Source: a virus (Duplodnaviria; Caudoviricetes). Taken from it: a stretch of 64,000 nt of DNA. Numbering within the stretch: position 1 is the stretch's first letter; each line of letters starts with the position of its first letter. Shown here piece after piece: positions 1-64,000 of the stretch. The notes beneath the pieces were generated by a model, which saw only the letters and a program-made list of their open reading frames with translations, was not told the origin of the DNA and did no database searches. Position numbers and translations under genes: made by a program. The stretch is from the IMG/VR virus record IMGVR_UViG_3300021959_007005; one strand, given 5' to 3'.

Positions 1-741
1 ATTCCTGCTAACACATTCAAATCAACACAGGGTGAATTTAGCGATGCTGGTGTTGAGAGATCAATGACTAAACTACTCAAAGGTGCAAAAAAGAAACCAA
101 TTATAGTTAGTCAAGACAACTATATTATTGACGGACATCACAGATGGTTAGTTGCTATGAACTTAGGCAACAGTACAGTTGACACAATAAAGATAAGCAT
201 GGATGCAGATGAGTTGCTAGCACTAGTAAAAGCATTTAACAAAACAAGTTACAAAGACATTTACAGTGAAAAAATAGATAAATTTAATAAAGACGAACCA
301 AACAAAAGTACAGTAGCAGTACCAGGTTACGGTACTATGAACATTGATAGTTTGATGAAAAATGTAATCGATCAAACAACACAAATGTTAACTCAGATGA
401 AACAAGGCACACAGGGTTTTCGTAATGCAAATTATGCACTTAACAGTAATAAGGTGTTAGCAGCTAAAGTTGGGGCATTAGTACAAGCGTTAGATGACTT
501 GCAGTCAATACGTAGTAAAGGCGGATCAAATAGTAGAAATATACAGCAAGAAGCAGAAAGCGATAATGAATTGCCAGTTGATGAAAATGCTATTATGTCT
601 AAAATACAAGAATTTGAGAGCCAAGAATATGTTACACCAGAAGACGCTGACTTTATGAGAAGAGCTGTACAAAGTTTAACATCTGGTAGACAAACAATTA
701 ATCCACAAGCTATACTACAGTTATTAACACTGGTATCATGA
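1..741 (+). CDS. ParB/Srx-like domain modular protein, 5'-partial
   Basis: Frame is open from base 1 (IPANTFKSTQGEF...). Contains the ParB-like motif PIIVSQDNYIIDGHHRW, followed by unrelated modules. Confidence 0.65.
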   Translation: MPANTFKSTQGEFSDAGVERSMTKLLKGAKKKPIIVSQDNYIIDGHHRWLVAMNLGNSTVDTIKISMDADELLALVKAFNKTSYKDIYSEKIDKFNKDEPNKSTVAVPGYGTMNIDSLMKNVIDQTTQMLTQMKQGTQGFRNANYALNSNKVLAAKVGALVQALDDLQSIRSKGGSNSRNIQQEAESDNELPVDENAIMSKIQEFESQEYVTPEDADFMRRAVQSLTSGRQTINPQAILQLLTLVS

Positions 742-1586
742 AAGCATTTGAAATCATAAATGAACGTGTTCAACAACGTACACAGATTATGTATCATGGC
801 ACTAGTACTAATTTAATACCTAGTATTAAGTCTAACGGATTATTAGCAACACCACCAAAGAAAACATATGATAAAGACACGTATGGTGCAAGTACTGCGA
901 GTATGGGTGGTGTATATGTTGCTAGTGAGAAAGGCTTTGCATTAGAAGTTGCTCGTGAAGCAGTTGGAACACATGGTGGCGAAAAGGCACTAGTTACAAT
1001 ACAATATGTAAAAGGTTCAGGAGACCTTGACGAGGATGAAATAGTTGCTAGTATTAGTGATGCCGCCCAGCAAATAATGAGAAAACTGTCTGCTGACGCA
1101 CCTAATAAAAGACCAGATATCATACCAAGTGGAATGAAGTTTAAAGATGAGCCACCTGATCGTTATTCTGGAATGAGCTATCCAGATCAAGGATGGGCTG
1201 CTGATTGGATGGTTAGTAATATAGATAAATCCGCAACTCAAATCGCCACACGAACAATAGAAATACTACAGAAAAAATCCAAACCAAGTAAGCAAGCCAT
1301 TTCTATAGTAAAACAAATGGCAACTAAATTATTACAGTCAGCTAGTAAGGTTGAAGACGCATATGGCAGATCAAGAGCCATTGGCTTTGATGCGTATGAT
1401 ACTTTTAGAGAAAACATGGAAGATTTATTATCGGTATTAATGCAACAAGTTAATCCTGATACTGCTAATAAGAGTGCAGAATCAAGACGTATTAATAGAG
1501 ATGTAAAGTTTAAAGGTAAAACAAGAATACTACAAATTGAATCTCCTGTTGGCAATATTGTATATAAAGATGCAAATTTTAATTGA
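738..1586 (+). CDS. Putative ADP-ribosyltransferase-fold protein (YHGT type), probably head-packaged
   Basis: IMYHGTSTNLIPSIKSNGL and GGVYVAS motifs, acidic DLDEDE, leader MKAFEIINE. Confidence 0.55.
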   Translation: MKAFEIINERVQQRTQIMYHGTSTNLIPSIKSNGLLATPPKKTYDKDTYGASTASMGGVYVASEKGFALEVAREAVGTHGGEKALVTIQYVKGSGDLDEDEIVASISDAAQQIMRKLSADAPNKRPDIIPSGMKFKDEPPDRYSGMSYPDQGWAADWMVSNIDKSATQIATRTIEILQKKSKPSKQAISIVKQMATKLLQSASKVEDAYGRSRAIGFDAYDTFRENMEDLLSVLMQQVNPDTANKSAESRRINRDVKFKGKTRILQIESPVGNIVYKDANFN

Positions 1587-1641
1587 CAGTTAATACCCAA
1601 TAGTATACAACATAGTAGTACATACAATCTAGGTAATCAAA

Positions 1642-2760
1642 ATGGAAATGAAAATAACTAAAGAACTGAAACAACTAGATAAAATGTTTACTAAGTCTGG
1701 CTACGACATACGAGTTGTAGGTGGTGCAGTAAGAGATCTCGCATTAGGTAAAGATCCAAAAGATATAGACCTTGCAACAAACGCAACCCCCACAGAAATG
1801 CAAAAAATGTTTGACAGCTCAGGCGTTAAGCATATACCGTCAGGCATTGAACATGGCACTATAACTGCCATAATCAACGGCGAGGAGTTTGAAATAACCA
1901 CACTAAGAGCAGACGTGGAAACAGACGGTAGGCATGCAGAAGTGGAGTTTGTACGTAGTTGGAAAGAAGATGCTAAACGCAGAGACTTAACGTACAATGC
2001 AATGAGCATGGATTTTGATGGTAAACTATATGATTACTTTGGTGGTATGGATGACTTACAAAACAAAGTAAGCCGTTTTGTCGGTGATCCTGCAGCACGT
2101 ATACAAGAAGATTATTTGCGTATATTAAGGTATTTCCGTTTCCAAGGAAGAATGGATACGCCAAAGTTTGAAAAAGATACAATGAAATCTATAGCAGATA
2201 ATGTTTCTGGACTAAAGCAGTTGAGTGTTGAACGTGTTTGGATGGAAATAAGCAAGATACTTAGTGGTGGAAATATACAGCAAGTACTTAGTGCTATGTC
2301 ACATACTGGTGTAACTAATTCTTTAAATTTACAAGTGCAAAATATAGATAAAGTACAAGATGGCGGAGATCCTATTATAAATCTTGCTAGAATAACTAAC
2401 GATGAATCAGTAGGCAAGCGTTGGAAGATGAGCAATGATGAAAAATCAAAGCTAGGGTTCCTAATACAAAACAAAGGGCAAACACACGATAAAAAGTGGT
2501 TTACTGATCAAATGGCAGACGGATTTAATAGAGATTTGTTGGATGCACTTGCTAGGTTTAATCATCAAGACGATATGATACAGCATGTTAAATCATTCAA
2601 AGCACCTGAGTTTCCAGTTACTGGAAATGACTTGATGAAACTAGGACATGCACGTGGTCCTGGTATAGGAAAAACGTTGCAGTCAATGAGAGATCAATGG
2701 AAAAAAGGTAACTTTGATTTAAGTAAAGACGATTTGCTAAAGAGTGTAAGTAAAGAATAA
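1642..2760 (+). CDS. cca: CCA tRNA nucleotidyltransferase (class II, PolyA_pol family)
   Basis: VGGAVRD..DIDLAT, EITTLR, DAKRRDLTYNAM and EDYLRILRYFRF motifs. Confidence 0.92.
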   Translation: MEMKITKELKQLDKMFTKSGYDIRVVGGAVRDLALGKDPKDIDLATNATPTEMQKMFDSSGVKHIPSGIEHGTITAIINGEEFEITTLRADVETDGRHAEVEFVRSWKEDAKRRDLTYNAMSMDFDGKLYDYFGGMDDLQNKVSRFVGDPAARIQEDYLRILRYFRFQGRMDTPKFEKDTMKSIADNVSGLKQLSVERVWMEISKILSGGNIQQVLSAMSHTGVTNSLNLQVQNIDKVQDGGDPIINLARITNDESVGKRWKMSNDEKSKLGFLIQNKGQTHDKKWFTDQMADGFNRDLLDALARFNHQDDMIQHVKSFKAPEFPVTGNDLMKLGHARGPGIGKTLQSMRDQWKKGNFDLSKDDLLKSVSKE

Positions 2761-2788
2761 ATACACTTAGTAAATAAAGGCCCTTTAC

Positions 2789-4723
2789 ATGAGACTTAAT
2801 GAATTAACAGAAGCATTAGATAATCCATATCCATACACCTGGTACGAGCGTAGTAATGATACATGGACTGCATATGCAGAATTGAATTCAGAACGTTCAT
2901 CTGATGGAAGAGATGACGAAGACGCAACACTTAGAATAATAGCTGACAGAGTTTCAGGCGGTGATGACTGGGACGATGATGAGCGTGTGGTTCCTACCAT
3001 TTGGGAACTTAGCTTTATGACTGGTTATAAAACTCACAAGACCGGTGCAGGTGATCAATTTAGAATTTTTGCTACAGTGGTTGCCGCATTTACTGATTGG
3101 TGGAAACAAATGGGATCAAAAGTAAATGATATTGACGAACTTGAATTTACCGCAGATAAAGCAAAAGATGGTAAAAGCAGAGCAGTACTATATGCTAGAT
3201 TTGCTAAAAAGTTTGCACAAATGACTGGCTTTAATTTAGAAACTAAGCAAGATAGTTATCAGGATGTCTTTACGTTTGTAAATCCACAAAGTAGTTTTGC
3301 TGAGGCTTCAGTTACTGAAGTATCAAAAGAAGAGTTTGATGCTATTCAGAATGGATACGTTGATATTGAGTTTGATAAGAAGTGGTGGCCACTAGACGAT
3401 GATTACCCACTGATCAAACATATCGGTAAAGCAATCGGCGCAACTAGTTGGACTAGTTGGGGTAAAGTTGGTGTCCCATGGTCAGAAAAAGAAATGATCG
3501 GTGGCGGTGGCACATATATGCTTAAAGGTGATTTCGGTCATATCTTGTTGGATGCGGCTAAGAGTTTTAGCCCAGAACAAATTTTAATGGCACAAATATC
3601 AACTTCTAATCGTGGTGGTGGCGTCGGCGTTAAAGTTATGAACGCAATAAAGTCATATGCCGATCAAAAGGGTTTGCCAATAACAATATATAAAGTAACT
3701 AATCAGAAGTTTTTTGACAAGTTTGAATGGTTAGAAAAGACAGGTGCTGATACATACGAATATAAACTTAGTAGTTTTGCTGAGGCTTCAGTTACTGAAG
3801 AGGTAAGTCTTCCAGAAGATATCTTTCATATGAAAAACAGATTGCTAAAAGTTAAAAAAATAACTGATGCAATGGGTAATCGTCCAATAATGTTTAGAAG
3901 TTTTGTATATGACGCAGATCGTATTGGAAAAATTATTAAAAAGGTAACTAATGATAGTGGCAGAAAAATAAAAACTGGAAGCAATCAAAAACAACAAGAA
4001 GTCTTACAAAAACTTGGTGTCAACAATCCAACATTTGCAAACCTTGCAGCAGGAAAGCATGCAGATGTTCGCAGAACCTCACTTGAGGATCATGGGGTAG
4101 CTGGATTGCAAAACATTTTTATCCCAATAAGCAACGAAATATATTACAGTGATGCAGTTGAAGACTTGGGCATGGGTCGCTCAACAGGTGGAAAAAATAT
4201 TTCATTGCAAAGTGACTTTGATGTAGATAAAGCAGTAGCCAGTTATAAAAAAGGGTGGCCACCTGCTGGATTTGATAACGAAATAATTGTAGATACTGAT
4301 AAGTATTATCTTCTAAACTTGCAGTCTTTTTTATTAGAACTAACAAGTCCTGATATTAAAGATCAGATTAAACGTTTAAAAAGAGAATATGATAAGTCAT
4401 ATTCTAGCAATGCATCAAAAAATCAGGTCGATGATATTTTAAAAGATCTGTTTAAAACAAAAATAATGACATATAGTAATATATCACGCTGGATCGAAAG
4501 TGTTGCTATTCCTTTTGTAGATATGCTTGGAGCCAGTAGTGTACAAGAAAACTTTGCTGACGGTAAAGTAAAAGGCAAAAGTAGACCAGGGCGTGTAAAA
4601 CGTAGTGGTGCAAGTTGTAATGGTAGTGTAACAGAACTAAGAGCCAAAGCAAAAAAAGCCAGCGGTGAAAAAGCAAAAATGTATCACTGGTGCGCCAACA
4701 TGAAGGCTGGTAAGAAGAAATGA
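2789..4723 (+). CDS. Modular putative internal head polyprotein (unknown, GNAT-like, ART-like and basic Cys/His modules)
   Basis: MRLNELTE leader; linker SSFAEASVTE occurs twice; NRGGGVGVKVMNAIKSYAD resembles GNAT motif A; C-terminal ENFADGKVKGKSRPGRVKR...MYHWCANMK. Confidence 0.55.
   Translation: MRLNELTEALDNPYPYTWYERSNDTWTAYAELNSERSSDGRDDEDATLRIIADRVSGGDDWDDDERVVPTIWELSFMTGYKTHKTGAGDQFRIFATVVAAFTDWWKQMGSKVNDIDELEFTADKAKDGKSRAVLYARFAKKFAQMTGFNLETKQDSYQDVFTFVNPQSSFAEASVTEVSKEEFDAIQNGYVDIEFDKKWWPLDDDYPLIKHIGKAIGATSWTSWGKVGVPWSEKEMIGGGGTYMLKGDFGHILLDAAKSFSPEQILMAQISTSNRGGGVGVKVMNAIKSYADQKGLPITIYKVTNQKFFDKFEWLEKTGADTYEYKLSSFAEASVTEEVSLPEDIFHMKNRLLKVKKITDAMGNRPIMFRSFVYDADRIGKIIKKVTNDSGRKIKTGSNQKQQEVLQKLGVNNPTFANLAAGKHADVRRTSLEDHGVAGLQNIFIPISNEIYYSDAVEDLGMGRSTGGKNISLQSDFDVDKAVASYKKGWPPAGFDNEIIVDTDKYYLLNLQSFLLELTSPDIKDQIKRLKREYDKSYSSNASKNQVDDILKDLFKTKIMTYSNISRWIESVAIPFVDMLGASSVQENFADGKVKGKSRPGRVKRSGASCNGSVTELRAKAKKASGEKAKMYHWCANMKAGKKK
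3290..3320 (+). repeat. 31-bp perfect direct repeat, copy 1
   Basis: agtagttttgctgaggcttcagttactgaag, identical at 3770-3800. Confidence 0.97.
3770..3800 (+). repeat. 31-bp perfect direct repeat, copy 2
   Basis: Identical to 3290-3320, 480 bp apart and in frame. Confidence 0.97.
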
Positions 4724-4908
4724 GATTTCGAGAACTAACTGAAGATGGAAAAATTGTTCCAGGGGTAAATACTACAGTTGATGTACAACCTGGCGAAACT
4801 GAAAGACAAGCAAAGAAATTGTTTCCTATGAATAAAGACGGAAAGCCCAAGCCATTGGGTGTAAAAGGTGCTACGCCTCATCAAGCATTTAACTTGGGAC
4901 TAGATTAA
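4720..4908 (+). CDS. Small hypothetical protein, putative head-targeted
   Basis: MRFRELTE leader; overlaps both neighbouring genes. Confidence 0.65.
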   Translation: MRFRELTEDGKIVPGVNTTVDVQPGETERQAKKLFPMNKDGKPKPLGVKGATPHQAFNLGLD

Positions 4909-5771
4909 TGAAGATTAACGAAATTTTTGAAAATATGAGTTATACTGGCACTGCATTAAAAAAAGCAGAGCGTAAAAAGGGTATACAGCCAGGGACGACT
5001 GAATGGTTCCAACATTGGTTTGAGTTGCCTTATATGAAAGAAGATGTGTCACAAGGACAATTAAATGCTTTAGAAAAAATTGTTGATAAAGTATTTGCTC
5101 GTGTTGGTATTGATGTGGAATTTACACGTCACTTTTTAGATAGAGTAAATGATGAACGTAACGGCGAGCCTATTAGTATACAAGAGTTGGGAAGATTATT
5201 TGCTAAAGAATATAAGCAATGGGGGAAGCCAATTGCACAAATGGGTCCAAACCAAGCAATAATGAAAGATTTAGAAAGTGATATTAATGTACCATTTGTA
5301 TTAGAAATTAACCCACGTACTAAAATGCTTGACTTAGTTGCCAAGAGTGTTATGCGTAAGAAAGATTTCAGAACAAGTAATAAGGTATTTGCTGTTGAAG
5401 ACTTTGGCAGTTTGCCTAGTTTAGTAGATTTAATTTTACTTGCTGTTGCACTAAAGACAACAGTAGCTGGTGTCAGAGTATTGTTCAAAACTGCACAAGG
5501 ATATAGAAAATTACTTCGTGCTGCAGATTCAGTTGGTGTTAAACTAGCAAACAAACTGCAAAGAGAAGATACTAAAGATGAAATGATGGATAGAATTTTG
5601 GCTAGTCAAAAGAATCGTTTTTGGGATGCCGCAGTAGAAGCATTGCATCGTTTAGTAACATCACAGTCAGGACGCCAAAGTTTAGGCGGTTATGCATTTG
5701 ATATTTCTAAAAGTTTCAAAGATATGGATTCTAAAGAACTGATATCTGCATATAGACAAAAATATTCATAG
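4908..5771 (+). CDS. Modular hypothetical protein with FTRHFLDRVNDERN domain
   Basis: 287-aa ORF, MKINEIFE leader, internal xxE-delimited modules. Confidence 0.65.
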   Translation: MKINEIFENMSYTGTALKKAERKKGIQPGTTEWFQHWFELPYMKEDVSQGQLNALEKIVDKVFARVGIDVEFTRHFLDRVNDERNGEPISIQELGRLFAKEYKQWGKPIAQMGPNQAIMKDLESDINVPFVLEINPRTKMLDLVAKSVMRKKDFRTSNKVFAVEDFGSLPSLVDLILLAVALKTTVAGVRVLFKTAQGYRKLLRAADSVGVKLANKLQREDTKDEMMDRILASQKNRFWDAAVEALHRLVTSQSGRQSLGGYAFDISKSFKDMDSKELISAYRQKYS

Positions 5772-5797
5772 ACTTACAAAAAAACACATGTTATAAT
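5769..5797 (+). promoter_or_regulatory. Sigma70-type promoter with extended -10
   Basis: TAGACT-N17-TATAAT with TG upstream of the -10, just before the 5817 ORF. Confidence 0.55.
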
Positions 5798-5816
5798 AAT
5801 TAAAAATGGAGTTACT

Positions 5817-6722
5817 ATGAAAATAGCTATAATGCTTAGTGGGCAAGCTAGATATCTCGAACAAAGTGCTGAATGGTGGCAAAAAGTGTTTCCTAAAATA
5901 ACTGGATCACATATAGAGGTTGATTTTTTCTGTCATTTTTGGGAAGAACCGGGAAGAGACTTATATGAAGAATGTCAACGCCTATTTAACCCAGTTAAAT
6001 GTTTTATACAGTCTTATGATGATGTTTTTTATCCACATATGTATGCTATTCAAAATCTAAATAAAAAATATGATAAGCATACGGAACTAGTACCTAACGA
6101 TGTTAGGTCTACTTTATTATTTCCAGGAAGTGAACTTAGTACATATGCATATAATTTTCATGCGATGTTTTTAAGTGCATCTGCAATAGGAAAAATGTGT
6201 GGAGAGTTGACTGAATATGACTTTGTTATTAAAACAAGAAGTGATACAGTGTTTAATCCAATGGCCGAACATCATTGGATGAATTTATTACACAATATGA
6301 GAAAAGATATATACAACAATATTATATTTTCTCCTTGGATGCGTTTACATAACGGAAGCGGCTATTTTGGTGATTTGGCATTTATTTCTGCTCCATCTAC
6401 TATGTATAGATATTTAAAAAACTTAGACGATAATCTTATTAATGTGTGTACCAAATATAAATTTCTGTTTGGTGAAAGATTAATAGAATCTAGCTCTCCA
6501 ATTGCCCATTGGATGTGGCATAGATTAAGTATGGAATCTAAGGTTGATTGGCTTGCAATTAGTGTAGTTTGGCCTACACCATTTAATGCAGCATTAATAA
6601 GGAATAACGAACCAGTTACTAATTTTGATTTTGATACTATGCTAGAAAAGTATAAAAATGAAGAGGATTCGAGACATGCGGAAATGCATAAAAAAGATCT
6701 TATTAAACCAAGGTCAACTTAG
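5817..6722 (+). CDS. Hypothetical protein, putative glycan-modifying enzyme
   Basis: MKIAIMLSGQAR start, DFFCHFW and DFVIKTRSD pattern seen in surface-polysaccharide-associated proteins. Confidence 0.45.
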   Translation: MKIAIMLSGQARYLEQSAEWWQKVFPKITGSHIEVDFFCHFWEEPGRDLYEECQRLFNPVKCFIQSYDDVFYPHMYAIQNLNKKYDKHTELVPNDVRSTLLFPGSELSTYAYNFHAMFLSASAIGKMCGELTEYDFVIKTRSDTVFNPMAEHHWMNLLHNMRKDIYNNIIFSPWMRLHNGSGYFGDLAFISAPSTMYRYLKNLDDNLINVCTKYKFLFGERLIESSSPIAHWMWHRLSMESKVDWLAISVVWPTPFNAALIRNNEPVTNFDFDTMLEKYKNEEDSRHAEMHKKDLIKPRST

Positions 6723-6733
6723 CGGACAATTAG

Positions 6734-6741
6734 TATAAATA
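6734..6741 (+). promoter_or_regulatory. T4-type late promoter motif
   Basis: Exact TATAAATA in the intergenic gap before 6747. Related (A/C)TAAATA at 2757, 12868, 39480, 42642, 49365 and on the minus strand before 60663. Confidence 0.55.
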
Positions 6742-6746
6742 ACTAT

Positions 6747-6941
6747 ATGAAAGTCTGGGAAGTCATAAAAGAAGATACTACTTCTGGCGTATTTGCCAGT
6801 GTTGCTATGCCACTGTTTACAGGAAAAAAAGGCAAAGCACATCACAAGGCTGCACGAAAAGCAGTAGGATTAGAAGACACAGGAAAAAACAAACCTGTTG
6901 TTCCAGGCTATCCAAATAACATGATTCGGAGAGTCAAATGA
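6747..6941 (+). CDS. Small hypothetical protein, putative head-targeted
   Basis: MKVWEVIKEDTTSG leader. Confidence 0.65.
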   Translation: MKVWEVIKEDTTSGVFASVAMPLFTGKKGKAHHKAARKAVGLEDTGKNKPVVPGYPNNMIRRVK

Positions 6942-7405
6942 GACTAAACACATTAAACACAAATAAAGCGCCTAAAGCAGTACCAATGGTTGTCAAAGAA
7001 AATGCTGGGTATGCAGTTAAAGATATAAATGGTATTACAAGGAAACTATTTGACGATATTGATATTGCAAATCATTATATGAAACGTCACAATAAAGAAC
7101 TTAGAGAAGGTGTCGAGCCAGTTGTATACATGAGTGAAATTATGGAAGGTGTTCTTGATAGCACTGACGATGATGGATGGATGGCAAAAGGACAACTATA
7201 TCAACTTAGTAAGTATAGTGTAGAGTTACACGGAATGATTCAAGACACGGATAATTTAGAGCCTTGGGTACAAGCAAAAATTACTAAAGCAGCAGATTAT
7301 ATTAGTGCAGTTAAACATTATATGGAATATCTAGTAATTAATGATCAACAATCTGACGCACCAGTAGTAATAGATGACCTTCCTGACGACGAATTTGAAA
7401 TGTAA
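6938..7405 (+). CDS. Hypothetical modular phage protein
   Basis: ORF with overlapping start/stop; DNLEPWVQAKITKAADY motif. Confidence 0.65.
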   Translation: MRLNTLNTNKAPKAVPMVVKENAGYAVKDINGITRKLFDDIDIANHYMKRHNKELREGVEPVVYMSEIMEGVLDSTDDDGWMAKGQLYQLSKYSVELHGMIQDTDNLEPWVQAKITKAADYISAVKHYMEYLVINDQQSDAPVVIDDLPDDEFEM

Positions 7406-9102
7406 TGCGTTTTACGGAGTTCACTGATCTAACTGAAGGCCTCCCTGCTTTAAATCAAGGTGGGGTGTTTGGCTCTGGGTTAGATCCACAGCAATTCCAA
7501 CAACGCTACGGGGTTTCTGCAGCTAATGCATCAAACGCAGTTAAGAATGTAGTTAAATTATCGCCGGGATTTAAAAGTCCCCAAATGAAAAATGCACTAC
7601 AGAGTTATTTTTTAGAAAACCCTAAATCACTTCAAGCAGCTAATCAAAATTTCAACCCACAAGGTCAATTAAAATCAAACGTAAAGCCTGGATTATTCAA
7701 AGGGTTGCTAGGTAAAGCATTTGGTGCCATTGGATTAATATTCACTCCTAGTGCTACAAACCAGGGAGAAGACCAAGCAGTAAGACAAATGGAAGCTGTT
7801 TGGAAATTTACAAGATATTTGTTAAAAAATGCACCCAAGGAATACATTAAGTTTTATAATGATGAATGGGATGCATTAACCCCAAAAGAAAAAGAAACAA
7901 ACGCACAATGGAACCCAACAGAGTCTGACGAATATAAGCAAGCTCAAGAAATAGTACGTATGTTAGGCAAAAATACTACTGATTTTTCTCCTAACGAAGA
8001 TCCCACCCCAGATGAAGTTAGCCCACAAGTCCAACCAGATTGGTGGCCGGAGGATTTACCTTTTAATCCAGAGACATTGCCAGAGCCAGATACTCGTCCT
8101 GAAACGAAACCAATAACACAACCGGATATTCCTACTGTACCAGAGAAACCAACAACACCAGAACCAGATGACGCACCAGAACCAAAAGTTAATCCAAAGT
8201 CTCCTGATGTAGATCCAACTCCTCCGAAGCAACCAAGCGATCCAAAAATAGAACCAGACAAAAAACCTCAATCAGAACCAATAACGCCGCCTAAGTTTCC
8301 AGGTATTCCTGTACTACCTGATGCGCCTGGGCCTGAGACACCATTGGAAATTCCAGAACCAGATGTGGATCCAACTTCTCCGGAGCAACCAATAGTACCT
8401 GATCCACTGCCAGTACCGGGACCTGAATTAGATCCTAAAGCACCGGAACAGCCACTGACACCAGAAGTGCCTGATAATGCTCCAATTGTGCTTCCTAGAA
8501 TTTCGCCAGACGCTGATCCGCAATTTGATCCAACCCCAATGCCTGTTATTCCTCTACCGGATCCATCACCAGTACCTAGTACAACTCCATCAGATCCAGC
8601 AGCACCACCTAAGCCACAACCCAAACCAGAGCCTGGGCCTAATATAAATCCGCTGGCACCTTCTCAACCAAACACTCCAAAAATAGATCCAAATACTAAT
8701 CCTAAATCAGACCCAATTACACAACCAGATATTCCTACTACGCCAGCTCAACCGGAAGCTCCTAAACCAGATGATGCACCAGCAACTCAGCCTGCACCAA
8801 AGCCAGCACCTAAGCCAGTACCGAAACCTAAGCCAGCACCGAAACCTAAGCCAGTACCGAAACCTAAGCCAGCACCGAAACCAAAACCCAAGCCTGCACC
8901 CAAAGTTGCACCTACACCTAAGGTACAACCAATACCTAAAACTGGTGGGGGAAGAGGTGGTAGGCCACCACGTATAAGACCACGTAAAAGAATCGGGTTA
9001 CCTCCATTTAGTGCAAAGGGTGATAACAAAAAATGGGTACCATTTGATTTTGTAAACGTAAGAGATCCGTTAGATCTTGGCAGAGCGGCAAGACGTAGCT
9101 AA
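7405..9102 (+). CDS. Proline-rich low-complexity protein
   Basis: 565 aa with a long Pro/Asp/Glu then Pro/Lys region; C-terminal WxxFxxVxVxDPLxLxRA motif. Confidence 0.75.
   Translation: MRFTEFTDLTEGLPALNQGGVFGSGLDPQQFQQRYGVSAANASNAVKNVVKLSPGFKSPQMKNALQSYFLENPKSLQAANQNFNPQGQLKSNVKPGLFKGLLGKAFGAIGLIFTPSATNQGEDQAVRQMEAVWKFTRYLLKNAPKEYIKFYNDEWDALTPKEKETNAQWNPTESDEYKQAQEIVRMLGKNTTDFSPNEDPTPDEVSPQVQPDWWPEDLPFNPETLPEPDTRPETKPITQPDIPTVPEKPTTPEPDDAPEPKVNPKSPDVDPTPPKQPSDPKIEPDKKPQSEPITPPKFPGIPVLPDAPGPETPLEIPEPDVDPTSPEQPIVPDPLPVPGPELDPKAPEQPLTPEVPDNAPIVLPRISPDADPQFDPTPMPVIPLPDPSPVPSTTPSDPAAPPKPQPKPEPGPNINPLAPSQPNTPKIDPNTNPKSDPITQPDIPTTPAQPEAPKPDDAPATQPAPKPAPKPVPKPKPAPKPKPVPKPKPAPKPKPKPAPKVAPTPKVQPIPKTGGGRGGRPPRIRPRKRIGLPPFSAKGDNKKWVPFDFVNVRDPLDLGRAARRS
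8809..8880 (+). repeat. 4 x 18-bp tandem repeat (PKPVPK/PKPAPK)
   Basis: cctaagccag(t/c)accgaaa x4 with alternating variants. Confidence 0.93.
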
Positions 9103-9124
9103 ATAATACTGTTAAGGATGTACC

Positions 9125-10849
9125 ATGGATAGTTTAACAGAAGCACAAATAATAGAAGCACAAGTACAAGAAATAATAGATGAAGCAGAACAACTCAATG
9201 AGTTCTTGCCACTAATACCATTGGCTATTTGGGCAGGTGGTGCTGCATGGACAGCCTACGATGTTTATCGTACTGCAAAACAATACAAAGCAGGTGAAAT
9301 TACCAAAGGTGAAGTTGCTAAACGAGTTGGTACTGATGTTGCATTAAGTATCGCTGGAGGAGCAATAGCCAAGGGTTTAATTAAAGGTGGAAAAGTTGGT
9401 TACGGCGTAATTAAAAAAGTAGTTGACAAAAGTAAAGAAAAGTTCGATGTAGTTGATCGAGCAAATAAAAGAGGGCGTACTACTAAGGATATAACAATTG
9501 GTGGTCAAAAAATAGTTGATCCTACTAAAGTAACTACAGCACGTGGTGCTGATGGTAAGATGAGAGCATTAACTAAAGCAGAGAAAAAAGCATTAGCAAG
9601 GGCTAGTGATACTAGAAGTACTGCCGCAAAAGCAATTGATGCGGTTTCTGCACCAGTTAAGGCGGTTACTGGGTTGGGTAAAGGTGGACTTGACAGAAAA
9701 ATGGGCACTGCTACAAGTAATGTTGTTAAAAAAATTACTGACCCCTTAATGAAAAAGAAAAATATTCCTACAGTAGCAATAGATCCTTTAACCAAAAAGT
9801 TTAAAAAATTAGATGGACCAATTGATGACAGAACTAGATTAGCTAAAGTTATTGACGCACCAAAAGCTGGACTGGATGCTCTAAGAAAAGTAGATGACTT
9901 TATTGGTGATATACCTGGCAACATTGCAAGAAAAACTATAGACACAGTAACACAGAATCCAATTGCTAAAGCAGAAAAAGCTAGACGTAAAGCAGCTAAA
10001 CAAATTAGAGCGGCGGATGCAGTCGCAGCAAGAGCCGCTAAAGAAATTGATAAGCAAATGCAGCAAGCAAAAGACTTGCGTAAACGTGATGCAACACAAC
10101 GTATTAGATCTGCTGATGCGGATGCGGCAGCTGCCGCTAAAAAAGCAGCAAAGAGTGCAGATGAATTTAAACGTAATGCAGCTCAACGTAATGCTAGTGC
10201 CGCAATGCGTAATGCAGATAACATCGCAGTTAAGCAAGCAACTAGGCAAGCAGCAGACCAAAAAGCAAATGCCGCCAAAAGAAGTGCATCAGCAGCAATA
10301 CGTAAAGCAGATAAAATTGCTACAGACAGAGCATCTGATGTAGCCGCATTTAAACGTAATGCAGCTCAAAGAACAGCTTCAACTAGGATGCGTAGTGCAG
10401 ATAAAATTGCTACTAGACGAGCTGATGATCTAGCAGTAAATGATAAAAGAAGAGCGGCAGCAGCCACAATTAGAAAAGCAGACTCAGATGCAATTAAAAA
10501 AGCAAAAGAGATAGAAATTGCTGCTAAAAAGAAACGAGCAGATGCTGTGGCAGCAAGAGCTGCTAAAAAAGCAGATGCAGAAGCACGTATTAAGAAAGCT
10601 GATGCCGCCGCAGCGAAGAGATTAGGCAAAAAGACAGATGCTGGTGAAATCGCTGCAAGAGTAGCTGCAAGACGTGCAGCCAGAAAAGTTGATGGTAAGA
10701 CAAAAATGGCCAAGCGTGTGGGAAGAAGAGTTGACAAATTAATTCCAGGCGGTAAATCTGGTGGTGGCGCTCCAGCAGCTTCATGGCAGTCATTTTCGCC
10801 AGTCGCAGTAAATGATCCACTAAATTTGTCAAGAGCTAATAAAGGGTAA
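9125..10849 (+). CDS. Ala/Lys/Arg-rich helical repeat protein with hydrophobic N-terminal segment
   Basis: 574 aa; FKRNAAQR repeated (22-bp identity at 10165 and 10348); same C-terminal motif as the 7405 ORF. Confidence 0.75.
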   Translation: MDSLTEAQIIEAQVQEIIDEAEQLNEFLPLIPLAIWAGGAAWTAYDVYRTAKQYKAGEITKGEVAKRVGTDVALSIAGGAIAKGLIKGGKVGYGVIKKVVDKSKEKFDVVDRANKRGRTTKDITIGGQKIVDPTKVTTARGADGKMRALTKAEKKALARASDTRSTAAKAIDAVSAPVKAVTGLGKGGLDRKMGTATSNVVKKITDPLMKKKNIPTVAIDPLTKKFKKLDGPIDDRTRLAKVIDAPKAGLDALRKVDDFIGDIPGNIARKTIDTVTQNPIAKAEKARRKAAKQIRAADAVAARAAKEIDKQMQQAKDLRKRDATQRIRSADADAAAAAKKAAKSADEFKRNAAQRNASAAMRNADNIAVKQATRQAADQKANAAKRSASAAIRKADKIATDRASDVAAFKRNAAQRTASTRMRSADKIATRRADDLAVNDKRRAAAATIRKADSDAIKKAKEIEIAAKKKRADAVAARAAKKADAEARIKKADAAAAKRLGKKTDAGEIAARVAARRAARKVDGKTKMAKRVGRRVDKLIPGGKSGGGAPAASWQSFSPVAVNDPLNLSRANKG

Positions 10850-10853
10850 TAAG

Positions 10854-12269
10854 ATGAAAAAAGATGCAAATAGTATACTAAAAAATATTTTTGATAAAGC
10901 CGCCAATGCGGTTAATGAAGGTTACAAAGTACTTCCTCCAATGGATGACAAGTACCAACCACGTGATGGTTTAGAAGGCCCGTTTACAACATTAAGTGGA
11001 AAAGTAGTATACTATGATCCAGGCGAGGGGGCATATTACGACCCAGATACTGATTTTTATATTTCATACGATGAGTACCAAGAACTAGATAAAGATTATA
11101 GTGGTATGAAAACCGAAGGTGTTGAAACAGATTATGAAAATGAGATTGATCAAATTATTGATGAGATAAAAGAGTTAGGAATAACAGATGTAGATGAAAT
11201 CGCCAGTGTTGTTGGAAACTTTATTGATAATGAAGATGACGCAGCGGAAGTATACGTAACTGTGTTAGACTTTTTGGGACTTGCAGAATCAATTAGCGAA
11301 GGTGCAATGGATGATGAGATTGCCGCATACTACAGGCAGTTAAAACTTCCAAATATGAAATCTTGGAAAAAATTAACAAAAAATGAAAATCTTGGAGGAT
11401 CTCCATTTAGAGCATCCGCTGCTAATGCTGAAGATTATGGCATGTTTAGTCAAGATGGTAATTATGAAGTTCAAGAGATTGTCGACGATGCATGTGGAAT
11501 GGTTAAAAGTGGTGAAGCTGATATTATGAAGGCAGTCGATGCAGCAATGCGAATGCTTACAGATCTAAGTGAAATGGGCGGTCACGAAGAAGCAGAAGAC
11601 ACCGCAGTACGTGATAGTGTTACACGAGCTATTTGGAATCGTTGTGATAATGACGATACTAACGAAGGGCATAGTCCACATAAAAAAGGTACTGCAAAAT
11701 ATAAAAAGCATATGGCTGCAATGCATGCTGAAGATAAAAAGAAAATGGTTAAGGATCCAAAAACAGGTAAGATGGTTCCAAGTTATGCAATAGACGGCAA
11801 AGGTGATAATGATCTTAAAGAGAAGGTATCAATTTCCCAAGTTAAAGAAAGTATCAATACTAAGTCCACAGACAAGAATCGCATAGTAGCGGATTATATT
11901 GGCGGATACTTAAATGGAAACCTTACTGAATCACAAGTTAAAGATGAAATTAAACATGTAGTAAGTCAAATACGCGAATCTGTTGATGCTAACGTAATAT
12001 ACACTAACATGCGTAAAACTAATATACAAGAATCTCTTGATAAAAAATTAATGGTAAGAGAAAGTATTGCACAACTCCAAAAAATTGTATCAGACAAGCA
12101 AATGATGCCAGTTAAATTTACTGACGGCAGTATGAAAATTGATATGACTACAGCAAATATAGTTCTAGATGCATACAAAAAAGTTAAGCCTGAAAATCAA
12201 CAAAAAATAGAAAAAATGATGGAAACAAAATACGGGTTTAAGCGTTTATTAGATATCATCTATAAATAA
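10854..12269 (+). CDS. Modular putative internal head/core protein
   Basis: Many xxE-delimited modules (AVNE, SISE, DTNE, QVKE, LTE, IRE, IQE, VRE). Confidence 0.6.
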   Translation: MKKDANSILKNIFDKAANAVNEGYKVLPPMDDKYQPRDGLEGPFTTLSGKVVYYDPGEGAYYDPDTDFYISYDEYQELDKDYSGMKTEGVETDYENEIDQIIDEIKELGITDVDEIASVVGNFIDNEDDAAEVYVTVLDFLGLAESISEGAMDDEIAAYYRQLKLPNMKSWKKLTKNENLGGSPFRASAANAEDYGMFSQDGNYEVQEIVDDACGMVKSGEADIMKAVDAAMRMLTDLSEMGGHEEAEDTAVRDSVTRAIWNRCDNDDTNEGHSPHKKGTAKYKKHMAAMHAEDKKKMVKDPKTGKMVPSYAIDGKGDNDLKEKVSISQVKESINTKSTDKNRIVADYIGGYLNGNLTESQVKDEIKHVVSQIRESVDANVIYTNMRKTNIQESLDKKLMVRESIAQLQKIVSDKQMMPVKFTDGSMKIDMTTANIVLDAYKKVKPENQQKIEKMMETKYGFKRLLDIIYK

Positions 12270-12871
12270 TGATTGCTGACAGTGCTGAAGATTTTGTATG
12301 GGCGAGTATTGACCCAGATGATATCTGGGTCATGGATAAACTAATACTGTCAAGAAAATTAGGGTACGTTTGTGGTCCAGTTGGGCTTGATGTTCCGATA
12401 CCAGGATATTATATTGTGCGACCATGTGTTAACATGTTAGGTCTAGGGTTAGGGACACGGCGGGTATGGATAGAAAAAGAAACTATGCATTTGCCATTAG
12501 GATATTTTTGGTGTGAATTCTTTGAGGGCAGACACCTTAGTGTAGATTATAACTATGGATTACAGCGGTTATGTGTTGAAGGATTTAAACCATTAGATAC
12601 ATTTACTAAATGGAGCGAATGGAAACGTACTACAGACTATGTAACCCGTCCTAATATATTACTTGACTTATTAAAAAGATACGAATGGATTAATTGTGAA
12701 TTTATTGGCGGCAATCTTATTGAAGTTCATCTAAGACACAACGAAGATTTTGACGGCGGTATTAATCATTTTATTCCAGTATGGGAAGGACAAGACACTA
12801 TTCCACCAAATGGATATCAATATAAAGATTATCCAGACGTACATGGACGTATAGGAGCGTTTATAAAATAA
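12269..12871 (+). CDS. Hypothetical protein, possible minimal ATP-grasp-like fold
   Basis: DKLIL..YIVRPCVNMLGLGLG..WCEFFEG.HLSVDY..INCEFIG..IEVHLR pattern. Confidence 0.45.
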   Translation: MIADSAEDFVWASIDPDDIWVMDKLILSRKLGYVCGPVGLDVPIPGYYIVRPCVNMLGLGLGTRRVWIEKETMHLPLGYFWCEFFEGRHLSVDYNYGLQRLCVEGFKPLDTFTKWSEWKRTTDYVTRPNILLDLLKRYEWINCEFIGGNLIEVHLRHNEDFDGGINHFIPVWEGQDTIPPNGYQYKDYPDVHGRIGAFIK

Positions 12872-12898
12872 ATACATTTAGTATAAAAAGGAAAAACT

Positions 12899-13753
12899 AT
12901 GAGTAAATTTACATTTGACTTTAAAGGAAGATATGTAGCAGACATCTTACATCTTGGTAAAGATGACGCTATGGAATGGTTAGGCGCAATGCAAGATGTA
13001 TTACCTAAATATGACATTAATACTCCAGAAAGAGTTGCTGGATTTATGGCTCAAACTGGGCATGAATCCAATGGATATAAGGTACTTACTGAAAACTTAA
13101 ACTACAGTGCAAAAGCACTCGATGCTATATTTGGCAAATATTTTAAACGAGCTGGGAGAGATGCAAATGAATATCATAGACAGCCTGAAAAAATTGCGAA
13201 CGTTATTTACGCAAACAGAATGGACAACGGTGATACCAATTCCGGTGATGGCTGGAGATTTAGGGGCGGTGGCATACTGCAACTTACAGGTAGAAGCAAT
13301 TATACAAGATTTGGAGAATCAGTTGGAATGAGTGCTGAAGAAGCAACTGACTATGTACGCACAAAAGAAGGTGCTCTTGAGAGTGCATGTTGGTTCTGGA
13401 AAACAAACAACTTAAACAAATACTGTGATAATAATGATATCACAACATTGTCTAAGCGTGTTAATGGTGGTACAATTGGTCTTGAAGATCGTATTAAACA
13501 TTGGAATCATGCAATGGAATTGTTTACTGGAGTAGCAGCACCACACGTAGAAGAGAAGCTAGACATTAAACTTATTAAAAAAGGTAGTAGGGGATCGCTT
13601 GTTAAAGCAATGCAAGAAGTGCTTGGACTTGATGCTGATGGCGACTTTGGCCCAGGCACAGAACGTGCGGTCAAATCTTGGCAAGCTGAAAATGGACTAA
13701 CACCTGATGGCATTGTAGGACCAAAAACACTAGCTAAGATGGGTATTGAATAA
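12899..13753 (+). CDS. GH19 (chitinase-like) endolysin with C-terminal peptidoglycan-binding domain
   Basis: AQTGHES, ENLNYS, GDGWRFRGGGILQLTGRSNY; C-terminal DGDFGPGT..AV..WQ..GL.PDGIVGPKT. Confidence 0.9.
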   Translation: MSKFTFDFKGRYVADILHLGKDDAMEWLGAMQDVLPKYDINTPERVAGFMAQTGHESNGYKVLTENLNYSAKALDAIFGKYFKRAGRDANEYHRQPEKIANVIYANRMDNGDTNSGDGWRFRGGGILQLTGRSNYTRFGESVGMSAEEATDYVRTKEGALESACWFWKTNNLNKYCDNNDITTLSKRVNGGTIGLEDRIKHWNHAMELFTGVAAPHVEEKLDIKLIKKGSRGSLVKAMQEVLGLDADGDFGPGTERAVKSWQAENGLTPDGIVGPKTLAKMGIE

Positions 13754-13947
13754 TGGCAGCAAACGATGATGATCAAGGAAAGTTGGAAATTGCCGTAAGA
13801 GTATTAGGTAATGAACTAGTTGCTTTAAAAATGGTAGTAGATGATTTTAAAATGAAATGGTTAGTAATCGGTGTATTCACCATTGTGTCATTATTTTGGG
13901 CCGCTAGTAAATTTGGTCCAGCATTAATGGGAACATTTGGATCATGA
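13753..13947 (+). CDS. Small membrane protein
   Basis: One hydrophobic helix, WLVIGVFTIVSLFWAA. Confidence 0.65.
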   Translation: MAANDDDQGKLEIAVRVLGNELVALKMVVDDFKMKWLVIGVFTIVSLFWAASKFGPALMGTFGS

Positions 13948-14138
13948 TAAGCAAACAGTGTAAAGCACATTTAAATGATGTTGGAGAAACAGGATTACAA
14001 CATATGGCAGTGGCATTAAAAACCGCAGTTAGGTTACAACTATTGGTTCCTGCACTAATTATTCACAGCATCGCACCTAGGTGCTTTACACACACAGCAA
14101 CTAATGTGATGAAAGATATTTTGGAGAAAAGAAAATGA
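13944..14138 (+). CDS. Small hypothetical protein (DUF6356-like)
   Basis: HL..VGETGLQHM..AL..A..L..LV.ALIIH.I.P.CF pattern. Confidence 0.55.
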   Translation: MISKQCKAHLNDVGETGLQHMAVALKTAVRLQLLVPALIIHSIAPRCFTHTATNVMKDILEKRK

Positions 14139-14293
14139 ATTGGATAAAAGAACGTATCAGTGAACGCACCACATGGGACGGTGGCGTGATGATCGCAATG
14201 GGACTGATTGCATTGTTTGCAACTAGCTTTATTAAATTAGCGGCAATTGCAGCAATTGCATATGGCGCATGGACTATTTGGAAAGCAGAATAG
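14135..14293 (+). CDS. 52-aa two-helix membrane protein, holin candidate (not in ORF track)
   Basis: Hand translation MNWIKERISERTTWDGGVMIAMGLIALFATSFIKLAAIAAIAYGAWTIWKAE; ATGA overlap with the upstream gene. Confidence 0.75.
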   Translation: MNWIKERISERTTWDGGVMIAMGLIALFATSFIKLAAIAAIAYGAWTIWKAE

Positions 14294-14294
14294 T

Positions 14295-14594
14295 ATGTGG
14301 GAAATGATCGAACGCATGGCTAGCGATAGGCTTTGGATTTACACTGCACTTGCTGGAAGTGTGTTCGGTGCCATATTTGTGGCATATATGAGTACTACAC
14401 GTATAGGACTTTGGTTTTATGCCAAAGTGGACAGTTGGGTAGACTTTTTAGTAGAGCGTTGGGGCTGGACATGGTTACAACAACCAGAAGATGCATGGCG
14501 TAAAAAGTATCCACACGTTACTAAGAAAATAGATAAACTAGAAACTCGTATTGAAGAACTAGAGAGAAAAGACACACAATATCATAATTATTAA
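14295..14594 (+). CDS. Membrane protein with C-terminal coiled coil
   Basis: Start moved to 14295 (MWEMIER), just after the previous stop; TM segment LWIYTALAGSVFGAIFVAYM. Confidence 0.7.
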   Translation: MWEMIERMASDRLWIYTALAGSVFGAIFVAYMSTTRIGLWFYAKVDSWVDFLVERWGWTWLQQPEDAWRKKYPHVTKKIDKLETRIEELERKDTQYHNY

Positions 14595-14595
14595 C

Positions 14596-14625
14596 TTGAC
14601 ATTTCTATTGTAAACCTGCTATACT
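14596..14625 (+). promoter_or_regulatory. Sigma70-type promoter for the replication operon
   Basis: TTGACA-N18-TATACT, with TGC before the -10. Confidence 0.65.
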
Positions 14626-14658
14626 ATAGTAAGATTATAATATAAACAAGGAGCAAAT

Positions 14659-14919
14659 ATGCCTACACGATCATTTAGTAGTTCAGAAATTACAAAACTA
14701 AAGCAATTAATGAGCGAAGGAATTCAAGTAACTAGTGAAGTTGATGCATTAAAAGAAGGTCTTAAAGATACAGTTAAGGCTATTGCTGAAGAAATGGATA
14801 TGAAACCAGCACTACTTAATAAAGCAATCCGAATTGCTTACAAAAATGAGTTTGCTCAAACACAGGATAACTTTAGCCAAGTTGAAGAAATTTTAGCGGC
14901 TGTAGGTAGAGACAATTAA
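14659..14919 (+). CDS. dsDNA-binding protein (T4 DsbA/GapR-like)
   Basis: LKDTVKAIAEEMDMKPALLNKAIRIAYK helical pattern; 86 aa. Confidence 0.65.
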   Translation: MPTRSFSSSEITKLKQLMSEGIQVTSEVDALKEGLKDTVKAIAEEMDMKPALLNKAIRIAYKNEFAQTQDNFSQVEEILAAVGRDN

Positions 14920-15617
14920 TGCTCGACTTAAAAGTTATTGAAGTAGAACATTACACAGACAAATTATTTAGAATACAAACAGAAAGACCCCGTAGTTTTA
15001 GATTTACTGCGGGGGAGTTTGTTATGATAGGTTTAGAAGATGCACCTAATAGGGCATACAGTATTACCAGTGGTCCATATGATGACTACATTGAGTTCTA
15101 CAGTATCAAAGTACAAGATGGACCGCTAACAAGTAAACTACAGCATATTCAAGTAGGCGATACTATTCGTGTAGGTGAGAAGCCAACAGGTACACTTATA
15201 CTTGCTAACTTAGAGCTAGGCGGGCACCTAGTAATGATGGCAAGTGGTACTGGTATTGCTCCGTTTATTAGTTTACTACGTGAACCAGAAACATATGACT
15301 TGTTTGAGAACATTACAGTAACATGGACCACTAGGCTACATGCTGAACAAGACTGTTACCGAGACTTCTTGAATGAGATGCCAATTGAATACATCAGCAC
15401 AGTTACACAAGAGCCAGCTGAACTACAAGGACGTATTCAAAAGTTTATGGCAGATGGTACAGTACAGATTGACAATCCTGCTGAACAGCGTATAATGTTA
15501 TGTGGAAGTGTGGCATTTAATAATGATTTGAAAGAACACTTTAACAGTCTCGGATTTAATGAGGGAAACAAACGCACACAAGGTACGTTTGTACAAGAAA
15601 GGGCGTTTGTTAGTTAA
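14919..15617 (+). CDS. fpr: Ferredoxin/flavodoxin-NADP+ reductase
   Basis: RAYSI, GPLTSKL, GTGIAPF, MLCGS and terminal aromatic ERAF motifs. Confidence 0.92.
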   Translation: MLDLKVIEVEHYTDKLFRIQTERPRSFRFTAGEFVMIGLEDAPNRAYSITSGPYDDYIEFYSIKVQDGPLTSKLQHIQVGDTIRVGEKPTGTLILANLELGGHLVMMASGTGIAPFISLLREPETYDLFENITVTWTTRLHAEQDCYRDFLNEMPIEYISTVTQEPAELQGRIQKFMADGTVQIDNPAEQRIMLCGSVAFNNDLKEHFNSLGFNEGNKRTQGTFVQERAFVS

Positions 15618-18298
15618 TGTATGTAGATGCACATTTTGATCGTAACAAAGATATTATCTATGTTGCTGAACGTATTAATGGCCATAGAGAGTATCGAGAG
15701 TACCCGCCAAGCTATATGTTTTATTATAAAGACCAACGTGGGAAATATGAAAGTATTTTCGGAGACAAACTCTCACGGTATTCAACTACAAATGGCAAGG
15801 CATTTAAAAAAGAAAAGAAAATGTATGGTGGACAAACATTATTTGAAAGTGATGTTAATCAAGTTTTCAAATGTTTGGAAAACAACTACTTGGGGAAAGA
15901 ACCTCCTAAACTAAACACTGCATTTTTTGATATTGAAGTTGACTTTGACAAAGATGTAGGATTTGCACCGCCAGAAGATCCGTTTAATCCTGTTACTGCT
16001 ATTGCTGTTAACTTAAATTGGATTGGCAAGACAATATGTATTGCTTGTAAGCCTGATACACTCACTAAAGAAGATGCACAAGAAATTTGTGATAGATTTC
16101 CTGACACACTTCTTATGGATACAGAAGAAGAACTGCTTCGAACATTTTTAGAGTTAATTGAAGACGCAGACGTAATGAGTGGATGGAATAGTGAAGGATT
16201 TGATATTCCATATTTGGTAAACCGCATTACACGTATACTTGGAAAAGATTACACACGTAAATTTTGCTTGTGGGATCAACTACCAAAGCGCAGAGAGTTT
16301 GAAAAATATGGCAAGGCACAAGAAACATATGATACAATTGGTCGATTGCATTTGGATTATATGCAACTATATCAGAAGTACACATATCATGAAATGCATA
16401 GTTATGCACTAGACGCAATTGGCGAATATGAGCTCAATGAGCGTAAGATTGCATATTCAGGCACATTAGATGCATTGTATAATAATGACTTTGAAACTTT
16501 TATTGATTACAACCGTCAAGATGTGGAATTGTTAGTTAAACTAGATGCAAAGTTGCAGTTTATTGACTTAGCAAATGTTATTGCACATGATAACACAGTA
16601 CTAATACAAACCACAATGGGCGCAGTTGCAGTTACTGACCAAGCTATTATTAATGAAGCACATCGCAATGGACTTATTGTTCCAGATAAACAACATGATA
16701 AAGTACAAAAGCATTATCCACAAACAACACAAGCCGCTGGTGCATACGTTGCAACACCAGTTAGAGGACGGCATGAATGGATTGGTAGTATGGATTTAAA
16801 CAGTCTGTATCCAAGTATTTTACGTGGACTTAACTTGAGTACTGAAACAATTGTTGGGCAAATTAGACATACATTAACTGTACCACTTCTACAAGAGTTT
16901 AAATGGGAAGCAGCAAGGGCTTGGGAAGGTAAATTCGCCACACCTGAATATGAGCTAGTAATGGCTAAAGATACTAAAACACAGTTATGGATTGACTTTG
17001 AAAATGGTGAAGAGTTAATGGCAACTGGCGCTGAGATATACCAGATCATTTTTGAAAGTGGACAGCCTTGGGTTATATCAAGTAATGCTACTATTATTAA
17101 ACAAGATAAAAAAGGCATCATTCCTGGCTTATTAGAGCGTTGGTATGCTGAACGTAAAGTATTACAAAAGAATGCCAAAGAAGCAAAAGGTGTTGATGGT
17201 GAAAAATTTACATATTGGGATAAACGACAGCTAGTTAAAAAGATTAACTTGAACAGTTTGTATGGTGCGTTACTTAATCCAGGCAGTAGATTTAATGATC
17301 CACGCATGGGGCAATCAACAACACTAACTGGCAGAACTATTGCTAGACATATGGGAGCTAAAGTAAATGAACTATTTACAGGAGAGTATGACCATGTCGG
17401 GGCCAGCATTATATATGGAGATACTGATAGTATCTATTTTAGTGCGTATCCTATATTCAAGGAACAGATAAAAAATGGAGAGTTTGAATGGGATAAAGAT
17501 AAGGTTAGTGAATTATATGACACAGTATGTGAGCAAGCTAACGTAACCTTTCCTGATTACATGGCAAATGCACATAATGTGCAAGACCGTGAGCAGGGAA
17601 AAATTATTGCCGCTGCTCGAGAAATGTGTGCGTTATCAGGTATCTTTATCAAGAAGAAACGCTATGCAATCCTAGTATATGACAACGAAGGGTTTAGAGA
17701 AGATTATGATGATAAACCTGGTAAAATTAAAGCCATGGGATTGGACTTAAAACGTAGCGATACTCCTCCATTTATGCAAGATTTTTTGAGTGAACTACTT
17801 TTAAAAACACTTACTGGTGTCCCTAATGAAGAACTTATTGAAAGAATTGTTGAATTCAGACGTGAGTTTAGAGACAAGCCAGCATGGGAGATTGGCACAC
17901 CTAAGCGTGTTAATAAGCTCACATATTATAATAATTTAGAGTGGGATAAAAAAGGCAGCTACAAAGGTAAAGCAAACATGCCAGGGCATGTTCGTGCCGC
18001 AATTAACTATAATCGTCTACGTGATATCAATAGTGATAAGTTTAGCTTAGATATTATTGATGGTATGAAAACTATTGTATGTAAATTAAAACCAAACCCA
18101 ATGGGATTTACTAGTATCGGTTATCCTACAGATGAAGGCAGAATTCCAGATTGGTTTAAGGAATTACCATTTGATACTGATCTTATGGAGGAGACTATTA
18201 TTACTAAAAAAATAGAAAACTTACTAGGAGTAATAGATATTGACTTATCTAAAGCAGAGGACAAAACTACATTTGAGAGTTTGTTTGATTTTGGATGA
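15617..18298 (+). CDS. Family B DNA polymerase (T4 gp43-like)
   Basis: Exonuclease FFDIEV and GWNSEGFD; polymerase DLNSLYPS, KINLNSLYG and YGDTDS motifs. Confidence 0.97.
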   Translation: MYVDAHFDRNKDIIYVAERINGHREYREYPPSYMFYYKDQRGKYESIFGDKLSRYSTTNGKAFKKEKKMYGGQTLFESDVNQVFKCLENNYLGKEPPKLNTAFFDIEVDFDKDVGFAPPEDPFNPVTAIAVNLNWIGKTICIACKPDTLTKEDAQEICDRFPDTLLMDTEEELLRTFLELIEDADVMSGWNSEGFDIPYLVNRITRILGKDYTRKFCLWDQLPKRREFEKYGKAQETYDTIGRLHLDYMQLYQKYTYHEMHSYALDAIGEYELNERKIAYSGTLDALYNNDFETFIDYNRQDVELLVKLDAKLQFIDLANVIAHDNTVLIQTTMGAVAVTDQAIINEAHRNGLIVPDKQHDKVQKHYPQTTQAAGAYVATPVRGRHEWIGSMDLNSLYPSILRGLNLSTETIVGQIRHTLTVPLLQEFKWEAARAWEGKFATPEYELVMAKDTKTQLWIDFENGEELMATGAEIYQIIFESGQPWVISSNATIIKQDKKGIIPGLLERWYAERKVLQKNAKEAKGVDGEKFTYWDKRQLVKKINLNSLYGALLNPGSRFNDPRMGQSTTLTGRTIARHMGAKVNELFTGEYDHVGASIIYGDTDSIYFSAYPIFKEQIKNGEFEWDKDKVSELYDTVCEQANVTFPDYMANAHNVQDREQGKIIAAAREMCALSGIFIKKKRYAILVYDNEGFREDYDDKPGKIKAMGLDLKRSDTPPFMQDFLSELLLKTLTGVPNEELIERIVEFRREFRDKPAWEIGTPKRVNKLTYYNNLEWDKKGSYKGKANMPGHVRAAINYNRLRDINSDKFSLDIIDGMKTIVCKLKPNPMGFTSIGYPTDEGRIPDWFKELPFDTDLMEETIITKKIENLLGVIDIDLSKAEDKTTFESLFDFG

Positions 18299-18525
18299 AA
18301 CTAGATTTACATGGAAAACATATTCATGAAGCATGGAAATGTGTTGACAGATTCATTAATGACTGCTATTATGGTAATATTAAAAGATGTGAAATTATCT
18401 GCGGTCAAGGTGCTATTAGGACTGAAATTGAAACCTGGTTGCATCTAAATAAGCATGTAAAAGAATACAGGTTTAATAGTCGCACACAAGGCAGCTACAA
18501 CATAATACTAACAAAAAGGAAATAA
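18295..18525 (+). CDS. Stand-alone Smr domain protein
   Basis: LDLHG...EIICGQG motifs. Confidence 0.85.
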   Translation: MKLDLHGKHIHEAWKCVDRFINDCYYGNIKRCEIICGQGAIRTEIETWLHLNKHVKEYRFNSRTQGSYNIILTKRK

Positions 18526-18527
18526 GT

Positions 18528-19247
18528 ATGAGAGATTATCTTCTCGATATTGTAAAACATACACGAAGTGTAGGCAACATTGATGCAGTTAAAGTTACTG
18601 ACGGATTAGTTGTCGAAGCAAAAGACGACGATAATAAGGTAATTGTGAAAGCAACTTATAAGTCAGCCCCAACAGAATTAGACGGTGTACTAGGGCTACC
18701 TAACTTGGATAAACTAAACATTATCCTTAATATTCCTGAGTACACAGAAAATGCAAAAATTAGTGTTGAAAATCGTGAACGCAATGGAGAAAGCACACCA
18801 TTTAGTTTGAAGTTTGAAAATGCAGGTGGCGACTTTAAAAATGACTTCCGCTTTATGAGTAAGGAACTAGTTACCCAACGTATTCCAGAAGTAAGATTTA
18901 AAGGTGCTAATTGGGATGTAGAGTTTGAACCACATAGTGCAAGCGTACAACGGTTTAAATTCCAAAGCCAAGCAAATAGTGAAGAAAGTGTGTTTATTGC
19001 AAAAACTGAAGACACCAATCTAAAGTTTTATTTTGGCGATGATAGTGGACATACTGGAAACTTAGTATTTCAGGCAGACATATCTGGATCACTAAAACAA
19101 AGCTGGAAATATCCAGTTGCAGAGGTATTAAACGTATTAAATATCAATGGTGACATTACTATGCGGTTTAGTGATAGTGGGGCACTTAAAATTGATGTAG
19201 ACAATGGCATGGCCATTTATGAATACATCTTTCCGGCACAAAGTTAA
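18528..19247 (+). CDS. Probable DNA polymerase sliding clamp (gp45-like)
   Basis: 239 aa, beta-rich, next to the polymerase; no diagnostic motif. Confidence 0.55.
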   Translation: MRDYLLDIVKHTRSVGNIDAVKVTDGLVVEAKDDDNKVIVKATYKSAPTELDGVLGLPNLDKLNIILNIPEYTENAKISVENRERNGESTPFSLKFENAGGDFKNDFRFMSKELVTQRIPEVRFKGANWDVEFEPHSASVQRFKFQSQANSEESVFIAKTEDTNLKFYFGDDSGHTGNLVFQADISGSLKQSWKYPVAEVLNVLNINGDITMRFSDSGALKIDVDNGMAIYEYIFPAQS

Positions 19248-19684
19248 TGATAGTTGGGTTCACATGTAGTGTATTTGACCTGCTACATGCAGGTCATATT
19301 GCAATGCTACGTGAAGCTAAAGATCATGTTGATTACTTAATAGTTGGGTTACAAACTGACCCAACTATTGATAGACCAGACGAAAAGAATAAACCAGTAC
19401 AGAGTTTAGTAGAAAGATACGCACAATTAGCAGCTACTAAATATGTTGATGAAATAATACCTTATCAAACTGAACAGGACTTAACTGACATACTTGAAAT
19501 GTATCATATTGATATTCGAATCCTTGGAGAAGAATATCGAGAAAAAGATTTTACTGGAAAAGAAGTTTGTCGCAAAAGAGAAATCGAACTATATTTTAAC
19601 AAACGAGATCATAGGTTTAGTACTAGTGATCTTAGGAAGAGAGTGGAAAATGCACCCTGCCAAAAAAGAAGCTCGCCTAAATAA
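19247..19684 (+). CDS. Cytidylyltransferase (TagD/RfaE-II-like)
   Basis: FDLLHAGH (HxGH), IVGLQTD and FSTS motifs. Confidence 0.88.
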   Translation: MIVGFTCSVFDLLHAGHIAMLREAKDHVDYLIVGLQTDPTIDRPDEKNKPVQSLVERYAQLAATKYVDEIIPYQTEQDLTDILEMYHIDIRILGEEYREKDFTGKEVCRKREIELYFNKRDHRFSTSDLRKRVENAPCQKRSSPK

Positions 19685-19838
19685 ACTACGTGAACAACAT
19701 AAAAATCTTGACATCAGGATCCAAAAGTTATATAATACAACTAATAGTGAACGTACCTTAAAAACCCTTAAAATTGAGAAATTAGATCTCAAAGATAAAA
19801 TTACCGAATTGGAGAATAGAAATGGTAAAAAAAATTAG
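19650..19838 (+). CDS. Small coiled-coil protein (DUF465/YdcH-like)
   Basis: LREQHKNLDIRI...LKIEKLDLKDKI; start moved to 19650. Confidence 0.7.
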   Translation: MHPAKKEARLNKLREQHKNLDIRIQKLYNTTNSERTLKTLKIEKLDLKDKITELENRNGKKN

Positions 19839-19992
19839 AGTTATTGAACCAGATATTGAAAATACTGGAGATGCAGAAAATATGACAGAGCTAGCAAAAT
19901 CTATGGATTGGAAGCTATGGGAAATCTTGCAAATTATGCAGAGATTAGAAAAGAAAATTGGGGCTGATGGTTTAGTTCTCGACGATGGCTGA
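19822..19992 (+). CDS. 56-aa hypothetical protein (not in ORF track)
   Basis: Hand translation MVKKIRVIEPDIENTGDAENMTELAKSMDWKLWEILQIMQRLEKKIGADGLVLDDG; fills the gap between genes. Confidence 0.6.
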   Translation: MVKKIRVIEPDIENTGDAENMTELAKSMDWKLWEILQIMQRLEKKIGADGLVLDDG

Positions 19993-20431
19993 TAATTATG
20001 AACCCTACGAAGCATATATGCGACGGAGATCAAAAGAAGAGGATGCAAAAATGAATAATGCTAAACGTAGTATTTGGGTAACTTTCACTAAAGAAGGTAT
20101 CCATAAGTATCCAGCAGCATTAGACGATCCTGCACTAGCAACAGGAGATGAGTATGATGTAAGTTTCTTAGGATACCCACATCGACATACTTTTCATTTT
20201 AAAGTACAAATACAAGTAACACACAACGATAGAGATATTGAATTTATTCAATTCAAGCGTTGGTTAGAGAATCTTTATAAAGAAGATATTCTCGAACTAG
20301 ATTACAAGTCATGTGAAATGATTGCAGATGACTTATATCTACACATCAACAGCAAATACCCCGGCCGGTTTGTTGTCATTGATGTCGCCGAAGATGGCGA
20401 AAACGGCTGTCAAATTGTTTATCCAGCATAA
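19985..20431 (+). CDS. queD: Divergent QueD-like (T-fold) protein
   Basis: GIHKYP, HRHTFHF, DIEFIQFKRWL, SCEMIA and EDGENG motifs; sits in the deazaguanine cluster. Confidence 0.7.
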   Translation: MADNYEPYEAYMRRRSKEEDAKMNNAKRSIWVTFTKEGIHKYPAALDDPALATGDEYDVSFLGYPHRHTFHFKVQIQVTHNDRDIEFIQFKRWLENLYKEDILELDYKSCEMIADDLYLHINSKYPGRFVVIDVAEDGENGCQIVYPA

Positions 20432-20440
20432 AGGAATATA

Positions 20441-20764
20441 GTGGTGAATAATGTAGGTACAGATATTCGAGACCTTCGTCAAGGTCGTGTGAGTATTAAT
20501 GATATCAAGTTTGACTTGATTAAGATTATCGAACCACATGATGGGTGGTTAGCAACAAATGAAGGAAGTGATAAACTTGTACGTCATCTTTTTACTCGTT
20601 ATTTGAGTGACTTAAGATACGCTGGTTTAGTAAATGACTTTAATATTAGAAGTGCTATACGTAATAATGCAATTACATATGATGTTTCTGTTAAAATGAG
20701 TCAAGAACGTAGTGATAAGAAACTCAAAATTCATGTGGGTGTATATCAGAAACGAGTAAAGTAA
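20441..20764 (+). CDS. Hypothetical protein, paralog of 24838-25125
   Basis: GTG start; shares SINDIKxDLIKIIEPxDG and ITYDVS..KLKIHVG with the paralog. Confidence 0.75.
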   Translation: MVNNVGTDIRDLRQGRVSINDIKFDLIKIIEPHDGWLATNEGSDKLVRHLFTRYLSDLRYAGLVNDFNIRSAIRNNAITYDVSVKMSQERSDKKLKIHVGVYQKRVK

Positions 20765-22275
20765 TGACAGCGACCCGTATTAACTTAACAGAACGTAATA
20801 AGGACTATGCAGTATTTTTGCCTAGTATTAGTACATTTTATAATAATTATATTGCTAAACAACGAGTAACCGGTGGACAGCACATTTTGCCAGACCGCAT
20901 GCCAGATGGTTTTGAAACTGGCATGGAAGGCATGAACTTTCTCAATGAGAAGGATGCTTACTATAGTTACAAGTGGGGGTTATACTCCGCAGGACATGCC
21001 CAACTTAATTTAAGCAAAGCTAATGATTCAGATGCAATGGTACAAGGACGTGATCGTGACAAAACGTTTATGCTCTGTGACAGTGGCGGGTTTCAGATTA
21101 TTAAAGGTGTTATCCAGTGTGATTGGGATAACTTTAAAACTGATGACAGTTTACGTCAGAAGATCTTAAACTGGTTGGAACACACAGGTGACTATAGTAT
21201 GATCCTGGATATTCCAACACTGGCGGCGGATCCTACATTTAGTGGACGTACTGGTATTACTAGTTTTAATCAGTGTTTGGAGTTTACAGACTTTAATGTA
21301 AACTGGTTTAAGAAACACCGCAAGTATCAAACAAAGTATCTTAATGTTATGCAAGGCCGTAATTGGGCTGAAGCAGAACATTGGTATGAAACTATGAAGC
21401 ATCATGATTTGGAAGGCTTTGCGTTTGGTGGTAGTGCTAAGAACGATATTAATATTGTACTACGAACACTTATTAAGATGCGTGATGATCAGCAACTTGA
21501 ACGTGGCAAACGTGATGTACTACACTACTTGGGCATTGGTAGACTGGAATGGGCAACAGCCTATACAGCAATCCAACGTGCATTGCGTGAGCATGTAAAC
21601 GAAGATGTTCAAGTAATGTTTGACTGTGCATCGCCTTTCTTAGCAACAGCAAATGGTACAATGTATACCCAACATGTACATAAAAATGACCGCTTTGGTT
21701 ATGTTATGGATAAAGCAATGGACAATAAAGCACTAAGCGGTAGTAAGTTGGCATTTCCCTTTGGTAGTCCAATTGGCGAAAGACTTAACTTAGGTGACAT
21801 TTGTCATTATGCACCTGGCATGCTGAATAAAATTGGCAAAGAAGGGAAAACTAGTTGGGATAGTTTTACATACATGCTGTTAATGTCACATAATGTATAC
21901 AGTCATATTGAAAGTGTACAACGTGCAAACGCACTTACTGATATGGTAAACACAACAGTAAGTACAGACTACAGACAGTGGCGTAAGCTAAAAGCGACCA
22001 GTAAAGATGAAGTGTTTAGTCCGTATGTACCACGTAATATTGTTTATATGACGCAATTTATTGATCAACTGTTCCGTAGTGAAACGCCAATGCAAATGTT
22101 AGACGAAGCGGAGTCTATGCTTGCTAACTTTAGTGGACAGAAACTACAAACATCAAGTGCTGGAAGTTTTAGTAACTTGTTTGAAGTTAACGATGTGGTT
22201 TCAGAAGAATCAAATGAAATGACAGCTGAACAAGAAGCTGAGGCTGAAAACTTCTTAGAAACATTGGAGGTATAA
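20764..22275 (+). CDS. dpdA: DpdA/tRNA-guanine transglycosylase-like protein
   Basis: TGT-type DSGGFQ, LDIP, VMQG, HYLG and FDCAS motifs; no CxCxxC zinc site; located among folE/queD/queE. Confidence 0.78.
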   Translation: MTATRINLTERNKDYAVFLPSISTFYNNYIAKQRVTGGQHILPDRMPDGFETGMEGMNFLNEKDAYYSYKWGLYSAGHAQLNLSKANDSDAMVQGRDRDKTFMLCDSGGFQIIKGVIQCDWDNFKTDDSLRQKILNWLEHTGDYSMILDIPTLAADPTFSGRTGITSFNQCLEFTDFNVNWFKKHRKYQTKYLNVMQGRNWAEAEHWYETMKHHDLEGFAFGGSAKNDINIVLRTLIKMRDDQQLERGKRDVLHYLGIGRLEWATAYTAIQRALREHVNEDVQVMFDCASPFLATANGTMYTQHVHKNDRFGYVMDKAMDNKALSGSKLAFPFGSPIGERLNLGDICHYAPGMLNKIGKEGKTSWDSFTYMLLMSHNVYSHIESVQRANALTDMVNTTVSTDYRQWRKLKATSKDEVFSPYVPRNIVYMTQFIDQLFRSETPMQMLDEAESMLANFSGQKLQTSSAGSFSNLFEVNDVVSEESNEMTAEQEAEAENFLETLEV

Positions 22276-22276
22276 A

Positions 22277-23044
22277 ATGCGTGATATTGTTTTAGTAACT
22301 GGTGGATTTGATCCGTTACACTCAGGACATATTGCTTATTTTAAAGCAGCTCGGGAACTAGGTGATATCTTAGTTGTCGGGCTGAATAGCGACAGTTGGC
22401 TTACCCGTAAAAAAGGTAGACCATTTATGTCTTGGAATGAACGTAGTAGTATTATTGGCGAACTTGAGTGTGTTGATGAGGTTATTGGATTTAACGATGA
22501 TGATGGCACCGCTGTTGATGCAATTTCAGAAATGATTTCAGAATATCCGAATGATAATATTATATTTGCCAATGGCGGAGACCGTAAAAAAGGCACAACA
22601 CCAGAACTAGAATTTGCTAAACAATTCGATAACGTTACATTTGAGTTTGGTGTTGGTGGTGAAGATAAAAAGAACTCTAGTAGTTGGATACTAAAAGACT
22701 GGAGCCAACCTACTACAAAAAGAGCATGGGGTACTTATACAGTACTTCACAATGGCCCAGGCTGGGCAGTAAAAGAACTAGCATTTGGTACTGAAACTCC
22801 ACTAAGTGATCAACGACATTTTATTCGTAGTGAACATTGGCATGTAGTTGAAGGCACTATACAAATGGATTTAGAGTTTGACAATGGCGAAAAATCTAGT
22901 ACAATATATACATCAGGCGAAAGTATTGACATTCCTGTTTTAACTTGGCACAAAGCGACTAACATTGGTAGCACAACAGCAAAAGTTATTGAAGTTTGGA
23001 TGGGCGATGAATTAACAGAAGATGATATTGAAAGAAGAGATTAA
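22277..23044 (+). CDS. Nucleotidyltransferase (RfaE-II-like) fused to a cupin (mannose-6-phosphate isomerase type II-like)
   Basis: GGFDPLHSGH, GLNSD, FANGGDR, KNSSS; C-terminal RAWG..SDQRH..RSEHWHVVEG. Confidence 0.88.
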   Translation: MRDIVLVTGGFDPLHSGHIAYFKAARELGDILVVGLNSDSWLTRKKGRPFMSWNERSSIIGELECVDEVIGFNDDDGTAVDAISEMISEYPNDNIIFANGGDRKKGTTPELEFAKQFDNVTFEFGVGGEDKKNSSSWILKDWSQPTTKRAWGTYTVLHNGPGWAVKELAFGTETPLSDQRHFIRSEHWHVVEGTIQMDLEFDNGEKSSTIYTSGESIDIPVLTWHKATNIGSTTAKVIEVWMGDELTEDDIERRD

Positions 23045-24105
23045 TGAACACAATTTGGATTATACCAATTGAGCCTATTGACCAGCGTTATACTAAACAG
23101 TGGTACGATAATATTCCACTTACATTAAAAGCAAAAATTGCAGAACGTGAACTTAATTATTTTGTACAAACTATTGATGGTGAAGATTTTAAACCTGATG
23201 TGAGAACTGAAGGTGCCTTTCTTGACTTTGGTGCAACTAATGTATACAAAGCAACACAAGCGGCAGAAGTAAGTCGTATGTTTAGCAATGGCAAAGTTAA
23301 AGCAGGTGACAAATTTCTGATAACTGATGCTTGGAACTTTATCATCACTCCAATCAAATACATGAGTGACTTATTAGATATTCCAGTAGAGATACATAGT
23401 ATTTGGCATGCTGGTGCATATGATCCTACAGACATACTTGGCTATAAAATGAGTAAGCCTTGGCCTTCACATGTTGAAAAAAGTTGGTATTATAGTAGTG
23501 ATTATAATTACTTTGCAACAAATTTCCACAAAAATATGTTTTTACGCAACTTGGATATTCCAGTAGAAGATCATGGAAGAGCAATACGTAGTGGGCAACC
23601 GCACGAGCTTATTGTTGATAGTTTAGTAAAGCATCAAAATACACCAAAGAGTGATAAAATTATGTGGCCACATAGGTGGAATGATGATAAGCAACCGGAT
23701 ATTGCATTGGCATTAGCACAAGATTTTGATATGGTTATTACACAAAAAATGAACCTTGACAAATCACAGTACTATGCTAAAATGGGAGAAAGTAAATTAA
23801 TTTTTAGTTGTGCATTACATGAAAACTTAGGTATCAGTGTTATGGAAGCAGTACTAACTGGTGCTATTCCTATTGTACCAGATCGTGCAAGCTATAGTGA
23901 GATGTATTTGCCAGAATTTAAGTACCCATCTGAATGGACTGCAAGTTTTGAATCATACAAACAACATAGGGATTCACTAGTAGGATTTATAAAAGAAAAA
24001 CTAATCATGTTTGACAAATACCAAGACGTATTGGTTAAGCAACGTAACATTCTTATTGAAAATTATCTAAATAGCAGTGTTATGATAAACAACATACTAC
24101 AATAA
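23044..24105 (+). CDS. GT-B glycosyltransferase (GT4-like)
   Basis: HENLGISVMEAVLTGAIPIV motif. Confidence 0.8.
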   Translation: MNTIWIIPIEPIDQRYTKQWYDNIPLTLKAKIAERELNYFVQTIDGEDFKPDVRTEGAFLDFGATNVYKATQAAEVSRMFSNGKVKAGDKFLITDAWNFIITPIKYMSDLLDIPVEIHSIWHAGAYDPTDILGYKMSKPWPSHVEKSWYYSSDYNYFATNFHKNMFLRNLDIPVEDHGRAIRSGQPHELIVDSLVKHQNTPKSDKIMWPHRWNDDKQPDIALALAQDFDMVITQKMNLDKSQYYAKMGESKLIFSCALHENLGISVMEAVLTGAIPIVPDRASYSEMYLPEFKYPSEWTASFESYKQHRDSLVGFIKEKLIMFDKYQDVLVKQRNILIENYLNSSVMINNILQ

Positions 24106-24121
24106 AAAGGAACATAGTATA

Positions 24122-24811
24122 ATGACAAAGACTTCCGATTTGATTAAGCAACGACTTAAAGATCAAAATATTAGACATTGGGCTGGTGACAACATTAGCT
24201 CAGTATTAGAAGATGGTGATAAACAAAAACTTATTGATGAAGCGACAACTAGTTTTGAAGATGTATTAGACTCATTAATTATTGACAGGGATAATGACCC
24301 AAATAGTCATGGAACTGCCAAGCGTCTTGCTAAGATGTATTTTAATGAATTAATGAGTGGACGGTATGAGCCAGCACCTAGTGCAACAGCATTTCCAAAT
24401 GATAGTGCTGAACGTTATGAAGGTATGCTAGTTGTACGTAGTGAATTAAGAAGCATGTGTTCACATCATCATCAGCCAGTAGCAGGAGTTGCATATATTG
24501 GCATTATCGCCTCTAATAAATTAATTGGACTAAGTAAGTATACAAGAATTGCACAGTGGTGTGCAAGACGTGGAACTTTACAAGAAGAGTTGGCAACCGA
24601 CATTGCTCGAGAAATTATGAAAGCAACAGAAAGTGAAAATGTAGGGGTCTACATTCAGGCTACCCATGGCTGTTGTGAAAATCGAGGTATTATGGCACAT
24701 AGTAGTTTAACACAAACTACAGTACTTAAAGGTAGCTTCCATAATGATCCTGGATGCAAAAAAGAATTCATGGATAATATTAAACTACAACAAGAATATG
24801 CTCCAAGATAA
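24122..24811 (+). CDS. folE: GTP cyclohydrolase I
   Basis: SMCSHHHQP, GLSKYTRI, LQEEL and HGCCENRG motifs. Confidence 0.95.
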   Translation: MTKTSDLIKQRLKDQNIRHWAGDNISSVLEDGDKQKLIDEATTSFEDVLDSLIIDRDNDPNSHGTAKRLAKMYFNELMSGRYEPAPSATAFPNDSAERYEGMLVVRSELRSMCSHHHQPVAGVAYIGIIASNKLIGLSKYTRIAQWCARRGTLQEELATDIAREIMKATESENVGVYIQATHGCCENRGIMAHSSLTQTTVLKGSFHNDPGCKKEFMDNIKLQQEYAPR

Positions 24812-24837
24812 ATGTAAACAATTAATAAGGAATAAAG

Positions 24838-25125
24838 ATGTATACCCGTTTAAGCATTAACGATATCAAATGGGATCTAATAAAGATCATTGAACCATTT
24901 GATGGTATCCTCGAAAATAAGCCACGTGGAGAAAAGTCGATCCGTCGACTTTTTGAAGCGTATCTTAAAGACTTACGTTCAGATCAACAAATATCAGATT
25001 TTAACGTATATAGTAACATTCGTGACACAGCGATTACTTACGATGTTTCTATAAAAGTGGCATCAGATAGATCGCCACGAAAACTAAAAATCCATGTTGG
25101 CACATATCAACACCCATGGATATAA
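24838..25125 (+). CDS. Hypothetical protein, paralog of 20441-20764
   Basis: Aligns by eye with the 20441 ORF over about 90 aa. Confidence 0.75.
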   Translation: MYTRLSINDIKWDLIKIIEPFDGILENKPRGEKSIRRLFEAYLKDLRSDQQISDFNVYSNIRDTAITYDVSIKVASDRSPRKLKIHVGTYQHPWI

Positions 25126-25197
25126 TTTTTAAATTGCATTAGTAATTTATATAAGGGTGAGGCATTAGTTAAAGAATACCCTTCAGAAAGGAAAAAA

Positions 25198-26274
25198 ATG
25201 AAACTATTAAAACTATTGGCTGCTACACTAGTAGTGGCAGCTGTAGGCGTTTCTGCAAGTGCAGATGCTCCTAAGGATAAAGCAAAAGTCGCATTTATTT
25301 ACGTTGGCCCAACAGGTGATCACGGTTGGACATATCGTCACGATATTGGTCGTCAGCAAGTAGAAGAAGCATACGGAGATCGTGTCGAAACTACGTTTGT
25401 TGAAAGTGTAGCAGAAGGTGCTGACGCTGAACGTGTAATGACACAAATGGCACTACAGGGCGCAGACATTATTTTTGCGACATCATTTGGATATATGGAT
25501 CCAATAATGAACGTAGCAAAGAAGTTTCCAAACGTAAAGTTTGAACATGCTACAGGTTATAAATCATCTGACAACGTTGCTAACTATGGTTTGAAACTAT
25601 ACCAAGCAAGACACGTACAAGGTGTTGTAGCAGGTATGATGACAAAAACAAACAAAATTTGTTATATTGCTTCATTCCCAATTCCAGAAGTTATGCGTGA
25701 GATTAACACATTCTTCTTGGGCGCACGTAAGTATAATCCAGATGTAGAACTATCAATTGCGTGGGTTTACACATGGTATGATCCAGGCAAAGAAAAAGAT
25801 GCGGCTGTGGCTCTGATCCAACAAGGTTGTGACATTGTAGCACAACACACTGACTCACCTGCTCCGCTACAAGCGGCAGAACAAGCAGGTGTACTTGGTT
25901 TTGGACAAGCAAGTGATCAAATGAAGTTTGCTCCTAACGCACAATTGACAGCAACTATTGACAATTGGGGTCCTTACTACATCGACAAAGTAGGACAAGT
26001 ACTAGATGGTACATGGGAAACAGGCGATTACTTTGGACATATGAACGAAGGTGCTGTACAAATGGCACCATTTGCTAATATGCCAGCTGATGTACAAGCA
26101 GAAGCACAACGTGTAAAAGATGCTATTAGCGCAGGCGAGTTGTTTGGATTTACAGGTCCAATTAACAAGCAAGACGGAACAGTGTTCCTGAAAGAAGGTG
26201 AAGTAGCAACGAGACAGCAACTAGACACTATGATGTTTTATGTCGAAGGCATCACATCACAGGTACCTGGTTAA
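25198..26274 (+). CDS. BMP-family ABC transporter substrate-binding protein (purine/nucleoside type)
   Basis: Signal peptide; VAFIYVGP.GD.GW, FATSFGY, TWYDPGKE and AQHTDS motifs. Confidence 0.9.
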   Translation: MKLLKLLAATLVVAAVGVSASADAPKDKAKVAFIYVGPTGDHGWTYRHDIGRQQVEEAYGDRVETTFVESVAEGADAERVMTQMALQGADIIFATSFGYMDPIMNVAKKFPNVKFEHATGYKSSDNVANYGLKLYQARHVQGVVAGMMTKTNKICYIASFPIPEVMREINTFFLGARKYNPDVELSIAWVYTWYDPGKEKDAAVALIQQGCDIVAQHTDSPAPLQAAEQAGVLGFGQASDQMKFAPNAQLTATIDNWGPYYIDKVGQVLDGTWETGDYFGHMNEGAVQMAPFANMPADVQAEAQRVKDAISAGELFGFTGPINKQDGTVFLKEGEVATRQQLDTMMFYVEGITSQVPG

Positions 26275-27137
26275 TGATTCCAGTAATTGATTTACAAGCA
26301 TCAGACGCTTTAGATCGCATTGACGAAGCCTACACAACAGTAGGCTTCGCAGTGTTTACAAATGCGTTAACTGACACACATCAACAAGACATCAAGTCTT
26401 GGCAAGAACAAATGAAAGCATTCTTTGAATTGCCAATGGATACAAAACAAAGCTATCCTTACAACGCAGATACTAACTTAGGTTACAGTATGGTAGGTGA
26501 CGAAAATGTAGACCCTACAGCACCCAAGGATATTAAAGAAAGTTTTAATTATAACAATACACGTATGCCAGATGATCTTTGGCCTACTGAACTAAATGGA
26601 TTTAAATCAACAGCATTACAAAGTATAGATATTGCCGATAAACTTACACTAAAGATATTAGAAAAGTTTGATACTATCCTAGATAGCGGAACTACACTAG
26701 TAGATTCACATTTACAACCTTTTAATACAACAAGGGTCATTCATTATCCAGCATATGATGGACCAGTACAAGATAAACAAATGCGTATAGGAGAACATAG
26801 TGACTACGGTACTATTACTTTACTTTGGCAAATTAACGATGTACCAGGACTCGAAGTTCAAGACCTTGATGGAACATGGCATGCAGTACCATATGAAAAG
26901 GATGCAGTAATTTGTAACATAGGCGACTTGTTACAACGATGGACTAATGACTATTTCAAGTCAACCAAGCACAGAGTTGTAAACAGTCACATACATCAAC
27001 AACGCTATAGTATGCCACACTTTGTAGATCCTACACCGGGTACTATTGTTGATAATCTGCGTTTCCACGAAGCGCCTAAATATCCGCCAATTGAATCAAA
27101 AGAGTATTTGATGTGGCGCCTAGCACAGAGTTATTAA
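26274..27137 (+). CDS. Fe/2OG oxygenase, isopenicillin N synthase family
   Basis: IPVIDL, HSDYGTITLL, NIGDLLQRWTN, HRV and RYS motifs. Confidence 0.9.
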   Translation: MIPVIDLQASDALDRIDEAYTTVGFAVFTNALTDTHQQDIKSWQEQMKAFFELPMDTKQSYPYNADTNLGYSMVGDENVDPTAPKDIKESFNYNNTRMPDDLWPTELNGFKSTALQSIDIADKLTLKILEKFDTILDSGTTLVDSHLQPFNTTRVIHYPAYDGPVQDKQMRIGEHSDYGTITLLWQINDVPGLEVQDLDGTWHAVPYEKDAVICNIGDLLQRWTNDYFKSTKHRVVNSHIHQQRYSMPHFVDPTPGTIVDNLRFHEAPKYPPIESKEYLMWRLAQSY

Positions 27138-27138
27138 T

Positions 27139-27654
27139 ATGAAACAATATATAAAAAGTTACATGGACTTTCCTAAAGACGGTATTGATTTTAAATGTAC
27201 CGCAAGTTTATGTGCATCACAGGATGGGTTTGAACTAGCCAACAATTTTATATACAGTAATTTATTGAAGTATTGTCCAGTAGATAAAATTATTGGTATT
27301 GATGCTAGAGGTTTTATCTTTGCAAGTGTGTTTGCACACAGGACTAGAGGACCACTTGTGCTTGCACGTAAACCAGGGAAGTTGCCAGGTAGTACTATTA
27401 GTCGTGAGTATGAACTAGAGTACGGAACCAACGAACTAGTAATGCAACGAGATAGTTTTGATAAGGGCGACACTGTTCTTATTATAGATGACTTAATAGC
27501 AACTGGTGGAACTATGAAAGCAGTTATTGAAATGTGTGATGAAATAGAAGTAACCATAAAAGCAGTTGCATGTATAATGGACTTACCTAAACTTGGCGGA
27601 AGTGATTATGTTAAGAATCGTAACATACCATTTTACGCAGGTGTAAATTATTAA
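27139..27654 (+). CDS. apt: Adenine phosphoribosyltransferase
   Basis: DFPKDGI, DARGF, RKPGKLP, LEYG and IDDLIATGGT motifs. Confidence 0.92.
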   Translation: MKQYIKSYMDFPKDGIDFKCTASLCASQDGFELANNFIYSNLLKYCPVDKIIGIDARGFIFASVFAHRTRGPLVLARKPGKLPGSTISREYELEYGTNELVMQRDSFDKGDTVLIIDDLIATGGTMKAVIEMCDEIEVTIKAVACIMDLPKLGGSDYVKNRNIPFYAGVNY

Positions 27655-28860
27655 ATGGCAAACTTAGTAGTAATAGGAACCCAATGGGGCGATGAAGGCA
27701 AAGGCAAAGTAGTTGATTTACTAGCAGAACAAGCAGATGTTATAGTACGTTTTCAAGGAGGACATAACGCAGGGCATACACTGGTAATAGGTGACAAAGT
27801 TTTTAAACTTAGCTTACTGCCCAGCGGTATAGTAAGAGAAGATAAAGTTTCGGTTATTGGTAACGGTGTTGTATTGAATCCTTGGAAACTATTAGAAGAG
27901 ATTGAACTAGTACAGTCACAAGGTGTAAACATTGATCCTAGTAGATTGATGATTGCAGAAAACACTCCGCTAATTTTACCCTATCACCAAGCATTAGATC
28001 AGTCAAGAGAAGAAGTAACTGATAAAAAAATCGGTACTACTGGCAGAGGCATTGGTCCTGCATATGAAGATAAAGCAGGAAGACGTGCAATTAAAGTAGG
28101 AGATCTTAGAGATGATGAACTACTCAAACATAGACTAGCAATAGCCGCAGAGTATCACGACTTTGACCAACAACAGTTGTTTAATCAGCTAGCACATATC
28201 AAAAAACATGTATTACAATATGTAAATGATGTACCACTTTATCTAAATCAAAAGACTGACTTAGGATTTAATATATTATTCGAAGGCGCACAAGGAAGCA
28301 TGCTAGATGTAGACTTTGGCACTTATCCTTATGTAACAAGCTCAAACACACTAGCAGGTATGGCTAGTATAGGCTCAGGGGTACCGCATAATAAGATACC
28401 AAATGTAATTGGTATAACAAAAGCATACACAACTCGAGTTGGCGAAGGGCCAATGACGACTGAATTATTTGATGATGTTGGAGAGCATCTAGCAAGTGTA
28501 GGTAAAGAAAAAGGTACAGTAACTGGTAGAAGCAGACGCTGTGGATGGTTTGATGTATCACAAGTAAAACGAACATGTATGTTAAATGGTGTTACTGGCA
28601 TAGCATTAATGAAAATAGACGTACTCGATAAACTCGAGACTATTAAGATTTGTACTGACGTACACAACGGAATACCAGTGTATGAAGAGCTACCTGGTTG
28701 GTGTACTAGTACAATAGGTATAACTGATTATTCAGATTTACCAAGACTTGCTCAAGAGTATATTAACCGTATTGAGCAATTAACACAAACCGAAGTAGTT
28801 TTGATATCAACTGGACCAGAAAGAGATCAAACTATTTTATTACAAGATTCTTTCTTTTAG
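27655..28860 (+). CDS. purA: Adenylosuccinate synthetase
   Basis: QWGDEGKGK, GGHNAGHT, GTTGRGIGP, EGAQG and TVTGRSRRCGW motifs. Confidence 0.95.
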   Translation: MANLVVIGTQWGDEGKGKVVDLLAEQADVIVRFQGGHNAGHTLVIGDKVFKLSLLPSGIVREDKVSVIGNGVVLNPWKLLEEIELVQSQGVNIDPSRLMIAENTPLILPYHQALDQSREEVTDKKIGTTGRGIGPAYEDKAGRRAIKVGDLRDDELLKHRLAIAAEYHDFDQQQLFNQLAHIKKHVLQYVNDVPLYLNQKTDLGFNILFEGAQGSMLDVDFGTYPYVTSSNTLAGMASIGSGVPHNKIPNVIGITKAYTTRVGEGPMTTELFDDVGEHLASVGKEKGTVTGRSRRCGWFDVSQVKRTCMLNGVTGIALMKIDVLDKLETIKICTDVHNGIPVYEELPGWCTSTIGITDYSDLPRLAQEYINRIEQLTQTEVVLISTGPERDQTILLQDSFF

Positions 28861-28894
28861 AGAAAGAAATAACACTAACAGGGAGAAATATATT

Positions 28895-29515
28895 ATGTTA
28901 GGATTTTTTAAAGATATTGACAGAAGCATGTTGCTGAAACTAGTAGCACTACATGTAATTGTTATCGTAGTAAGTAACGCACTAGTAAGTATTCCAGTAG
29001 AAATTTTTGGAATTAAACTTACCTGGGCTGCATTTACATTTCCGTTAGTTGTACTAGCAACTGACTTAACAGTACGAATGTTAGGTAAAAACATTGCACG
29101 TTCAACAATTGCGGCAGCTTATCCGTTGGCAATTATTGGCTCAATTTTAGTTGTAATGGCGGAGGGTGCACCAAGTAGTGTAGCAATGCGTATTGGTTTA
29201 GCTAGTGCAACAGCATATGCAGTTGGCACAATGTTGGATGTATATGTATTTCAATACCTACGTGAAAACTTTATGAAGCATTGGTGGATTGCGCCAGCAG
29301 TATCAACTGTAGCGGCAAACGTCATTGACACATACACATTCTTTTGGGTTGCGTTCAACAACAGTGCAGACGAATATATGGCTGCAAACTGGGTAGAGAT
29401 CGCAGGATCACAAGTTGTGATTAAGATTGCAGTAGGACTTATTATCTTCCTACCAGCATACGGTGTGCTATTACGTTACTTAAATGGTAAACTTTCAGAA
29501 GAAGACGCCGAATAA
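28895..29515 (+). CDS. yhhQ: Queuosine precursor (preQ0/preQ1) transporter, VUT family
   Basis: SN.LV..P, TWAAFTFP, TDLTVR..G and IDTYTFF..AF motifs; multi-pass membrane protein. Confidence 0.9.
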   Translation: MLGFFKDIDRSMLLKLVALHVIVIVVSNALVSIPVEIFGIKLTWAAFTFPLVVLATDLTVRMLGKNIARSTIAAAYPLAIIGSILVVMAEGAPSSVAMRIGLASATAYAVGTMLDVYVFQYLRENFMKHWWIAPAVSTVAANVIDTYTFFWVAFNNSADEYMAANWVEIAGSQVVIKIAVGLIIFLPAYGVLLRYLNGKLSEEDAE

Positions 29516-29526
29516 TACAAAATTAA

Positions 29527-29553
29527 AAACGGTGGGGGAGATCCCCGCCGTTT
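29527..29553 (+). terminator. GC-rich hairpin, probable intrinsic terminator
   Basis: aaacggtgggg-gagat-ccccgccgttt (11 bp with one G-U), just after yhhQ. Confidence 0.7.
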
Positions 29554-29570
29554 AATATAAGGATAATATA

Positions 29571-30290
29571 ATGAAAATTAAATATGAAGACCATGATATA
29601 CTTTATCCATTTGGTGAATATATTTATAGATCAAAAGTAGACGCTGATGGTCTTAAATTTATGCAAGACTTAGCTGAATCCTCAAGGGAAGGCGATGATG
29701 CTAGTAAATCTTTAGTTGGAAATATAAAAGAACAACGACATGGCATGATTAAAAATCAACAAGATGTAAATAACTTTGATAAAATTTTTCGTCCACATTT
29801 AAAAAACTATATGGATCAAATTAACAGAACGGCTAATTTTGTCTTAGAAGAAGATTCTGAACGTTCTGAGCATGAAAGAGAAAATACACCATTTTGGAAA
29901 ATTGTTAGTGGTGATTATGAAAAACTTAGTTATTCGTTAAACCAAGGACCTTGGTTTAATTATATGAAAAAATATGAATTTAATCCATTACACAATCATC
30001 ATGGAGAAATAAGTGCAATATGTATGGTAAAGGTACCTGAGGAAATTCAAAAAGAAGCAGAGAATGATGAAGATCCAAATTGGAGAGCTGGTGGAAAATT
30101 AGAGTTTGTTAGTGCAAACGGCCAAGCATCACCACATAGGGTTGTTTCAAGAGAGGCTGATGTATATATGTTTCCATCTATACTGAGACATCAAGTTTAT
30201 CCTTATAAAAGTGATGTTGAACGAATTACATGTAGTTGGAATTATTATAATATTAACTACCCACCCTTGCAGGAATCATCAAATGAGTAA
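29571..30290 (+). CDS. Putative Fe/2OG oxygenase (HxH type)
   Basis: WFNYM..EFNPLHNH, GKLEF, FPSILRHQVYP and R.T.SWN motifs. Confidence 0.75.
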   Translation: MKIKYEDHDILYPFGEYIYRSKVDADGLKFMQDLAESSREGDDASKSLVGNIKEQRHGMIKNQQDVNNFDKIFRPHLKNYMDQINRTANFVLEEDSERSEHERENTPFWKIVSGDYEKLSYSLNQGPWFNYMKKYEFNPLHNHHGEISAICMVKVPEEIQKEAENDEDPNWRAGGKLEFVSANGQASPHRVVSREADVYMFPSILRHQVYPYKSDVERITCSWNYYNINYPPLQESSNE

Positions 30291-30471
30291 TGAAATACAA
30301 GCTAGAATGTTAGAGCTATGTGAGCCAATTGAACGACAAATTATGATGTGCGATAACAGAGAAGATATCTTAATGATGGCATGCGTTATGCTAGATAAGG
30401 TTAAAGTTATGCTTGACAGTCAAATTGGTGTTAAAGGAAGACGTGAAATTATAGATGGTGCAAATAAGTAA
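30283..30471 (+). CDS. Small hypothetical protein
   Basis: Start moved to 30283 (MSNEIQARM). Confidence 0.65.
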   Translation: MSNEIQARMLELCEPIERQIMMCDNREDILMMACVMLDKVKVMLDSQIGVKGRREIIDGANK

Positions 30472-31164
30472 ATGTATTTTATCAGTGCGCCATTTGGCAA
30501 TTATTTACAGTACACAAACTTTCTAAGTGGCAAACCAATAGTCAGTGTTACTGGAACATTTACGGTGAAGCCACGTCCTGGACTAGCAAAACAAATTATA
30601 AAAACACTTAGGTATACTAGAACAGGCTGGCGCAACAAACTAGGTTTGCGTAACCCAGGAATATTTAAGGGGTTGGACAACACTGCACCACACAATGTAA
30701 TGAGTATTGCTAGTTTGGAACCAAATGATTGGCGTATACTATATGAAATAGTGCCCAAGCATCAGAATGTAGAACTTAACATAAGTTGCCCAAATGTAGA
30801 TGAACATCCAGACTTAACTAAAGCATTTGCAAAAGATCAACGCTTCTGGTGCATTGTAAAAGTACCACCAACTATAACAAACAAACAGATTGACAAAATA
30901 GTTAAACTAGGCTATAATCAAATACATGCAAGCAATACTATTCCAACAGCGAAAGGTGGACTTAGTGGTGATGTAATTGTACCACACACTTTGAGAATAC
31001 TAGAATACATAAAAAGTACACATCCTCATGTTGAAGTTATCGCAGGCGGCGGAGTAAAAGATAAAGCTAGTGTTGATAGATATATTAACGCTGGAGCAGA
31101 TCATATTAGTATAGGCAGTGTATGTTTTACTCCTTGGCGTATTAAAGGAATTATAAATGATTAA
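30472..31164 (+). CDS. pyrD: Dihydroorotate dehydrogenase-like flavoprotein (short class 1)
   Basis: ELNISCPN (catalytic Cys), SNT, GGLSG and AGGGV motifs. Confidence 0.78.
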   Translation: MYFISAPFGNYLQYTNFLSGKPIVSVTGTFTVKPRPGLAKQIIKTLRYTRTGWRNKLGLRNPGIFKGLDNTAPHNVMSIASLEPNDWRILYEIVPKHQNVELNISCPNVDEHPDLTKAFAKDQRFWCIVKVPPTITNKQIDKIVKLGYNQIHASNTIPTAKGGLSGDVIVPHTLRILEYIKSTHPHVEVIAGGGVKDKASVDRYINAGADHISIGSVCFTPWRIKGIIND

Positions 31165-31717
31165 GAAACATTATTACAGTTGGCAAGATATTGAAAATAT
31201 GTGTAGTAGTATTGTATTACAAATGTATGCTGACAATTGGCGTCCGGATTATATTGTAGGACTTACTCGTGGAGGGAATGTACCTGCTACTATTATTAGT
31301 AACATGACAGGCATTCGTTGTGAAGCACTTAAAGTAAGTTTGCGAGATGATGAAGTAGGACCAGAAAGTAACCTATGGATGTCTGAAGATGCATTTGGAT
31401 ATAACGATCCAGACAAATCTGGTATTACTGGTGCACGATGGGATATTAAACTTCGTAAGAATATTCTTATTGTAGATGATATCAATGATACAGGTGCAAC
31501 ATTCAATTGGATTATAAAAGATTGGCAAGCAAGTTGTTTCCCCGAAGAAGAAAATGGTTGGAATAGTGTATGGAACAATAATGTTCGATTTGCCACATTA
31601 ACAGACAATTTGGCTAGTGAATTTACAGAGCATTGTGCTTACACATGTCACGAAATTAATAAAGCAGAACAAGATGTTTGGCTAGTTTATCCTTGGGAAA
31701 ACGTAGGAGAATATTAA
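31157..31717 (+). CDS. Purine phosphoribosyltransferase (Gpt/Hpt-like)
   Basis: IVGLTRGG, LIVDDINDTGAT and WLVYPWE motifs. Confidence 0.85.
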   Translation: MIKKHYYSWQDIENMCSSIVLQMYADNWRPDYIVGLTRGGNVPATIISNMTGIRCEALKVSLRDDEVGPESNLWMSEDAFGYNDPDKSGITGARWDIKLRKNILIVDDINDTGATFNWIIKDWQASCFPEEENGWNSVWNNNVRFATLTDNLASEFTEHCAYTCHEINKAEQDVWLVYPWENVGEY

Positions 31718-32518
31718 ATGAGCAAATTTTTATATAGAGTTGATGGCGGACGATATGGCGGAGAATTAGCAATTGGTAAAGTAACAGCAGAATTTGTACG
31801 CTATTGGCAAGACAAAGACCAAGATGATCTAGTATCACACATTGTTGGATTGGATTGGGACGATAGTGAAGATGTTGATACTAATAGTCCAGATCCATAT
31901 GAAGATATGGATTACTGGAACAACTGGTACGAATGTGACGAGTATGAACATCAAAATGGTTACTATGCTGACGGTACATTTAGTGTCCATGATGTTTCAG
32001 GCAATGACCCAGAAAGTGAAGAAGCACAGGGATGGGACGAAGATGCAGTTGAGGTAGATCCATACCACTTAATGAGTAGAGAATGTTATGCAAATAAAGA
32101 AGAGCCTGAAGACTTGGAAGGTTATACTCCTGTATTGTGTTTTCATAGTGGTGAGAAAGGCGGCTTTGGCCAATGGTTTATTGAAACAGACAAACCATTT
32201 GATCCTAAAAAACTAGCATACACACAAGTAGAAACAGATTTATGTGAACTAGTAGATGGCATGTACTATGATAAACAACATCTGGAAACTGTCTATGATT
32301 ACATGGACTCAACTGGCAAAGGCTACTATGCATATGTAGGCTGGCTTAAAGATGAATGGCACGACACACCAGATGGTATAACTGAAGAACACTGGGAAGA
32401 TGTTTGGACAGATTATGATGCTGAAATGGAAGAACTTAAACAACAAGAACGTAAAGAATACGAACAAGCAAGAGCACAAAAGATTGCTGACAATCCTGGA
32501 TGGGAACCTGGACAATGA
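31718..32518 (+). CDS. Acidic hypothetical protein
   Basis: 266-aa Asp/Glu/Trp/Tyr-rich ORF. Confidence 0.7.
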   Translation: MSKFLYRVDGGRYGGELAIGKVTAEFVRYWQDKDQDDLVSHIVGLDWDDSEDVDTNSPDPYEDMDYWNNWYECDEYEHQNGYYADGTFSVHDVSGNDPESEEAQGWDEDAVEVDPYHLMSRECYANKEEPEDLEGYTPVLCFHSGEKGGFGQWFIETDKPFDPKKLAYTQVETDLCELVDGMYYDKQHLETVYDYMDSTGKGYYAYVGWLKDEWHDTPDGITEEHWEDVWTDYDAEMEELKQQERKEYEQARAQKIADNPGWEPGQ

Positions 32519-32640
32519 TAACAGAAACAATTATAAACAACAGTGGTATTATCATAGGTAATTTACTGTTCTGGCCTATCTATATATGGGTATGTACTAT
32601 ACCATATCGTATGTTACAAATGGGTATAGACAATGCATAA
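32515..32640 (+). CDS. 41-aa membrane peptide (not in ORF track)
   Basis: Hand translation MITETIINNSGIIIGNLLFWPIYIWVCTIPYRMLQMGIDNA; ATGA overlap. Confidence 0.55.
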   Translation: MITETIINNSGIIIGNLLFWPIYIWVCTIPYRMLQMGIDNA

Positions 32641-32818
32641 ACAAACAGGCACAAACAGTTGGACAATCGAAGTCCAAGAAAACGGAAAAACAAAAGAGCT
32701 ATTCATTGAGTTTCCGCCGGATGCACTTAGTCAAGTTGGATGGGATGTAGGCGATACATTGATTTGGGAAGAACTAGATCATGGCGGCTGGAGTATAAAA
32801 AAATGCGAGTCAGAATAG
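32633..32818 (+). CDS. AbrB/MazE-like small DNA-binding protein
   Basis: FIEFPPDALSQVGWDVGDTLIW pattern. Confidence 0.6.
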   Translation: MHKQTGTNSWTIEVQENGKTKELFIEFPPDALSQVGWDVGDTLIWEELDHGGWSIKKCESE

Positions 32819-33165
32819 GACCATACAGAAAGAATCGTGCTACAAGAGTTGAAATAGAACCGCACGACACATGGAGCATGGATTGTACACTTGCTATGAT
32901 TATTCATCCTATGCTTGTACAACTCAAAGCAACAACACATGGATATCCTAGTGATCTTACTGAAGAACGTTGGAACGAAATACTAGATGAAATGATTTGG
33001 GCATTCGGACACAAAGCAAAAGAAATGGATGCTGGAGATATGTGTGCAGACAAATGTTCAAACTTTGGTGATCCAGTATGCAAGGCTTGCTTGAAAGAAA
33101 CACAAGAACGCCTTACAAATGCATTTACATTGTTTGGAAAATACTATGAAAACTTATGGGACTAA
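32803..33165 (+). CDS. Hypothetical phage protein
   Basis: Start moved to 32803 (MRVRIGPY); DTWSMDCTLAMIIHPML and FGKYYENLWD. Confidence 0.7.
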   Translation: MRVRIGPYRKNRATRVEIEPHDTWSMDCTLAMIIHPMLVQLKATTHGYPSDLTEERWNEILDEMIWAFGHKAKEMDAGDMCADKCSNFGDPVCKACLKETQERLTNAFTLFGKYYENLWD

Positions 33166-33175
33166 TAAAAGTAGT

Positions 33176-33204
33176 TTGACAGACTAATAAAAAAGTAATA
33201 TAAT
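33176..33204 (+). promoter_or_regulatory. Sigma70 consensus promoter
   Basis: TTGACA-N17-TATAAT upstream of queE. Confidence 0.8.
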
Positions 33205-33234
33205 ATTAGAAAATACAATCTTATAGGAAAATTT

Positions 33235-34131
33235 ATGAAGTTAAGATATAGCGAAGCATTCTACAGTGTACAAGGTGAAGGCAAGTTTGTGGGAGTACCT
33301 AGTGTATTTCTGCGTACTTTTGGTTGTAACTTTCGTTGCATGAACTTTGGACTTGATAGAAGCGAGCCAATGCGTGACGTAAAACAAAAACAAGGTGTAA
33401 TACATAACGAAGAAGTACAAGGTCTATTAGACAATAAAGTACATGAAACTACAGAAGTATTTACAGACTTGCCCATTATACACACAGGCTGTGATACATA
33501 TGCAAGTATCTATCCAGAGTTTAAACACTTTAACAAGCAAGCTACAGTTGACGAAGTTGTAGAGCATTTAATTAGTTTACTGCCAGAAGGAAAGTGGACT
33601 TGTGATAACGGTCAAGACATACATTTGATAATGACCGGAGGTGAACCGTTGTTGGCGTGGCAACGACTGTACATAGAATTATTTGAACATCCACGTATGC
33701 AGGATCTAAAAAATGTTACATTTGAAACAAATACTACACAATTTCTCAAAGACGATCTCTTTGACTATCTCAACAATAGCGACAGGATTACTGTCACATG
33801 GTCATGTTCCCCGAAACTTAGTGTTAGTGGAGAACCTTGGGATACTGCTATTAAACCTAAAGTTGCTCATGAGTATAGTCTTGTGGACGGCAGTGACTTG
33901 TATCTCAAGTTTGTTGTCGCTGATCGTATGGACATTGAAGAAGCTGAGCAAGCTGTTGAAGAATATCGTGCTGAAGGTTTGGAATGCCCTGTGTACCTTA
34001 TGCCATTGGGTGGTAGGTCTGAAGAGTACAATCTTAACGTCCAAGAAGTTGCAAACATCTGCATGGAAAAAGGGTGGCGTTTCACCCCAAGACTTCACAT
34101 TTCACTCTTCGGAAATGCGTGGGGCACTTAA
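33235..34131 (+). CDS. queE: 7-carboxy-7-deazaguanine synthase (radical SAM)
   Basis: FYSVQGEG..G.PSVFLRTFGC, TGGEP, FETN, SCSPKL and RLH motifs. Confidence 0.9.
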   Translation: MKLRYSEAFYSVQGEGKFVGVPSVFLRTFGCNFRCMNFGLDRSEPMRDVKQKQGVIHNEEVQGLLDNKVHETTEVFTDLPIIHTGCDTYASIYPEFKHFNKQATVDEVVEHLISLLPEGKWTCDNGQDIHLIMTGGEPLLAWQRLYIELFEHPRMQDLKNVTFETNTTQFLKDDLFDYLNNSDRITVTWSCSPKLSVSGEPWDTAIKPKVAHEYSLVDGSDLYLKFVVADRMDIEEAEQAVEEYRAEGLECPVYLMPLGGRSEEYNLNVQEVANICMEKGWRFTPRLHISLFGNAWGT

Positions 34132-34209
34132 TAAAAAATATAAAAATAAGCAACACGAACGAGCTATGAAGGCACCCATTAATGAAGATAAAATTAGAAA
34201 GGCTGGATT

Positions 34210-34557
34210 ATGAATTTACATAGTATTACTAAAAAATATCTTTCTTCTTGGAATACAAGAGATAAATCTACGCTCCAAAGTATATTTGCAGAAGATATTA
34301 CACTACAAGATTGGAATGTTAAAGTACATGGCAGAGAAAACGTAATTAATGCTAATGCTGATATTTGGGAAAATGTACCAGATATACATGTATTGTTAAT
34401 GCATATTGGTGTTTGTGAAAAACTAAAAAAATCATATGCAGAAATTACTGTTGTAAGTCAAAAAGAAAATTTACACATAAAGGTAATTGATGTTATTTCT
34501 TTTGACAAAAACAATAAAATTATCAAGGTAGATGCATTCCACCAGGAGTCAACATAA
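34210..34557 (+). CDS. NTF2/SnoaL-like protein
   Basis: YLSSWNTRD..L..IFAEDI...DW..V.G pattern. Confidence 0.7.
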   Translation: MNLHSITKKYLSSWNTRDKSTLQSIFAEDITLQDWNVKVHGRENVINANADIWENVPDIHVLLMHIGVCEKLKKSYAEITVVSQKENLHIKVIDVISFDKNNKIIKVDAFHQEST

Positions 34558-35649
34558 ATGAACAACTATATCTTTACAAGCGAAAGCGTTAGTGATGGAC
34601 ACCCAGATAAAATAGCAGATCAAATCAGTGATGCACTAGTAGATGCCGGACTAACCAATGGCGACGAAACAACTCGTGTAGCTATTGAAACACTTGTAAC
34701 CACTAACCATGTAACGTTAGCGGGCGAAGTAAAAAACTTTAACGTAAGCAAAGACAAGGTAAAACAAATCGTTCGTGACAAAGTTAAAGAGATTGGTTAT
34801 GAACAAGAAGGATTTCATTGGGATAACTTGCGTATCTACAATGAGATTCACTCACAAAGTGGAGACATTGCGCTAGGCACAGACGACTTTGGTGCAGGAG
34901 ATCAAGGACTAATGTTTGGCTATGCTTGTAATCATACAGACAGTATGATGCCAGCACCTATTCATTACAGCCATGAGATACTAAAGAACTTGAAAAGCAA
35001 ACGTGGTGCTATACTAGGACCAGATGCTAAGAGTCAAGTAAGTGTAGAGTACTATGGTGCTCGAAGAGATGGTATAATTAAACGTATTGACCAAGTTGTA
35101 ATAAGTACTCAGCATACTGAAGGTAATGTAGAGGAAGCTAGACATCTTTGTAAACTTTCAGCAATGGAAGAACTTGGAGATTTAGTGGATGACAACACTA
35201 TATGGCATCTTAATCCTACAGGTAATTTTGTTATCGGTGGTCCTGACGGCGATGCTGGTGTCACAGGAAGAAAGATTATCGTGGACACTTATGGCGGTTT
35301 CGCTCCTCATGGTGGCGGTGCTTTTAGTGGCAAGGATCCTACTAAAGTCGACCGCTCTGCAGCCTATATGGCTCGTTGGCTTGCTAAAAATGTTGTAGCA
35401 GATAATATGGCAGACTGGTGTAATATCCAATTAAGTTATGCTATTGGTGTTAAAGAGCCCACAAGCATTTATGTTGATAGTAACGGGCACAACGCTAGTA
35501 TTGCTAAGTTTATTGAACGTGAGATTGATTTAACTCCAAAAGGAATTATTGACAGATTTGACTTGTTTAACTATACCAACTACAGCAAAAATTGTGTATA
35601 TGGACACTTTGGTGCTAAAGATGTTCCTTGGGAGAAAATTGGATGGTAA
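34558..35649 (+). CDS. metK: S-adenosylmethionine synthetase
   Basis: FTSESVSDGHPDK, GAGDQG, GRKIIVDTYGG and GGGAFSGKD motifs. Confidence 0.97.
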   Translation: MNNYIFTSESVSDGHPDKIADQISDALVDAGLTNGDETTRVAIETLVTTNHVTLAGEVKNFNVSKDKVKQIVRDKVKEIGYEQEGFHWDNLRIYNEIHSQSGDIALGTDDFGAGDQGLMFGYACNHTDSMMPAPIHYSHEILKNLKSKRGAILGPDAKSQVSVEYYGARRDGIIKRIDQVVISTQHTEGNVEEARHLCKLSAMEELGDLVDDNTIWHLNPTGNFVIGGPDGDAGVTGRKIIVDTYGGFAPHGGGAFSGKDPTKVDRSAAYMARWLAKNVVADNMADWCNIQLSYAIGVKEPTSIYVDSNGHNASIAKFIEREIDLTPKGIIDRFDLFNYTNYSKNCVYGHFGAKDVPWEKIGW

Positions 35650-35954
35650 AGAAAATAATAACTGAAGAAATAGTCAGAGAAGCATTACTAAACGTATATG
35701 ATCCAGAAGTTAGTCTTAGTGTACAAGAGCTAGGATTAATTTATGAAGTAAAAATTAACGGACAAGAAGTTTACATTAAGCATACATTGACAAGTATGAT
35801 GTGTCCGTTTGCAGATGAAATTTGTCAAGGTATTGAAGAAGCAGTTGGTGAAATTTCAGGTGTTGAATCAGTTAAAAGAGAACTAGTATTTGAACCACCA
35901 TTTAGTATAGAAATGGTACCAGAAGATACACGAATGATGATGGGATGGTATTAA
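35643..35954 (+). CDS. DUF59/SufT-like Fe-S cluster maturation protein
   Basis: VYDPE..SVQELGLIY, TS..CP and LVFEPP motifs. Confidence 0.85.
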   Translation: MVKKIITEEIVREALLNVYDPEVSLSVQELGLIYEVKINGQEVYIKHTLTSMMCPFADEICQGIEEAVGEISGVESVKRELVFEPPFSIEMVPEDTRMMMGWY

Positions 35955-36355
35955 TGCCGTATTATACAACTGCAAACTTATTTGAAGTAGGTGACTTTAT
36001 CAGTCACGCAGGAAACAAACTAGCATGGAAAATTGAGTGCGATGCTATACGCCCAGAGTGGTGGGACGGACTAGCACGTATGATCATGGACTATCAAACC
36101 GAGCCTTTTAGTAAAGTAGTTGGTATTCCACGTGGCGGGTTGCCACTACAGTATGCAATGGAAAAATATGTAACACCTGGTGATCATCCTTGGATGGTTG
36201 TAGATGATGTGTACACTACAGGCACAAGTTTTAGGGAGTTTTGCACAAGTAATCAAACAATGTTTGCATACAAGTGGTGTATTTTTGCACGTAAACCTAT
36301 CGAAGGCGATGAGCCACATGACGTGAGAGCGTTGTTTACTATGCCCACTAAATAG
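35954..36355 (+). CDS. Short phosphoribosyltransferase (PyrE-like)
   Basis: GDFISHAG, VVGIPRGG and VVDDVYTTGTS motifs. Confidence 0.75.
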   Translation: MPYYTTANLFEVGDFISHAGNKLAWKIECDAIRPEWWDGLARMIMDYQTEPFSKVVGIPRGGLPLQYAMEKYVTPGDHPWMVVDDVYTTGTSFREFCTSNQTMFAYKWCIFARKPIEGDEPHDVRALFTMPTK

Positions 36356-36372
36356 ATTTAGAGAAAGTAAAT

Positions 36373-36642
36373 ATGTTAGACAAACTCAAGAATATTTTTA
36401 ATAAAAGTAAAGAAGTAGAAACTAAAGAAAATGCCAAAGGTCCGTGGGTCAAGGTAGTAGAGGTACACTTCGATAAAGACAACCCCACACAAGGTTATTT
36501 TGAATTAGACTGGAACGAAGATTTCGTTGGTCTACTAGGTGAGGCTGGCTATGCTGGTGAGACACCTGAACAAATTGTTGACCTATGGTTTAATGATTTA
36601 TGTCGTAGTGTAGCAGCAGATGCTGCTGGAGAAGATTTATGA
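36373..36642 (+). CDS. Hypothetical protein
   Basis: ORF with upstream RBS. Confidence 0.7.
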   Translation: MLDKLKNIFNKSKEVETKENAKGPWVKVVEVHFDKDNPTQGYFELDWNEDFVGLLGEAGYAGETPEQIVDLWFNDLCRSVAADAAGEDL

Positions 36643-36863
36643 ATGAACAGCCTAAATTAATACTACTTACTGATATAATCGAACAAAAAGTTCGCAAAGA
36701 GAAAGAACTACAATTTTACGAAAAAGAATTAGAAAAGCTACAAAGTAAAATGTATTGGCTTAGGCGTGAGATCGGATTGAATGAAACTATCATTGATATC
36801 ATTAAAAACGATGCTGTATTAGATGTTAAGGACAATATGGAAAAACGTATGATCGAAGAATGA
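36639..36863 (+). CDS. Coiled-coil hypothetical protein
   Basis: ORF with overlapping stop/start. Confidence 0.7.
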   Translation: MNEQPKLILLTDIIEQKVRKEKELQFYEKELEKLQSKMYWLRREIGLNETIIDIIKNDAVLDVKDNMEKRMIEE

Positions 36864-37057
36864 AAAACGCAGAATCGCAACGTATTCAAGATAGCGAAGA
36901 ACGTAGACAAGCTATGAAAAAAGAACGCCGGCAGCAAGAAGGCGAAATTATTCATCAAATTAAACAACCTAAAAAAATATACAAAGGCCGTAGTTTTAGT
37001 GGAATTGAAACTTCTTCAGGTACAGTTAATCGTGGGAAGGATTGGTACTCAAAATGA
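36860..37057 (+). CDS. Hypothetical protein
   Basis: ORF with overlapping stop/start. Confidence 0.6.
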   Translation: MKNAESQRIQDSEERRQAMKKERRQQEGEIIHQIKQPKKIYKGRSFSGIETSSGTVNRGKDWYSK

Positions 37058-37749
37058 AAAACATTAAAGACGTGCTGTTTATAGTACAAGCAAGGACTAA
37101 TAGTCAACGTGTACCTGCAAAAATGACAAGAGAATTTGCAGGTACTTGTCTATTTGAGATATTCATTAATAAGATTAAACAAACCAATATACCAATGGAA
37201 AACTTTTACGCAAGTGTTTGCGATCAAGAACTTATTGATATATGTAACAAACATGAAGTTAACATATTTAATCGCAGTTTAGCGTCACGCAACAGCGAAA
37301 ATGATTTAGTACAAATGTACGAATGGTGGGACAAATTTCCACAATACAAGTATGTTGTATTATTCAATCCATGTTTGCCATTCTTAAGCGTAAATACTAT
37401 AAATCAGTTTGTAGATCAATATGTTAGTAGTGAGCACGATGGCCTTTTTGGTGTTATGTCTAAAAAGCAATACTATTGGAACACCCAAGGTGAAATGATC
37501 ACACCCTGGCCAGCTGGTGTAACTATTATGAACACCAAAGTAGTAGAACCTACACTTGAAGCTGCACATGCATTATACGCTGGAAGACTTGATCTAATTG
37601 GCCAAGAGCGTTGGATGGGTGACTTTACAAAAAACAATCCTGCACTATTTGAAATGAAAGAGTTCGAATGCCTTGATATTGATTACGAATGGCAATTCGA
37701 AGTATATACAACTTATTGGGAAAAACATTATGGTAAAAACAATAGCTGA
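37054..37749 (+). CDS. neuA: CMP-nonulosonate (acylneuraminate) cytidylyltransferase
   Basis: QARTNSQRVPAK and final LDID..WQF motif; next to neuB. Confidence 0.82.
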   Translation: MKNIKDVLFIVQARTNSQRVPAKMTREFAGTCLFEIFINKIKQTNIPMENFYASVCDQELIDICNKHEVNIFNRSLASRNSENDLVQMYEWWDKFPQYKYVVLFNPCLPFLSVNTINQFVDQYVSSEHDGLFGVMSKKQYYWNTQGEMITPWPAGVTIMNTKVVEPTLEAAHALYAGRLDLIGQERWMGDFTKNNPALFEMKEFECLDIDYEWQFEVYTTYWEKHYGKNNS

Positions 37750-38539
37750 AATTGGCATCAATCACAACGGTGATTTAGGGTTATGCAAAGAAATGATCAC
37801 ACTCGCAAAAAAAGCAGGTGCTGATTATGTAAAATTTCAAAAGCGTGATCCGAATGTTTGTGTACCAGAAGATCAAAAGTCTAAATTAAGAGATACTCCT
37901 TGGGGAGAAATGACATACCTTGAGTACAAGCATCGTATTGAGTTCAATGACGAGTTTTATGAAATTGATCAACATTGTAAAGAAGTAGGAATCAATTGGT
38001 TTGTAAGTGTATGGGATACAAATAGTATTCAGTTTATGGCTAATAATTTTGATACTAGTATAGTAAAAGTACCAAGTGCAAAAGCCACAGACACTGAAAT
38101 TTTAAATATGTGCAATGCCATATATGGTACAGTAATAGTAAGTACTGGTATGTGTACACTGGAAGAAATTGAACAAATTGTTAGATATGTAGACAAGAAT
38201 AAACTTGTACTAATGCACACTGTAAGTACATATCCAGCAAAGACGGCAGATCTACACATTGACACAATTGATTACTTAAAACGTTATCAGGTTCCTGTTG
38301 GATATAGTGGACATGAGTTGGGTAAATTTATTTCAGCTGCACTTGCTCTAAAGGATATTGACTGGCTAGAGCGTCATTTTACTAGTGACAAAACACTGTG
38401 GGGGACTGATCAAAGTTGTAGCTTAGAAACACACGAACTTAAAGAGCTCATAGGAAATATGCAGATGCTCGAGAAGGCACGTGGTACTAGAGTTGGTGTA
38501 TTAGAATGTGAAATCCCGATACTAGAGAAACTAAGGTAA
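37730..38539 (+). CDS. neuB: Nonulosonic acid (NeuB-family) synthase, lacking the C-terminal SAF domain
   Basis: IAEIGINHNGD, VKFQ, KVPS, STGM, MHTVSTYP, GYSGH and ERHFT motifs. Confidence 0.92.
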   Translation: MVKTIAEIGINHNGDLGLCKEMITLAKKAGADYVKFQKRDPNVCVPEDQKSKLRDTPWGEMTYLEYKHRIEFNDEFYEIDQHCKEVGINWFVSVWDTNSIQFMANNFDTSIVKVPSAKATDTEILNMCNAIYGTVIVSTGMCTLEEIEQIVRYVDKNKLVLMHTVSTYPAKTADLHIDTIDYLKRYQVPVGYSGHELGKFISAALALKDIDWLERHFTSDKTLWGTDQSCSLETHELKELIGNMQMLEKARGTRVGVLECEIPILEKLR

Positions 38540-38549
38540 TTTAGTATAA

Positions 38550-39476
38550 ATGCATTTAAATAGAGATCTGGCAATTTTAATTCCAGGATTAACTTACGGT
38601 GGTAGTAAAAGTTCTGAATTTTTATCACATTGTGAACAAATCACAAATCAACTAAACAAAGGTAACATTAATGATGTTACTTTTTATATTAGTACGTGGG
38701 ATCATAAAAATAATAATACACATGATTTAATAACTGCAATTGAAAATTTTGGTTTTAAGTATAAATTAGATATAGAAACTTATCAAACATTTGATCAAAT
38801 CATACATGAAATAATATATGAAGATATGCCAGAGTTTGGAAAGCTCTGGGACAAATGGCTACACGAAGATTTACTCAAAGCTTCACAATGTTCAGCAGTT
38901 GACTACAAGCGTAGACATCTATCGATATACTATAAATTTTATAAAGTGTTTTATATGACACAACACGAACACCTAATTGTTAGGACCAAATCAAACAACG
39001 GAGTCAATCTACCAATACTAGATCTATTAGATTCTCTAGAAGAAACATTAGAATGGAATCAAACAAACAATAAGTTTAAACAACCTAGTAATTTCAATAA
39101 AGAATTAGGAAACGCAAATGAACTTATTAAATATGATAACTGGATATCATGTAACATTGATGGAGTGAGTAACAATGGTCTTGTAAAAGTCAATGAAAAT
39201 GGAATATTTGGATTAAGACCTGTTTTTGAACACAGGATATTTAACTATAATTCACCTAAGGAATTTATACTTAATGGTATAGCGTCTATATACTATCAGC
39301 AGTTCTTGGATAATTTTACAGCATCACAATTAAATAAAAATTTGTCAATGCCGCCTATAGCTAGTGGTAGTTTAGTGTGGGGTCAATATTTTACTAGCAA
39401 ACGTATACAGATACACCCAGTCTGGGCGTCTGCAAATCCTTTCTCTAAAGATGGACAGGTTCATAAAATGTACTAA
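38550..39476 (+). CDS. Hypothetical protein, putative glycosyltransferase-like
   Basis: LAILIPG..FYISTWD..IVRTKS layout similar to the 5817 ORF; follows neuAB. Confidence 0.4.
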   Translation: MHLNRDLAILIPGLTYGGSKSSEFLSHCEQITNQLNKGNINDVTFYISTWDHKNNNTHDLITAIENFGFKYKLDIETYQTFDQIIHEIIYEDMPEFGKLWDKWLHEDLLKASQCSAVDYKRRHLSIYYKFYKVFYMTQHEHLIVRTKSNNGVNLPILDLLDSLEETLEWNQTNNKFKQPSNFNKELGNANELIKYDNWISCNIDGVSNNGLVKVNENGIFGLRPVFEHRIFNYNSPKEFILNGIASIYYQQFLDNFTASQLNKNLSMPPIASGSLVWGQYFTSKRIQIHPVWASANPFSKDGQVHKMY

Positions 39477-39564
39477 ATGATAAATAAATAGATGGAAAAA
39501 TAAAGCTCAATTTTTTTTGAGCCAATTTTTTTTAGGCTGAATTAACTAAAAAGGAAAAAGATAA

Positions 39565-40437
39565 ATGACGCAACTCATAAACCCACGAAAATTTACACAA
39601 ACAGTTGGCCTTTTAAGGTCATTTTTTTTGGACAAAGGATTCTTGGAAGTCCACACCCAAAACAGACTAAGCATACTTGCCGCATGTGAAGATCCATTCA
39701 ATGTAGCAACGTACAATTACGCAGGCAACACTTGGCCACTACCCCAAACAGGCCAGATGTGGTTAGAACATGAATTATTAAGTAGCCCCGATAGTAAGGG
39801 GTTTTTTTGTGTCTCCACTTCCTATAGACAAGAGCCAAATGCTATACCAGGCAGACACGATATTATCTTCCCAATGTTTGAATTTGAAATGCCAGGCAGT
39901 GTAGATGATCTCAAAGCAATGGAAATTGAACTGTGTGAATACTTAGGCTTTGATGCACTAACAGAAAAAACTTACAGAGAATGGCAACAGCATTGGGGTG
40001 TAAGTGCAGACACCGAAATGGATGACAGTCACGAAAAAGCTATGGAAATGAACTTTGGTAGTTGTTTGATTACTGACTTTCCAGAACTAACATCACCTTT
40101 CTGGAACATGGCACGTAACGATGATGGCGAAACTGCCAAGAAGATGGATGTTATACTAGGTGGTATGGAAACTATTGGATCAGCAGAACGCTCGTGTGAT
40201 GTTGATATGATGCGTGATACATTCCATAGCATTGTAGACGGAGAGTACGCAGAGTTGTTATTCAAACTATTCGGTAAAGAACGTGTAGAAGCAGAACTAG
40301 AAGAGTTTCTAAAGTTTGACTTCTTCCAAAGAGTAGGTGGCGGAATTGGTATTACACGTATGATCCCTGCACTAGAAAAAATAAATGCACTAAGTGAGCC
40401 AATGGGTATGATTCAACCCATGCTGCGTTCAGCATAA
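39565..40437 (+). CDS. Class IIb aminoacyl-tRNA synthetase paralog (AsnRS/AspRS catalytic domain only)
   Basis: Motif 1 RSFFLDKGFLEVHT, motif 2 TSYRQE..RH..FPMFEFE and motif 3 GGGIGITR; no N-terminal OB-fold; 290 aa. Confidence 0.88.
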   Translation: MTQLINPRKFTQTVGLLRSFFLDKGFLEVHTQNRLSILAACEDPFNVATYNYAGNTWPLPQTGQMWLEHELLSSPDSKGFFCVSTSYRQEPNAIPGRHDIIFPMFEFEMPGSVDDLKAMEIELCEYLGFDALTEKTYREWQQHWGVSADTEMDDSHEKAMEMNFGSCLITDFPELTSPFWNMARNDDGETAKKMDVILGGMETIGSAERSCDVDMMRDTFHSIVDGEYAELLFKLFGKERVEAELEEFLKFDFFQRVGGGIGITRMIPALEKINALSEPMGMIQPMLRSA

Positions 40438-40444
40438 AGTTTAT

Positions 40445-40547
40445 TCCAGCCTGGTGGAAATGGTAGACACGGCGGACTGTTTATCCGTTGATTAATAACT
40501 CGCAAAGTATTTAATCGTGCATGGTTCGAATCCTGCGGCTGGAGCCA
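40445..40547 (+). tRNA. Atypical tRNA-Asn(GTT) with a long variable arm and encoded CCA, 103 nt
   Basis: 7-bp acceptor stem TCCAGCC/GGCTGGA, G73, CCA; D-arm GTG..TGG..CAC; anticodon stem GCGGA/TCCGT with loop CT-GTT-TA; T-loop TTCGAAT. Confidence 0.85.
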
Positions 40548-40556
40548 AAACAAAAC

Positions 40557-40585
40557 TTGACAATACCCTCGATTGTTGCTATTAT
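40557..40585 (+). promoter_or_regulatory. Sigma70-type promoter for rnh
   Basis: TTGACA-N17-TATTAT, with TGC before the -10. Confidence 0.7.
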
Positions 40586-40612
40586 AGGTAGATAAACAAT
40601 TGAGGGTTATTC

Positions 40613-41593
40613 ATGACATATATTCTAGTAGACACAGCAAACATGTTTTTTCGTGCAAGGCATGTAGTACGTGGAGATGATATTGATACCAAAATTGGTA
40701 TGGCATATCACATTATGTTTGCAAGTATTTTAAAAGCATATAGAGACTTTAACGGCAGTCATGTTGTATTCTGTTTAGAAGGACGCAGTTGGCGTAAAGA
40801 CTTTTATGAGCCTTACAAAGCTAATCGCAAAGTAGCTCGTGATGCACTTACTCCTAAGGAAGAGGAAGAAGATAAGGCATATTGGGAAGCATTTGACAAT
40901 CTTAAAGAGTTTATGGAAACTCGAACAAATTGCACAGTACTGCAACACAAACAATGTGAAGCAGATGACTTTATTGCTCGTTGGATACAGAATCATCCTG
41001 ATGATGAACATGTTATTATTAGTAGCGATAGTGACTTTTATCAGTTACTCACAGACAAAGTAACACAGTACAATGGAATTAGTAATCAGCATATTAAAAT
41101 AGATGGCGTTGTAAATGATCGTGGCAAGCCTGTAATTGACAAGAAAACTAAAGAGCAAAAACAAATTGGTGATCCCAGTTGGTTGCTGTTTGAAAAGTGT
41201 ATGAGAGGCGATAGCAGTGATAACGTGTTTAGTGCTTTTCCAGGTGTTCGTAAAAAAGGTACAAAAAACAAAGTTGGTCTACTTGAGGCATTTGCTGATA
41301 AAGATGCAAAAGGCTTTGACTGGAACAATATGATGCTACAACGTTGGGTGGATCATAATGGTGATGAACATCGAGTACTAGATGATTATCTACGTAATGT
41401 AACTCTAGTTGATCTCACACAACAACCTGACGACATTAAAGTAGCATTGGATGATGTTATCACTTCACAAGTACAGGCTACTCCAGTTAGTGGTGTAGGT
41501 ATTCATTTTATGCGGTTTTGTGGAACATATGATTTACAACGTATCAGCGATAACTCTCAAGCACATGCAGAATATTTAAATGCAGCCTACTGA
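40613..41593 (+). CDS. rnh: T4-type RNase H / 5'-3' flap exonuclease
   Basis: LVDTANMF, WRK.FY..YKANR, EADD, SSDSDF.Q and GD.SDN motifs. Confidence 0.92.
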   Translation: MTYILVDTANMFFRARHVVRGDDIDTKIGMAYHIMFASILKAYRDFNGSHVVFCLEGRSWRKDFYEPYKANRKVARDALTPKEEEEDKAYWEAFDNLKEFMETRTNCTVLQHKQCEADDFIARWIQNHPDDEHVIISSDSDFYQLLTDKVTQYNGISNQHIKIDGVVNDRGKPVIDKKTKEQKQIGDPSWLLFEKCMRGDSSDNVFSAFPGVRKKGTKNKVGLLEAFADKDAKGFDWNNMMLQRWVDHNGDEHRVLDDYLRNVTLVDLTQQPDDIKVALDDVITSQVQATPVSGVGIHFMRFCGTYDLQRISDNSQAHAEYLNAAY

Positions 41594-42089
41594 TACGTAT
41601 AAATATAATGCGAAGAGTGTTATAGAAGATAGTTTCTGGATTGTAGAAAATCGTGGTAATCGAGTTGGAACAATTAGAAAAAATTTAGATAGCTATACGT
41701 TTTATAATACTTTAGAAAAGACAGAAACGTTAGTGGATATCAAAGACTTTAATATTACAACTATTACTACAAAGACTACAAGTAACAATCAATCAGTATT
41801 AGGGTTTCCAACTAACCAGGATATAGTGTATAACGGTCAGCTACTAGATAATGTGCCTGCTTACACAAAGACACCCAAAAGCAACACATATTTTGTGGCT
41901 GGGTATTGGGCATTATTATTTGCTACAGGATGGAGGCCGAGCTTTTGTCCAAGACATAAAACACAGCAAGGTTACACTAGCTTAGGACCATTTAAAAACG
42001 AAGCTGACATGCATCTTGCTATAAAAAGACAAGGATCGGATTATGAAACTCTTACTAGCAGGAGCAATAGCACTACTACCAGTTATTAG
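41580..42089 (+). CDS. Hypothetical protein
   Basis: 169-aa ORF in the operon. Confidence 0.7.
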   Translation: MQPTDTYKYNAKSVIEDSFWIVENRGNRVGTIRKNLDSYTFYNTLEKTETLVDIKDFNITTITTKTTSNNQSVLGFPTNQDIVYNGQLLDNVPAYTKTPKSNTYFVAGYWALLFATGWRPSFCPRHKTQQGYTSLGPFKNEADMHLAIKRQGSDYETLTSRSNSTTTSY

Positions 42090-42423
42090 TGTTGCACAAG
42101 AAAAACCCAAAGCTCTAAAATCGCCAACTGCGAAAACATTTTTTGCTACACAAGCATGTGACAATGTCATAACAATGACAGATCTAGTAGTGGAAAAATA
42201 CAGAGAACAACCATTATTTAAAGCAATGGGTCTGCAATTTTCTGCACAAGATGGAAAGGCATATGCTGGCAGTATGATGATGTTTGTTAATCAGGACACC
42301 GGATCATGGAGTTTGATTACACTATACCCAGACGGTACTGGATGTATGGTTGCTACTGGTAGAGAGTTTGAACCTTATAGTGGACCTAAAATTAATCCTT
42401 CTAAAAAGGAATATACTCCATAA
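42043..42423 (+). CDS. Exported hypothetical protein
   Basis: Signal peptide MKLLLAGAIALLPVISVA. Confidence 0.7.
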   Translation: MKLLLAGAIALLPVISVAQEKPKALKSPTAKTFFATQACDNVITMTDLVVEKYREQPLFKAMGLQFSAQDGKAYAGSMMMFVNQDTGSWSLITLYPDGTGCMVATGREFEPYSGPKINPSKKEYTP

Positions 42424-42611
42424 TGTGGACATTAGTTTTTATATACTTCTATGAAATAACACCTTATGTAGAGTTAATAAGCACCCATACCAATATGGTA
42501 GAGTGTTTCCAAGCAAGAGAAGAGTTAAGTGAATTTCATGGTATGGGAGGTGGCTATTTCAAACCAGAACAGCAAGCCATATGTATTAACATGAATGGGT
42601 CAGATATATAA
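42423..42611 (+). CDS. Small hypothetical protein
   Basis: MWTLVFI..ECF...AIC pattern. Confidence 0.6.
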   Translation: MWTLVFIYFYEITPYVELISTHTNMVECFQAREELSEFHGMGGGYFKPEQQAICINMNGSDI

Positions 42612-42681
42612 TTTAAATATCACAATTATATGGTGTTTTAACTAAATACATTAAAGCAGTATACAATGATGGAATTTAAAA

Positions 42682-42993
42682 ATGGCAAGACCTAAACCAA
42701 AAATATTAATGGAATTTACCGACCCTAAAAGTTATCGTAGCGAACAGATACTAGATGCAGATGCTATCTATGCAGTGTTTCATAATAACAAACCTATTAA
42801 TTTGCGTAGCTTAAATAGCTTAGTAAATTTTCCAGGACCTAAATATAAAAAAGTTAGCTTTAGTAATAGCGGCCATGCTTTCAACTTAGCAACTCGATTA
42901 AACAAGTTATTTAAAACAGATTCATTTACAGTAGTAAAGTTACTCGAGGGACAGACAGTAATAGAGAAAGATGACAACGGAAGCCTTTTATAA
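42682..42993 (+). CDS. Hypothetical protein
   Basis: ORF preceded by CTAAATA. Confidence 0.7.
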   Translation: MARPKPKILMEFTDPKSYRSEQILDADAIYAVFHNNKPINLRSLNSLVNFPGPKYKKVSFSNSGHAFNLATRLNKLFKTDSFTVVKLLEGQTVIEKDDNGSLL

Positions 42994-43333
42994 TAGCATA
43001 CTAACACATGCAAAAAATTCACATTGGGCTGACGAGAATATTTCATTACGTAATCTGTTTAAAAATTATCGTAATAATAGCGGTCTTAGTTTAACTAGGC
43101 TTGGACTTCGTATAATGCAAGATATGGGCATAGAATACGAAACATTTAAAAGTAATGATGAAATTAAATTTACTGCAAAATTTAGAATTGTCATGGACAG
43201 ATATAATCAATATCCATATTACTTTACTAAGAATCAGTTAATATTATTTGGTAGTGAAGATCGTATAATGTATAAATTATATGGTAAAAATCTTGATGCA
43301 TGGATCGAACATATGGAAGAACAATTGAATTAA
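42971..43333 (+). CDS. Hypothetical protein
   Basis: 120-aa ORF. Confidence 0.65.
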   Translation: MTTEAFYNSILTHAKNSHWADENISLRNLFKNYRNNSGLSLTRLGLRIMQDMGIEYETFKSNDEIKFTAKFRIVMDRYNQYPYYFTKNQLILFGSEDRIMYKLYGKNLDAWIEHMEEQLN

Positions 43334-43347
43334 TTTCATTTCTGCTA

Positions 43348-43376
43348 TTGACACTTGGATATATTGGTGCTATAAG
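43348..43376 (+). promoter_or_regulatory. Sigma70-type early promoter
   Basis: TTGACA-N17-TATAAG, with TGC before the -10. Confidence 0.7.
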
Positions 43377-43405
43377 CCAAATATACGTTAACAAGGAGAG
43401 TTGAA

Positions 43406-43825
43406 ATGGTACTTGAAGCAAAACTAGTTAATTATATTTTAGCCCAGCATGCCGAAGCAGATGCATTTGAAGCAGAAGCTCCAGGTAATTGGATGGGCCG
43501 TTTGCCATCACCACAAGATACTGCATACTGGACCGCCCGTGTCCCAACTGGAACGTTTGCAGAGTTTAATCGTATTGAACTTGAAGAGTCAGCATATTAT
43601 GCAACCGCAGATGCTTACAGTAAGTCATATGCTCGTAGCTTTGATTTCTCAACTATGTCAGATGCCCAGTTGGAAGCTGTTATTACAGAAGCATGTAATG
43701 AAATGGATTACCAGCATAAAGCTGAAGAAGCTTATAAAAAAGCTGAAGAACTTAAAATGACAGAACTTGCAAATTCACTTAACGTAGATATGAATACTCT
43801 TAACAGATGGATGGAGGCAGCATAA
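43406..43825 (+). CDS. Early hypothetical protein
   Basis: Strong AGGAG RBS; 139 aa. Confidence 0.75.
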   Translation: MVLEAKLVNYILAQHAEADAFEAEAPGNWMGRLPSPQDTAYWTARVPTGTFAEFNRIELEESAYYATADAYSKSYARSFDFSTMSDAQLEAVITEACNEMDYQHKAEEAYKKAEELKMTELANSLNVDMNTLNRWMEAA

Positions 43826-44034
43826 TGACCGAATATGATGAAATACATGGTGGACCGTTTGATAGGGGGAGTGCAGATAGTTATTACCGACGTCCACCAG
43901 AACCACATTATTATCCGCAAGGAACGTATACTGGACAGAGAATTGAAGAACATCAAATGACACCAGAACAAATTAAAGCATATTGTGCTGGTTTTGATGA
44001 TAATGAAGCTAACGGCGTGTATAAGGAGTGGTAA
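43825..44034 (+). CDS. Small hypothetical phage protein
   Basis: Start moved to 43825; HGGPFDRGSADSYY motif. Confidence 0.7.
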   Translation: MTEYDEIHGGPFDRGSADSYYRRPPEPHYYPQGTYTGQRIEEHQMTPEQIKAYCAGFDDNEANGVYKEW

Positions 44035-44035
44035 A

Positions 44036-44284
44036 ATGTTCGATACATTAAATTTTAAACCAGTTCGTGAAGGACATTGGCAAGCAAAGGAACAGTTTGG
44101 CAAATACCAGTTGAGTATTGTTTTACTACCTGGAAAAACTTTATATGAAGCTGCCATATTTAAAGATGGTGATTTTGTACAATTGCCAGGTATCAACTAT
44201 GATGACGATGTTATTCCAGGCTTGACAAAGAATATGGTAACTGCTATTATGCAAAAATTGGAACTTATAAAAATAGCAAGTTAA
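44036..44284 (+). CDS. Small hypothetical protein
   Basis: Start moved to 44036 (MFDTLNF). Confidence 0.65.
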   Translation: MFDTLNFKPVREGHWQAKEQFGKYQLSIVLLPGKTLYEAAIFKDGDFVQLPGINYDDDVIPGLTKNMVTAIMQKLELIKIAS

Positions 44285-44494
44285 ATGAAACCTAAATGGG
44301 CGGCATGTGTTGGACTTAGTAGAATTGGTGACAGTCGTTGGCCATGGAAACAACAACGAACAGAATGTTGGAATGATATGGTGCACCGTCCGTATCCATA
44401 TTATTTAAGATTAGTACCAAATCGATGGATATGGTATACTATTCGTGGAGCAAAAGTCTGCTTTTGGAAAAGAAAAAGAAAGGATATGAAATGA
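44285..44494 (+). CDS. Basic Trp/Arg-rich hypothetical protein
   Basis: 69-aa ORF filling the gap. Confidence 0.45.
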   Translation: MKPKWAACVGLSRIGDSRWPWKQQRTECWNDMVHRPYPYYLRLVPNRWIWYTIRGAKVCFWKRKRKDMK

Positions 44495-44898
44495 CACCTG
44501 TATTATATATTTTGATGAGAACTGATTTGGGTTCAATGAATCCTGGTAAAGCTATGGCTCAAGCCAGTCATGCTAGTAATGCATTTGTACATTCAGCAGA
44601 GCCTGGATACAATGTAGATGAAAAACTGTTTGAAGAATGGCGACAGTCAACAACACAAGGTTTTGGTACTGTGTTGGTACTTGGTGTAAATGAAGCTCAA
44701 ATGAGAACCGCAGTTGATGTTGTGTTCAATTGTGGTGTAGATAAGTTTCCATGTGATATTATACATGATCCAACTTACCCACTACAAGATGGCGACACCA
44801 CACATTTTATTCCTGTGGACACTTGTGGTTATATATTTGGAGATAAAGATAACGTATTATTGCAATCAATATTAGGAAACTTTGAATTACACTATTGA
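44491..44898 (+). CDS. pth2: Peptidyl-tRNA hydrolase, Pth2 family
   Basis: YILMRTDL.MNPGKAMAQASHA motif; start at 44491. Confidence 0.82.
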   Translation: MTPVLYILMRTDLGSMNPGKAMAQASHASNAFVHSAEPGYNVDEKLFEEWRQSTTQGFGTVLVLGVNEAQMRTAVDVVFNCGVDKFPCDIIHDPTYPLQDGDTTHFIPVDTCGYIFGDKDNVLLQSILGNFELHY

Positions 44899-44923
44899 CA
44901 ATAGTTTATAATGGCCTTATAAG
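44895..44923 (+). promoter_or_regulatory. Sigma70-type early promoter
   Basis: TTGACA-N17-TATAAG. Confidence 0.7.
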
Positions 44924-44958
44924 CAAAGAGTAAGTTAACACAAACTAGGAGAAATAAA

Positions 44959-45225
44959 ATGGTAGATATGAATACAGCAATTAATCAAGTTCGTAATATG
45001 GATTCAGCTCAACTTAATGAAATGATTGCAGAAATTAAATTACGCCGGAATTATATTTCCAGTACTACTGCCCGTAGTTTAGTTAAAGGCGCAAAAGTAC
45101 AATTTACAGGCCGGGGTGGTGAAGTTATAACTGGCACTGTTACCAAAGTTAATCAGAAAACTGTTGTTGTAGACGCAGGCGTGATTAAGTGGAAAGTTAC
45201 TGCAAGCATGTTAACACAAATTTAA
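44959..45225 (+). CDS. Small SH3/KOW-like hypothetical protein
   Basis: GAKVQF..ITGTVTKVNQKTVVV beta-barrel pattern; AGGAG RBS. Confidence 0.65.
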   Translation: MVDMNTAINQVRNMDSAQLNEMIAEIKLRRNYISSTTARSLVKGAKVQFTGRGGEVITGTVTKVNQKTVVVDAGVIKWKVTASMLTQI

Positions 45226-45229
45226 TAAT

Positions 45230-45256
45230 ATAGGGGCTTGACACTCAAGCCCCTAT
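45230..45256 (+). terminator. 12-bp perfect hairpin overlapping a -35 element
   Basis: ATAGGGGCTTGA-CAC-TCAAGCCCCTAT followed by TT. Confidence 0.65.
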
Positions 45257-45266
45257 TTGCTATGAT
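45238..45266 (+). promoter_or_regulatory. Sigma70-type early promoter
   Basis: TTGACA-N17-TATGAT, with TGC before the -10. Confidence 0.7.
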
Positions 45267-45289
45267 TACGTGTAACGAAGGAGAAAACA

Positions 45290-45691
45290 ATGTTAGATTC
45301 AGTAGTAAAATTTGAAGATGTAGACGAAACAGTTTTGTGGGACGAATGGTTTGATGAAATTTGTATTCACACCGCTGACCTCCAAGAAGAACTAGGATAC
45401 GACACTATTTGGAGCATTAGCGAAACAGGCTGTGCTGGTCTAGACCATAAGATTTTTAATGGCGAAAACTACTTGGTACATTACCGTTGCATTAAAGAAA
45501 TTAATAGCATGGATGATGTAACATACGTTGGTTATACTGCCGTTGCTAAAGATGGTTCAATTGGAGAGCTTTGGAAAGCTGCTGAAAGTTGCTTCCAACA
45601 AGCCCAAGCACACAACAGTGATTGGCATCACTTCATTGAAGACTTTGAAATGAAAGATGATGGAACACTAGAATTAATTACGGGATCATAA
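45290..45691 (+). CDS. Acidic hypothetical protein
   Basis: AAGGAG RBS; WHHFIEDFE motif. Confidence 0.75.
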   Translation: MLDSVVKFEDVDETVLWDEWFDEICIHTADLQEELGYDTIWSISETGCAGLDHKIFNGENYLVHYRCIKEINSMDDVTYVGYTAVAKDGSIGELWKAAESCFQQAQAHNSDWHHFIEDFEMKDDGTLELITGS

Positions 45692-45699
45692 TTAAGGTG

Positions 45700-45728
45700 T
45701 TGACACTTTAATTGTAACCTGCTAATCT
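45700..45728 (+). promoter_or_regulatory. Sigma70-type early promoter
   Basis: TTGACA-N17-TAATCT, with TGC before the -10. Confidence 0.6.
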
Positions 45729-45759
45729 AGTAAAGTAATATAAAACAGAGGAAAATAAA

Positions 45760-46860
45760 ATGTTAGATACTACTGAAACCCGTAGCGTTAAATTAAGTGA
45801 AGTAAGCAAGTATGCAAAGCATCACTTTAAAACTAAACGTCCCATGTTTGTTTGGGGACCTCCAGGAATCGGAAAATCAGAAACATTTCAACAGATTGTA
45901 GCAGATTACAATAAAAGTGGTAAAAAGGCAAAACTTATTGATTGTCGTTTAGCACTATGGGATCCAACAGATCTCAAAGGTTATCCTTACTATGATCCAG
46001 AATCAAATAAGATGAAATTCAGTGCGCCTGATGAACTTCCAGATGAAGAGATGGCTGCCGAATACGATATTATTGTATTATTCTTAGACGAACTTAATGG
46101 TGCCGCACCAGCAACGCAAGCCGCAGCATATCAGTTGATCCTTAATCGTGCAATTGGTAAATATAAACTGCCAGACAATGTAGTAATTGCCGCGGCAGGC
46201 AACCGTGAGACAGACAAGGGTGTTACATATCGTATGCCTAAGCCACTGGCTAATCGCTTCTTACATTACGAAGTACGTGTAGAATTTCATGATTGGTTTG
46301 ACTGGGCTGTACGTAATCATATACATCCTGATGTTGTAGGATATGTGACTACATTTAAAGAAGATCTTTATAACTTTGATCCAGGCTCAAGTGAGCGTAG
46401 TTTTGCAACACCACGTAGTTGGACTTTTGTAAGTGAAACAATCGAAGACGTAGAAGATTTTACTGAGGAAGAAGTAACTGATATGGTTGCTGCTGGTATT
46501 GGTGAAGGCATTGCACTAAAGTTTAAAGCACATCGTGAGATTGCTGGACAACTTCCTAATCCAAGTGATATACTTTCAGGAAGCGTAACAGAGTTAAATA
46601 CTGATAATATTAGTGCTAAATATAGCTTAACGACTGCACTATGTTACGAACTTAAATCAGCATTTGATAATGATGAAGAAGAGAAGCACAAATGGTTTGA
46701 TAATTTCTTAGCATTTATCCAAGCAAACTTTGAAGCAGAAATGGTTGTTATGGCTACTACTATTGCTCTTAGCAAATATGGTATACGTGTAAAGTTTAAC
46801 CAACTTAATAACTACAAGCCATTTATTGCAAAATATGGAAAACTTATTGAACAGGCGTAA
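45760..46860 (+). CDS. MoxR-family AAA+ ATPase
   Basis: Walker A GPPGIGKS, Walker B LFLDE, AAGN, PLANRF and TPRSW motifs. Confidence 0.9.
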   Translation: MLDTTETRSVKLSEVSKYAKHHFKTKRPMFVWGPPGIGKSETFQQIVADYNKSGKKAKLIDCRLALWDPTDLKGYPYYDPESNKMKFSAPDELPDEEMAAEYDIIVLFLDELNGAAPATQAAAYQLILNRAIGKYKLPDNVVIAAAGNRETDKGVTYRMPKPLANRFLHYEVRVEFHDWFDWAVRNHIHPDVVGYVTTFKEDLYNFDPGSSERSFATPRSWTFVSETIEDVEDFTEEEVTDMVAAGIGEGIALKFKAHREIAGQLPNPSDILSGSVTELNTDNISAKYSLTTALCYELKSAFDNDEEEKHKWFDNFLAFIQANFEAEMVVMATTIALSKYGIRVKFNQLNNYKPFIAKYGKLIEQA

Positions 46861-46862
46861 AA

Positions 46863-47537
46863 ATGCAAACAATTCGATTTAAAAACCCAATACCAGAAAC
46901 AGACTTTGCACCCCAATGGAACTTTACCATTGGGGTTTGGAATTTCTTAGATTCAGATAATCTGAAAATAATTCGTGAATTTCTGATATCAAAAGAAGCA
47001 GATATACTTGACTTACCAAGTAATGGAGACGCTGGTACTGGAGTAGATGACAATTCGATAACTACACGATTTGGATCGTATAACTTATTTGATTTTGTGG
47101 ACCAATGCCCAGAACTAGATATACTTTTGGATTGGTTAAGAACATCATATATGGAATTTATACAACATGAAAGTTCTGAGATATGTGAATGTGAGATTGT
47201 ATGCTGGTACAATATACTCAGAGATGGCGAAGGAATGGATGAACATATACATAATGGTACCAATAATGCGTACCTTAGTGGCAATATTCAAATGAGTGAA
47301 TTTGATACTCAAACAAATTACCGATCTCCAATGTCTGATGAAAATGTACAAATAAATGGGCCAAGTGGTCAATTAATAATGTTTCCTAGTTTTGTACCTC
47401 ATGGTGTGAATCACGAATATCAAGGCGAAAGAATTAGTATAGCATTTGATTTATATCCAACACATTTAATAAATGATAATGGAGGGAGTCATAAAAAATT
47501 TATTGATGAAGATATCTTTAAAAGGTTGACATCATAG
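46863..47537 (+). CDS. Putative Fe/2OG oxygenase (HxH type)
   Basis: WYNIL..GEGMDEHIH, YLSGN, MFPSFVPHGV and RISIAFD motifs. Confidence 0.78.
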   Translation: MQTIRFKNPIPETDFAPQWNFTIGVWNFLDSDNLKIIREFLISKEADILDLPSNGDAGTGVDDNSITTRFGSYNLFDFVDQCPELDILLDWLRTSYMEFIQHESSEICECEIVCWYNILRDGEGMDEHIHNGTNNAYLSGNIQMSEFDTQTNYRSPMSDENVQINGPSGQLIMFPSFVPHGVNHEYQGERISIAFDLYPTHLINDNGGSHKKFIDEDIFKRLTS

Positions 47538-47553
47538 TAAATAATGCTATAAT
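47526..47553 (+). promoter_or_regulatory. Sigma70-type promoter
   Basis: TTGACA-N16-TATAAT, with TGC before the -10. Confidence 0.65.
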
Positions 47554-47581
47554 ATAATGGTAACCAGAACAGGAGTTCATT

Positions 47582-48790
47582 ATGGAATATTCAAACGCTC
47601 GAGAAAAACTGCAAGCCGCACGTATTAAAATGCTATTTCAACAGCCGTTTTTTGGTAACATTGCCTGTCGTTTAACGTTGGTAGAAGAAGATCCAGATGG
47701 TTGGTGCAATACAGCCGCTACAGACGGACGCAACTTTTATTATAATCCAGAATTTGTAATGCAACTGGATATTGAGGAAACTGTATTTCTAGTTGGACAT
47801 GAGCTTGGACATTGTATATATGAACACTTTTTACGTGTAGGAGATCGTAATAAATCGTATTGGAATATGGCTGGCGACTATAAAATTAATGCTATGCTAG
47901 TTAAAGAAAAAATTGGACGTCTTATTACTACAGTAAAAGTACTATTTGATCCGATGTTTGCAAGTGATGATTGGTGGACTGAAACTGTATATGATTATTT
48001 GATGAAGACTAAACCACCAGTTGAAATGCCATTGGATATACATTTGGATATGGATGGTGATGGAGACGGGAATAAACAAGACGGCAAAGCAAAAGGCAAA
48101 CCTACTATTAGTAAGGAAGACGCTAAAGCAATTAGTGACGAACTTAAAAATGCAGTTATACAAGCGGCACAGGCAGTAGGTGCAGGAAATGTACCAGCAG
48201 ATATTAAGCGGATGATTGGACAACTTACTGCACCTAAGATGGATTGGCGGCAATTAATTCGTGTTAGTTTAGAAAGTAATGTTCAAAGTGATTTTACTTT
48301 TATGACACCAAATCGTAAAAGTCAGTTTAGCAGTTGCGTAATTCCAGGTATGGTAAATGATCAAGAGATTGATATCTGCATTGCACTGGATGTAAGTGGT
48401 TCTATTAGTATGCGAGACATAACTGACTTCATGAGTGAAGTACAAGGAATTATGGATCAGTTTACTAGCTATAAAATTCGGGTATGGTGTTTTGATACTA
48501 ATGTTACTGGTTATGATGAATTTACAAGTGATGATGGTCGTAGTATTACTGAATATCAGATTAGAGGTGGCGGAGGCACTGACTTTGTTGCTAATTGGGA
48601 TTATATGAAAAAACATGATATCGAACCAGATCAGTTTATTATGTTTACAGATGGTGAGCCTTGGAGAAGTTGGGGCGATAAAGACTACTGTGATACTATA
48701 TTCCTTATTAAAAATAGCTTTAGTAAGCCAGTAGCACCATTTGGTCAAAGTGTATATTATGAAAGTGCAAAAGTTAAAGAAGCAGCATGA
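47582..48790 (+). CDS. Metallopeptidase-like (DUF2201) plus vWA domain protein, MoxR partner
   Basis: TAATDG, HELGH (HExxH), MIDAS DVSGS, GGGGTDF and MFTDG motifs. Confidence 0.88.
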   Translation: MEYSNAREKLQAARIKMLFQQPFFGNIACRLTLVEEDPDGWCNTAATDGRNFYYNPEFVMQLDIEETVFLVGHELGHCIYEHFLRVGDRNKSYWNMAGDYKINAMLVKEKIGRLITTVKVLFDPMFASDDWWTETVYDYLMKTKPPVEMPLDIHLDMDGDGDGNKQDGKAKGKPTISKEDAKAISDELKNAVIQAAQAVGAGNVPADIKRMIGQLTAPKMDWRQLIRVSLESNVQSDFTFMTPNRKSQFSSCVIPGMVNDQEIDICIALDVSGSISMRDITDFMSEVQGIMDQFTSYKIRVWCFDTNVTGYDEFTSDDGRSITEYQIRGGGGTDFVANWDYMKKHDIEPDQFIMFTDGEPWRSWGDKDYCDTIFLIKNSFSKPVAPFGQSVYYESAKVKEAA

Positions 48791-49095
48791 TGCATTGGGT
48801 AGTATGGTCATACGAAGAGTATAACAGATACCATTTTGAATATCGCCAGCAAGATATTCAAAATGCGTATTCTGAGAGTATGAAAGTTAAAGTTTTAGAG
48901 AGGTTTCTAAAATCTGATCTTGCAGATTTTTATGTGGACATGGGAATACCGTTAACAGTTGAAGAGCGTGTTACATTAGGATCAGATCCAAAAAAACTAT
49001 TGTTTGAAGTGATAGCACACACTATTACTGAAGAACAGACTAATCGAACGAGAGAAAAACGTATAACGGATAAATTAATTAATGCGTATAATTGA
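48787..49095 (+). CDS. Hypothetical protein
   Basis: ORF in the operon. Confidence 0.65.
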   Translation: MMHWVVWSYEEYNRYHFEYRQQDIQNAYSESMKVKVLERFLKSDLADFYVDMGIPLTVEERVTLGSDPKKLLFEVIAHTITEEQTNRTREKRITDKLINAYN

Positions 49096-49360
49096 ACAAC
49101 AATTTAGTTTAAGTGATGATGATCTAGGACTACTCGCTGGTACTAAAATTTTAGAGGCAATGCTTAAACAACGATTAATTATAGAATTTGATGAAACACC
49201 AAATATTGAAGAAATTGATTTTGCAGGATGTACTGGATTTTATCATGCAAGAGTATTAGGTAAAAAAAGATACCAATTTTGGTTTGAAAAAAAACAAGAT
49301 TATGATTGTTTTAGAGAAAATATGATAGCATATAAATTGTCCAATTCAATCGAATCCTAG
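49082..49360 (+). CDS. Hypothetical protein
   Basis: ORF in the operon. Confidence 0.65.
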   Translation: MRIIEQQFSLSDDDLGLLAGTKILEAMLKQRLIIEFDETPNIEEIDFAGCTGFYHARVLGKKRYQFWFEKKQDYDCFRENMIAYKLSNSIES

Positions 49361-49405
49361 ATGGATAAATAACTACGTATATAACTTATAAGGAATATAA
49401 AAAAA

Positions 49406-49657
49406 ATGAATGACGAAGTTCAAACAGATAACAATAAGCAAGAAGCTGAAGTGCCAACACCAGGTGATCAACCGTCTACGGAAAATGTAACATTGGGTGT
49501 TGGAGATCTTCAAAATGCAATTCAAATAATTGATATTGCAATGACCAGAGGTGCATTCCGTGCTAATGAAGCAGCGCAAATTGGTACAGTATTTGATAAA
49601 CTCACAAAGTTTGTTGCAAGTGTACAAAATAGCATGAATGCTGATGATAACACTTAA
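49406..49657 (+). CDS. Hypothetical protein
   Basis: Preceded by ATAAATA and an AAGGA RBS. Confidence 0.75.
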   Translation: MNDEVQTDNNKQEAEVPTPGDQPSTENVTLGVGDLQNAIQIIDIAMTRGAFRANEAAQIGTVFDKLTKFVASVQNSMNADDNT

Positions 49658-49669
49658 AGGAGAGTTATA

Positions 49670-50320
49670 ATGGCGAATAAAAAACATATTGGAAAAGTCA
49701 AGAACACAGGACTAAATTGTGTTGTTGTATTTAGAGCAATTTATGACGAGCGTGGGAATATCCAAGACGATACACACTGCTTGGTTCTTGAAACTGACAG
49801 ATTGCCAGACATGGAACATGACGATATTGTTCGTGTATGTGAAAGCATAAACGGGCAGGAAGCAAAAGAATTCTATGAAATTGCTTCACGCCAACAGTTT
49901 AGTGACGGTAGTCCAATGTTACAAAAATTACACAAAATGGGTTGGCTTAAAAAACATTCCACTGATAACATTTTAATGACACCAAATAGTAGTACTAGTG
50001 TTCTACTAAGTGAAGTTAACGAAATTATTAAAAAAAGTGCTAGTGGTATGTCGCCAAACGATATTAAAAATAGTATGGTTGATGACACAGACAGTGCGCC
50101 AAGATCACAAACTAGTCTAAATACACAACCTAGTGGTGAAGCAGTTCCTTCAAATGAAGGAGTACTTGACGATAGTGCGATTGCAAAAAGTATGTTAACA
50201 CAAGCAGAAACATTCCTGTCAGAAGCAGCAAGACTCAAAGAAGAAGCATTTACTATGGATCCAAGTTTAAAACCCAAGCGAGGACGCAAGCCGAAGGCTG
50301 TAGTTGATGCCAGTTCATAA
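49670..50320 (+). CDS. Hypothetical protein with C-terminal AT-hook-like motif
   Basis: AAGGAG RBS; ends in KPKRGRKPK. Confidence 0.75.
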   Translation: MANKKHIGKVKNTGLNCVVVFRAIYDERGNIQDDTHCLVLETDRLPDMEHDDIVRVCESINGQEAKEFYEIASRQQFSDGSPMLQKLHKMGWLKKHSTDNILMTPNSSTSVLLSEVNEIIKKSASGMSPNDIKNSMVDDTDSAPRSQTSLNTQPSGEAVPSNEGVLDDSAIAKSMLTQAETFLSEAARLKEEAFTMDPSLKPKRGRKPKAVVDASS

Positions 50321-50642
50321 AAGAGACAGAAACTTTCAAAATATTGTTCGTGATTTAAGTATTAGTAGTGTTCCAGCAGATTACATTCAATCGCTTAGTC
50401 TGATTACTATAGATGGAGATAAGATCACATTTCAAGGAGAAGATATTAGTTTAAATATTGAATCTGATAATCAAACTGACGTAGTTAGTCTTCTAATTGC
50501 TATGGTTGAAGAAAATGGTGATATTTCAGATGAAATAGCAGATGTTGAAATTATTATTGATTATAAAAAACTTGAAACCGATATTGCAGATCTTACCAAT
50601 AAATTATTAAAGGCAAATAAAAATGACAGTAAAACTAGTTAG
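50304..50642 (+). CDS. Acidic hypothetical protein
   Basis: ORF in the operon. Confidence 0.65.
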   Translation: MMPVHKRDRNFQNIVRDLSISSVPADYIQSLSLITIDGDKITFQGEDISLNIESDNQTDVVSLLIAMVEENGDISDEIADVEIIIDYKKLETDIADLTNKLLKANKNDSKTS

Positions 50643-51288
50643 CTATTCAAAAGCTACAGAAGACTTTGCAGCAGAAGGTCTATCAGATCTCCAAGAGCTT
50701 ATTGCATTTTGTGCAAAAGTATCAAACCCTTCGGCGCAGATTAATACTGAAACAAGTGAACGACTGATTAGATATCTAATTAAACACCAACATTGGTCAC
50801 CATTAGAGATGGTTAATGCTACACTTGAAATCAACACTACCAGAGACATTGCACACCAAATTGTGCGACATCGAAGTTTTGCATTTCAAGAGTTCAGTCA
50901 ACGCTACGCTAATCCAGCAGAGTTTGGTGAAATGTTTGTCACCAGAGAAGCACGCCTGCAGGACACTAAGAATAGACAAAACAGTGTAGAGATCGATAGT
51001 GACGAAGATATTCACTATGCTTGGGCTGATAAACAACAAGAAGTGATCGACAAAGCTCGAGAAGTATATGACTGGGCGATTGCCGCCGGTATTGCAAAAG
51101 AACAGGCAAGGGTCGTGTTGCCCGAAGGAAATACCAAGACAAGATTATATATGAATGGAACCATCCGCAGTTGGGTACATTATATTGACTTACGTGGTGC
51201 AAATGGTACACAAAAAGAACACATGGATATCGCTCATGCATGTGCTAAAGTTATTGCTGATATCTTTCCGCTTATGAACGAACTATAA
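50623..51288 (+). CDS. thyX: Flavin-dependent thymidylate synthase
   Basis: HWSPLE and RHRSFAFQEFSQRY motifs. Confidence 0.95.
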   Translation: MTVKLVSYSKATEDFAAEGLSDLQELIAFCAKVSNPSAQINTETSERLIRYLIKHQHWSPLEMVNATLEINTTRDIAHQIVRHRSFAFQEFSQRYANPAEFGEMFVTREARLQDTKNRQNSVEIDSDEDIHYAWADKQQEVIDKAREVYDWAIAAGIAKEQARVVLPEGNTKTRLYMNGTIRSWVHYIDLRGANGTQKEHMDIAHACAKVIADIFPLMNEL

Positions 51289-51298
51289 AGGAAAAGCT

Positions 51299-51880
51299 GT
51301 GGGCGTTTTTGAAACAGTAGTACTAAGTTACATAATTTATATGGCTGTTGCATTGTATGGAATCACACGTGGTTATCATAGATGCTTTAGTCATCGAGAG
51401 ATTAGTACATCAGTTGTACAAGAAACGCTCATGCTATATTGTGGACTACTGTGTGGGGTTAGAAGCCCGCTAGCATGGGCTGGCTTACATCGTATGCATC
51501 ACGCATATAGTGACACTGAACTAGACCCACACAGTCCCATACTAATGTCCAAATGGCGAGTGTTCTTTAGTGTGTACAAAGTACCAAATATACCAAGAAA
51601 ATTTATCAAAGACTTATTGCGCAATCCACGAGTTATGTTCTTTCACAAACACGGAAAAATTATATGGATTGCACATTTTGTAATCACTTATTTTGTATTT
51701 GGACCCATAGCTATTGCTGTAAACTTTTTAATAATCTTTTACAGTTATATTGGATACGGTGTACTCAACACGTTTGGACATGACAACAATGGTCCAGTTA
51801 ATAGGTTTTGGATTAATTTAATTGCACCGTTTGAGGGCCAACACAGAGATCATCATGAAAGAAGCCATATTAAATCTTAG
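51299..51880 (+). CDS. Membrane fatty acid desaturase-like protein (delta-9 type)
   Basis: His boxes HRCFSH, HRMHH and HRDHH; GTG start. Confidence 0.85.
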   Translation: MGVFETVVLSYIIYMAVALYGITRGYHRCFSHREISTSVVQETLMLYCGLLCGVRSPLAWAGLHRMHHAYSDTELDPHSPILMSKWRVFFSVYKVPNIPRKFIKDLLRNPRVMFFHKHGKIIWIAHFVITYFVFGPIAIAVNFLIIFYSYIGYGVLNTFGHDNNGPVNRFWINLIAPFEGQHRDHHERSHIKS

Positions 51881-52604
51881 CACTGCAATACGCACACCAG
51901 TATTACCAGAAGTAAAAGATACAATAAAACATATACCAATAGACTACGACGGTGTTGTAAAATACAGCACCAATATTTGTGAGTGGCTCAAGCCAGTAAT
52001 TGATCTCAGTAATTATCATGTGTATCCAAGAAATGGTATTACGGAAGGGTTAGACTGGTGGTACAACCAAGAATCCAGAAGTGTATACATGGATAACGGC
52101 GATTACCAATGGATAAATCCTAGGGGTAATATGTACGATGAAAGTGTAAAGTACCAAAGCATACCCAGTAGTATTGACGGAAACTGGAGAGCAACTACAG
52201 GCGAAATACTTGACCTTGCATATGTTGGCAGTACAAGTATACAAAAGATTGATCACGATGCAGATATAGTTTTTTACAGTTTGAGCAAAAGTTTTGGTGT
52301 ACGCAACATCAGAACTGGATGGATATTTACACGTATGCCAGATGCGAAACTAGAAGCACTTACTCACAGTGCAAAATATTACAACTACTATGCTCACAGT
52401 GTTGCAGAAAATATCATAAGTAACTATGACATAGACTATGTTCACAGAAGATTACACAGTCAACAAGTAGATGTATGCAAGAAACTTGATATTATAGCCA
52501 GTGACAGTGTGTGGCTTGCTACCAGCACACATGATGATTATAGTAAATTTAGACGTAACGGAAATGTAGCAAGAGTCTGTTTAGCAGGAGTATATGAATT
52601 ATGA
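51855..52604 (+). CDS. PLP-dependent aminotransferase-like protein (fold type I)
   Basis: DLAY and FYSLSKSFG..RTGW motifs; start probably at 51855. Confidence 0.7.
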   Translation: MKEAILNLSTAIRTPVLPEVKDTIKHIPIDYDGVVKYSTNICEWLKPVIDLSNYHVYPRNGITEGLDWWYNQESRSVYMDNGDYQWINPRGNMYDESVKYQSIPSSIDGNWRATTGEILDLAYVGSTSIQKIDHDADIVFYSLSKSFGVRNIRTGWIFTRMPDAKLEALTHSAKYYNYYAHSVAENIISNYDIDYVHRRLHSQQVDVCKKLDIIASDSVWLATSTHDDYSKFRRNGNVARVCLAGVYEL

Positions 52605-53212
52605 GAAAACACCAATTGCCAAGTATGGCTAATTTAAACTTAGATATTGATTTAAATAAATTGCAAGGAGAAATGATTAGACTTGCTGAAAAGTTTGTAG
52701 ATGTACGCACTGCGAATCCAATGTTGTGTGATAATCACATGGAACTTGTTGATAGTGTATACGATAACTTTGAACAAATTAATCTAACAACACCTAGTGA
52801 AATATTACCTTACGAAGCAAGTATTAAAGAACGTATCAGGCGCAGAGAAGAACACTTATACAATATTCCTACACCAGAATACAAAGGCAGTTACTTTGAA
52901 GAAATAGTAACACAACTTAAAGCACCTGCAAGTCGTGTGCGTATTACAAAACTAGCACCAGGAAAAACTATTCCGTTTCACGTAGACTATGATGTGAACT
53001 ATGCTGTTAGATGCATTGTTCCTATTTACGGAGACAAGAATGTTGTTAATTTGTTTAGGCGTGACAGGGAATTAGAAGCATATAATTTAGAAAACGGCAA
53101 TGCATATTTTCTAAACATAGGATATCCACATGCTGTTGTTAACATGAGTAAACATGCTAGAATTGCGCTGATGTTTAGTTTGGATGGTACAGATGATCTG
53201 GAAGCTCTGTGA
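52601..53212 (+). CDS. Asp/Asn beta-hydroxylase-family Fe/2OG oxygenase
   Basis: RVRITKLAPGKTIPFHVD, YPHAVVN and RIALM motifs. Confidence 0.8.
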   Translation: MRKHQLPSMANLNLDIDLNKLQGEMIRLAEKFVDVRTANPMLCDNHMELVDSVYDNFEQINLTTPSEILPYEASIKERIRRREEHLYNIPTPEYKGSYFEEIVTQLKAPASRVRITKLAPGKTIPFHVDYDVNYAVRCIVPIYGDKNVVNLFRRDRELEAYNLENGNAYFLNIGYPHAVVNMSKHARIALMFSLDGTDDLEAL

Positions 53213-53675
53213 AATAGATCCATATATAGCTGACATCGAGGATCTGTTTTCTAAAAATGCCGATCACAAACATGCACAGAATTATAGTAAGTATCCGTTG
53301 TTTCAGCACACTGTATTTGCTCGTATGGGATGGGATCAAGGGCGTATGGTTTACTACAGTGCAGCCGTAGAGCGTCCAGAGTATAACGGAAGTATAAGAA
53401 TAATTTGCAGACATACTAGAGATAGAGAATACAACTTTGGAGGATGGCGGGCTGATTTAAAGCGTGGACTAGAAACATTAGACAAGCTAACCCTTCGTGC
53501 CAAAGACCTGGGATATACTGATATATGGGTAAGCAGAGAAGAATCACCCGAGCTACTACACTACTTTGCTGAACATAGTAAATACTCATGGAATGTAACG
53601 CACCAACCTATGCCTGGAAGCGAAAACTGGAATACAGGAGTACAACATCAATATGTCTTACGAATACAAACTTAA
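53184..53675 (+). CDS. Hypothetical protein, possibly GNAT-like
   Basis: GLETLDKLTLRAKDLGYTDIWVSRE resembles a GNAT motif A/B region. Confidence 0.4.
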   Translation: MVQMIWKLCEIDPYIADIEDLFSKNADHKHAQNYSKYPLFQHTVFARMGWDQGRMVYYSAAVERPEYNGSIRIICRHTRDREYNFGGWRADLKRGLETLDKLTLRAKDLGYTDIWVSREESPELLHYFAEHSKYSWNVTHQPMPGSENWNTGVQHQYVLRIQT

Positions 53676-54405
53676 ACTAATACTACTAGCAAATCATCTA
53701 GCACTAGTACTTGGCTTACTATATGCTGACTGGACATGGCTTGCTTTAAGTTTTGTAGGTTGGATATTATTTGGTAAAGTAGGAGGTGAAATTGCACTAC
53801 ATAGATATCTATGTCATAACAGTTTTAAAACAGGGTGGATTAGACATCGTTTGCTGATAGCTCTAAGTGTATTCAATTGTTTTGGATCTCCTGTGGCTTG
53901 GTGCGGCATACATCGTAAACATCATGCTAAAAGTGAAGGACCAGATGATCCACACGGCGGTCAATCAGGTTGGCGTATATGGAGTACATTTTGGGAACCA
54001 TTTACAATCGAAAGAAGATATGTAGTTGACCTTGTACGTGACCCTACTATCAAACTAGTACATAAACATTATCTAAAAATACTTTTAACTAGCTATGCAG
54101 TGGTAGCACTTATTGATTGGCGTATTGCGGTATTTTTGATCAGCGTTCCTGCTACACTAACATTTCACAGTGCTGGACTAGTAAATGTGTTTTGTCACAA
54201 GTGGGGATACAGACACTACGATACACCAGACCATAGCACAAACAACACATGGGTTAACTTGTTAACACTTGGTAGTGGATTACATAACACACATCATGCA
54301 AAGCCAAAGGCGTGGGATAATCGTGTTAAATGGTGGGAAATAGATTTACCTGCTATAATCATAAAATATTTGTTAATCAATGACTCAAAAACTCAAACTA
54401 CTTAA
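53653..54405 (+). CDS. Membrane fatty acid desaturase-like protein (delta-9 type)
   Basis: His boxes HRYLCH, HRKHH and HNTHH; DDPH motif. Confidence 0.88.
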   Translation: MSYEYKLKLILLANHLALVLGLLYADWTWLALSFVGWILFGKVGGEIALHRYLCHNSFKTGWIRHRLLIALSVFNCFGSPVAWCGIHRKHHAKSEGPDDPHGGQSGWRIWSTFWEPFTIERRYVVDLVRDPTIKLVHKHYLKILLTSYAVVALIDWRIAVFLISVPATLTFHSAGLVNVFCHKWGYRHYDTPDHSTNNTWVNLLTLGSGLHNTHHAKPKAWDNRVKWWEIDLPAIIIKYLLINDSKTQTT

Positions 54406-54892
54406 TCAAATAGCTGAAAAATACAACTACAGCCTTAGTCACTTTTTAGTGCCTACAACTCAACGACAGGGATTACAAGGAGTGGGTAGATTCAGTGACG
54501 ACAATATTTCTCCGGATACATTAATAGCTATTATAGGTGGCGTCATAGTAGATGAGCCAGATCAAATGATATGCATGCCAATTGGTAATAAATTATATTT
54601 ACATCAAGTACACTCATTGTTTAGAGCAACAACTAATCACAGTTGTGAACCAAACTGCCGCATACGTGGATTTAATGAACTTGTTAGTTTTATAGACATC
54701 AGTCCAGGCGAAGAACTTACAATTGATTATGGCACAGTTAGTGTTGGTGACGGAAAAACTATTATTGATAAGTGTACGTGTGGTAGTAAATACTGTAGAG
54801 CCACAATACGTACAGATGATTATAAACAATTGCCTAAAGTATTACTTGCTGCTTATCCAAGATATATGAGAGACAAAAATGTGGATGATTGA
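54380..54892 (+). CDS. SET-domain methyltransferase with post-SET
   Basis: NHSCEPNC, GEELTIDY and CTCGSKYC motifs. Confidence 0.88.
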   Translation: MTQKLKLLNQIAEKYNYSLSHFLVPTTQRQGLQGVGRFSDDNISPDTLIAIIGGVIVDEPDQMICMPIGNKLYLHQVHSLFRATTNHSCEPNCRIRGFNELVSFIDISPGEELTIDYGTVSVGDGKTIIDKCTCGSKYCRATIRTDDYKQLPKVLLAAYPRYMRDKNVDD

Positions 54893-55457
54893 TTTTGAAC
54901 ATATAGGTGATCATGTAATACATGTGTTTGATTACAAAGATTACAATCAACAACAACTACTAGACGAAGCGTATAGTAGACAGTACGAGCCTTTTGTTGT
55001 GCCAATGGATGACGAAAACAGTGATCCAAATTGGTTTGAGAAAGACAGTGACGTGCAGATGAATAATTGGACACAAGCTAGATTTTTTCAAGAGCAAAAA
55101 GACGGCAGTGATCATTTAATTAACTATCCTGAAACAAAAAGGGTAACTAAATACTTTGCTAGTATAATACAAACCAATGATATTAGACCCAGGTATTATA
55201 AACTAGAAGCAAACACCAGCGTTCCTGAACATGTAGATCACAATACCAAATGTGGTGTAAATATCATTTTAAATGACAATGCAGGTCCAGTAGAGTTTGT
55301 TGGTGTTGGCTTGTTTGATTATCGTGTTGCACTGTTGAACACCAGTGAATTACATTGTGTACCTGCACATCCACAAGAAAGAATACTATTAAAATTAAGC
55401 ATAATGGACGTAGACTATGACACTGCTAAAAAGAGGATTAAACAAAATGTATCATGA
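54879..55457 (+). CDS. Fe/2OG oxygenase-like protein
   Basis: KLEANTSVPEHVD, ELHCV and RILLKL motifs. Confidence 0.7.
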   Translation: MWMIDFEHIGDHVIHVFDYKDYNQQQLLDEAYSRQYEPFVVPMDDENSDPNWFEKDSDVQMNNWTQARFFQEQKDGSDHLINYPETKRVTKYFASIIQTNDIRPRYYKLEANTSVPEHVDHNTKCGVNIILNDNAGPVEFVGVGLFDYRVALLNTSELHCVPAHPQERILLKLSIMDVDYDTAKKRIKQNVS

Positions 55458-56085
55458 ACATGCTGACCCTATTAACTTTAAAATATGCGAGTCAATGCCA
55501 GTTGAATGGCATAATAAACTAAATGAAATATATGACAGATGTACTACACATATACTAGAATTTTCGTTCCATGCCAACCATGGAGACTTTGTTTGTGATC
55601 AAATATGGTGTGAAACACAACAAGATCAGCAATGGATTATTGATACTATACTTCCATACTATGGCATAGACTATGAAAATGTTGCTGAACTAGACTACAG
55701 TAATGCAGTAAGCAGTGATAGAAGCGGAAGTTTTACTGAAGGGTTTGCGCCTCCTTATCCAAAAAACAGCATCAACTTTACACGTTTTGTAGCAGGTAAA
55801 GCTGCTATTATGCAACACAATGCTGGTGTGGATCATGTATTATGCAAGCTCAATGTACCAGTTAAGAACATTGAAGCAGGAACATGTCGTTGGATTGACA
55901 CACAAGAAGGTTGGAATTACAAAGATAACACTGCACTATTACTAAACGTGCAAGCGGATCACACTGTGGACGGTTTAGAGGACCTAAAAGAAGATCGGGC
56001 ATTCCTTAGTATTGCGCTTAAAACAACTTTTGCAGAAAGTATAGCAGATGATAAAGTCTTACGATCTATACACAAACAAAAATAA
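55447..56085 (+). CDS. Fe/2OG oxygenase-fold protein with HxA site
   Basis: GKAAIMQHNA aligns with HxD of neighbouring paralogs; distal ADHTVD; start probably at 55447. Confidence 0.55.
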   Translation: MYHEHADPINFKICESMPVEWHNKLNEIYDRCTTHILEFSFHANHGDFVCDQIWCETQQDQQWIIDTILPYYGIDYENVAELDYSNAVSSDRSGSFTEGFAPPYPKNSINFTRFVAGKAAIMQHNAGVDHVLCKLNVPVKNIEAGTCRWIDTQEGWNYKDNTALLLNVQADHTVDGLEDLKEDRAFLSIALKTTFAESIADDKVLRSIHKQK

Positions 56086-56551
56086 ATTGTGGGACATATA
56101 TCGTAGGTGTACTCGCAGTGAAGATTACTATAATTTAAACGTAGCAAGTACCACAAATGTTTTTATTGACAATCCTGAGGATTGTGAGTATATAGAACAA
56201 AATATTGTTGAGCCATTGGGTATTGATATACAGTGGTTAAACAATCAATATGACGACAGTGTAGGATATAACTTTAATGTTGTCAAGCCCACAGGCTTTG
56301 TAAAGCCTCACAGAGACGTAAACAGTACTAAAGTAAATATTTTATTAAACCAAAAAACACTTGCACCATTTTTGTTTGTGGAAACACAACAAAAATACTA
56401 TTACGAACACCCAGTATTACTGGATGTGAGTCAACTACACACTGTTGATAATTGTGCTAGCATAACTAAAGATAGAGTAACACTGCAATTATTTTTAACA
56501 AAACCATATGATGAATGTGAAAGGATGATAAATGAAAATAGAAGATATTAA
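56048..56551 (+). CDS. Fe/2OG oxygenase-like protein
   Basis: VKPHRD, QLHTVDN and RVTLQL motifs. Confidence 0.7.
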   Translation: MIKSYDLYTNKNKLWDIYRRCTRSEDYYNLNVASTTNVFIDNPEDCEYIEQNIVEPLGIDIQWLNNQYDDSVGYNFNVVKPTGFVKPHRDVNSTKVNILLNQKTLAPFLFVETQQKYYYEHPVLLDVSQLHTVDNCASITKDRVTLQLFLTKPYDECERMINENRRY

Positions 56552-57509
56552 AAGTAGTAGCGGATATACCGTAGCTGCAAGAGTACTAACACCATATAAA
56601 GATATGAAGGAACAAGACTTTATTGATCTTGTACGTGAGTATGGTACTGTGGTGTGGAAAAAAGACACAGCTACGGTAGACGAATATATTGATTTTCAGA
56701 TGCGAGTAGGTTATCATCAAGCAGCAGAAATCTGGTGTAATGACGACAAGTATCCACAAATTTATCGTGTTACCAATCTTAAAGTAAAAGACGAACACGA
56801 ATCAGAAGGTTTGTTTGGACACGGAGAACTAGACTGGCACTGTAATATATTGTTTACACCTGATAGTGAGGAAATGGTGGGCTTACGGGCAGTTGAAATA
56901 CCCAAAGGAAGTCAAACAATTATGGCCAACAGTATTCCTTTTTGGAATAATCTAAGTGAAGAAAAGCGTGAATTATATGACACACTGCATTTGAGTATCA
57001 CAAATAAAATGGAAGACACGTATGAAAATCGTCTAGCACACTATGTACTACCTACTGCAGAGCTCAAAGACTTTGACAAAAAACGTGCAAGCAGAGCTAT
57101 ACAAAGAAGTTTAAACTATGATCAACCTGAAGACAAATTTGCTGAGCCACGTTTTGAAAAAACGAACACTCTTAAAATGATCAGTAGACATCCACTGGGT
57201 ACCAAAGGTGTATACTTTCCACATTTAAATCTAAGTTATATATGTGACAAAGATGGAAACAAACTGGAAAACCATCGTGAAATTTATGAAGAAATTAAAG
57301 CAGAATATATTGATAGTGATCAATATCATTATGCACATGAATGGGAAGTTGGAGACATTTGTTTTATGGAACAGCTAACAGGCGTTCATAGACGTAATAA
57401 TGTATGGTTAGAAAAAGGATTAGATCCAGAAACTGCCAAACGTGAATTACAACGTACTAGCTTCTGGTACAAAACACCTTATAGACTGCACACAGAACGA
57501 TGCATCTAA
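56532..57509 (+). CDS. TauD/TfdA-family dioxygenase
   Basis: LDWH, G.QT..AN, HPLG, WEVGD..F...HRR and RELQR motifs. Confidence 0.8.
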   Translation: MKIEDIKSSSGYTVAARVLTPYKDMKEQDFIDLVREYGTVVWKKDTATVDEYIDFQMRVGYHQAAEIWCNDDKYPQIYRVTNLKVKDEHESEGLFGHGELDWHCNILFTPDSEEMVGLRAVEIPKGSQTIMANSIPFWNNLSEEKRELYDTLHLSITNKMEDTYENRLAHYVLPTAELKDFDKKRASRAIQRSLNYDQPEDKFAEPRFEKTNTLKMISRHPLGTKGVYFPHLNLSYICDKDGNKLENHREIYEEIKAEYIDSDQYHYAHEWEVGDICFMEQLTGVHRRNNVWLEKGLDPETAKRELQRTSFWYKTPYRLHTERCI

Positions 57510-58543
57510 GTAGCACTTTTTGTAGTAAGGCATGGAGTGATGTAAACATAGACTTTGCTCGACGAAGTGTTAGACATTGTTGTAAAAGTGTGAATGAATA
57601 TATGCCCGAGCAACTTGATACTGAATTTTTCAATGCAAGTCCTGGTATATTAGAACGCCGTGAAGCATTGCAAGCAGGCATAGAACATACAAATTGCAAA
57701 CACTGCTGGAGCAGTTATAGAAAGTCAGGCGGAGCCTACAGAGATGTTTACAACACAGGCAAGATTGAACCTATAAAATTTGTAGAAGTGAAACTAGACA
57801 ACTTGTGTGATATGACATGTCAGTATTGTGATGCTCGTAGTAGTCATAAAATTGCACAAAAACTAGGAATTAAACAATCAGTACTACAAGCTGATGACCA
57901 AGATTACGCTGTGTTTTTAGATTGGTTGCAAACACTTAAAGATCCTTATACACTAAGTTTTCTTGGCGGTGAAGTTACATACAGCAAAAACTTTGTAAAG
58001 TTTGCAGAACTTATGTTGCAAAAATTATATAAGCAAGACTTATTCATTTCTATTATGACAAATGCAAATACCCTACCAAAACAACAACAGAAATTTTTTG
58101 AGCTATTAGATCGATTTCCTAACAACTGGCGTGTTATTGTTGTAATTAGTAATGAAAGCACTGGCAACGTTAGTGAAACTGTTAGAGAAGGATTAAGTTG
58201 GCCAAGATTTGAAACTAATGTACGTAATTACTTTGCAAGAACACAACTAGAGTTTATAGGATTGAGTCCAACACTCAGCACACTTACTGTGGATCATTTC
58301 TCAGACTATATGTACTGGGTGGGTGAACTTGCACGTGAATACAATATACAACTTTATATCACAGGAAGCAGTGTAGATCATAGTGGTCCATTAAGTTTAC
58401 AATACTGCGACAACACAAAACAATCTTTGGTAAACAACTGGCGCAAACTGTTCAATCAGTATGCAGATGTCATTATGAATTTAGATGACTGTTTAATTTG
58501 GTTGGAAAAAGTACGAAAAGAAATTACAAGCAATGCTGTTTGA
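57500..58543 (+). CDS. Radical SAM protein with N-terminal Cys-rich (SPASM/twitch-like) domain
   Basis: CDMTCQYC, LGGEV and TNAN motifs; N-terminal FCSKAW..HCC..C.HC. Confidence 0.85.
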   Translation: MHLSSTFCSKAWSDVNIDFARRSVRHCCKSVNEYMPEQLDTEFFNASPGILERREALQAGIEHTNCKHCWSSYRKSGGAYRDVYNTGKIEPIKFVEVKLDNLCDMTCQYCDARSSHKIAQKLGIKQSVLQADDQDYAVFLDWLQTLKDPYTLSFLGGEVTYSKNFVKFAELMLQKLYKQDLFISIMTNANTLPKQQQKFFELLDRFPNNWRVIVVISNESTGNVSETVREGLSWPRFETNVRNYFARTQLEFIGLSPTLSTLTVDHFSDYMYWVGELAREYNIQLYITGSSVDHSGPLSLQYCDNTKQSLVNNWRKLFNQYADVIMNLDDCLIWLEKVRKEITSNAV

Positions 58544-59213
58544 GTACATCAAATGCATCACTATGTACAGATAAAAAGAATTGATATGTACTTGAATCGC
58601 CTTGACTGCGAGCTGTGTGTATTAAGCTAGTGTCTACAATATACATCCTGCCTGGTTCAATATCTCCATGCCAATCTACCATGTCAGGTTCCATACTACT
58701 AACTGTTCCTGGTGTAGGAGCTCTGCGAAATTCTCTATCAAATTGAAACTTTACATTATCTGGATCTGTAGTTCCCCATAGTCTCAGTATTGGGCTAGGA
58801 AACCATGTATCGCTATGTGGATAAAAGAATGATTCACTATCCCATCTCAGTATACAACTACGACACCAATAATCATCAAAACATTTAAGAGGATCGAATA
58901 CACTGTGTTCAAACACTGGAGTTTTTTGTGTAAAGTCTCTGTCAAACACCCAGTCTTCTTCTTCTAATGGTTCTAGCCATTCATCTAATGGATAACACAC
59001 AGGCTCTGGATTGTTGTACATACTGCCGTTTTGATTTACCAATGGTAATCCGTATCTAGGAAAGTGTTTTTTCTTTTCACCCCAACTGCGAAATGCATAT
59101 TGGTGCTGTTGCATAAGACTTTCAAACTTATCGGGATCGATTACTATGTCTGTCGCTACAACAGGAGAAGTGTGCAATTGTAGATATTTGTCTAGTTCTA
59201 TCATAGCAGACAA
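58524..59213 (-). CDS. Fe/2OG oxygenase-like protein
   Basis: FYPHSD, GRMYIVDTSLIHTA motifs. Confidence 0.7.
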   Translation of the reverse strand: MSAMIELDKYLQLHTSPVVATDIVIDPDKFESLMQQHQYAFRSWGEKKKHFPRYGLPLVNQNGSMYNNPEPVCYPLDEWLEPLEEEDWVFDRDFTQKTPVFEHSVFDPLKCFDDYWCRSCILRWDSESFFYPHSDTWFPSPILRLWGTTDPDNVKFQFDREFRRAPTPGTVSSMEPDMVDWHGDIEPGRMYIVDTSLIHTARSQGDSSTYQFFLSVHSDAFDVLKQHCL

Positions 59214-59755
59214 GCAACCATGTGTATGCGATCTTCGTTACTGCCATTAAATGCTGTATGATAGCATTTTTTAGTTTCAGTCCAATACCATTTGTTTTTT
59301 TCTAAATGCTCTACTTCTTTTTCAATTACCATGTAGCACCCAAACTGTGTTTTGATAGGATAGTGTATTCTGTTGTTGTAGTCATAATGCCAGCTCATTG
59401 CATATCTAGGATTTGTACGCATCAGTCTTACTCTGCCTACAGTATAATCATTAGTAAGAGCAGTATATAATTGTTCAAACTGTGTGCCTGCAAACACACT
59501 GCACAGTTTAGTAAAATCTTGTTCACGTAGTGCAGTTTCACGTTTAGGTACATGCACTCCATTTTCTGTGTCACTGGCACGGGCCCAATCTAAATCCAAA
59601 CTACCTACTCCTGCATAAGGACTGTCATTGTCGGGTGTAGCATTGATACAGATTTGATTCATGTGTTGCCAACTTAAAACGTTGTTGTGCAACATCTGTT
59701 CTAGTTCTTGATGAACATCTATACTAGGAAGATCTTTTAACTGTTTAAAATGCAT
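59201..59755 (-). CDS. Asp/Asn beta-hydroxylase-like Fe/2OG oxygenase
   Basis: GRVRLM..MSWHYD..RIHYPI and HTAFNG..RIH motifs. Confidence 0.78.
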   Translation of the reverse strand: MHFKQLKDLPSIDVHQELEQMLHNNVLSWQHMNQICINATPDNDSPYAGVGSLDLDWARASDTENGVHVPKRETALREQDFTKLCSVFAGTQFEQLYTALTNDYTVGRVRLMRTNPRYAMSWHYDYNNRIHYPIKTQFGCYMVIEKEVEHLEKNKWYWTETKKCYHTAFNGSNEDRIHMVACLL

Positions 59756-60375
59756 CAGTAATGTTTTATTTTTATGGGTTCTTTTGGAATAGAATAGAAA
59801 ATTTTATCGTTGTCAGCATGATGTATGCGTCTATTCAAGTTAGGATTTTTATGACCCACCCCCATAAGCAATAATATCTTGCGGTCTGTTTGTAGTATCT
59901 CTTTTATTGGTTCTGGATCTAAGCATTGACAGCACCCTGTACTATATCCTAGCATTGTGCTAGTAAGATTTAAGTATCCACTTGCGATACCTAATGCAAT
60001 ATTGGCATCTCTTTGGATTATTGTCTGGTCACTGTTTTCATCTAGTTCATTTTTATCAAGCACTCTAGAACTTGACTCAGCACTTGTAAACACAAATAAA
60101 ATATTTGCTAGTACTTGGCTGTTTGTAATTATTTCCTGTTCTTCATTGAACATTCTGAATCCAAAAGTGTAATTGTGTATCTGTTCTATGATGTTTCTAT
60201 CTTGTACAACACTCAAACCATAAAATGCATTATTTTGTTTGCTAGGGCATTGCGTTGCTGCATGAATCATTAGATCAATATCAGTTTGAGGTATAGGTTG
60301 TGATAAGTCCCAGTTACGTTGACAATGTTGACTTTTAATTACGCTTTTATGTATATTTGTGTGTATGTCTAACAT
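59755..60375 (-). CDS. Nitroreductase-family flavoprotein
   Basis: CQRNW, CPSKQN, DANIALG.A..LGYSTGCC and LMGVG motifs. Confidence 0.8.
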   Translation of the reverse strand: MLDIHTNIHKSVIKSQHCQRNWDLSQPIPQTDIDLMIHAATQCPSKQNNAFYGLSVVQDRNIIEQIHNYTFGFRMFNEEQEIITNSQVLANILFVFTSAESSSRVLDKNELDENSDQTIIQRDANIALGIASGYLNLTSTMLGYSTGCCQCLDPEPIKEILQTDRKILLLMGVGHKNPNLNRRIHHADNDKIFYSIPKEPIKIKHY

Positions 60376-60384
60376 GGCGTATTC

Positions 60385-60663
60385 CTAAAAAAGTTCGTTT
60401 GTGGTTTCAATGATAGTAAAGTTTGTATTGTCTACACCGTCTGCCATTTTTGTACCTAGTAGCGTAAAATATTCATTGCATTCTGTTTCGTTATTAAAAG
60501 TTAGCCACGTAATAATATTGTCAGCGTCATCTGGATCTGCATTACTTCCTGAATCTAATATTTTTCCATCGGCTACCCAGTCGTCAAAGACAGCAGTTGC
60601 TTCCGTGTTTAAAATATTTTCTGCTGAATCGACTTGAATTTTTAAAGTTCTTTTGTATGCCAT
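60385..60663 (-). CDS. Small acidic hypothetical protein
   Basis: GGAGG RBS and ATAAATA motif upstream on the minus strand. Confidence 0.75.
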   Translation of the reverse strand: MAYKRTLKIQVDSAENILNTEATAVFDDWVADGKILDSGSNADPDDADNIITWLTFNNETECNEYFTLLGTKMADGVDNTNFTIIETTNELF

Positions 60664-60690
60664 TTAATTACACCTCCACTATATTGATAT

Positions 60691-61803
60691 TTATGCCTTT
60701 CGTTTTGGAATCTTACTATCAGCACTACTAACACAATTGTCACTAATACAAACTCTAGGCTTATCAAATAATTTAAATCCTGTTTCAATATTACCAAGAG
60801 GGACGTCTGCACAACTATAACTGCGTTTGATACTTCCGTCAGGCTCTCTGATAATGATTCCACTGTATCCTGCATTACAACTCCATCCCTTAAACTCATT
60901 GAAGTTGAAAGCATTAAACCGTTCTGCTTGGTCCATGTACCATTTCTTGCCTGTAGAGTCTGTAAACTCTACTTGCATGTGCCATGGCACACTCTTGTCA
61001 TTCTCACCTATTGCGTAAGGCGGCAATTCGAAACTTGGCCGTGGACGATCCGCCCATTTGCGTTTCGATTCAGTATACGCCATTTGAGGCATACCGTTCC
61101 ACAATCGCTGTAGCATTTCATCTGTGTAACCGTCCACGACTCTAGACGCCGTTGGATCTGATTGTGGCTTGAGGGTAACGTTGATTCCTTGCTCGTGGAA
61201 GAACAATGCGTTTTCCCAGTCCCTCTCAAACCAGTTTGGAACCATAACCATATTGATTGTAACTTGAACATCATGCTCCTGACACAAGATTAGTTTATCT
61301 GCAAAGTCTTGTAACTTCTCAGTAGTATTTAAATGTTCTGTGTGTAAACTAGCGGTTATACTAGCTCTATGGAAGGGTTTTACACGTTCTACATAATCCT
61401 CATGCCACTTCATATTGCGTGACATATTAGTTGTCATATGAACACTAGTATAATTTGTGTTTAATATATCGCTGGCAAGGTGTTGTAGGATGTCAAGGTA
61501 GCCGGGATGAAAGGTAGGTTCTCCCCCAGACAGGGAGAAGTGGAAACTATTGAAGCCGTTAGCTCTTGCTTGGGATTTGATTTCATCCACTGTATGCAAG
61601 CAGAGCTCAGTAGGTCGGTGGTCTTTACGGTCGGAACGGGCGTAAGGCCAACAGTACGAGCATTTGTAGTTGCAAAATCTTCCGAGCAGCCAACTAACAG
61701 TAAACAAGTCGCGATAAAGCAAAGTCCTTTGCCCAACGCTGACGATATCGTCAAAGGGTATTTTAGTAAAATCATATTCACTCCATTTTAAGTCTTCTGT
61801 CAT
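60691..61803 (-). CDS. Radical SAM protein with C-terminal SPASM/twitch-like Cys motif
   Basis: CNYKCSYC, SGGEPT, WSCNAG..YSC..C...CVSSAD; start moved to 61803 (ATGA overlap). Confidence 0.88.
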   Translation of the reverse strand: MTEDLKWSEYDFTKIPFDDIVSVGQRTLLYRDLFTVSWLLGRFCNYKCSYCWPYARSDRKDHRPTELCLHTVDEIKSQARANGFNSFHFSLSGGEPTFHPGYLDILQHLASDILNTNYTSVHMTTNMSRNMKWHEDYVERVKPFHRASITASLHTEHLNTTEKLQDFADKLILCQEHDVQVTINMVMVPNWFERDWENALFFHEQGINVTLKPQSDPTASRVVDGYTDEMLQRLWNGMPQMAYTESKRKWADRPRPSFELPPYAIGENDKSVPWHMQVEFTDSTGKKWYMDQAERFNAFNFNEFKGWSCNAGYSGIIIREPDGSIKRSYSCADVPLGNIETGFKLFDKPRVCISDNCVSSADSKIPKRKA

Positions 61804-62354
61804 AATTTTGCAAATAACTCCAAAAATCGTTCTGCGCCATTTGCGACATTTTTTGACCATTCTTGGGCAGCATTTTCATCTGCCATATCACTAATGTATT
61901 TAAAACTTCTAAAAGGTATATTATATTCTTGTGCAACATATGCCAGTGCATAACCTTCCATGTCTACACAGTCAATGTCTGCTTCCACAAACCATTTGTC
62001 TGGACCCATAACAAAACTATCACCAGTACCACACCTTAATTGCATAACTGGACTCGCTGTACCAATATCACTGAGTATAGGATCGCTAAACGGTACTACA
62101 CCCCTATCAACCATAGGCATTGCCATCATATCACGCTGTACAAATGTACCTATCTCACGCATGCCTTTGACCATAGGATTAAGCCCACCTGCTGTGCCGT
62201 AATTGACAATTAGATTTGGCTTAGTGCTTTTACATAGTGCTTGTGCCAGTCGTGTTGCAGCTTGTACTTTACCAACACCTGTGTAAACTACTGTGGTATT
62301 TTTAGGAGGATTTGGAAGTTCTTCTTCCAATGCTACAACTAATAATATATTCAT
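61800..62354 (-). CDS. mtnN: MTA/SAH (5'-deoxyadenosine) nucleosidase
   Basis: GVGKV, GTAGG, GTGDSF, VDMEG and KYISD.A motifs. Confidence 0.85.
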   Translation of the reverse strand: MNILLVVALEEELPNPPKNTTVVYTGVGKVQAATRLAQALCKSTKPNLIVNYGTAGGLNPMVKGMREIGTFVQRDMMAMPMVDRGVVPFSDPILSDIGTASPVMQLRCGTGDSFVMGPDKWFVEADIDCVDMEGYALAYVAQEYNIPFRSFKYISDMADENAAQEWSKNVANGAERFLELFAKL

Positions 62355-63310
62355 AATTCTTCCTTGATAAATTTATCTTGTTTCATTTGTTTGCATACTT
62401 GCATACATCGTGGAACAGGATTGTCGCTATCCCAACTCTGTTGAATATTTTGCCATACAGTACTATGTATTGCATCTTTTATGCTAACATTTTGTAAATT
62501 AATTGTATCAATATAATTGTTGTCCAACAACAGTTGTTCAAATTGATCTTTCACTTCACCTGTTACACTATATTCCATCATCTTGCTATTTAAATGACAA
62601 CAAGGAATAACATTGCCCATATGATTTATGAATATACGTTTTTGATTACCGTACTTACAACTAATATACGGTATTTCTGGCGCATTGTCAATCTTTTCAG
62701 TCTTGGCTGACTTGACTCCGCCAGTTGTGTCTTTTCTGTGACTGATAATAGTTTTAAAACTTTTAAATCCTTCAGTAGTTGCTTTGGCTTTTGCTTCTTC
62801 TAACTGATGTTCATTGTGTTCAAACACAATAAACTGCCAGTTACTTCTACCACCAGCGGCATTGAACGCACGATAGTTTTGTTCTACTTTTGTAAAATTA
62901 CTGCCTTGTCTATATACTTCACTTAGTTCATCACTGCCGTCAATACCCCAAGTAACAGCATGACTAGGCGGTAATATACCAGCTAGTTCAGTCCACCATT
63001 TTGTAGTACGCAAACTGCCATTAGTAGCAATGTTTATGTGAGCATTCCAGTCAGCAAAGTGACGTATAATATCAAAAAACTGTGGGTGTGTTGTAGGTTC
63101 GTCCACACTGCCGCAAAAATTAATAATTTTAATACTAGGAAATTGTCCACGCACAAATCGTTCACGTATAGTATCTATGGTAATGTAGTGTTTATTGAGT
63201 ATTTTATCAGCTTGTTTGCTAATAATTCTAAAACAACCTTTGCATTCTATGTTACAATAACTAGTAAGCTCTATGTCTAGCCATTCTATAGTATCCATGC
63301 TCCACATCAT
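62351..63310 (-). CDS. Radical SAM/SPASM protein
   Basis: CNIECKGC, CGSVDEP, TNGS and C-terminal GNVIPCC..C..C motifs. Confidence 0.9.
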   Translation of the reverse strand: MMWSMDTIEWLDIELTSYCNIECKGCFRIISKQADKILNKHYITIDTIRERFVRGQFPSIKIINFCGSVDEPTTHPQFFDIIRHFADWNAHINIATNGSLRTTKWWTELAGILPPSHAVTWGIDGSDELSEVYRQGSNFTKVEQNYRAFNAAGGRSNWQFIVFEHNEHQLEEAKAKATTEGFKSFKTIISHRKDTTGGVKSAKTEKIDNAPEIPYISCKYGNQKRIFINHMGNVIPCCHLNSKMMEYSVTGEVKDQFEQLLLDNNYIDTINLQNVSIKDAIHSTVWQNIQQSWDSDNPVPRCMQVCKQMKQDKFIKEEL

Positions 63311-63852
63311 TGTCTCTCCTGCATGGGATCAATACTTAAATTGTTTACACAGTATCCTTGTGGCTGATCCAATACCCATTTGATATATTCAGCAGCTACA
63401 TCTGTGTGCATACATACCCTGTCAGGATGCTTATGTTGATTATTGTCGAGTGTTCCAAAACTAATCAGTGTTATCTTAGGACCACTGTGCCAAACTCCTA
63501 TTAGTCCCAGACTATTACAGTAATCAGCTAGCGCACGTTTCTCTGCATTGTACAACCAACTTGTGCCTTTACTAGTTCTGTCTGTTGTACTGCCTACACA
63601 TACAATATGTGCGTCATTGTTGGCTGTTTTACACGCCTTGTATACTAGATCCAGTAGCACAGTTTGATGGAAGCGCCATAGTGCGCTATTGATAATGATT
63701 TGACTGTGTTTAGCAGCTTCTTGTGCAAACCACTCCATATCACTGTTGTCAGTAAGGTTCACACCTGTGCTTCTACTCACAAACTTTGCATTAGGATACA
63801 GTTTGTGTATACTGTGTGCTAGTCCTTGTCTTGAATTGCCTGTTACTATCAT
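63307..63852 (-). CDS. Short SDR-like Rossmann-fold protein
   Basis: IVTGNSRQGLA, IINSA, VGS and Y...K motifs. Confidence 0.72.
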   Translation of the reverse strand: MIVTGNSRQGLAHSIHKLYPNAKFVSRSTGVNLTDNSDMEWFAQEAAKHSQIIINSALWRFHQTVLLDLVYKACKTANNDAHIVCVGSTTDRTSKGTSWLYNAEKRALADYCNSLGLIGVWHSGPKITLISFGTLDNNQHKHPDRVCMHTDVAAEYIKWVLDQPQGYCVNNLSIDPMQERQ

Positions 63853-64000
63853 CCAAATATACTCATGTCTTCTATATGTTGTGGCATAATTTCCATTAAT
63901 GCATCAAGCTCAGTTGCTTTGGGTGTACACATACCACATCCACAATGCTTACCTGGTCCCAGTGGACACGTAATAACAGGCATTGTTTTATTTTCCAAGT
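63849..64000 (-). CDS. 3' end of a Cys-rich protein, probably radical SAM (partial)
   Basis: Hand translation ...LENKTMPVITCPLGPGKHCGCGMCTPKATELDALMEIMPQHIEDMSIFG*. Confidence 0.6.
   Translation of the reverse strand, partial: LENKTMPVITCPLGPGKHCGCGMCTPKATELDALMEIMPQHIEDMSIFG

Follow-up and report, generated by a model that had tools for sequence, protein, structure and literature searches.

Among the closest described systems is the dDG pathway of Cellulophaga phage phiST, which consists of FolE, QueD, QueE, DpdL and DpdA3 (Cui, Hutinet et al. 2023, PMC10516641). In that study the phiST DpdL was proposed to be a 7-carboxy-7-deazaguanine (CDG) decarboxylase and the motif LxxxHRHxF was defined as the DpdL signature; DpdA and DpdL of Acidovorax phage ACP17, expressed in E. 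coli without the glycosyltransferase (GT) gene that intervenes between them, gave no dDG, and the authors suggested that an enzyme was missing (PMC10516641). The virion DNA of the Pseudomonas jumbo phage PA5oct (Wroclawvirus) contains a modified guanine, the chemical identity of which is unreported, and is cut by nucleases that sense modified guanine (PMC12191111). Sugars are added to deazaguanines outside DNA by QTMAN, a GT4 enzyme that glycosylates queuosine in tRNA, and by HuiG of huimycin biosynthesis, which acts on the free 7-deazaguanine base. In DNA, the T4 alpha/beta-GT, arabinosyl-5hmC and glycosylated 5-hydroxycytosine systems decorate 5-hydroxymethyl- or 5-hydroxy-pyrimidines (PMC13326640, 10.1101/2023.12.21.572611). 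A glycosylated deazaguanine in DNA is unreported in the searchable literature, in which the PA5oct and ACP17 cluster genes are likewise assigned no glycosylation role.

The phage studied here, represented by a stretch of 64,000 nucleotides (the window), is a marine jumbo phage with a GT and sugar-activation genes inside a 7-deazaguanine DNA gene set (Table 1). Judging from the sequence, we put the probability that this module hypermodifies guanine in DNA, with the GT tailoring 7-deazaguanine to yield a glycosylated deazaguanine in phage DNA, at roughly 50%. Such a sugar-decorated base would be one not yet described in DNA, and is easy to test for. A sequence-only reading had described 19247-24811 as one continuous operon of cytidylyltransferase, QueD-like, X, DpdA/TGT-like, nucleotidyltransferase/cupin, GT-B and FolE genes. 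The order and the plus strand proved correct; Pfam matches bore out the cytidylyltransferase, nucleotidyltransferase/cupin and FolE assignments, the fold that of the GT-B enzyme, and fold and motifs together that of the DpdA/TGT-like protein. Two points needed correction: the QueD-like protein is DpdL rather than canonical QueD, and the pathway continues downstream with YhhQ, Gpt-like, QueE and MetK genes. "Continuous operon" holds only approximately, given a 300-nt gap (19684-19985) with two small ORFs and a perfect sigma-70 consensus. The latter is evidence at the level of consensus only, since shuffled sequence contains as many such sites in total as this region does.

Table 1. Features of the deazaguanine and sugar gene region, in coordinates of the window.
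Feature	Coordinates	Strand	Basis
239-aa protein, phrog_12062	18528..19247	+	PHROG E 7.8e-35
Cytidylyltransferase-fold NTase, RfaE domain II / TagD-like, 145 aa	19247..19684	+	PF01467 E 3.9e-16; TIGR02199 E 5.9e-21, under cut-off
Perfect sigma-70 consensus, TTGACA-17 nt-TATAAT	19708..19736	+	Consensus match in gap 5' of DpdL gene
DpdL-family T-fold protein, QueD paralogue	19985..20431	+	LxxxHRHxF motif, homology
Basic protein X, 107 aa, pI 9.8	20441..20764	+	Paralogue of 24838-25125
Divergent TGT/DpdA-type base-exchange enzyme, 503 aa	20764..22275	+	Fold, motifs
Cytidylyltransferase-fold NTase + type-II phosphomannose-isomerase (PMI) cupin fusion, 255 aa	22277..23044	+	PF01467 E 1.1e-13, PF01050 E 8.2e-20
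GT-B (GT4-like) glycosyltransferase, 353 aa	23044..24105	+	Fold, EX7E motif
GTP cyclohydrolase I (FolE)	24122..24811	+	PF01227 E 3.5e-39, passes Pfam cut-off
X paralogue, 95 aa	24838..25125	+	59% identity to X, E 1e-35
YhhQ/Vut_1 membrane protein, queuosine-precursor transporter family	28895..29515	+	PF02592 E 5.6e-25
Gpt-like (xanthine-guanine type) phosphoribosyltransferase (PRTase), 186 aa	31157..31717	+	PF00156 E 7e-11; NF006613 E 5.6e-9, under cut-off
QueE-type radical-SAM CDG synthase	33235..34131	+	Homology to PA5oct QueE
S-adenosylmethionine synthetase (MetK)	34558..35649	+	PF02773 E 3.2e-57, PF00438, PF02772

The DpdL assignment is based on the motif LGYPHRHTF, which fits the signature and is invariant in alignment A3, and on identities of 32% to phiST gp040 (E 2e-18) and 54% to ACP17 DpdL; a Pfam search gave no match for this gene. 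Canonical QueD was found neither in the window nor in a 78-kb near-identical contig, and QueC was searched for and not found alongside the pathway genes. Since the gene is a DpdL, the implied base is 7-deazaguanine and not CDG or preQ0. QueE shares 31% identity with its PA5oct counterpart (E 2e-34) and matches five NCBIfam QueE models (E 3e-12 to 7e-9), each under cut-off. MetK follows QueE in several related loci, the PRTase gene adjoins QueE in PA5oct, and YhhQ was found in 18 loci.

The 503-aa protein scored above no curated Pfam or NCBIfam cut-off. Its AlphaFold model (pLDDT 86.8) gave Foldseek E values of 7.5e-8 to 5.5e-7, the best 50 matches all being tRNA-guanine transglycosylases, and a VIA Z of 19-20 across ~300 residues of the TGT fold. 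In the family alignment D106 (GDSGGFQ), D149 (LDIP) and D287 (FDCASP) are invariant, as are the catalytic aspartate motifs DSGG and FDC; the CxCxxC zinc motif, canonical in the tRNA enzymes, is unconserved. Neither QueC nor a canonical TGT was found in the complete genomes of PA5oct, ACP17 and Phosso, which leaves the DpdA-like protein as the sole candidate for insertion and means that the base derives from CDG. These fold matches, together with a QTMAN match to the GT and the encoded YhhQ precursor transporter, would also suit a pathway in which both enzymes modify tRNA, giving a glycosylated deazaguanosine like mannosyl-queuosine that tunes translation during infection. We regard that as highly improbable: besides the unconserved zinc motif, the window has no tRNA genes, the deazaguanine cluster is syntenic with DNA polymerase and primase-helicase genes, DNA is the target of the homologous DpdL/DpdA3 system in phiST, and PA5oct has modified guanine in its virion DNA with no other TGT-like gene.

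The 353-aa GT was predicted with a pLDDT of 88.2 and matched BshA, SenB, LmbT, PimA and MshA in Foldseek (E 1e-10 to 1e-8), with QTMAN at ranks 4 and 30 among the Swiss-Prot models (E 2e-10) and a cyanophage DNA alpha-GT first at rank 40 among viral matches. The ACP17 GT has the same fold (TM 0.85), and E260/E268 (EX7E) and R211/K216 are invariant among 72 aligned sequences. The protein itself lies under curated Pfam/NCBIfam cut-offs; 34 of 36 family members matched Pfam Glycos_transf_1 at E <= 1, a single precomputed match (PF00534, P0205) is the only indication that any member reaches the Pfam cut-off, and none of the 36 matched the QTMAN N-terminal domain family (DUF3524). The best fold matches are GT4 enzymes that glycosylate small molecules (BshA, MshA, SenB, LmbT, 2-deoxystreptamine GlcNAc-transferase). 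They would fit a GT acting on a free base or nucleotide intermediate, either as a sugar-linked form required by DpdL or DpdA and then removed, or as a soluble huimycin-like deazapurine glycoside, the final base in DNA being free of sugar. HuiG does work on free 7-deazaguanine, the failure of ACP17 DpdA and DpdL alone to give dDG fits a required extra step, and the cluster has a conserved phosphoribosyltransferase, an enzyme also part of the tubercidin and toyocamycin pathways. Nevertheless, we consider this explanation distinctly unlikely, as the cluster has no conserved sugar-removing hydrolase, phiST needs no such step, and the GT4 fold ranking is not discriminating because all E values fall between 1e-10 and 1e-7.

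A further part of the case for a tailored base in DNA is linkage, which was counted within 8 kb of the GT in 81 loci (80 IMG/VR contigs with GT identities of 55-99%, plus the window), or 82 with PA5oct. Among the 81 loci, FolE was present in 73, DpdL in 71 and the DpdA-like gene in 65; among the 82, the counts were 73, 72 and 66, with the PRTase in 57 and QueE in 48. The pairing of GT and deazaguanine genes spans ~80 uncultured phages and six cultured phage groups. The GT is embedded in the cluster in PA5oct-like phages (DpdA-GT-DpdL-..-PRTase-QueE), ACP17 (QueD-FolE-x-DpdA-GT-DpdL-QueE), Xanthomonas X1 (FolE-..-GT-DpdA-DpdL-QueE) and Phosso (DpdL-GT-x-FolE-..-QueE, with DpdA 170 kb away), and the genomes of BUDD and Burkholderia BCSR5 encode it 1.5-3 kb from DpdL. 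Each of the 17 GenBank phage records that match the GT at E <= 1e-25 encodes DpdL within 4 kb, and the single match in 185,579 prokaryote genomes, on a 15.8-kb MAG contig, likewise has the cluster; in these two collections no close GT homologue was found apart from DpdL or the deazaguanine cluster. In several lineages of cultured phages, and in 80 viral contigs independent of one another, the association is repeated, so it is not due to chance. The sequence-only reading had named conservation of the GT-dpdA neighbourhood as a test, and a GT unlinked to dpdA in relatives as contrary evidence; the neighbourhood persists in different hosts and at sequence identities between 99% and 26%. By database matches, DpdA-like proteins seem far commoner than members of the GT family (at least 6721 vs 793), which counts against the proposed modification.

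The same linkage bears on whether the DNA contains only unglycosylated 2'-deoxy-7-deazaguanine or dCDG, with the GT and sugar genes serving a different target (the host envelope, a protein of the virion or some other modified base) and placed here by early/middle co-expression near the replication module. phiST achieves full dDG replacement with DpdL and without this GT (PMC10516641), hence the GT is dispensable for insertion. 7-Deazaguanine offers no obvious acceptor group, and the 239-aa neighbour (32% identity to PA5oct EST35_0314; 55 of 82 loci), which lies between PolB and the DpdA-like gene and is probably not an enzyme, has a PA5oct homologue annotated as structural in the virion, so that the GT would have a possible protein acceptor nearby. 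The GT family is also acidic (median pI 5.2), unlike the T4 DNA glucosyltransferases; this weighs little because the DpdA-like family is acidic too. Co-expression alone hardly accounts for linkage in six phage lineages and 80 contigs, for a GT set between DpdA and DpdL (ACP17, PA5oct) or between FolE and DpdA (X1), for a Phosso GT that still adjoins DpdL with DpdA so distant, or for the lack of close GT homologues outside deazaguanine clusters; no hydroxymethyl-pyrimidine enzyme was seen across the conserved neighbourhood of the 82 loci. We hold this alternative to be unlikely on balance.

Sugar-nucleotide genes lie beside the GT in 59 of 81 loci, in three interchangeable sets that vary between lineages: NTase(-cupin); SDR, UDP-Glc/GDP-Man dehydrogenase, DegT and PMM; or DegT alone. 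This frequency supports the earlier proposal of a sugar-activation set that works with the GT. The nucleotidyltransferase/cupin itself is accessory, occurring in 44 of 82 loci, often immediately 5' of the GT, and absent from PA5oct and ACP17. Taken as a whole, the sequence-only interpretation is partly supported. PF01467 in both NTases and the PMI cupin exceed Pfam cut-offs, the 145-aa NTase and the fusion's N-terminal half are paralogues (38% identity), and the C-terminal part of TIGR01479 matches the fusion (E 1.2e-18). Between lineages with different sugar genes, the donor domain of the GT is about as conserved as the acceptor domain (77% vs 79% identity), and the transferred sugar may therefore be unchanged. 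Protein X follows DpdL in 22 loci; as a lead only, its Atlas features point toward stand-alone tail-sheath C-terminal-like proteins.

From the observed gene identities, folds, catalytic motifs and linkage we infer the whole of the chemistry, including which atom accepts the sugar and which sugar it is, as follows. FolE, by family knowledge, would convert GTP to H2NTP, a QueD encoded outside the window, by the phage or by its host, would form CPH4, and QueE, with SAM from MetK, would yield CDG, where the pathway would end since there is no QueC. DpdL, as proposed for its family, would convert CDG to 7-deazaguanine, which the divergent DpdA-type transglycosylase would exchange for guanine in phage DNA, and the Gpt-like PRTase may recycle the displaced guanine. 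The GT4-type enzyme would glycosylate the deazaguanine with an NDP-sugar as donor, somewhat more probably on DNA after insertion than on the free base before it. The phage's own NTase/PMI fusion and second NTase could supply the donor, which suggests a manno-configured sugar; PA5oct, ACP17 and other relatives without these genes would therefore draw on a host NDP-sugar. The resulting bulky, sugar-bearing guanine might block restriction and other DNA-targeting defences. The main chemical objection is that plain 7-deazaguanine, if that is what DpdL makes, has no evident hydroxyl for the sugar; the candidate sites, N2, C7 or the CDG carboxyl, are each unusual for a GT4 enzyme.

Compared with known systems, the locus resembles phiST in FolE and QueE, the absence of QueC, a DpdL with LxxxHRHxF and a divergent TGT-type insertion enzyme. 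It differs in that phiST encodes QueD, which in canonical form the window does not, has a 259-aa DpdA3 with no detectable similarity to the 503-aa protein (hhalign probability 4%), and encodes, in place of GT4 and sugar-nucleotide genes, one MazG-like and one P-loop protein. Phage pyrimidine GTs also use a GT-B fold on a pre-modified base, and some of these phages encode sugar-nucleotide genes in lineage-variable sets, whereas here the base would be a 7-deazapurine without hydroxyl, the enzyme is GT4-like, and the cluster has no hydroxymethylase or TET. The acceptors of QTMAN/GTDC1 and HuiG are 7-deazaguanine derivatives; QTMAN has a GT-B fold of the GT4 type, and the PMI cupin here and PMM in relatives point to a mannose-type donor, in keeping with the sugar that QTMAN transfers. 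QTMAN modifies the cyclopentenediol of tRNA queuosine, absent here, and HuiG, from a natural-product pathway of an actinomycete, takes preQ0 as a free base methylated at O6. Also close are the clusters of PA5oct (DpdA-like 36%, with EST35_0316; GT 37%, DpdL 64%, QueE 31% identity) and ACP17 (GT 32%), with the homologous genes adjacent in both. They have no NTases or cupin fusion, and their surroundings showed neither X paralogues nor YhhQ or MetK; PA5oct shares the synteny of PolB, 239-aa protein and DpdA-like genes and the Gpt-like PRTase, and its modified guanine beside a homologous cluster may be taken as the only experimental hint for the proposed modification.

The glycosyltransferase (GT) gene is linked to 7-deazaguanine genes far beyond chance. 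Searching IMG/VR with a profile of the GT brought up 80 distinct loci, with GT identities of 55-99%, and their ORFs were clustered together with those of the window and of Pseudomonas phage PA5oct (82 loci), with families counted within 8 kb of the GT. FolE was found near the GT in 73 of the 82 loci, DpdL in 72, the DpdA-like protein in 66, a Gpt-like phosphoribosyltransferase (PRTase) in 57, a 239-aa protein in 55, QueE in 48, nucleotidyltransferases in 44 and canonical QueD in 32; many of the loci that miss a given family are truncated contigs. Seventeen GenBank records matched the GT at E <= 1e-25, each with DpdL at most 4 kb away: PA5oct-like phages, Acidovorax phage ACP17, Sinorhizobium phage Phosso, Xanthomonas phages X1 and BUDD, and Burkholderia phage BCSR5. 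The gene order was QueD-FolE-x-DpdA-GT-DpdL-QueE in ACP17, FolE-..-GT-DpdA-DpdL-QueE in X1, DpdA-GT-DpdL-..-PRTase-QueE in PA5oct and DpdL-GT-x-FolE-..-QueE in Phosso, where the DpdA-like gene lies 170 kb away. In the prokaryote genome collection the GT had a single match, on a MAG contig of 15.8 kb that carries this cluster too. A tie between the GT and dpdA in relatives, on which the sequence-only reading of this DNA had depended, is thus borne out by the locus counts, the GenBank records and the MAG contig. A GT with an unrelated target is a rival explanation, against which this linkage speaks. DpdL also occurs without this GT, in phiST-like phages and several others, which makes the GT an add-on to a DpdL-type system and not its requirement.

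In the window, the gene block is one-directional on the + strand, has a G+C content of about 36% and lies directly downstream of a family-B DNA polymerase (PolB) and an Smr protein gene. YhhQ, the Gpt-like PRTase, QueE and MetK are pathway genes beyond the 19247-24811 region singled out at first. A 78-kb IMG/VR contig (G001) is 99% identical to the window over this region; at its estimated completeness of 22%, the full genome would be that of a jumbo phage of some 350 kb. Marine and estuarine metagenomes of at least 16 studies contain the stretch, which also turns up in RNA-labelled marine libraries that may hold DNA (the public-run data are assembled contigs). No GenBank phage matched the region by megablast. 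For FolE (134.5 bits against PF01227, cut-off 27), the 145-aa cytidylyltransferase and the nucleotidyltransferase-cupin fusion (71.6 bits against PF01050, cut-off 23.6, profile positions 12-113 of 116), Pfam matches above cut-off agreed with the identities initially given to them. The nearest NCBIfam models of the 145-aa protein were RfaE domain II and glycerol-3-phosphate cytidylyltransferase, both under cut-off. The 503-aa, 353-aa and 148-aa proteins had no family match above threshold, and structures were therefore predicted or sequences compared.

Features of the deazaguanine and sugar gene region and its surroundings
Feature	Position	Strand	Basis
Family-B DNA polymerase	15617-18298		
Cytidylyltransferase-fold nucleotidyltransferase, 145 aa	19247-19684	+	PF01467 E 3.9e-16
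DpdL, 148 aa	19985-20431	+	LGYPHRHTF motif and homology
Basic protein X, 107 aa	20441-20764		pI 9.8
TGT/DpdA-type transglycosylase, 503 aa	20764-22275	+	fold and motifs
Cytidylyltransferase fold fused to type-II phosphomannose-isomerase cupin, 255 aa	22277-23044	+	PF01050 E 8.2e-20
GT-B/GT4 glycosyltransferase, 353 aa	23044-24105	+	fold and motifs
FolE, 229 aa	24122-24811	+	PF01227 E 3.5e-39
Paralogue of X	24838-25125		pI 9.3
Variable cassette	25198-28860		
YhhQ	28895-29515		
TIM-barrel protein, 230 aa	30472-31164		weak dihydroorotate-dehydrogenase and IMPDH/GMP-reductase-type matches
Gpt-like phosphoribosyltransferase	31157-31717		
Acidic protein, 266 aa	31718-32518		net charge about -48, pI 4.1
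QueE	33235-34131		
MetK	34558-35649		

Several other features of the region were observed. Two small ORFs of about 62 aa (coiled-coil-like) and 56 aa occupy 19684-19985, between the first nucleotidyltransferase and DpdL. A perfect TTGACA-17-TATAAT site lies at 19708-19736, and a second perfect one at 15469-15496, before PolB. X and its paralogue are 59% identical and bracket the DpdA-nucleotidyltransferase-GT-FolE core; a resemblance to stand-alone tail-sheath C-terminal-like domains is suggested by Atlas features and a weak PF17482 match (E 0.09), and the X family is found downstream of DpdL in 22 related loci. An 86-aa gene that precedes the DpdA-like gene in PA5oct, considered as an X homologue, proved unrelated. 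The variable cassette, so called because G001 differs from the window between the X paralogue and adenylosuccinate synthetase (PurA), encodes a Bmp/PnrA-type substrate-binding protein, a 2OG-Fe(II) oxygenase, an adenine phosphoribosyltransferase (Apt) and a full-length PurA (PF00709 E 2.5e-157). The acidic 266-aa protein adjoining the Gpt-like PRTase has no family match and is kept in 27 of the related loci. Such acidity would be in keeping with a DNA mimic or an anti-restriction protein. Marine public-run contigs leave the window exactly at gene boundaries, at 20438 (after DpdL), 23018-23048 (nucleotidyltransferase/GT) and 24105 (GT/FolE), and continue into other sequence, which suggests that strains with exchanged modules around the GT occur together. 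Contigs of three runs carry a 1-nt deletion at 24121.

The 148-aa protein, initially called QueD-like, is DpdL instead. The motif LxxxHRHxF, which replaces the QueD signature CxxxHGH, defines DpdL (PMC10516641, Cui et al.), and the window protein fits it exactly (LGYPHRHTF) and has no CxxxHGH. L62, H66, R67, H68 and F70 are invariant among 15 sequences of the family, and the window protein shares 32% identity (E 2e-18) with phiST gp040, the DpdL of that Cellulophaga phage, and 54% (E 5e-45) with ACP17 DpdL. DpdL is a QueD paralogue proposed to decarboxylate 7-carboxy-7-deazaguanine (CDG) to 7-deazaguanine, a role that stands as a proposal after a failed attempt at heterologous expression, and its T-fold/PTPS kinship rests on a published HHpred result for the phiST protein (PMC10516641). 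In our own comparisons, the window DpdL had no Pfam PTPS match, its profile found nothing meaningful among PDB sequences, PTPS was annotated in 10% of the members of its Atlas cluster, and hhalign against a co-resident canonical QueD gave a probability of 42% (E 2.6e-4) over only 41 residues. The predicted GT-DpdL complex scored 0.11 (mark 0.32), which counts neither for nor against an interaction.

DpdL occurs alongside FolE, QueE and a DpdA in the related loci, and QueC is absent from G001 (estimated 22% complete) and from the complete PA5oct, ACP17 and Phosso genomes. Canonical PTPS-type QueD, present at most 8 kb from the GT in the 32 loci counted, is missing in both the window and G001, which are partial genomes. 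In one related locus (L022:13937-14413) and 12 others (alignment A4), the canonical QueD reads CxxxHGY and not the textbook CxxxHGH, with tyrosine in place of the third zinc histidine. The X1 locus (L088, 1855-2388) encodes, between FolE and the GT, a 'PAPS reductase family' (PP-loop) protein of 177 aa, possibly a QueC-like ATP-dependent enzyme that in the X1 lineage would act on the carboxylate of CDG. The Phosso locus (L085, 7011-7544) carries a 177-aa gene annotated 'glycosylase' directly upstream of DpdL-GT.

The model of the 503-aa protein (pLDDT 86.8) matched only tRNA-guanine transglycosylases (TGTs) among the top 50 Foldseek rows (E 7.5e-8 to 5.5e-7, probability 1.00), and its top VIA matches, all TGTs, had Z 19-20 and an rmsd of about 4.5 A over about 300 residues. 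D106 (GDSGGFQ), D149 (LDIP) and D287 (FDCASP) are invariant in an alignment of 35 sequences, and the DSGG region aligns with ACP17 DpdA. By analogy with Z. mobilis TGT (D102/D280), we take these to be the catalytic and base-binding aspartates. In the region corresponding to the zinc site (CxCxxC...H in tRNA TGTs), the sequence alignment has one near-invariant cysteine (C347) with D345, H376 and H381, and the CxCxxC motif does not appear to be kept. The protein falls under the curated cut-offs (TIGR00449, 18.7 bits vs 47.6; PF01702, E 0.1) and shows no similarity to phiST DpdA3, and phmmer and profile searches with it and with the GT found nothing meaningful among PDB sequences. Fold and motifs alone identify the family, and they agree with the DpdA/TGT-like assignment first made. 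END nucleases, which sense modified G, restrict PA5oct (mass spectrometry was not reported), and the modification was read by the authors as modified G in GA/GG contexts (PMC12191111). PA5oct encodes no TGT-like gene besides the DpdA-like one, which points indirectly to a putative exchange of DNA guanine for a 7-deazaguanine by this protein.

The GT model (pLDDT 88.2) has the two-Rossmann-domain GT-B fold, closest to the GT4 members BshA, SenB, LmbT, PimA and MshA (Foldseek E 6e-10 to BshA; TM 0.55-0.67 to BshA, SenB, PimA and MshA). E260 and E268 (EX7E, HENLGISVMEA), R211 and K216 do not vary among 72 GT sequences, those of cultured phages included; GT4 enzymes rely on the EX7E motif and on basic residues for the NDP phosphate. 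The fold and the invariant EX7E sustain the original GT-B assignment. The window protein itself lies below the Pfam Glycos_transf_1 cut-off (E 0.23), 34 of 36 relatives matched that family at E <= 1 (best 1.2e-5), and the sole indication of a relative reaching the cut-off is a precomputed PF00534 match of one database entry. A 360-aa 'DNA primase' encoded after the Phosso DpdA-like gene is unrelated to the 353-aa protein, which disposes of the GT as a primase. The pI is uninformative on DNA binding by the GT, since the proteins of the DpdA-like family are likewise acidic. Among Swiss-Prot fold matches, tRNA-queuosine mannosyltransferase (QTMAN), which places a sugar on queuosine in tRNA, ranked 4 and 30, and this similarity is one point in favour of an unlikely rival reading in which tRNA is the target. 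QTMAN/GTDC1 combines an N-terminal DUF3524 domain with a GT4 C-domain, whereas the phage GT shares fold similarity only, and DUF3524 had no match at E <= 1 in 36 GT members. The GT may work like QTMAN, though it is not classed as a member.

The putative transfer of a sugar from an NDP-sugar finds its only support in adjacent nucleotidyltransferase, phosphomannose isomerase (PMI), phosphomannomutase, SDR, UGDH and DegT genes. Sugar-nucleotide genes lie beside the GT in 59 of 81 loci (the 80 contigs and the window) as interchangeable sets: a nucleotidyltransferase with or without a cupin immediately upstream of the GT; an SDR epimerase/dehydratase, UDP-Glc/GDP-Man dehydrogenase, DegT aminotransferase and eukaryote-type phosphomannomutase; or DegT alone. 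The nucleotidyltransferase-cupin fusion of the window is analogous to the type II PMI/GMP-PMI bifunctional enzymes but differs in architecture, as its N-half is of the cytidylyltransferase fold (PF01467, RfaE-II-like) and it has no N-terminal GT-A-type NTP_transferase. We infer that the PMI cupin of the window and the phosphomannomutase of its relatives may both supply a mannose-type NDP-sugar. In PA5oct and ACP17, which lack sugar-nucleotide genes, the donor would have to come from the host. Between lineages that differ in their sugar genes, conservation was no higher in the acceptor (N) domain than in the donor (C) domain (77% vs 79%, locus L015), which undoes the indirect case for a fixed acceptor with a changing donor; with both halves equally conserved, there is no case for different transferred sugars between lineages.

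In the reading that we favour, FolE, QueD and QueE would make CDG, which DpdL would convert; the long DpdA-type enzyme would swap the DpdL product for G in phage DNA, the Gpt-like PRTase would salvage the released guanine, and the GT4 enzyme would add a sugar to the deazaguanine. Plain 7-deazaguanine has no hydroxyl, so the sugar would be linked at C7, at N2 or, if DpdL does not decarboxylate here, at the CDG carboxylate. This whole reading is plausible and unproven, and we put its probability at about 0.5, because of the uncertain linkage site, the lack of nucleoside data and the fact that phiST, whose dG is fully replaced by 2'-deoxy-7-deazaguanine (dDG) (PMC10516641), manages without the GT. 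Slightly short of an even chance is the more specific proposal that virion DNA of PA5oct, ACP17, Phosso, X1 and abundant marine jumbo phages contains glycosylated 7-deazaguanine, made by a dedicated GT4 enzyme partnering DpdL and a new long DpdA subfamily, with an unusual linkage (C7 C-glycoside, N2 N-glycoside or acyl glycoside of the 7-carboxylate) and, in this phage, a manno-configured sugar. To our knowledge, it would be without precedent as a purine in DNA that carries a sugar.

The 230-aa TIM-barrel protein, the PRTase and PurA recall the toyocamycin/tubercidin nucleotide route. Such a deaza-adenine route (PRTase, PurA, TIM-barrel reductase-like gene) was rejected, as PurA, Apt and the dihydroorotate-dehydrogenase-like gene are not conserved with the cluster, the Gpt-like PRTase alone among the route genes being so, and the motif-limited resistance of PA5oct fits base exchange better.

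If glycosylation of inserted deazaguanine holds, it would constitute a new chemical class of DNA hypermodification, probably with a new type of glycosidic linkage. Its distribution would be wide, with hundreds of database members in the GT family and thousands in the DpdA-like family, and the module is present in cultivable phages, including PA5oct, a P. aeruginosa phage studied for therapy, so that it is directly testable in culture. It could settle what modified G the END nucleases sense in PA5oct, and it bears on the restriction enzymes, CRISPR tools, sequencing chemistries and type IV nucleases that act on these genomes. It could also settle the failed reconstitution with ACP17 proteins: co-expressed DpdA and DpdL yielded no dDG, and the authors suggested that another enzyme may be needed (PMC10516641). 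In ACP17 the genes of these two proteins flank the GT.

The literature searched, with incomplete coverage and a prior mention of the GT possible, contained no report of glycosylated deazaguanine in DNA or of such a system. A transient or soluble free-base glycoside, the remaining rival, has a precedent in huimycin, where HuiG puts a sugar on a free 7-deazaguanine-type base. In the favoured reading, we consider DNA a somewhat more likely acceptor than the free base. 7-Deazaguanine DNA modifications and sugar-decorated pyrimidines are established phage counter-defences, and the system proposed here would join them in a combination that is as yet undescribed.

Follow-up and report, generated by a model that had tools for sequence, protein, structure and literature searches.

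In the 64,000-nucleotide stretch of phage DNA analyzed here (the window), a gene for a minimal class IIb aminoacyl-tRNA synthetase core is followed directly by a gene for an unusual tRNA-Asn, and this gene pair is conserved across phages. The enzyme has an AsnRS-like fold and AsnRS-like pocket residues, and the tRNA folds into a cloverleaf. We propose that the two constitute a dedicated, co-transcribed mini-AsnRS/tRNA-Asn aminoacylation pair, a reading that we place a little below even odds (approximately 0.48). The enzyme would activate asparagine and charge its partner tRNA, perhaps separately from the host enzymes and to the benefit of the phage.

Table 1. Features of the enzyme-tRNA locus, in window coordinates
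Feature	Position	Strand	Basis or remark
Putative T4-late-promoter-like box GATAAATA	39479..39486	+	immediately after the upstream ORF's stop codon
GC-poor hairpin followed by a T run, terminator-like	39505..39522	+	terminator scan
290-aa class IIb synthetase catalytic core	39565..40437	+	ORF list, Pfam, structure model, alignments
tRNA-Asn(GUU)-like gene, 103 nt	40445..40547	+	sequence reading, covariance model
tRNA acceptor stem	40445-40451 with 40537-40543	+	U1:A72
tRNA anticodon GUU	40479-40481	+	
tRNA U37	40482	+	
tRNA variable arm	about 40490-40516 (~28 nt)	+	
tRNA T stem	40519-40524 with 40532-40536	+	bulged U at 40522
tRNA G73	40544	+	
Encoded CCA	40545-40547	+	
Putative sigma-70-like promoter	40557..40585	+	TTGACA, 17-nt spacer, TATTAT; 11/12 matches

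Results

The phage enzyme resembles the catalytic core of AsnRS

The 290-amino-acid ORF matched PF00152 (tRNA-synt_2) with E = 4e-16 and 59.3 bits against a cut-off of 25. The match joined residues 12–271 of the ORF to positions 27–293 of the 308-position profile, a coverage that corresponds to the catalytic core only. In the AlphaFold model of the enzyme (pLDDT 93.7), the first residue aligns to residue 122 of P. horikoshii AsnRS, past the OB domain of that protein, and searches of the whole P-SSM2 genome and of three related phage fragments found no OB domain PF01336. The enzyme has both motif 2 (SYRQE...GRH...FEFE) and motif 3 (GGGIGITR), and the two are conserved. These results bear out an earlier, sequence-only reading of the window, which had described a class II catalytic protein lacking an OB-fold. 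The enzyme is acidic (pI ~4.7) with no added RNA-binding module, and its residues 277–290 form a low-confidence tail that typical 276-amino-acid relatives do not have. The 308-amino-acid ORF upstream of the enzyme had no Pfam match.

The best matches to the enzyme in Foldseek and VIA-align comparisons were AsnRS, AspRS, and LysRS cores. VIA-align Z scores were 27.0–27.8 against three AsnRS structures, 25.0 for AspRS, 23.9 for GenX, 23.3 for AS-AR, and 20.3 for AsnA, and a PDB profile search placed AsnRS first (E = 2e-14), with 3P8T (AS-AR) at E = 7e-7. Scores with the established family models were well below their cut-offs: 33.1 bits against 342.6 for canonical AsnRS (TIGR00457/NF003037), where only residues 139–220 align; 19.7 bits against 389 for archaeal AS-AR (NF005055); and 14.7 bits against 286.9 for EpmA/GenX (TIGR00462), for which the structural Z is also below that of AsnRS. 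A search against TIGR00669 (AsnA) gave no match. On the modeled structure, the enzyme looks AsnRS-like and is closest to AsnRS.

The pocket is of AsnRS type, with Q61, Q64, L67, and E68, followed by R88 and E90 in motif 2; further pocket residues are E106, E108, R209, and, in motif 3, R265. The arginines of motifs 2 and 3 are conserved, L67 and E106 are at least 90% conserved across the enzyme family, and Cys41 and Cys211 are conserved residues specific to the family. The pocket segments read QTGQMWLE and FEFE in the phage enzyme, QSSQLYLE and VEAE in AsnRS, and QSPQLYKQ and LDVE/LDIE in AspRS; judged from the alignment, the Leu and Glu of the enzyme are of AsnRS type and occupy the positions of the AspRS Lys and Asp.

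A hybrid tRNA-Asn lies directly downstream

The stop codon of the enzyme gene ends at 40437 and, after a 7-nt spacer, the tRNA begins at the eighth base, in agreement with the start 8 bp past the stop that had been noted before. The abnormal tRNA-Asn with U1:A72 and a long variable arm described in the same reading can be read directly in the window copy, as can a 3-bp D stem. ARAGORN called no tRNA in the window, and Rfam returned only tRNA-Sec for this tRNA, at 15.9 bits and below the threshold of 47; both miss it because of the bulged T stem and the ~28-nt variable arm. Relatives with a short arm are called as tRNA-Asn(gtt) by ARAGORN. In place of the standard finders, a covariance model (R1) was built from 46 unique relatives and scored the window tRNA at 97.8 bits (E = 1.6e-23). 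Among the 46 unique sequences, compensatory changes occur in 17 of 24 pairs, with a single unpaired cell in one pair, and the hallmarks of tRNA (U8, G18-G19, U33, the T-loop GTTCGA, and the 3' CCA) are present in the alignment. The covariation indicates that the cloverleaf is real.

U1, A72, G73, U33, and the anticodon G34-U35-U36 are invariant in the 46 unique tRNAs, while positions 32, 37, and 38 vary. Of the 33 tree rows scored at position 37, 26 have U, 5 have A, and 2 have C; A37, the t6A site, is therefore mostly absent, with the other Asn identity features (GUU, G73, and U1:A72) invariant. Normally t6A37 aids decoding of ANN codons, and U37 removes the site. Bacterial Asn identity consists of the anticodon and G73, and U1:A72 is the GatCAB determinant on bacterial tRNA-Asn; G73 also acts against LeuRS and TyrRS as an antideterminant, as C2-G71 does against SerRS (PMC9976931). 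Pair 2:71 of the phage tRNA is mostly C2:G71. The top matches of the model in cellular genomes were all tRNA-Leu. The phage tRNA thus appears to be a hybrid, with Asn-type U1:A72, G73, and GUU set on a Leu-like D-arm and long-arm body. To our knowledge, no bacterial tRNA-Asn has a long variable arm, and a tRNA-Asn on a class-II (long-arm) body has not been described in any organism.

Transcription of the locus

The GATAAATA box resembles the T4 late consensus, TATAAATA, and is a possible start of the enzyme-tRNA unit. The hairpin that follows it may end the upstream unit or may lie in the 5' leader. Beyond the tRNA, the flap endonuclease gene (40613–41593) is the next gene and stands behind the sigma-70-like promoter, which appears to mark the downstream edge of the unit. 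One RNA-library contig covers both the ORF and the tRNA (39501–40561), a weak hint of co-transcription, since RNA ends cannot be read from such contigs, nor can DNA carry-over be excluded. Among the RNA-library contigs, X3 and X5 leave the tRNA uncovered, and X1 and X2 appear to be a single data set filed twice. Codon demand is unremarkable: Asn accounts for 5.3% of the codons in the window, and 63% of the Asn codons are AAT.

Enzyme and tRNA are linked across phages

Linkage was surveyed at ~160 phage loci, with some contigs sampled twice. The tRNA was present at 80 of the 81 enzyme loci with enough flank, either 4–10 nt past the stop codon or overlapping the end of the ORF. Conversely, a tRNA-only pattern search found the enzyme directly upstream at 77/77 testable loci. 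Co-occurrence and adjacency across phage genomes, which the sequence-only reading had put forward as a check, were thus found in both directions. The linkage holds across enzymes down to ~63% identity, and the enzymes with a linked tRNA group in a single clade (SH-aLRT 97). Among cultured Prochlorococcus phages, P-SSM2, P-SSM5, and P-SSM7 carry the pair, with the enzyme annotated merely as "tRNA ligase." The pair sits at different genome positions in P-SSM7 and P-SSM2, and its neighbor genes differ but the pair is intact; to judge from these sequences, the two genes have relocated together, as one module, between the two positions.

Two more distant lineages also place an RNA downstream of the enzyme. 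In the sister lineage L088 (~53% identity), a tRNA-Asn with a normal short variable loop lies 9 nt past the enzyme stop, and in L089 (~52% identity), a tRNA-like RNA without U33 lies ~420 nt downstream. Other phage tRNAs often occur within 1–3 kb of the pair; no canonical second tRNA-Asn was found in the neighboring phage tRNA arrays, and in P-SSM2 the partner tRNA is the sole tRNA feature of the annotated stretch. No third gene, for instance one for a transferase, is conserved together with the pair. Marine metagenomes contain thousands of 90%-identity clusters of the enzyme. A scan of viral contigs with profile P0156 found nothing, and a full-text literature search returned no study of the pair, only a table row reading "tRNA ligase" (T4-GC 194; PMC3037559). 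The pair is carried by jumbo phages of ~350 kb as well as by cultured Prochlorococcus myophages, and the window itself comes from a marine jumbo phage.

The variable arm changes length repeatedly

The variable arm ranges from 13 to ~35 nt, and on the enzyme tree it switches in length no fewer than 10 times, among enzymes that are 80–90% identical. The earlier proposal that the long arm replaces anticodon recognition does not survive these changes, nor the normal short loop of the L088 partner, and a long arm acting as a strict identity element was rejected on the same two grounds. In the segments of the flipping loop and motif-2 loop that were examined, all marine-clade loci agree, and only the cyanophage enzymes depart from them, regardless of the arm. 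Covariation of the acceptor stem with the enzyme was also discarded: only M215Q coincides with G2:C71, in two lineages, which are too few events. A comparison of pocket and anticodon gave no support for an Asp-specific variant: L089 has a GUC-like loop, but the enzyme of that lineage retains the Leu/Glu pocket.

The dedicated pair that had been proposed therefore stands in one part and falls in another. Near-obligate linkage in both directions, a single clade, and movement as a unit support a dedicated enzyme/tRNA module; the variable arm as a substitute for the anticodon does not stand.

Cellular homologs have no partner tRNA

Approximately 65 cellular homologs of the enzyme (43–60% identity) have no partner tRNA, and neither do more distant ones. 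They are genuine genes in Chlamydiota, Bacteroidota, CPR, and DPANN genomes. The statement that homologs usually lack the tRNA, raised beforehand as an argument against the pair, is accordingly false within the phage clade and true of the wider family. In five cellular carriers that were checked, canonical AsnRS is also present in four, AsnB in three, and AsnA in none. AsnA is absent from 4/4 Weeksellaceae carriers but also from 106 of 121 genomes of Weeksellaceae, and its absence in carriers is uninformative for this reason. Phyletic complementarity with AsnRS, AsnA, and AsnB was uninformative too, the gene being rare (1/151 in the order and 4/121 in the family). The catalytic motifs of phage and cellular enzymes barely differ; therefore, the activity that they have in common may not need a tRNA. 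A by-product of this comparison is an uncharacterized family of AsnRS-like cores in these four cellular groups.

Discussion

In the dedicated pair that we propose, the minimal AsnRS-like class IIb core would activate asparagine as Asn-AMP and, having no anticodon-binding domain, would select its partner tRNA by the acceptor end, with its invariant U1:A72 and G73. The tRNA would then decode AAY codons on the ribosome through its GUU anticodon, whose invariance argues for decoding. The tRNA may evade the host LeuRS, TyrRS, SerRS, and t6A machinery by virtue of its Leu-like class-II body, G73, its usual U37, and a 2:71 pair that is mostly C2:G71. The likely benefit would be a phage-controlled supply of Asn-tRNA: for example, free Asn could be used directly in hosts with transamidation-only Asn-tRNA, or the tRNA could resist host anticodon-loop nucleases. 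Counting against the pair are the tRNA-less family members, the acidic enzyme with no RNA-binding module, U37, and the conserved GUU and G73, with which host AsnRS could charge the tRNA without the phage enzyme. Synthetase paralogs without an anticodon domain, such as AsnA/AS-AR, EpmA, and GluQ-RS, are in most known cases not tRNA-charging enzymes.

The enzyme might instead be an ammonia-dependent asparagine synthetase, analogous to AsnA/AS-AR and making no contact with the tRNA. Host AsnRS, or ND-AspRS with GatCAB, would then charge the tRNA-Asn, and the two genes would form a co-expressed module for Asn supply. Catalytic-core-only class IIb paralogs that make Asn are known (AS-A/AS-AR; PMC9437257), cells widely carry members of this family that have no partner tRNA, and tRNA-linked and tRNA-less enzymes barely differ in their catalytic motifs. 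The tRNA carries the full host Asn set (GUU and G73) together with the GatCAB determinant U1:A72. AsnA is missing in 5/5 of the cellular carriers checked, and AsnB is also missing in two of these, but the absence of AsnA carries no weight where 106/121 family genomes do without it. The pocket has the Leu and Glu of AsnRS, not the Lys and Asp expected of an Asp-binding descendant; structure and profile searches bring the enzyme nearer to AsnRS than to AS-AR or AsnA, with the AS-A model scoring 19.7 bits versus 389; and a near-obligate, two-way linkage at 4–10 nt and the odd tRNA body would be left unexplained. We consider this account unlikely, though a serious contender. Were the enzyme only an Asn synthetase, the finding would be a new AsnA analog and an odd phage tRNA.

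We give a distinctly smaller chance to the tRNA being a substrate for non-standard chemistry, for which the linkage, implying that the tRNA is a substrate or partner, provides the starting point. The reaction could be GluQ-RS-like acylation of a modified base 34, amidation, at the expense of ATP, of the Asp-tRNA(Asn) supplied by host AspRS, loading of another amino acid, or provision of aminoacyl groups for a non-translational role, in the way that Mom modifies DNA with Gly-tRNA. U33-G34-U35 is conserved, and the phage has deazaguanine-pathway genes (a radical SAM/QueE-like match). U37 removes t6A37, which in yeast blocks AspRS on tRNA-Asn (PMC9976931); a phage enzyme has been shown to hypermodify DNA in a tRNA-dependent manner (PMC13219725); and the distant lineage L089 pairs its enzyme with a tRNA-like RNA without U33. 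However, positive support was found for none of these reactions, and no third gene such as a transferase is conserved alongside the pair. The invariant GUU and the frequent placement by phage tRNA arrays fit ordinary decoding, and the pocket resembles a normal AsnRS site that activates the alpha-carboxyl group.

A bolder form of the dedicated pair, and a rather doubtful one, is a host-orthogonal channel in which the tRNA, through its Leu-like class-II body together with G73, C2:G71, and U37, would go unseen by host LeuRS, TyrRS, SerRS, AsnRS, AspRS, and the t6A machinery, and only the mini-synthetase would load it, via the acceptor end. With such a channel, the phage would control AAY decoding privately, possibly with salvage of free Asn in AsnRS-less hosts; the channel might even load an amino acid other than Asn or donate an aminoacyl group outside translation. 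It would also be the smallest natural class IIb synthetase/tRNA pair, ready-made for genetic-code engineering.

Finally, the frequency of other phage tRNAs within 1–3 kb might suggest that the enzyme gene merely borders phage tRNA clusters and is passed on with them, but this has very little to recommend it, since only this tRNA species is always adjacent (4–10-nt spacer or overlap, to ~63% enzyme identity), L088 and L089 also have a tRNA-Asn or tRNA-like RNA downstream, the pair is also present in genomes where no other tRNA is annotated in the vicinity (P-SSM2 and the window), and it stays intact while its neighbors vary between genomes.

If the enzyme charges its partner, it would be a natural minimal (~270 amino acids) class II synthetase without an anticodon-binding domain, acting on a tRNA-Asn with a class-II long-arm body. 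The pair bears on phage translation control, through Asn supply, evasion of tRNA-targeting defenses, and transamidation-only hosts, and on the origin of new synthetase/tRNA pairs; it is also a possible compact orthogonal pair for synthetic biology. Its presence in cultured Prochlorococcus myophages makes it directly testable.

Comparison with known systems

The phage enzyme has the catalytic fold of canonical AsnRS (1X54, 2XGT, and 8TC8; rmsd 2.2–2.4 Å over ~250 residues) and motifs 2 and 3 in common with it, at only 17–22% identity. It differs in having neither the N-terminal OB anticodon-binding domain nor the hinge, in its conserved Cys41 and Cys211, and in its genetic tie to one odd tRNA. 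AS-AR (3P8T) and AsnA (11AS) are likewise free-standing class IIb cores of ~290–330 amino acids without an anticodon domain; their structural likeness to the phage enzyme is clear but below that of AsnRS, and they have no linked tRNA, whereas the phage enzyme does. The tRNA has U1:A72, G73, and GUU in common with bacterial tRNA-Asn, from which it differs in having U, not A (t6A), at position 37 in most copies. With tRNA-Leu it has in common the 3-bp D stem, a GAAAUGGUAGAC-type D loop, and the long variable arm, but a tRNA-Leu identity is ruled out by G73. The bulged T stem of the window copy is found in neither.

The precedents for such a pair are CysRS* without an anticodon-binding domain, coupled to SelC*, and ProRSx with tRNAProA (PMC9437257). 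Like the phage pair, CysRS*/SelC* of Desulfobacterales and ProRSx/tRNAProA of Streptomyces are extra synthetases coupled to dedicated tRNAs, ProRSx being a synthetase paralog, and their tRNAs also have a non-standard body. They differ in being cellular, in belonging to other synthetase families, and in recoding or duplicating other codons; the phage pair comes from a virus, belongs to class IIb, and, by its sequence, would be Asn-specific. What defines the CysRS*/SelC* type, a truncated synthetase genetically coupled to an idiosyncratic tRNA, was also found in phages, at 80/81 and 77/77 loci and in one clade, and by this analogy the phage pair appears comparable to CysRS*/SelC*.

AsnRS-like catalytic core of the phage enzyme

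The 290-aa phage enzyme matched only one kind of Pfam domain, the class II (D/K/N) catalytic domain (PF00152, E = 4e-16; residues 12–271 against profile positions 27–293 of 308), and a PHROGs family of unknown function (phrog_29758, E = 4e-130). All NCBIfam curated models scored far under their cut-offs, including asnS (33 bits versus 343), archaeal asparagine synthetase A (19.7 versus 389) and EpmA (14.7 versus 287). A confident AlphaFold2 model built from a 51-sequence alignment (pLDDT 93.7, pTM 0.90) matched class IIb catalytic domains in Foldseek (TM about 0.70–0.75). An exhaustive VIA-align search ranked human, Brugia and Pyrococcus AsnRS first (Z 27.0–27.8; rmsd 2.2–2.4 Å over about 250 residues), followed by yeast AspRS (Z 25.0), GenX (EpmA; 23.9), the archaeal asparagine synthetase AS-AR (23.3), LysRS (22.7) and the bacterial asparagine synthetase AsnA (20.3). 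Profile searching of PDB sequences placed AsnRS (2e-14) ahead of archaeal/eukaryotic AspRS (5e-12), AS-AR (7e-7) and EpmA (1e-4).

At both positions that separate aligned AspRS from AsnRS, the phage enzyme has the AsnRS residues: the pocket strings are QSPQLYKQ and LDVE/LDIE in AspRS, QSSQLYLE and VEAE in AsnRS, and QTGQMWLE and FEFE in the phage enzyme. The Lys/Asp pair of AspRS recognizes the Asp side chain in AspRS/AsnRS structures, and both AsnRS-type residues are at least 90% conserved across the enzyme family. Adenylate formation is plausible, given conservation of Arg and Glu in motif 2 and of the arginines in GSAER and motif 3. Two family-specific cysteines, C41 and C211 (window numbering), are also conserved. 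A search of the complete P-SSM2 genome (252 kb) and three related phage records found no OB anticodon-binding domain (PF01336) that could act in trans, and the ORF upstream of the enzyme had no domain match.

Features of the enzyme/tRNA locus and its surroundings in the window
Feature	Position	Strand	Remarks
Enzyme ORF	39565..40437	+	290 aa
tRNA-Asn-like gene	40445-40547	+	103 nt; starts after seven bases beyond enzyme stop codon
Anticodon GUU	40479-40481
U37	40482
Hairpin and T run	upstream of enzyme ORF
GATAAATA box	upstream of enzyme ORF
Sigma-70-like promoter	begins 10 nt after tRNA CCA		serves next gene; 11/12 matches
Imperfect inverted repeat	40562-40611
Cytidylyltransferase, NeuB and 308-aa protein genes	37042-39476	+
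401-aa protein gene	27655-28860	+

The adjoining tRNA-Asn(GUU)

The tRNA folds as a cloverleaf with U1:A72, G73, encoded CCA, a 3-bp D stem, the anticodon loop CUGUUUA, a variable arm of about 28 nt and a bulged U in the T stem (GCA-U-GG paired with CCUGC). The sequence-only reading, which had described a catalytic core and, starting 8 bp after its stop, a tRNA with U1:A72 and a long arm, was accurate. ARAGORN called no tRNA anywhere in the 64-kb window, and Rfam gave only a sub-threshold tRNA-Sec match (15.9 bits); a covariance model built from 46 relatives (R1) scored the tRNA at 97.8 bits.

The 46 unique tRNA sequences aligned cleanly, and RNAalifold recovered the cloverleaf and the base of the variable arm. 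Compensatory changes were present in 17 of 24 pairs, and the sole unpaired cell was one U-U at the pair closing the anticodon stem. U1, A72, G73, U8, G18-G19, U33, G34-U35-U36 and the T loop are invariant in all 46, acceptor pairs 2–7, the anticodon stem and the variable arm vary and covary, and loop positions 32, 37 and 38 are variable (of the 33 tree rows scored at position 37, 26 have U, 5 have A and 2 have C). The variable arm ranges from 13 nt (3-bp stem, GNRA-type loop) to about 28–35 nt (roughly 10 bp, conserved GCAA loop). Marine-clade copies all encode CCA, and cyanophage copies do not.

The bacterial Asn identity set is the anticodon plus G73, with U1:A72 as the GatCAB determinant; in E. 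coli terms, G73 serves as an antideterminant against both LeuRS and TyrRS, and C2-G71 against SerRS (PMC9976931). C2-G71 occurs in 39 of the 46 sequences. The phage tRNA resembles bacterial tRNA-Asn in its acceptor end and anticodon but has lost the t6A37 site where position 37 is U, whereas its body resembles tRNA-Leu, which accounted for every top R1 match in five cellular genomes.

Long-arm tRNAs are misread by ARAGORN as tRNA-Asp(atc), Glu(ctc), Gly(acc), Asn(att) or 'Stop(tta)', or missed outright (loci L010–L082; for example, L010 3851–3951, L018 3838–3937 and L011 3136–3234), so automatic annotations of those phages will be wrong or empty at the tRNA gene.

Linkage of enzyme and tRNA across phages

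Enzyme relatives labelled 'tRNA ligase' occur in the Prochlorococcus myophages P-SSM7, P-SSM2 and P-SSM5, each followed within about 8–10 nt by a tRNA-Asn(GTT) of 87–88 nt by ARAGORN. Scanning IMG/VR for enzyme relatives gave at least 596 viral stretches, and the best 80 were examined together with the window and three cyanophages. At 80 of these 84 loci a tRNA lies 4–10 nt past the stop codon or overlaps the 3' end of the ORF; three of the remaining loci end at a contig edge, and only L049 is truly without a tRNA. In the converse search, a pattern drawn from the tRNA alone (anticodon loop and the 3' portion of the D arm) matched more than 119 viral stretches, some on contigs overlapping those of the enzyme scan, and the enzyme was directly upstream at 77 of the 80 loci returned, the other three having less than 900 nt upstream. 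Linkage is therefore close to obligate in both directions, and the adjacency noted at first extends across phage genomes.

The pair lies between gp23 and gp3 in P-SSM7 and in a different region in P-SSM2, indicating that it moved as a unit. Other phage tRNAs lie up to 3 kb from the enzyme (Trp, Gly, Pro, Thr, Cys, Arg, Glu, Ile, Leu, Ser, Tyr, Ala and Asp); a second, canonical tRNA-Asn was never found within that distance. The P-SSM2 GenBank record (AY939844.2) annotates its tRNA-Asn feature, PSSM2_199, at 5802–5887 inside a CDS, about 2 kb off; its actual position is 3790–3877, right behind 'tRNA ligase', matching the locus-tag order. At about 25 loci (L007, L018–L024, L026–L031, L034, L035, L041–L047 and L053), the ORF runs into the tRNA and the stop codon lies inside it, so 5'-end excision of the tRNA would strip the stop codon from the mRNA; here mRNA and tRNA may be alternative fates of one transcript.

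Transcription and genomic context

One contig of a marine metatranscriptome library spans exactly 39501–40561, covering ORF and tRNA with no mismatches, and none covers 40562–40604 (runs X1 and X2, apparently one data set). Because contigs prove neither RNA origin nor RNA ends, this coverage hints only weakly at a single transcription unit for the two genes. The inverted repeat between the tRNA and the next ATG covers the flap-endonuclease promoter and ribosome-binding-site region, and a mir-96 match to it (22 bits) was spurious. Directly upstream of the enzyme gene is what looks like a nonulosonic-acid module, in which a cytidylyltransferase (PF02348) overlaps NeuB (PF03102), followed by a 308-aa protein without a family match. 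The 401-aa protein hits phrog_1211 (PurZ-type adenylosuccinate synthetase homolog, E = 3.9e-120); 2-aminoadenine may take the place of adenine in the phage's DNA. CheckV put the completeness of related records at 22% (78 kb) and 37% (133 kb). A 335-kb contig assigned to a Neomarinimicrobiota MAG carries one relative, and several 'MAG' matches are phage contigs. The window probably belongs to a marine jumbo phage with a genome of about 350 kb.

Cellular relatives and enzyme phylogeny

An exhaustive HMMER search returned 681 clusters when counted at 50% identity, of which 447 reach E ≤ 1e-10; lengths are mostly 265–300 aa. Species-representative genomes yielded 76 loci, only six with a tRNA (62–78% identity, marine), and these six are probably phage contigs binned into MAGs. 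Loci L097 and L098 (62–65% identity) have no tRNA, nor do about 65 loci at 43–60% identity (L100–L165; for example, L148 2983–3840 and L136 2935–3834) from Weeksellaceae/Moheibacter, Chitinophagales, Chlamydiota, Dependentiae, Patescibacteria, DPANN archaea and Alphaproteobacteria, or more distant homologs (31–37%). The two tRNA-less contexts inspected are plainly cellular, with McsA/McsB/YjeF neighbours on a 1.2-Mb Chlamydia scaffold and NhaA/DHODH neighbours on a 3.2-Mb Chitinophagales chromosome. The cellular free-standing AsnRS-like cores are an uncharacterised family. On whether homologs usually lack an adjacent tRNA, the outcome is therefore divided: the cellular loci do, and the phage clade does not. 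Of five cellular carrier genomes, four encode canonical AsnRS, three AsnB and none AsnA; the enzyme gene is rare even among close relatives (1/151 Flavobacteriales and 4/121 Weeksellaceae genomes), too few to weigh complementarity with AsnA.

A maximum-likelihood tree unites the tRNA-linked enzymes in a single clade (SH-aLRT 97) of 38 tRNA-linked rows, the single loss L049 and one contig cut at its end. Its neighbours are L097 and L098, then L088, then a Bacteroidota clade. In L088 the enzyme is followed, after a spacer of 9 nt, by an 80-nt tRNA-Asn that again has U37 but whose variable loop is of the normal short kind. A separate lineage, L089 (enzyme 52% identical; 191-kb contig, locus 3354–3874), has a 108-nt tRNA-like RNA about 420 nt downstream of the enzyme, beyond an extra 135-aa ORF without a family match; with U1:A72, G73, a long arm and a loop, CGGUCAC, without U33, it may be a non-decoding derivative. 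Between tRNA-linked and tRNA-less enzymes, the catalytic motifs show only slight differences (Q89 versus N, A93 versus P (motif 2 loop) and G199 versus H).

Candidate recognition elements

The long variable arm had been proposed to replace anticodon recognition. Its length is ruled out as a strict recognition element of that kind, because it switches state at least 10 times over the enzyme tree, between enzymes sharing 80–90% identity, the flipping-loop and motif-2-loop segments examined are identical at all marine-clade loci (only cyanophage enzymes differ), and the L088 partner has no long arm. The invariant tRNA parts open to an anticodon-blind enzyme are U1:A72 and G73. M215 (window numbering) is Q in exactly the two lineages (L001–L003, L067, L070 and L072) whose tRNAs have G2:C71 rather than C2:G71 or U2:A71; with two events only, this match may be coincidence.

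Interpretation

A dedicated enzyme/tRNA pair best fits the evidence, with a probability that we put at a little under one half. The minimal AsnRS-like enzyme would activate Asn and load its own tRNA via the acceptor end, and the tRNA would decode AAY. GUU is invariant although the enzyme cannot read the anticodon, which argues for its being read by the ribosome or host enzymes. The tRNA-less cellular relatives temper it and, with the history of such synthetase paralogs, favour the main rival, in which the family would be a new asparagine synthetase of the AsnA-like kind and the host would charge the tRNA; the AsnRS-type pocket and extreme gene linkage speak against it, and we consider it clearly less likely than the pair. 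Non-canonical tRNA-directed chemistry (GluQ-RS-like modification, Asp-tRNA amidation, another amino acid or a Mom-like donor role) has precedents, such as the Mom-like donor (PMC13219725), but no positive evidence at the phage pair, and seems less likely still. With linkage this tight, it is highly improbable that the adjacency is meaningless.

We found no study of the phage pair in the literature; the sole traces are one row, 'tRNA ligase', in a table of cyanophage genes (PMC3037559) and GenBank annotations. Marine viromes hold the enzyme in extreme abundance (more than 8000 clusters at 90% identity), and the pair is testable because it is present in cultured phages. It joins a class IIb synthetase core of viral origin to a tRNA-Asn of class-II shape. 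The closest concepts are CysRS*/SelC*, in which CysRS* is likewise anticodon-domain-less and tRNA-coupled, and ProRSx/tRNAProA (PMC9437257).

Follow-up and report, generated by a model that had tools for sequence, protein, structure and literature searches.

A tRNA gene with the anticodon GUU and the acceptor end of a bacterial tRNA-Asn, built on a long-armed class-II body, lies on the plus strand at positions 40445–40547 of the window (the whole stretch of 64,000 nucleotides of phage DNA analysed here). The gene just upstream encodes an AsnRS-like enzyme, and hundreds of ocean phages inherit the two together as a single cassette. The reading to which we lean, with somewhat less than even confidence and on the strength of sequence comparisons, is that the RNA is a dedicated asparagine-type carrier tRNA that works with a pyrimidine-linked, AsnRS-derived ligase and is not an ordinary decoder. 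An earlier sequence-only reading of the locus had recognized the oddity of the tRNA and had listed a non-ribosomal carrier, a recoding tRNA and a nuclease decoy as possible functions; the first of these stays viable, and the other two were not supported. That interpretation was therefore supported in part, but it left out the decisive context, namely the adjacent AsnRS-like gene, which the same reader had recorded separately, and the connection of this enzyme to pyrimidine synthesis.

The gene is 103 nt long. Its 7-bp acceptor stem (40445–40451 paired with 40537–40543) opens with U1:A72 and is followed by G73 (40544) and an encoded CCA (40545–40547). After U8 comes a 3-bp D-stem, GUG/CAC, enclosing an 11-nt loop of the leucine type, GAAAUGGUAGA, and a 5-bp anticodon stem presents the loop CUGUUUA (40477–40483), with U33, G34-U35-U36 at 40479–40481 and U37 at 40482. 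The variable region of 30 nt (40489–40518) folds into a 6-bp outer stem (GAUUAA/UUAAUC), a 2 × 2 internal loop, a 3-bp inner stem (ACU/AGU) and a CGCAA loop. The T-arm (40519–40536) reads GCA-U-GG / UUCGAAU / CCUGC, with a U at 40522 bulging from the stem, so that the geometry is that of a 7-bp acceptor and a 5-bp T-stem, plus one bulge in the clade to which the window belongs. All of the features that had been noticed from the letters alone are present: the asparagine elements U1:A72, G73, GUU and CCA, the variable region of about 30 nt with its further stem and CGCAA loop, the Leu/Ser-type D-stem, U37 and the extra U of the T-stem.

Judged by its body, the RNA belongs to class II: its variable region exceeds 10 nt and folds into a separate stem-loop, and its D-arm has a 3-bp stem and an enlarged loop. 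Judged by amino-acid identity (Leu, Ser, Tyr or Sec, with A73 for bacterial Leu), it does not, since GUU and G73 are found in all 46 distinct family sequences. The identity set of bacterial tRNA-Asn (GUU, G73 and U1:A72) is invariant in the same 46 sequences, whereas the class I body and the purine (t6A) at position 37 that go with tRNA-Asn are missing, every member having a long arm and the window copy having U37. The molecule thus resembles a chimera, whose D-arm is like that of the phages' own tRNA-Leu(UAA) and whose acceptor end and anticodon arm are of the bacterial tRNA-Asn type; the near-identical D-arm UGGUGGAAUAGGUAGACAC is common to the window RNA and to a phage tRNA-Leu(UAA) at 6350–6436 of contig L064.

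ARAGORN reported no tRNA gene at 40445–40547 or elsewhere in the window, and a whole-window Rfam scan with default filters missed it as well. Of the gene-finder checks that had been suggested, ARAGORN therefore made no call, but a local, more permissive Rfam scan matched RF00005 at 38.7 bits (E 8e-7), above the gathering cut-off of 29 bits; in the nearest record the corresponding copy reaches 46 bits, and covariance model R1 gives the window RNA 99.1 bits. When run on the homologs, ARAGORN mis-parsed many long-arm copies as Asp(atc) or Glu(ctc) and called the short-arm and cyanophage copies tRNA-Asn(gtt). The folding energy of the single sequence is unremarkable (z = −0.99), and the case for a tRNA consequently rests on comparison with its homologs.

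We aligned 43 distinct homologous tRNA sequences (alignment A1); counts at single positions refer to 46 distinct sequences. Every one of the 987 stem cells of the cloverleaf in the 43 homologs holds a standard pair, and 17 of the 23 pairs have changed on both sides in a compensatory way. The covariation score was 0.459, compared with 0.142 in shuffled alignments, none of 500 shuffles reached the observed level, and slid-register controls gave 38–62% pairing. These results bear on the proposal that the locus is a tRNA pseudogene in decay, or that it serves only to process or stabilize the 3′ end of the enzyme mRNA, for which the failures of ARAGORN and of the whole-window Rfam scan might be cited. 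With complete pairing, 17 covarying pairs and an invariant anticodon and acceptor end, we regard that proposal as close to refuted. The argument that perfect stems speak against decay was thus borne out, and random decay among the homologs, which would have told the other way, was looked for and was absent. By these comparative measures the tRNA is a structured, selected RNA with asparagine identity on a Leu-type class-II body.

Nor do the oddities arise from sequencing error, as had been considered. U37 and the T-stem bulge occur again in four IMG/VR contigs from different samples (L004–L006 and L009), and within this clade pair 7:66 has switched from C:G to G:C, a compensatory change which shows that the copies are independent and living. 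In addition, an RNA-library contig is identical to the window over 39501–40561, with zero differences, which rules out a sequencing artefact. DNA carry-over is possible in such libraries, and their contigs are no proof of transcription, transcript ends or processing. The RNA-library contigs of run X3 leave the tRNA stretch without cover, an absence that carries no evidential weight.

The pattern of conservation differs from one part of the molecule to another. All 46 sequences have U1:A72 and G73 as well as U33-G34-U35-U36; the T-loop and G18G19 are canonical and conserved, and CCA is encoded in 44 of 46, being absent from both cyanophage sequences. The acceptor and anticodon stems covary freely, while all but one of the five T-stem pairs are constant; only the window clade (L004–L006, L009) has the bulge, all other homologs having a plain 5-bp T-stem. 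The variable region ranges from 13 to 32 nt and forms a hairpin every time, with its three outer pairs covarying, as do the D-stem pairs. Short arms have 3–4 bp capped by a GNRA tetraloop (GAAA, GCAA, GUAA or GUGA), long arms have 7–12 bp capped by a loop with GCAA inside, and the cyanophage arm pairs over 5 bp below a UGGC loop. That the stem varies in length under a conserved tip suggests a contact point at the end of the extra arm.

The phages' tRNA-Leu(UAA) has the near-identical D-arm and also a long variable arm, but it has A73, where the window RNA has U1:A72, G73 and the Asn anticodon. The non-canonical allo-tRNAs of Mukai et al. (2017) reportedly combine a long arm with various anticodons and an acceptor/T-stem geometry of 8/4 or 9/3. 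The window RNA is like them in joining a long arm to the anticodon of a class I amino acid; it differs in its standard 7/5 geometry, in having no serine identity, and in being phage-borne and tied to an enzyme. It had been proposed that the RNA is a recoded class-II tRNA that misreads AAY, which would mean that the host SerRS or LeuRS charges it and that serine or leucine is inserted at these codons. The long arm, the 3-bp D-stem and a D-loop near-identical to that of tRNA-Leu(UAA) might be expected of such a tRNA, and G73 is also the discriminator base of tRNA-Ser. We nevertheless consider this reading highly improbable. Bacterial LeuRS needs A73, and G73 is invariant in the family; tRNA-Ser has G1:C72/G2:C71 along with G73, whereas the family retains U1:A72 and mostly C2:G71 (39 of 43 homologs). 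Moreover, the arm is just 3 bp in many members, replacement of Asn by Ser across the proteome would be harmful, and the partner to which the RNA is locked is AsnRS-like.

Position 37 is U in 34 of the 46 distinct sequences, A in 10 and C in 2. Within the family this position is, on these counts, unconstrained, and a pyrimidine is the rule (36 of 46). To our knowledge, pyrimidine 37 is almost unheard of in tRNAs that read codons starting with A. Among the tRNAs compared, the GUU RNA is alone in this: A37 is retained in the tRNA-Asn of the host, in the canonical tRNA-Asn of phage origin and in the other long-arm tRNAs of these phages. One reading of this pattern is that the RNA acts against a host anticodon nuclease that attacks tRNA-Asn, either as a decoy or as a nuclease-resistant substitute that, having U37, lacks the t6A determinant. 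Evasion of tRNA-cleaving defences has been proposed for phage tRNAs mutated in the anticodon loop (PMC10264068), and the anticodon-loop changes in the family are confined to position 37, plus 32 and 38 in some variants, as might be anticipated. However, A37 variants are common (10 of 46), we know of no nuclease or defence setting in these hosts, and the obligate enzyme partner and the class-II body would both go unexplained. We found no specific support for such a role and believe it to be very unlikely.

The partner gene (39565–40437, plus strand) has its stop codon 7 nt before the start of the tRNA and encodes a 290-aa AsnRS-like class IIb catalytic core. Its sole Pfam match is tRNA-synt_2, the catalytic core of the class II Asp, Asn and Lys synthetases, and the NCBIfam asnS model TIGR00457 scores 33 bits, well short of its cut-off of 342.6. 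The 290 aa align to the catalytic part only, and the N-terminal OB-fold anticodon-binding domain is absent. An AlphaFold2 model built from 48 diverse family members (pLDDT 94.4) found its best Foldseek matches in the catalytic domains of AsnRS and of archaeal/eukaryotic-type AspRS, and the family profile ranked AsnRS first in the PDB (E 1e-14), with weaker matches to 3P8T (E 8e-7) and to EpmA 3A5Y (E about 7e-5 to 9e-5). The full class II motifs are kept. The enzyme's ...QMWLE aligns with QLYLE of AsnRS, where AspRS has QLYKQ, and the first Glu of FEFE is Glu in AsnRS and Asp in AspRS; the Glu of the RHxxEF motif is replaced, and the pocket is therefore AsnRS-like yet not identical. From these matches and residues, the enzyme is a class IIb core whose amino-acid pocket is of the AsnRS rather than the AspRS type. 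Other anticodon-domain-less synthetase paralogs, such as the archaeal AsnRS-like asparagine synthetase (3P8T, 1NNH), EpmA/PoxA (3A5Y) and GluQ-RS, are likewise bare class II cores of the Asn/Asp/Lys group, although AsnRS proper matches the enzyme far better. We know of none among them that has its own tRNA gene or is fused to PyrD or PyrF.

Searching with the enzyme returned 80 IMG/VR loci at 78–96% identity, as well as the cyanophages P-SSM2, P-SSM5 and P-SSM7 (AY939844, HQ632825 and GU071103). In 80 of 84 sources the gene is followed by a tRNA built in the same way; of the four that depart from this, three end at a contig edge and one, L049, has a terminator and a promoter instead. For the reverse test we used a DNA pattern drawn from the tRNA alone, which matched 80 IMG/VR loci, and all 66 family tRNAs with room upstream are directly preceded, on their own strand, by the enzyme. 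Fourteen pattern matches had no enzyme; three of these lie at contig ends, and none of the 11 that were checked holds a family tRNA. The cassette stays intact while the neighbouring genes differ, as can be seen by comparing the window with P-SSM7, P-SSM2 and P-SSM5. The cassette is abundant in ocean viromes, in which the enzyme has at least 8,000 relatives, all 8,000 scored proteins passing E 0.001. Further out, IMG/VR scans with the distant homologs P0227, P0190 and P0156 gave zero loci and a genome-contig scan with P0190 found nothing, and no tRNA adjoins the enzyme homologs of 31–46% identity, whether their contigs are phage-like (L086, L088) or cellular (L084, L085). In general, then, the enzyme does not need a dedicated tRNA. 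We also considered an attP integration site and rejected it: the tRNA is full length and there is no integrase nearby, in T4-like and jumbo phage contexts.

The tightness of this linkage weighs on the idea that the RNA is an ordinary supplementary tRNA-Asn charged by the host, its adjacency to the enzyme reflecting co-expression or shared ancestry. Canonical bacterial tRNA-Asn (Prochlorococcus MIT 1012, L308, and a phage copy, L094) has the same U1:A72, G73, GUU and U33, and a closely similar anticodon arm; the phages of this lineage carry many tRNAs and the genome is AT-rich (36.8% GC), all of which would suit a supplement. However, the canonical molecule is class I, 72–76 nt long, with a 5-nt variable loop, a 4-bp D-stem and A37, whereas the family RNA has the Leu-type D-arm, a 13–32-nt extra arm and mostly U37. 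A host-charged supplement would leave this body, U37 and the bulge unexplained in phages that readily carry canonical tRNA genes, and linkage of 66 of 66 and 80 of 84 amid differing neighbours is too tight for chance. We therefore think it improbable that the RNA is such a supplement.

The cassette of the three cultured cyanophages is the same one, with enzymes 68–70% identical to that of the window. Their tRNAs of 85–89 nt have U1:A72, G73, the loop CUGUUUA, the 3-bp D-stem and the extra arm in common with the window RNA, but differ in their 5-bp arm with a UGGC loop, their normal T-stem and the lack of an encoded CCA. Both parts have been named in GenBank since 2005–2010, as ‘tRNA-Asn’ and ‘tRNA ligase’, with no function assigned and the structure unremarked; the ‘tRNA ligase’ is gene cluster 194, a sporadic host-like gene (PMC3037559). 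Our literature searches on the cassette, on truncated phage synthetases and on a link between AsnRS paralogs and dihydroorotate retrieved nothing relevant. We found no paper that notes the tRNA structure, the enzyme–tRNA pairing or the pyrimidine link, and the system appears to be recurrent and uncharacterised.

An exhaustive search for the enzyme (447 clusters at 50% identity, E up to 1e-10) brought out fusions to two late pyrimidine enzymes. P0124 (661 aa) consists of a class-1 dihydroorotate dehydrogenase (PyrD) followed by the enzyme, at 55% identity by phmmer and 50% in alignment A3; it occurs on seven contigs, where it adjoins an OMP-decarboxylase gene. P0142 (588 aa) has the enzyme first and then OMP decarboxylase (PyrF), at 47% identity by phmmer and 44% in A3, and adjoins PyrE and PyrD. 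The motifs WPLPQTGQMWLE, STSYRxEPNxxPGRH, FPMFEFE, ETIGSAERSC and PRxGGGIG are near-identical in tRNA-linked, fused and stand-alone enzymes in A3, and the tRNA-linked and PyrD/PyrF-fused forms therefore probably share their chemistry. The fusion loci (L090–L093) contain no family tRNA. On the evidence of the fusions, the enzyme family is tied to the late pyrimidine enzymes. The window itself has, 9 kb upstream of the cassette, a divergent DHODH-like ORF of 230 aa (30472–31164, plus strand), found by tblastn with the L093 PyrD and matching Pfam DHO_dh at 45 bits (cut-off 27), with the NCBIfam PyrD models far below their cut-offs; it may belong to the same pathway as the enzyme, although this link is weak. 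P-SSM2 and P-SSM7 have no PyrD gene.

The tRNA complement of these phages and their hosts is relevant to the function of the cassette. In the complete genome of P-SSM2 the cassette RNA is the sole tRNA. G002, a 133-kb fragment of a related jumbo phage, has in addition to the cassette RNA a canonical 76-nt tRNA-Asn with A37, encoded in a tRNA array at a distance of 43 kb. About 1.07 Mb of related contigs, a sample biased to the neighbourhood of the cassette, yielded no second canonical tRNA-Asn. The same lineage encodes a long-arm tRNA-Trp (85 nt) and a long-arm tRNA-Ile (94 nt), both with A37 and within ordinary tRNA arrays, and so the extra arm alone is no sign of a non-ribosomal role. On the host side, no asnS above the cut-off was present in three complete Prochlorococcus genomes and Synechococcus RCC307, the matches being LysRS and AspRS, and three of the four genomes have AsnB-like genes. 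With asnS missing, the Asn-tRNA of Prochlorococcus must come from a non-discriminating AspRS and GatCAB. Non-discriminating AspRS reads GUU and G73, and GatCAB reads U1:A72; these are the elements that are invariant in the phage RNA, even though its partner enzyme has no anticodon reader. Prochlorococcus tRNA-Asn is class I, lacks an encoded CCA and has U1:A72, G73 and A37. Beyond U1:A72, its acceptor stem (UCCUCGG) differs from that of the phage RNA (UGUGAGG), and so there is no wider mimicry of the host molecule.

One way to account for these observations is that the cassette is a private charging pair, in which the mini-AsnRS would make Asn-AMP and charge the tRNA, recognizing it through the acceptor end and the class-II body instead of the anticodon, and the product would decode AAY. 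The phage might thereby charge asparagine directly where the host has no AsnRS, or possess a tRNA-Asn that is spared by host nucleases. Consistent with this, the pocket residues match those of AsnRS and the class II motifs are complete, U1:A72, G73, GUU, U33, G18G19 and the T-loop are canonical and conserved, and CCA is either encoded or, in the cyanophages, missing as in the host's own tRNA genes. The absence of asnS from the Prochlorococcus genomes, the presence of the cassette RNA as the only tRNA of P-SSM2, the single canonical tRNA-Asn in about 1.07 Mb and the apparent decoding role of the other long-arm tRNAs of the lineage, which lie in ordinary arrays, all point the same way. A decoder, however, would not be expected to vary freely at position 37, with a pyrimidine in 36 of 46 variants, or to have a bulged T-stem, as in the window clade; the enzyme family is also fused to pyrimidine genes with its motifs unchanged, and a canonical tRNA-Asn accompanies the cassette in G002. 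A private charging pair is the main rival of the carrier reading, and we hold it to be the somewhat less likely of the two.

We favour, tentatively, the carrier tRNA. It has precedents in aminoacyl-tRNAs that act outside translation, such as Glu-tRNA in haem synthesis, Asp-tRNA(Asn) in the GatCAB transamidosome and the non-proteinogenic tRNA-Gly of the staphylococcal cell wall. There the aminoacyl-tRNA is an activated metabolic intermediate, sometimes on a dedicated, poorly decoding isoacceptor, and the cassette RNA would be comparable. The tRNA would receive asparagine either from the host's non-discriminating AspRS and GatCAB or from the ligase itself through Asn-AMP. We infer that tRNA and enzyme meet at the acceptor end: the asparaginyl-CCA end would dock into the Asn/adenylate pocket of the ligase, where activated asparagine would be exchanged with adenylate and would feed pyrimidine-linked chemistry that probably leads to dihydroorotate. 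Three features would mark the RNA as the enzyme's own, namely the class-II arm tipped by a GNRA-type loop, the free position 37 and the clade's T-stem bulge, and the same features would make it a poor substrate for ordinary decoding.

Several observations favour such a carrier. Position 37 is free to vary, the T-stem bulge is tolerated and a canonical tRNA-Asn can coexist with the cassette RNA. The enzyme has an AsnRS-like pocket (...QMWLE, FEFE) and the same motifs as its pyrimidine-fused forms; the P0124 and P0142 fusions and the DHODH-like ORF of the window connect it to that pathway; and the two-way linkage is tight (80 of 84 and 66 of 66), with the cassette constant as its neighbours change. 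Loading by a host synthetase would also explain why GUU is invariant when the partner has no anticodon-binding domain. On the other hand, the enzyme homologs at 31–46% identity have no adjacent tRNA, the invariant anticodon, U33, the canonical elbow and the encoded CCA would also be expected of a decoder, long-arm tRNA-Trp and tRNA-Ile occur in ordinary arrays of the same lineage, and P-SSM2 and P-SSM7 are without PyrD. The large D-loop might, from published identity rules, hinder GatCAB, which would also count against a carrier. We have considered a specific and rather unlikely route in which asparagine loaded by AspRS and GatCAB is transferred back by the core to Asn-AMP and, with CO2, converted to dihydroorotate. 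Such a tRNA-dependent entry into pyrimidine synthesis would bypass carbamoyl-phosphate synthetase, aspartate transcarbamoylase and dihydroorotase. We know of no tRNA-dependent step in pyrimidine synthesis, and the link proposed here is one that we infer.

The family described here, which is maintained by selection, departs from two accepted rules: that position 37 is a purine and that long variable arms are confined to the tRNAs for Leu, Ser, Tyr and Sec. The cultured P-SSM2/Prochlorococcus NATL system makes the cassette accessible to experiment. A self-charging pair would be a natural, compact, orthogonal synthetase–tRNA pair of use in genetic-code engineering, and would give phages a new means of coping with hosts that lack AsnRS. 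If instead the tRNA feeds the enzyme, nucleotide synthesis would have its first tRNA-dependent step.

The canonical and the odd asparagine-type tRNAs can be carried by the same phage. A related jumbo-phage fragment (G002, contig 1) encodes a canonical 76-nt tRNA-Asn(GUU), with A37, U1:A72 and G73, within a nine-tRNA array at 101265–101337 (L094 1763–1838, minus strand), and the class-II-shaped odd GUU tRNA at 56953–57049. Among four picocyanobacterial genomes (Prochlorococcus MIT 1012, SS51 and MIT 9302, and Synechococcus RCC307), none contained asnS above the curated cut-off; AsnB-like genes were present in three, and MIT 9302 had none.

Long arms also occur on other tRNAs of related phages. 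An 85-nt tRNA-Trp(CCA), found at L040 3105–3189, L054 1655–1739 and L064 6264–6348, replaces the usual 74-nt tRNA-Trp within their tRNA arrays; in its variable region, 12 nt long, a 2-bp stem is capped by a GUGA tetraloop, and the tRNA also has a wobble pair, G1:U72. Arrays of the same lineage also contain a 94-nt tRNA-Ile(UAU) whose extra arm is ∼24 nt long (L047 4450–4543, L069 1407–1500, L078 4364–4457 and L095 1787–1880), a further case of a class-I identity on a long-arm body.

In the window, the cassette formed by the AsnRS-like core and the odd tRNA is immediately preceded by genes for a cytidylyltransferase, a NeuB-family synthase and an unknown 308-aa protein (37042–39476, plus strand); in P-SSM2, too, a cytidylyltransferase gene lies upstream, four genes away from the cassette. 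A terminator-like hairpin (39505–39522) lies 5′ of the cassette. Beginning 10 nt past the CCA of the odd tRNA is a near-consensus sigma-70-type promoter (TTGACA, 17 nt, TATTAT, with a TG; 40557–40585, plus strand), which probably drives the 5′–3′ exonuclease gene at 40613.

At L090, where the AsnRS-like core is fused to dihydroorotate dehydrogenase (4001–5986), the fusion gene is followed by that for a conserved 584-aa protein belonging to no Pfam family (5994–7748). A neighbouring gene encodes 435 aa containing OMP decarboxylase, also with a PyrE match. This contig, with 35% GC and rich in ORFans, is probably viral.

The window itself has a nucleotide- and cofactor-metabolism region, comprising plus-strand genes for a PnrA/Bmp-like nucleoside-binding lipoprotein (25198–26274), a Vut_1/YhhQ-type transporter (28895–29515), a DHODH-like protein (30472–31164) and SAM synthetase (34558–35649). 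An ORF at 27655–28860 (plus strand) strongly matches PHROG 1211 (E = 4e-120), a family of adenylosuccinate-synthetase-like, PurZ-type proteins, and may hint at metabolism of 2-aminoadenine or another modified purine in this phage.
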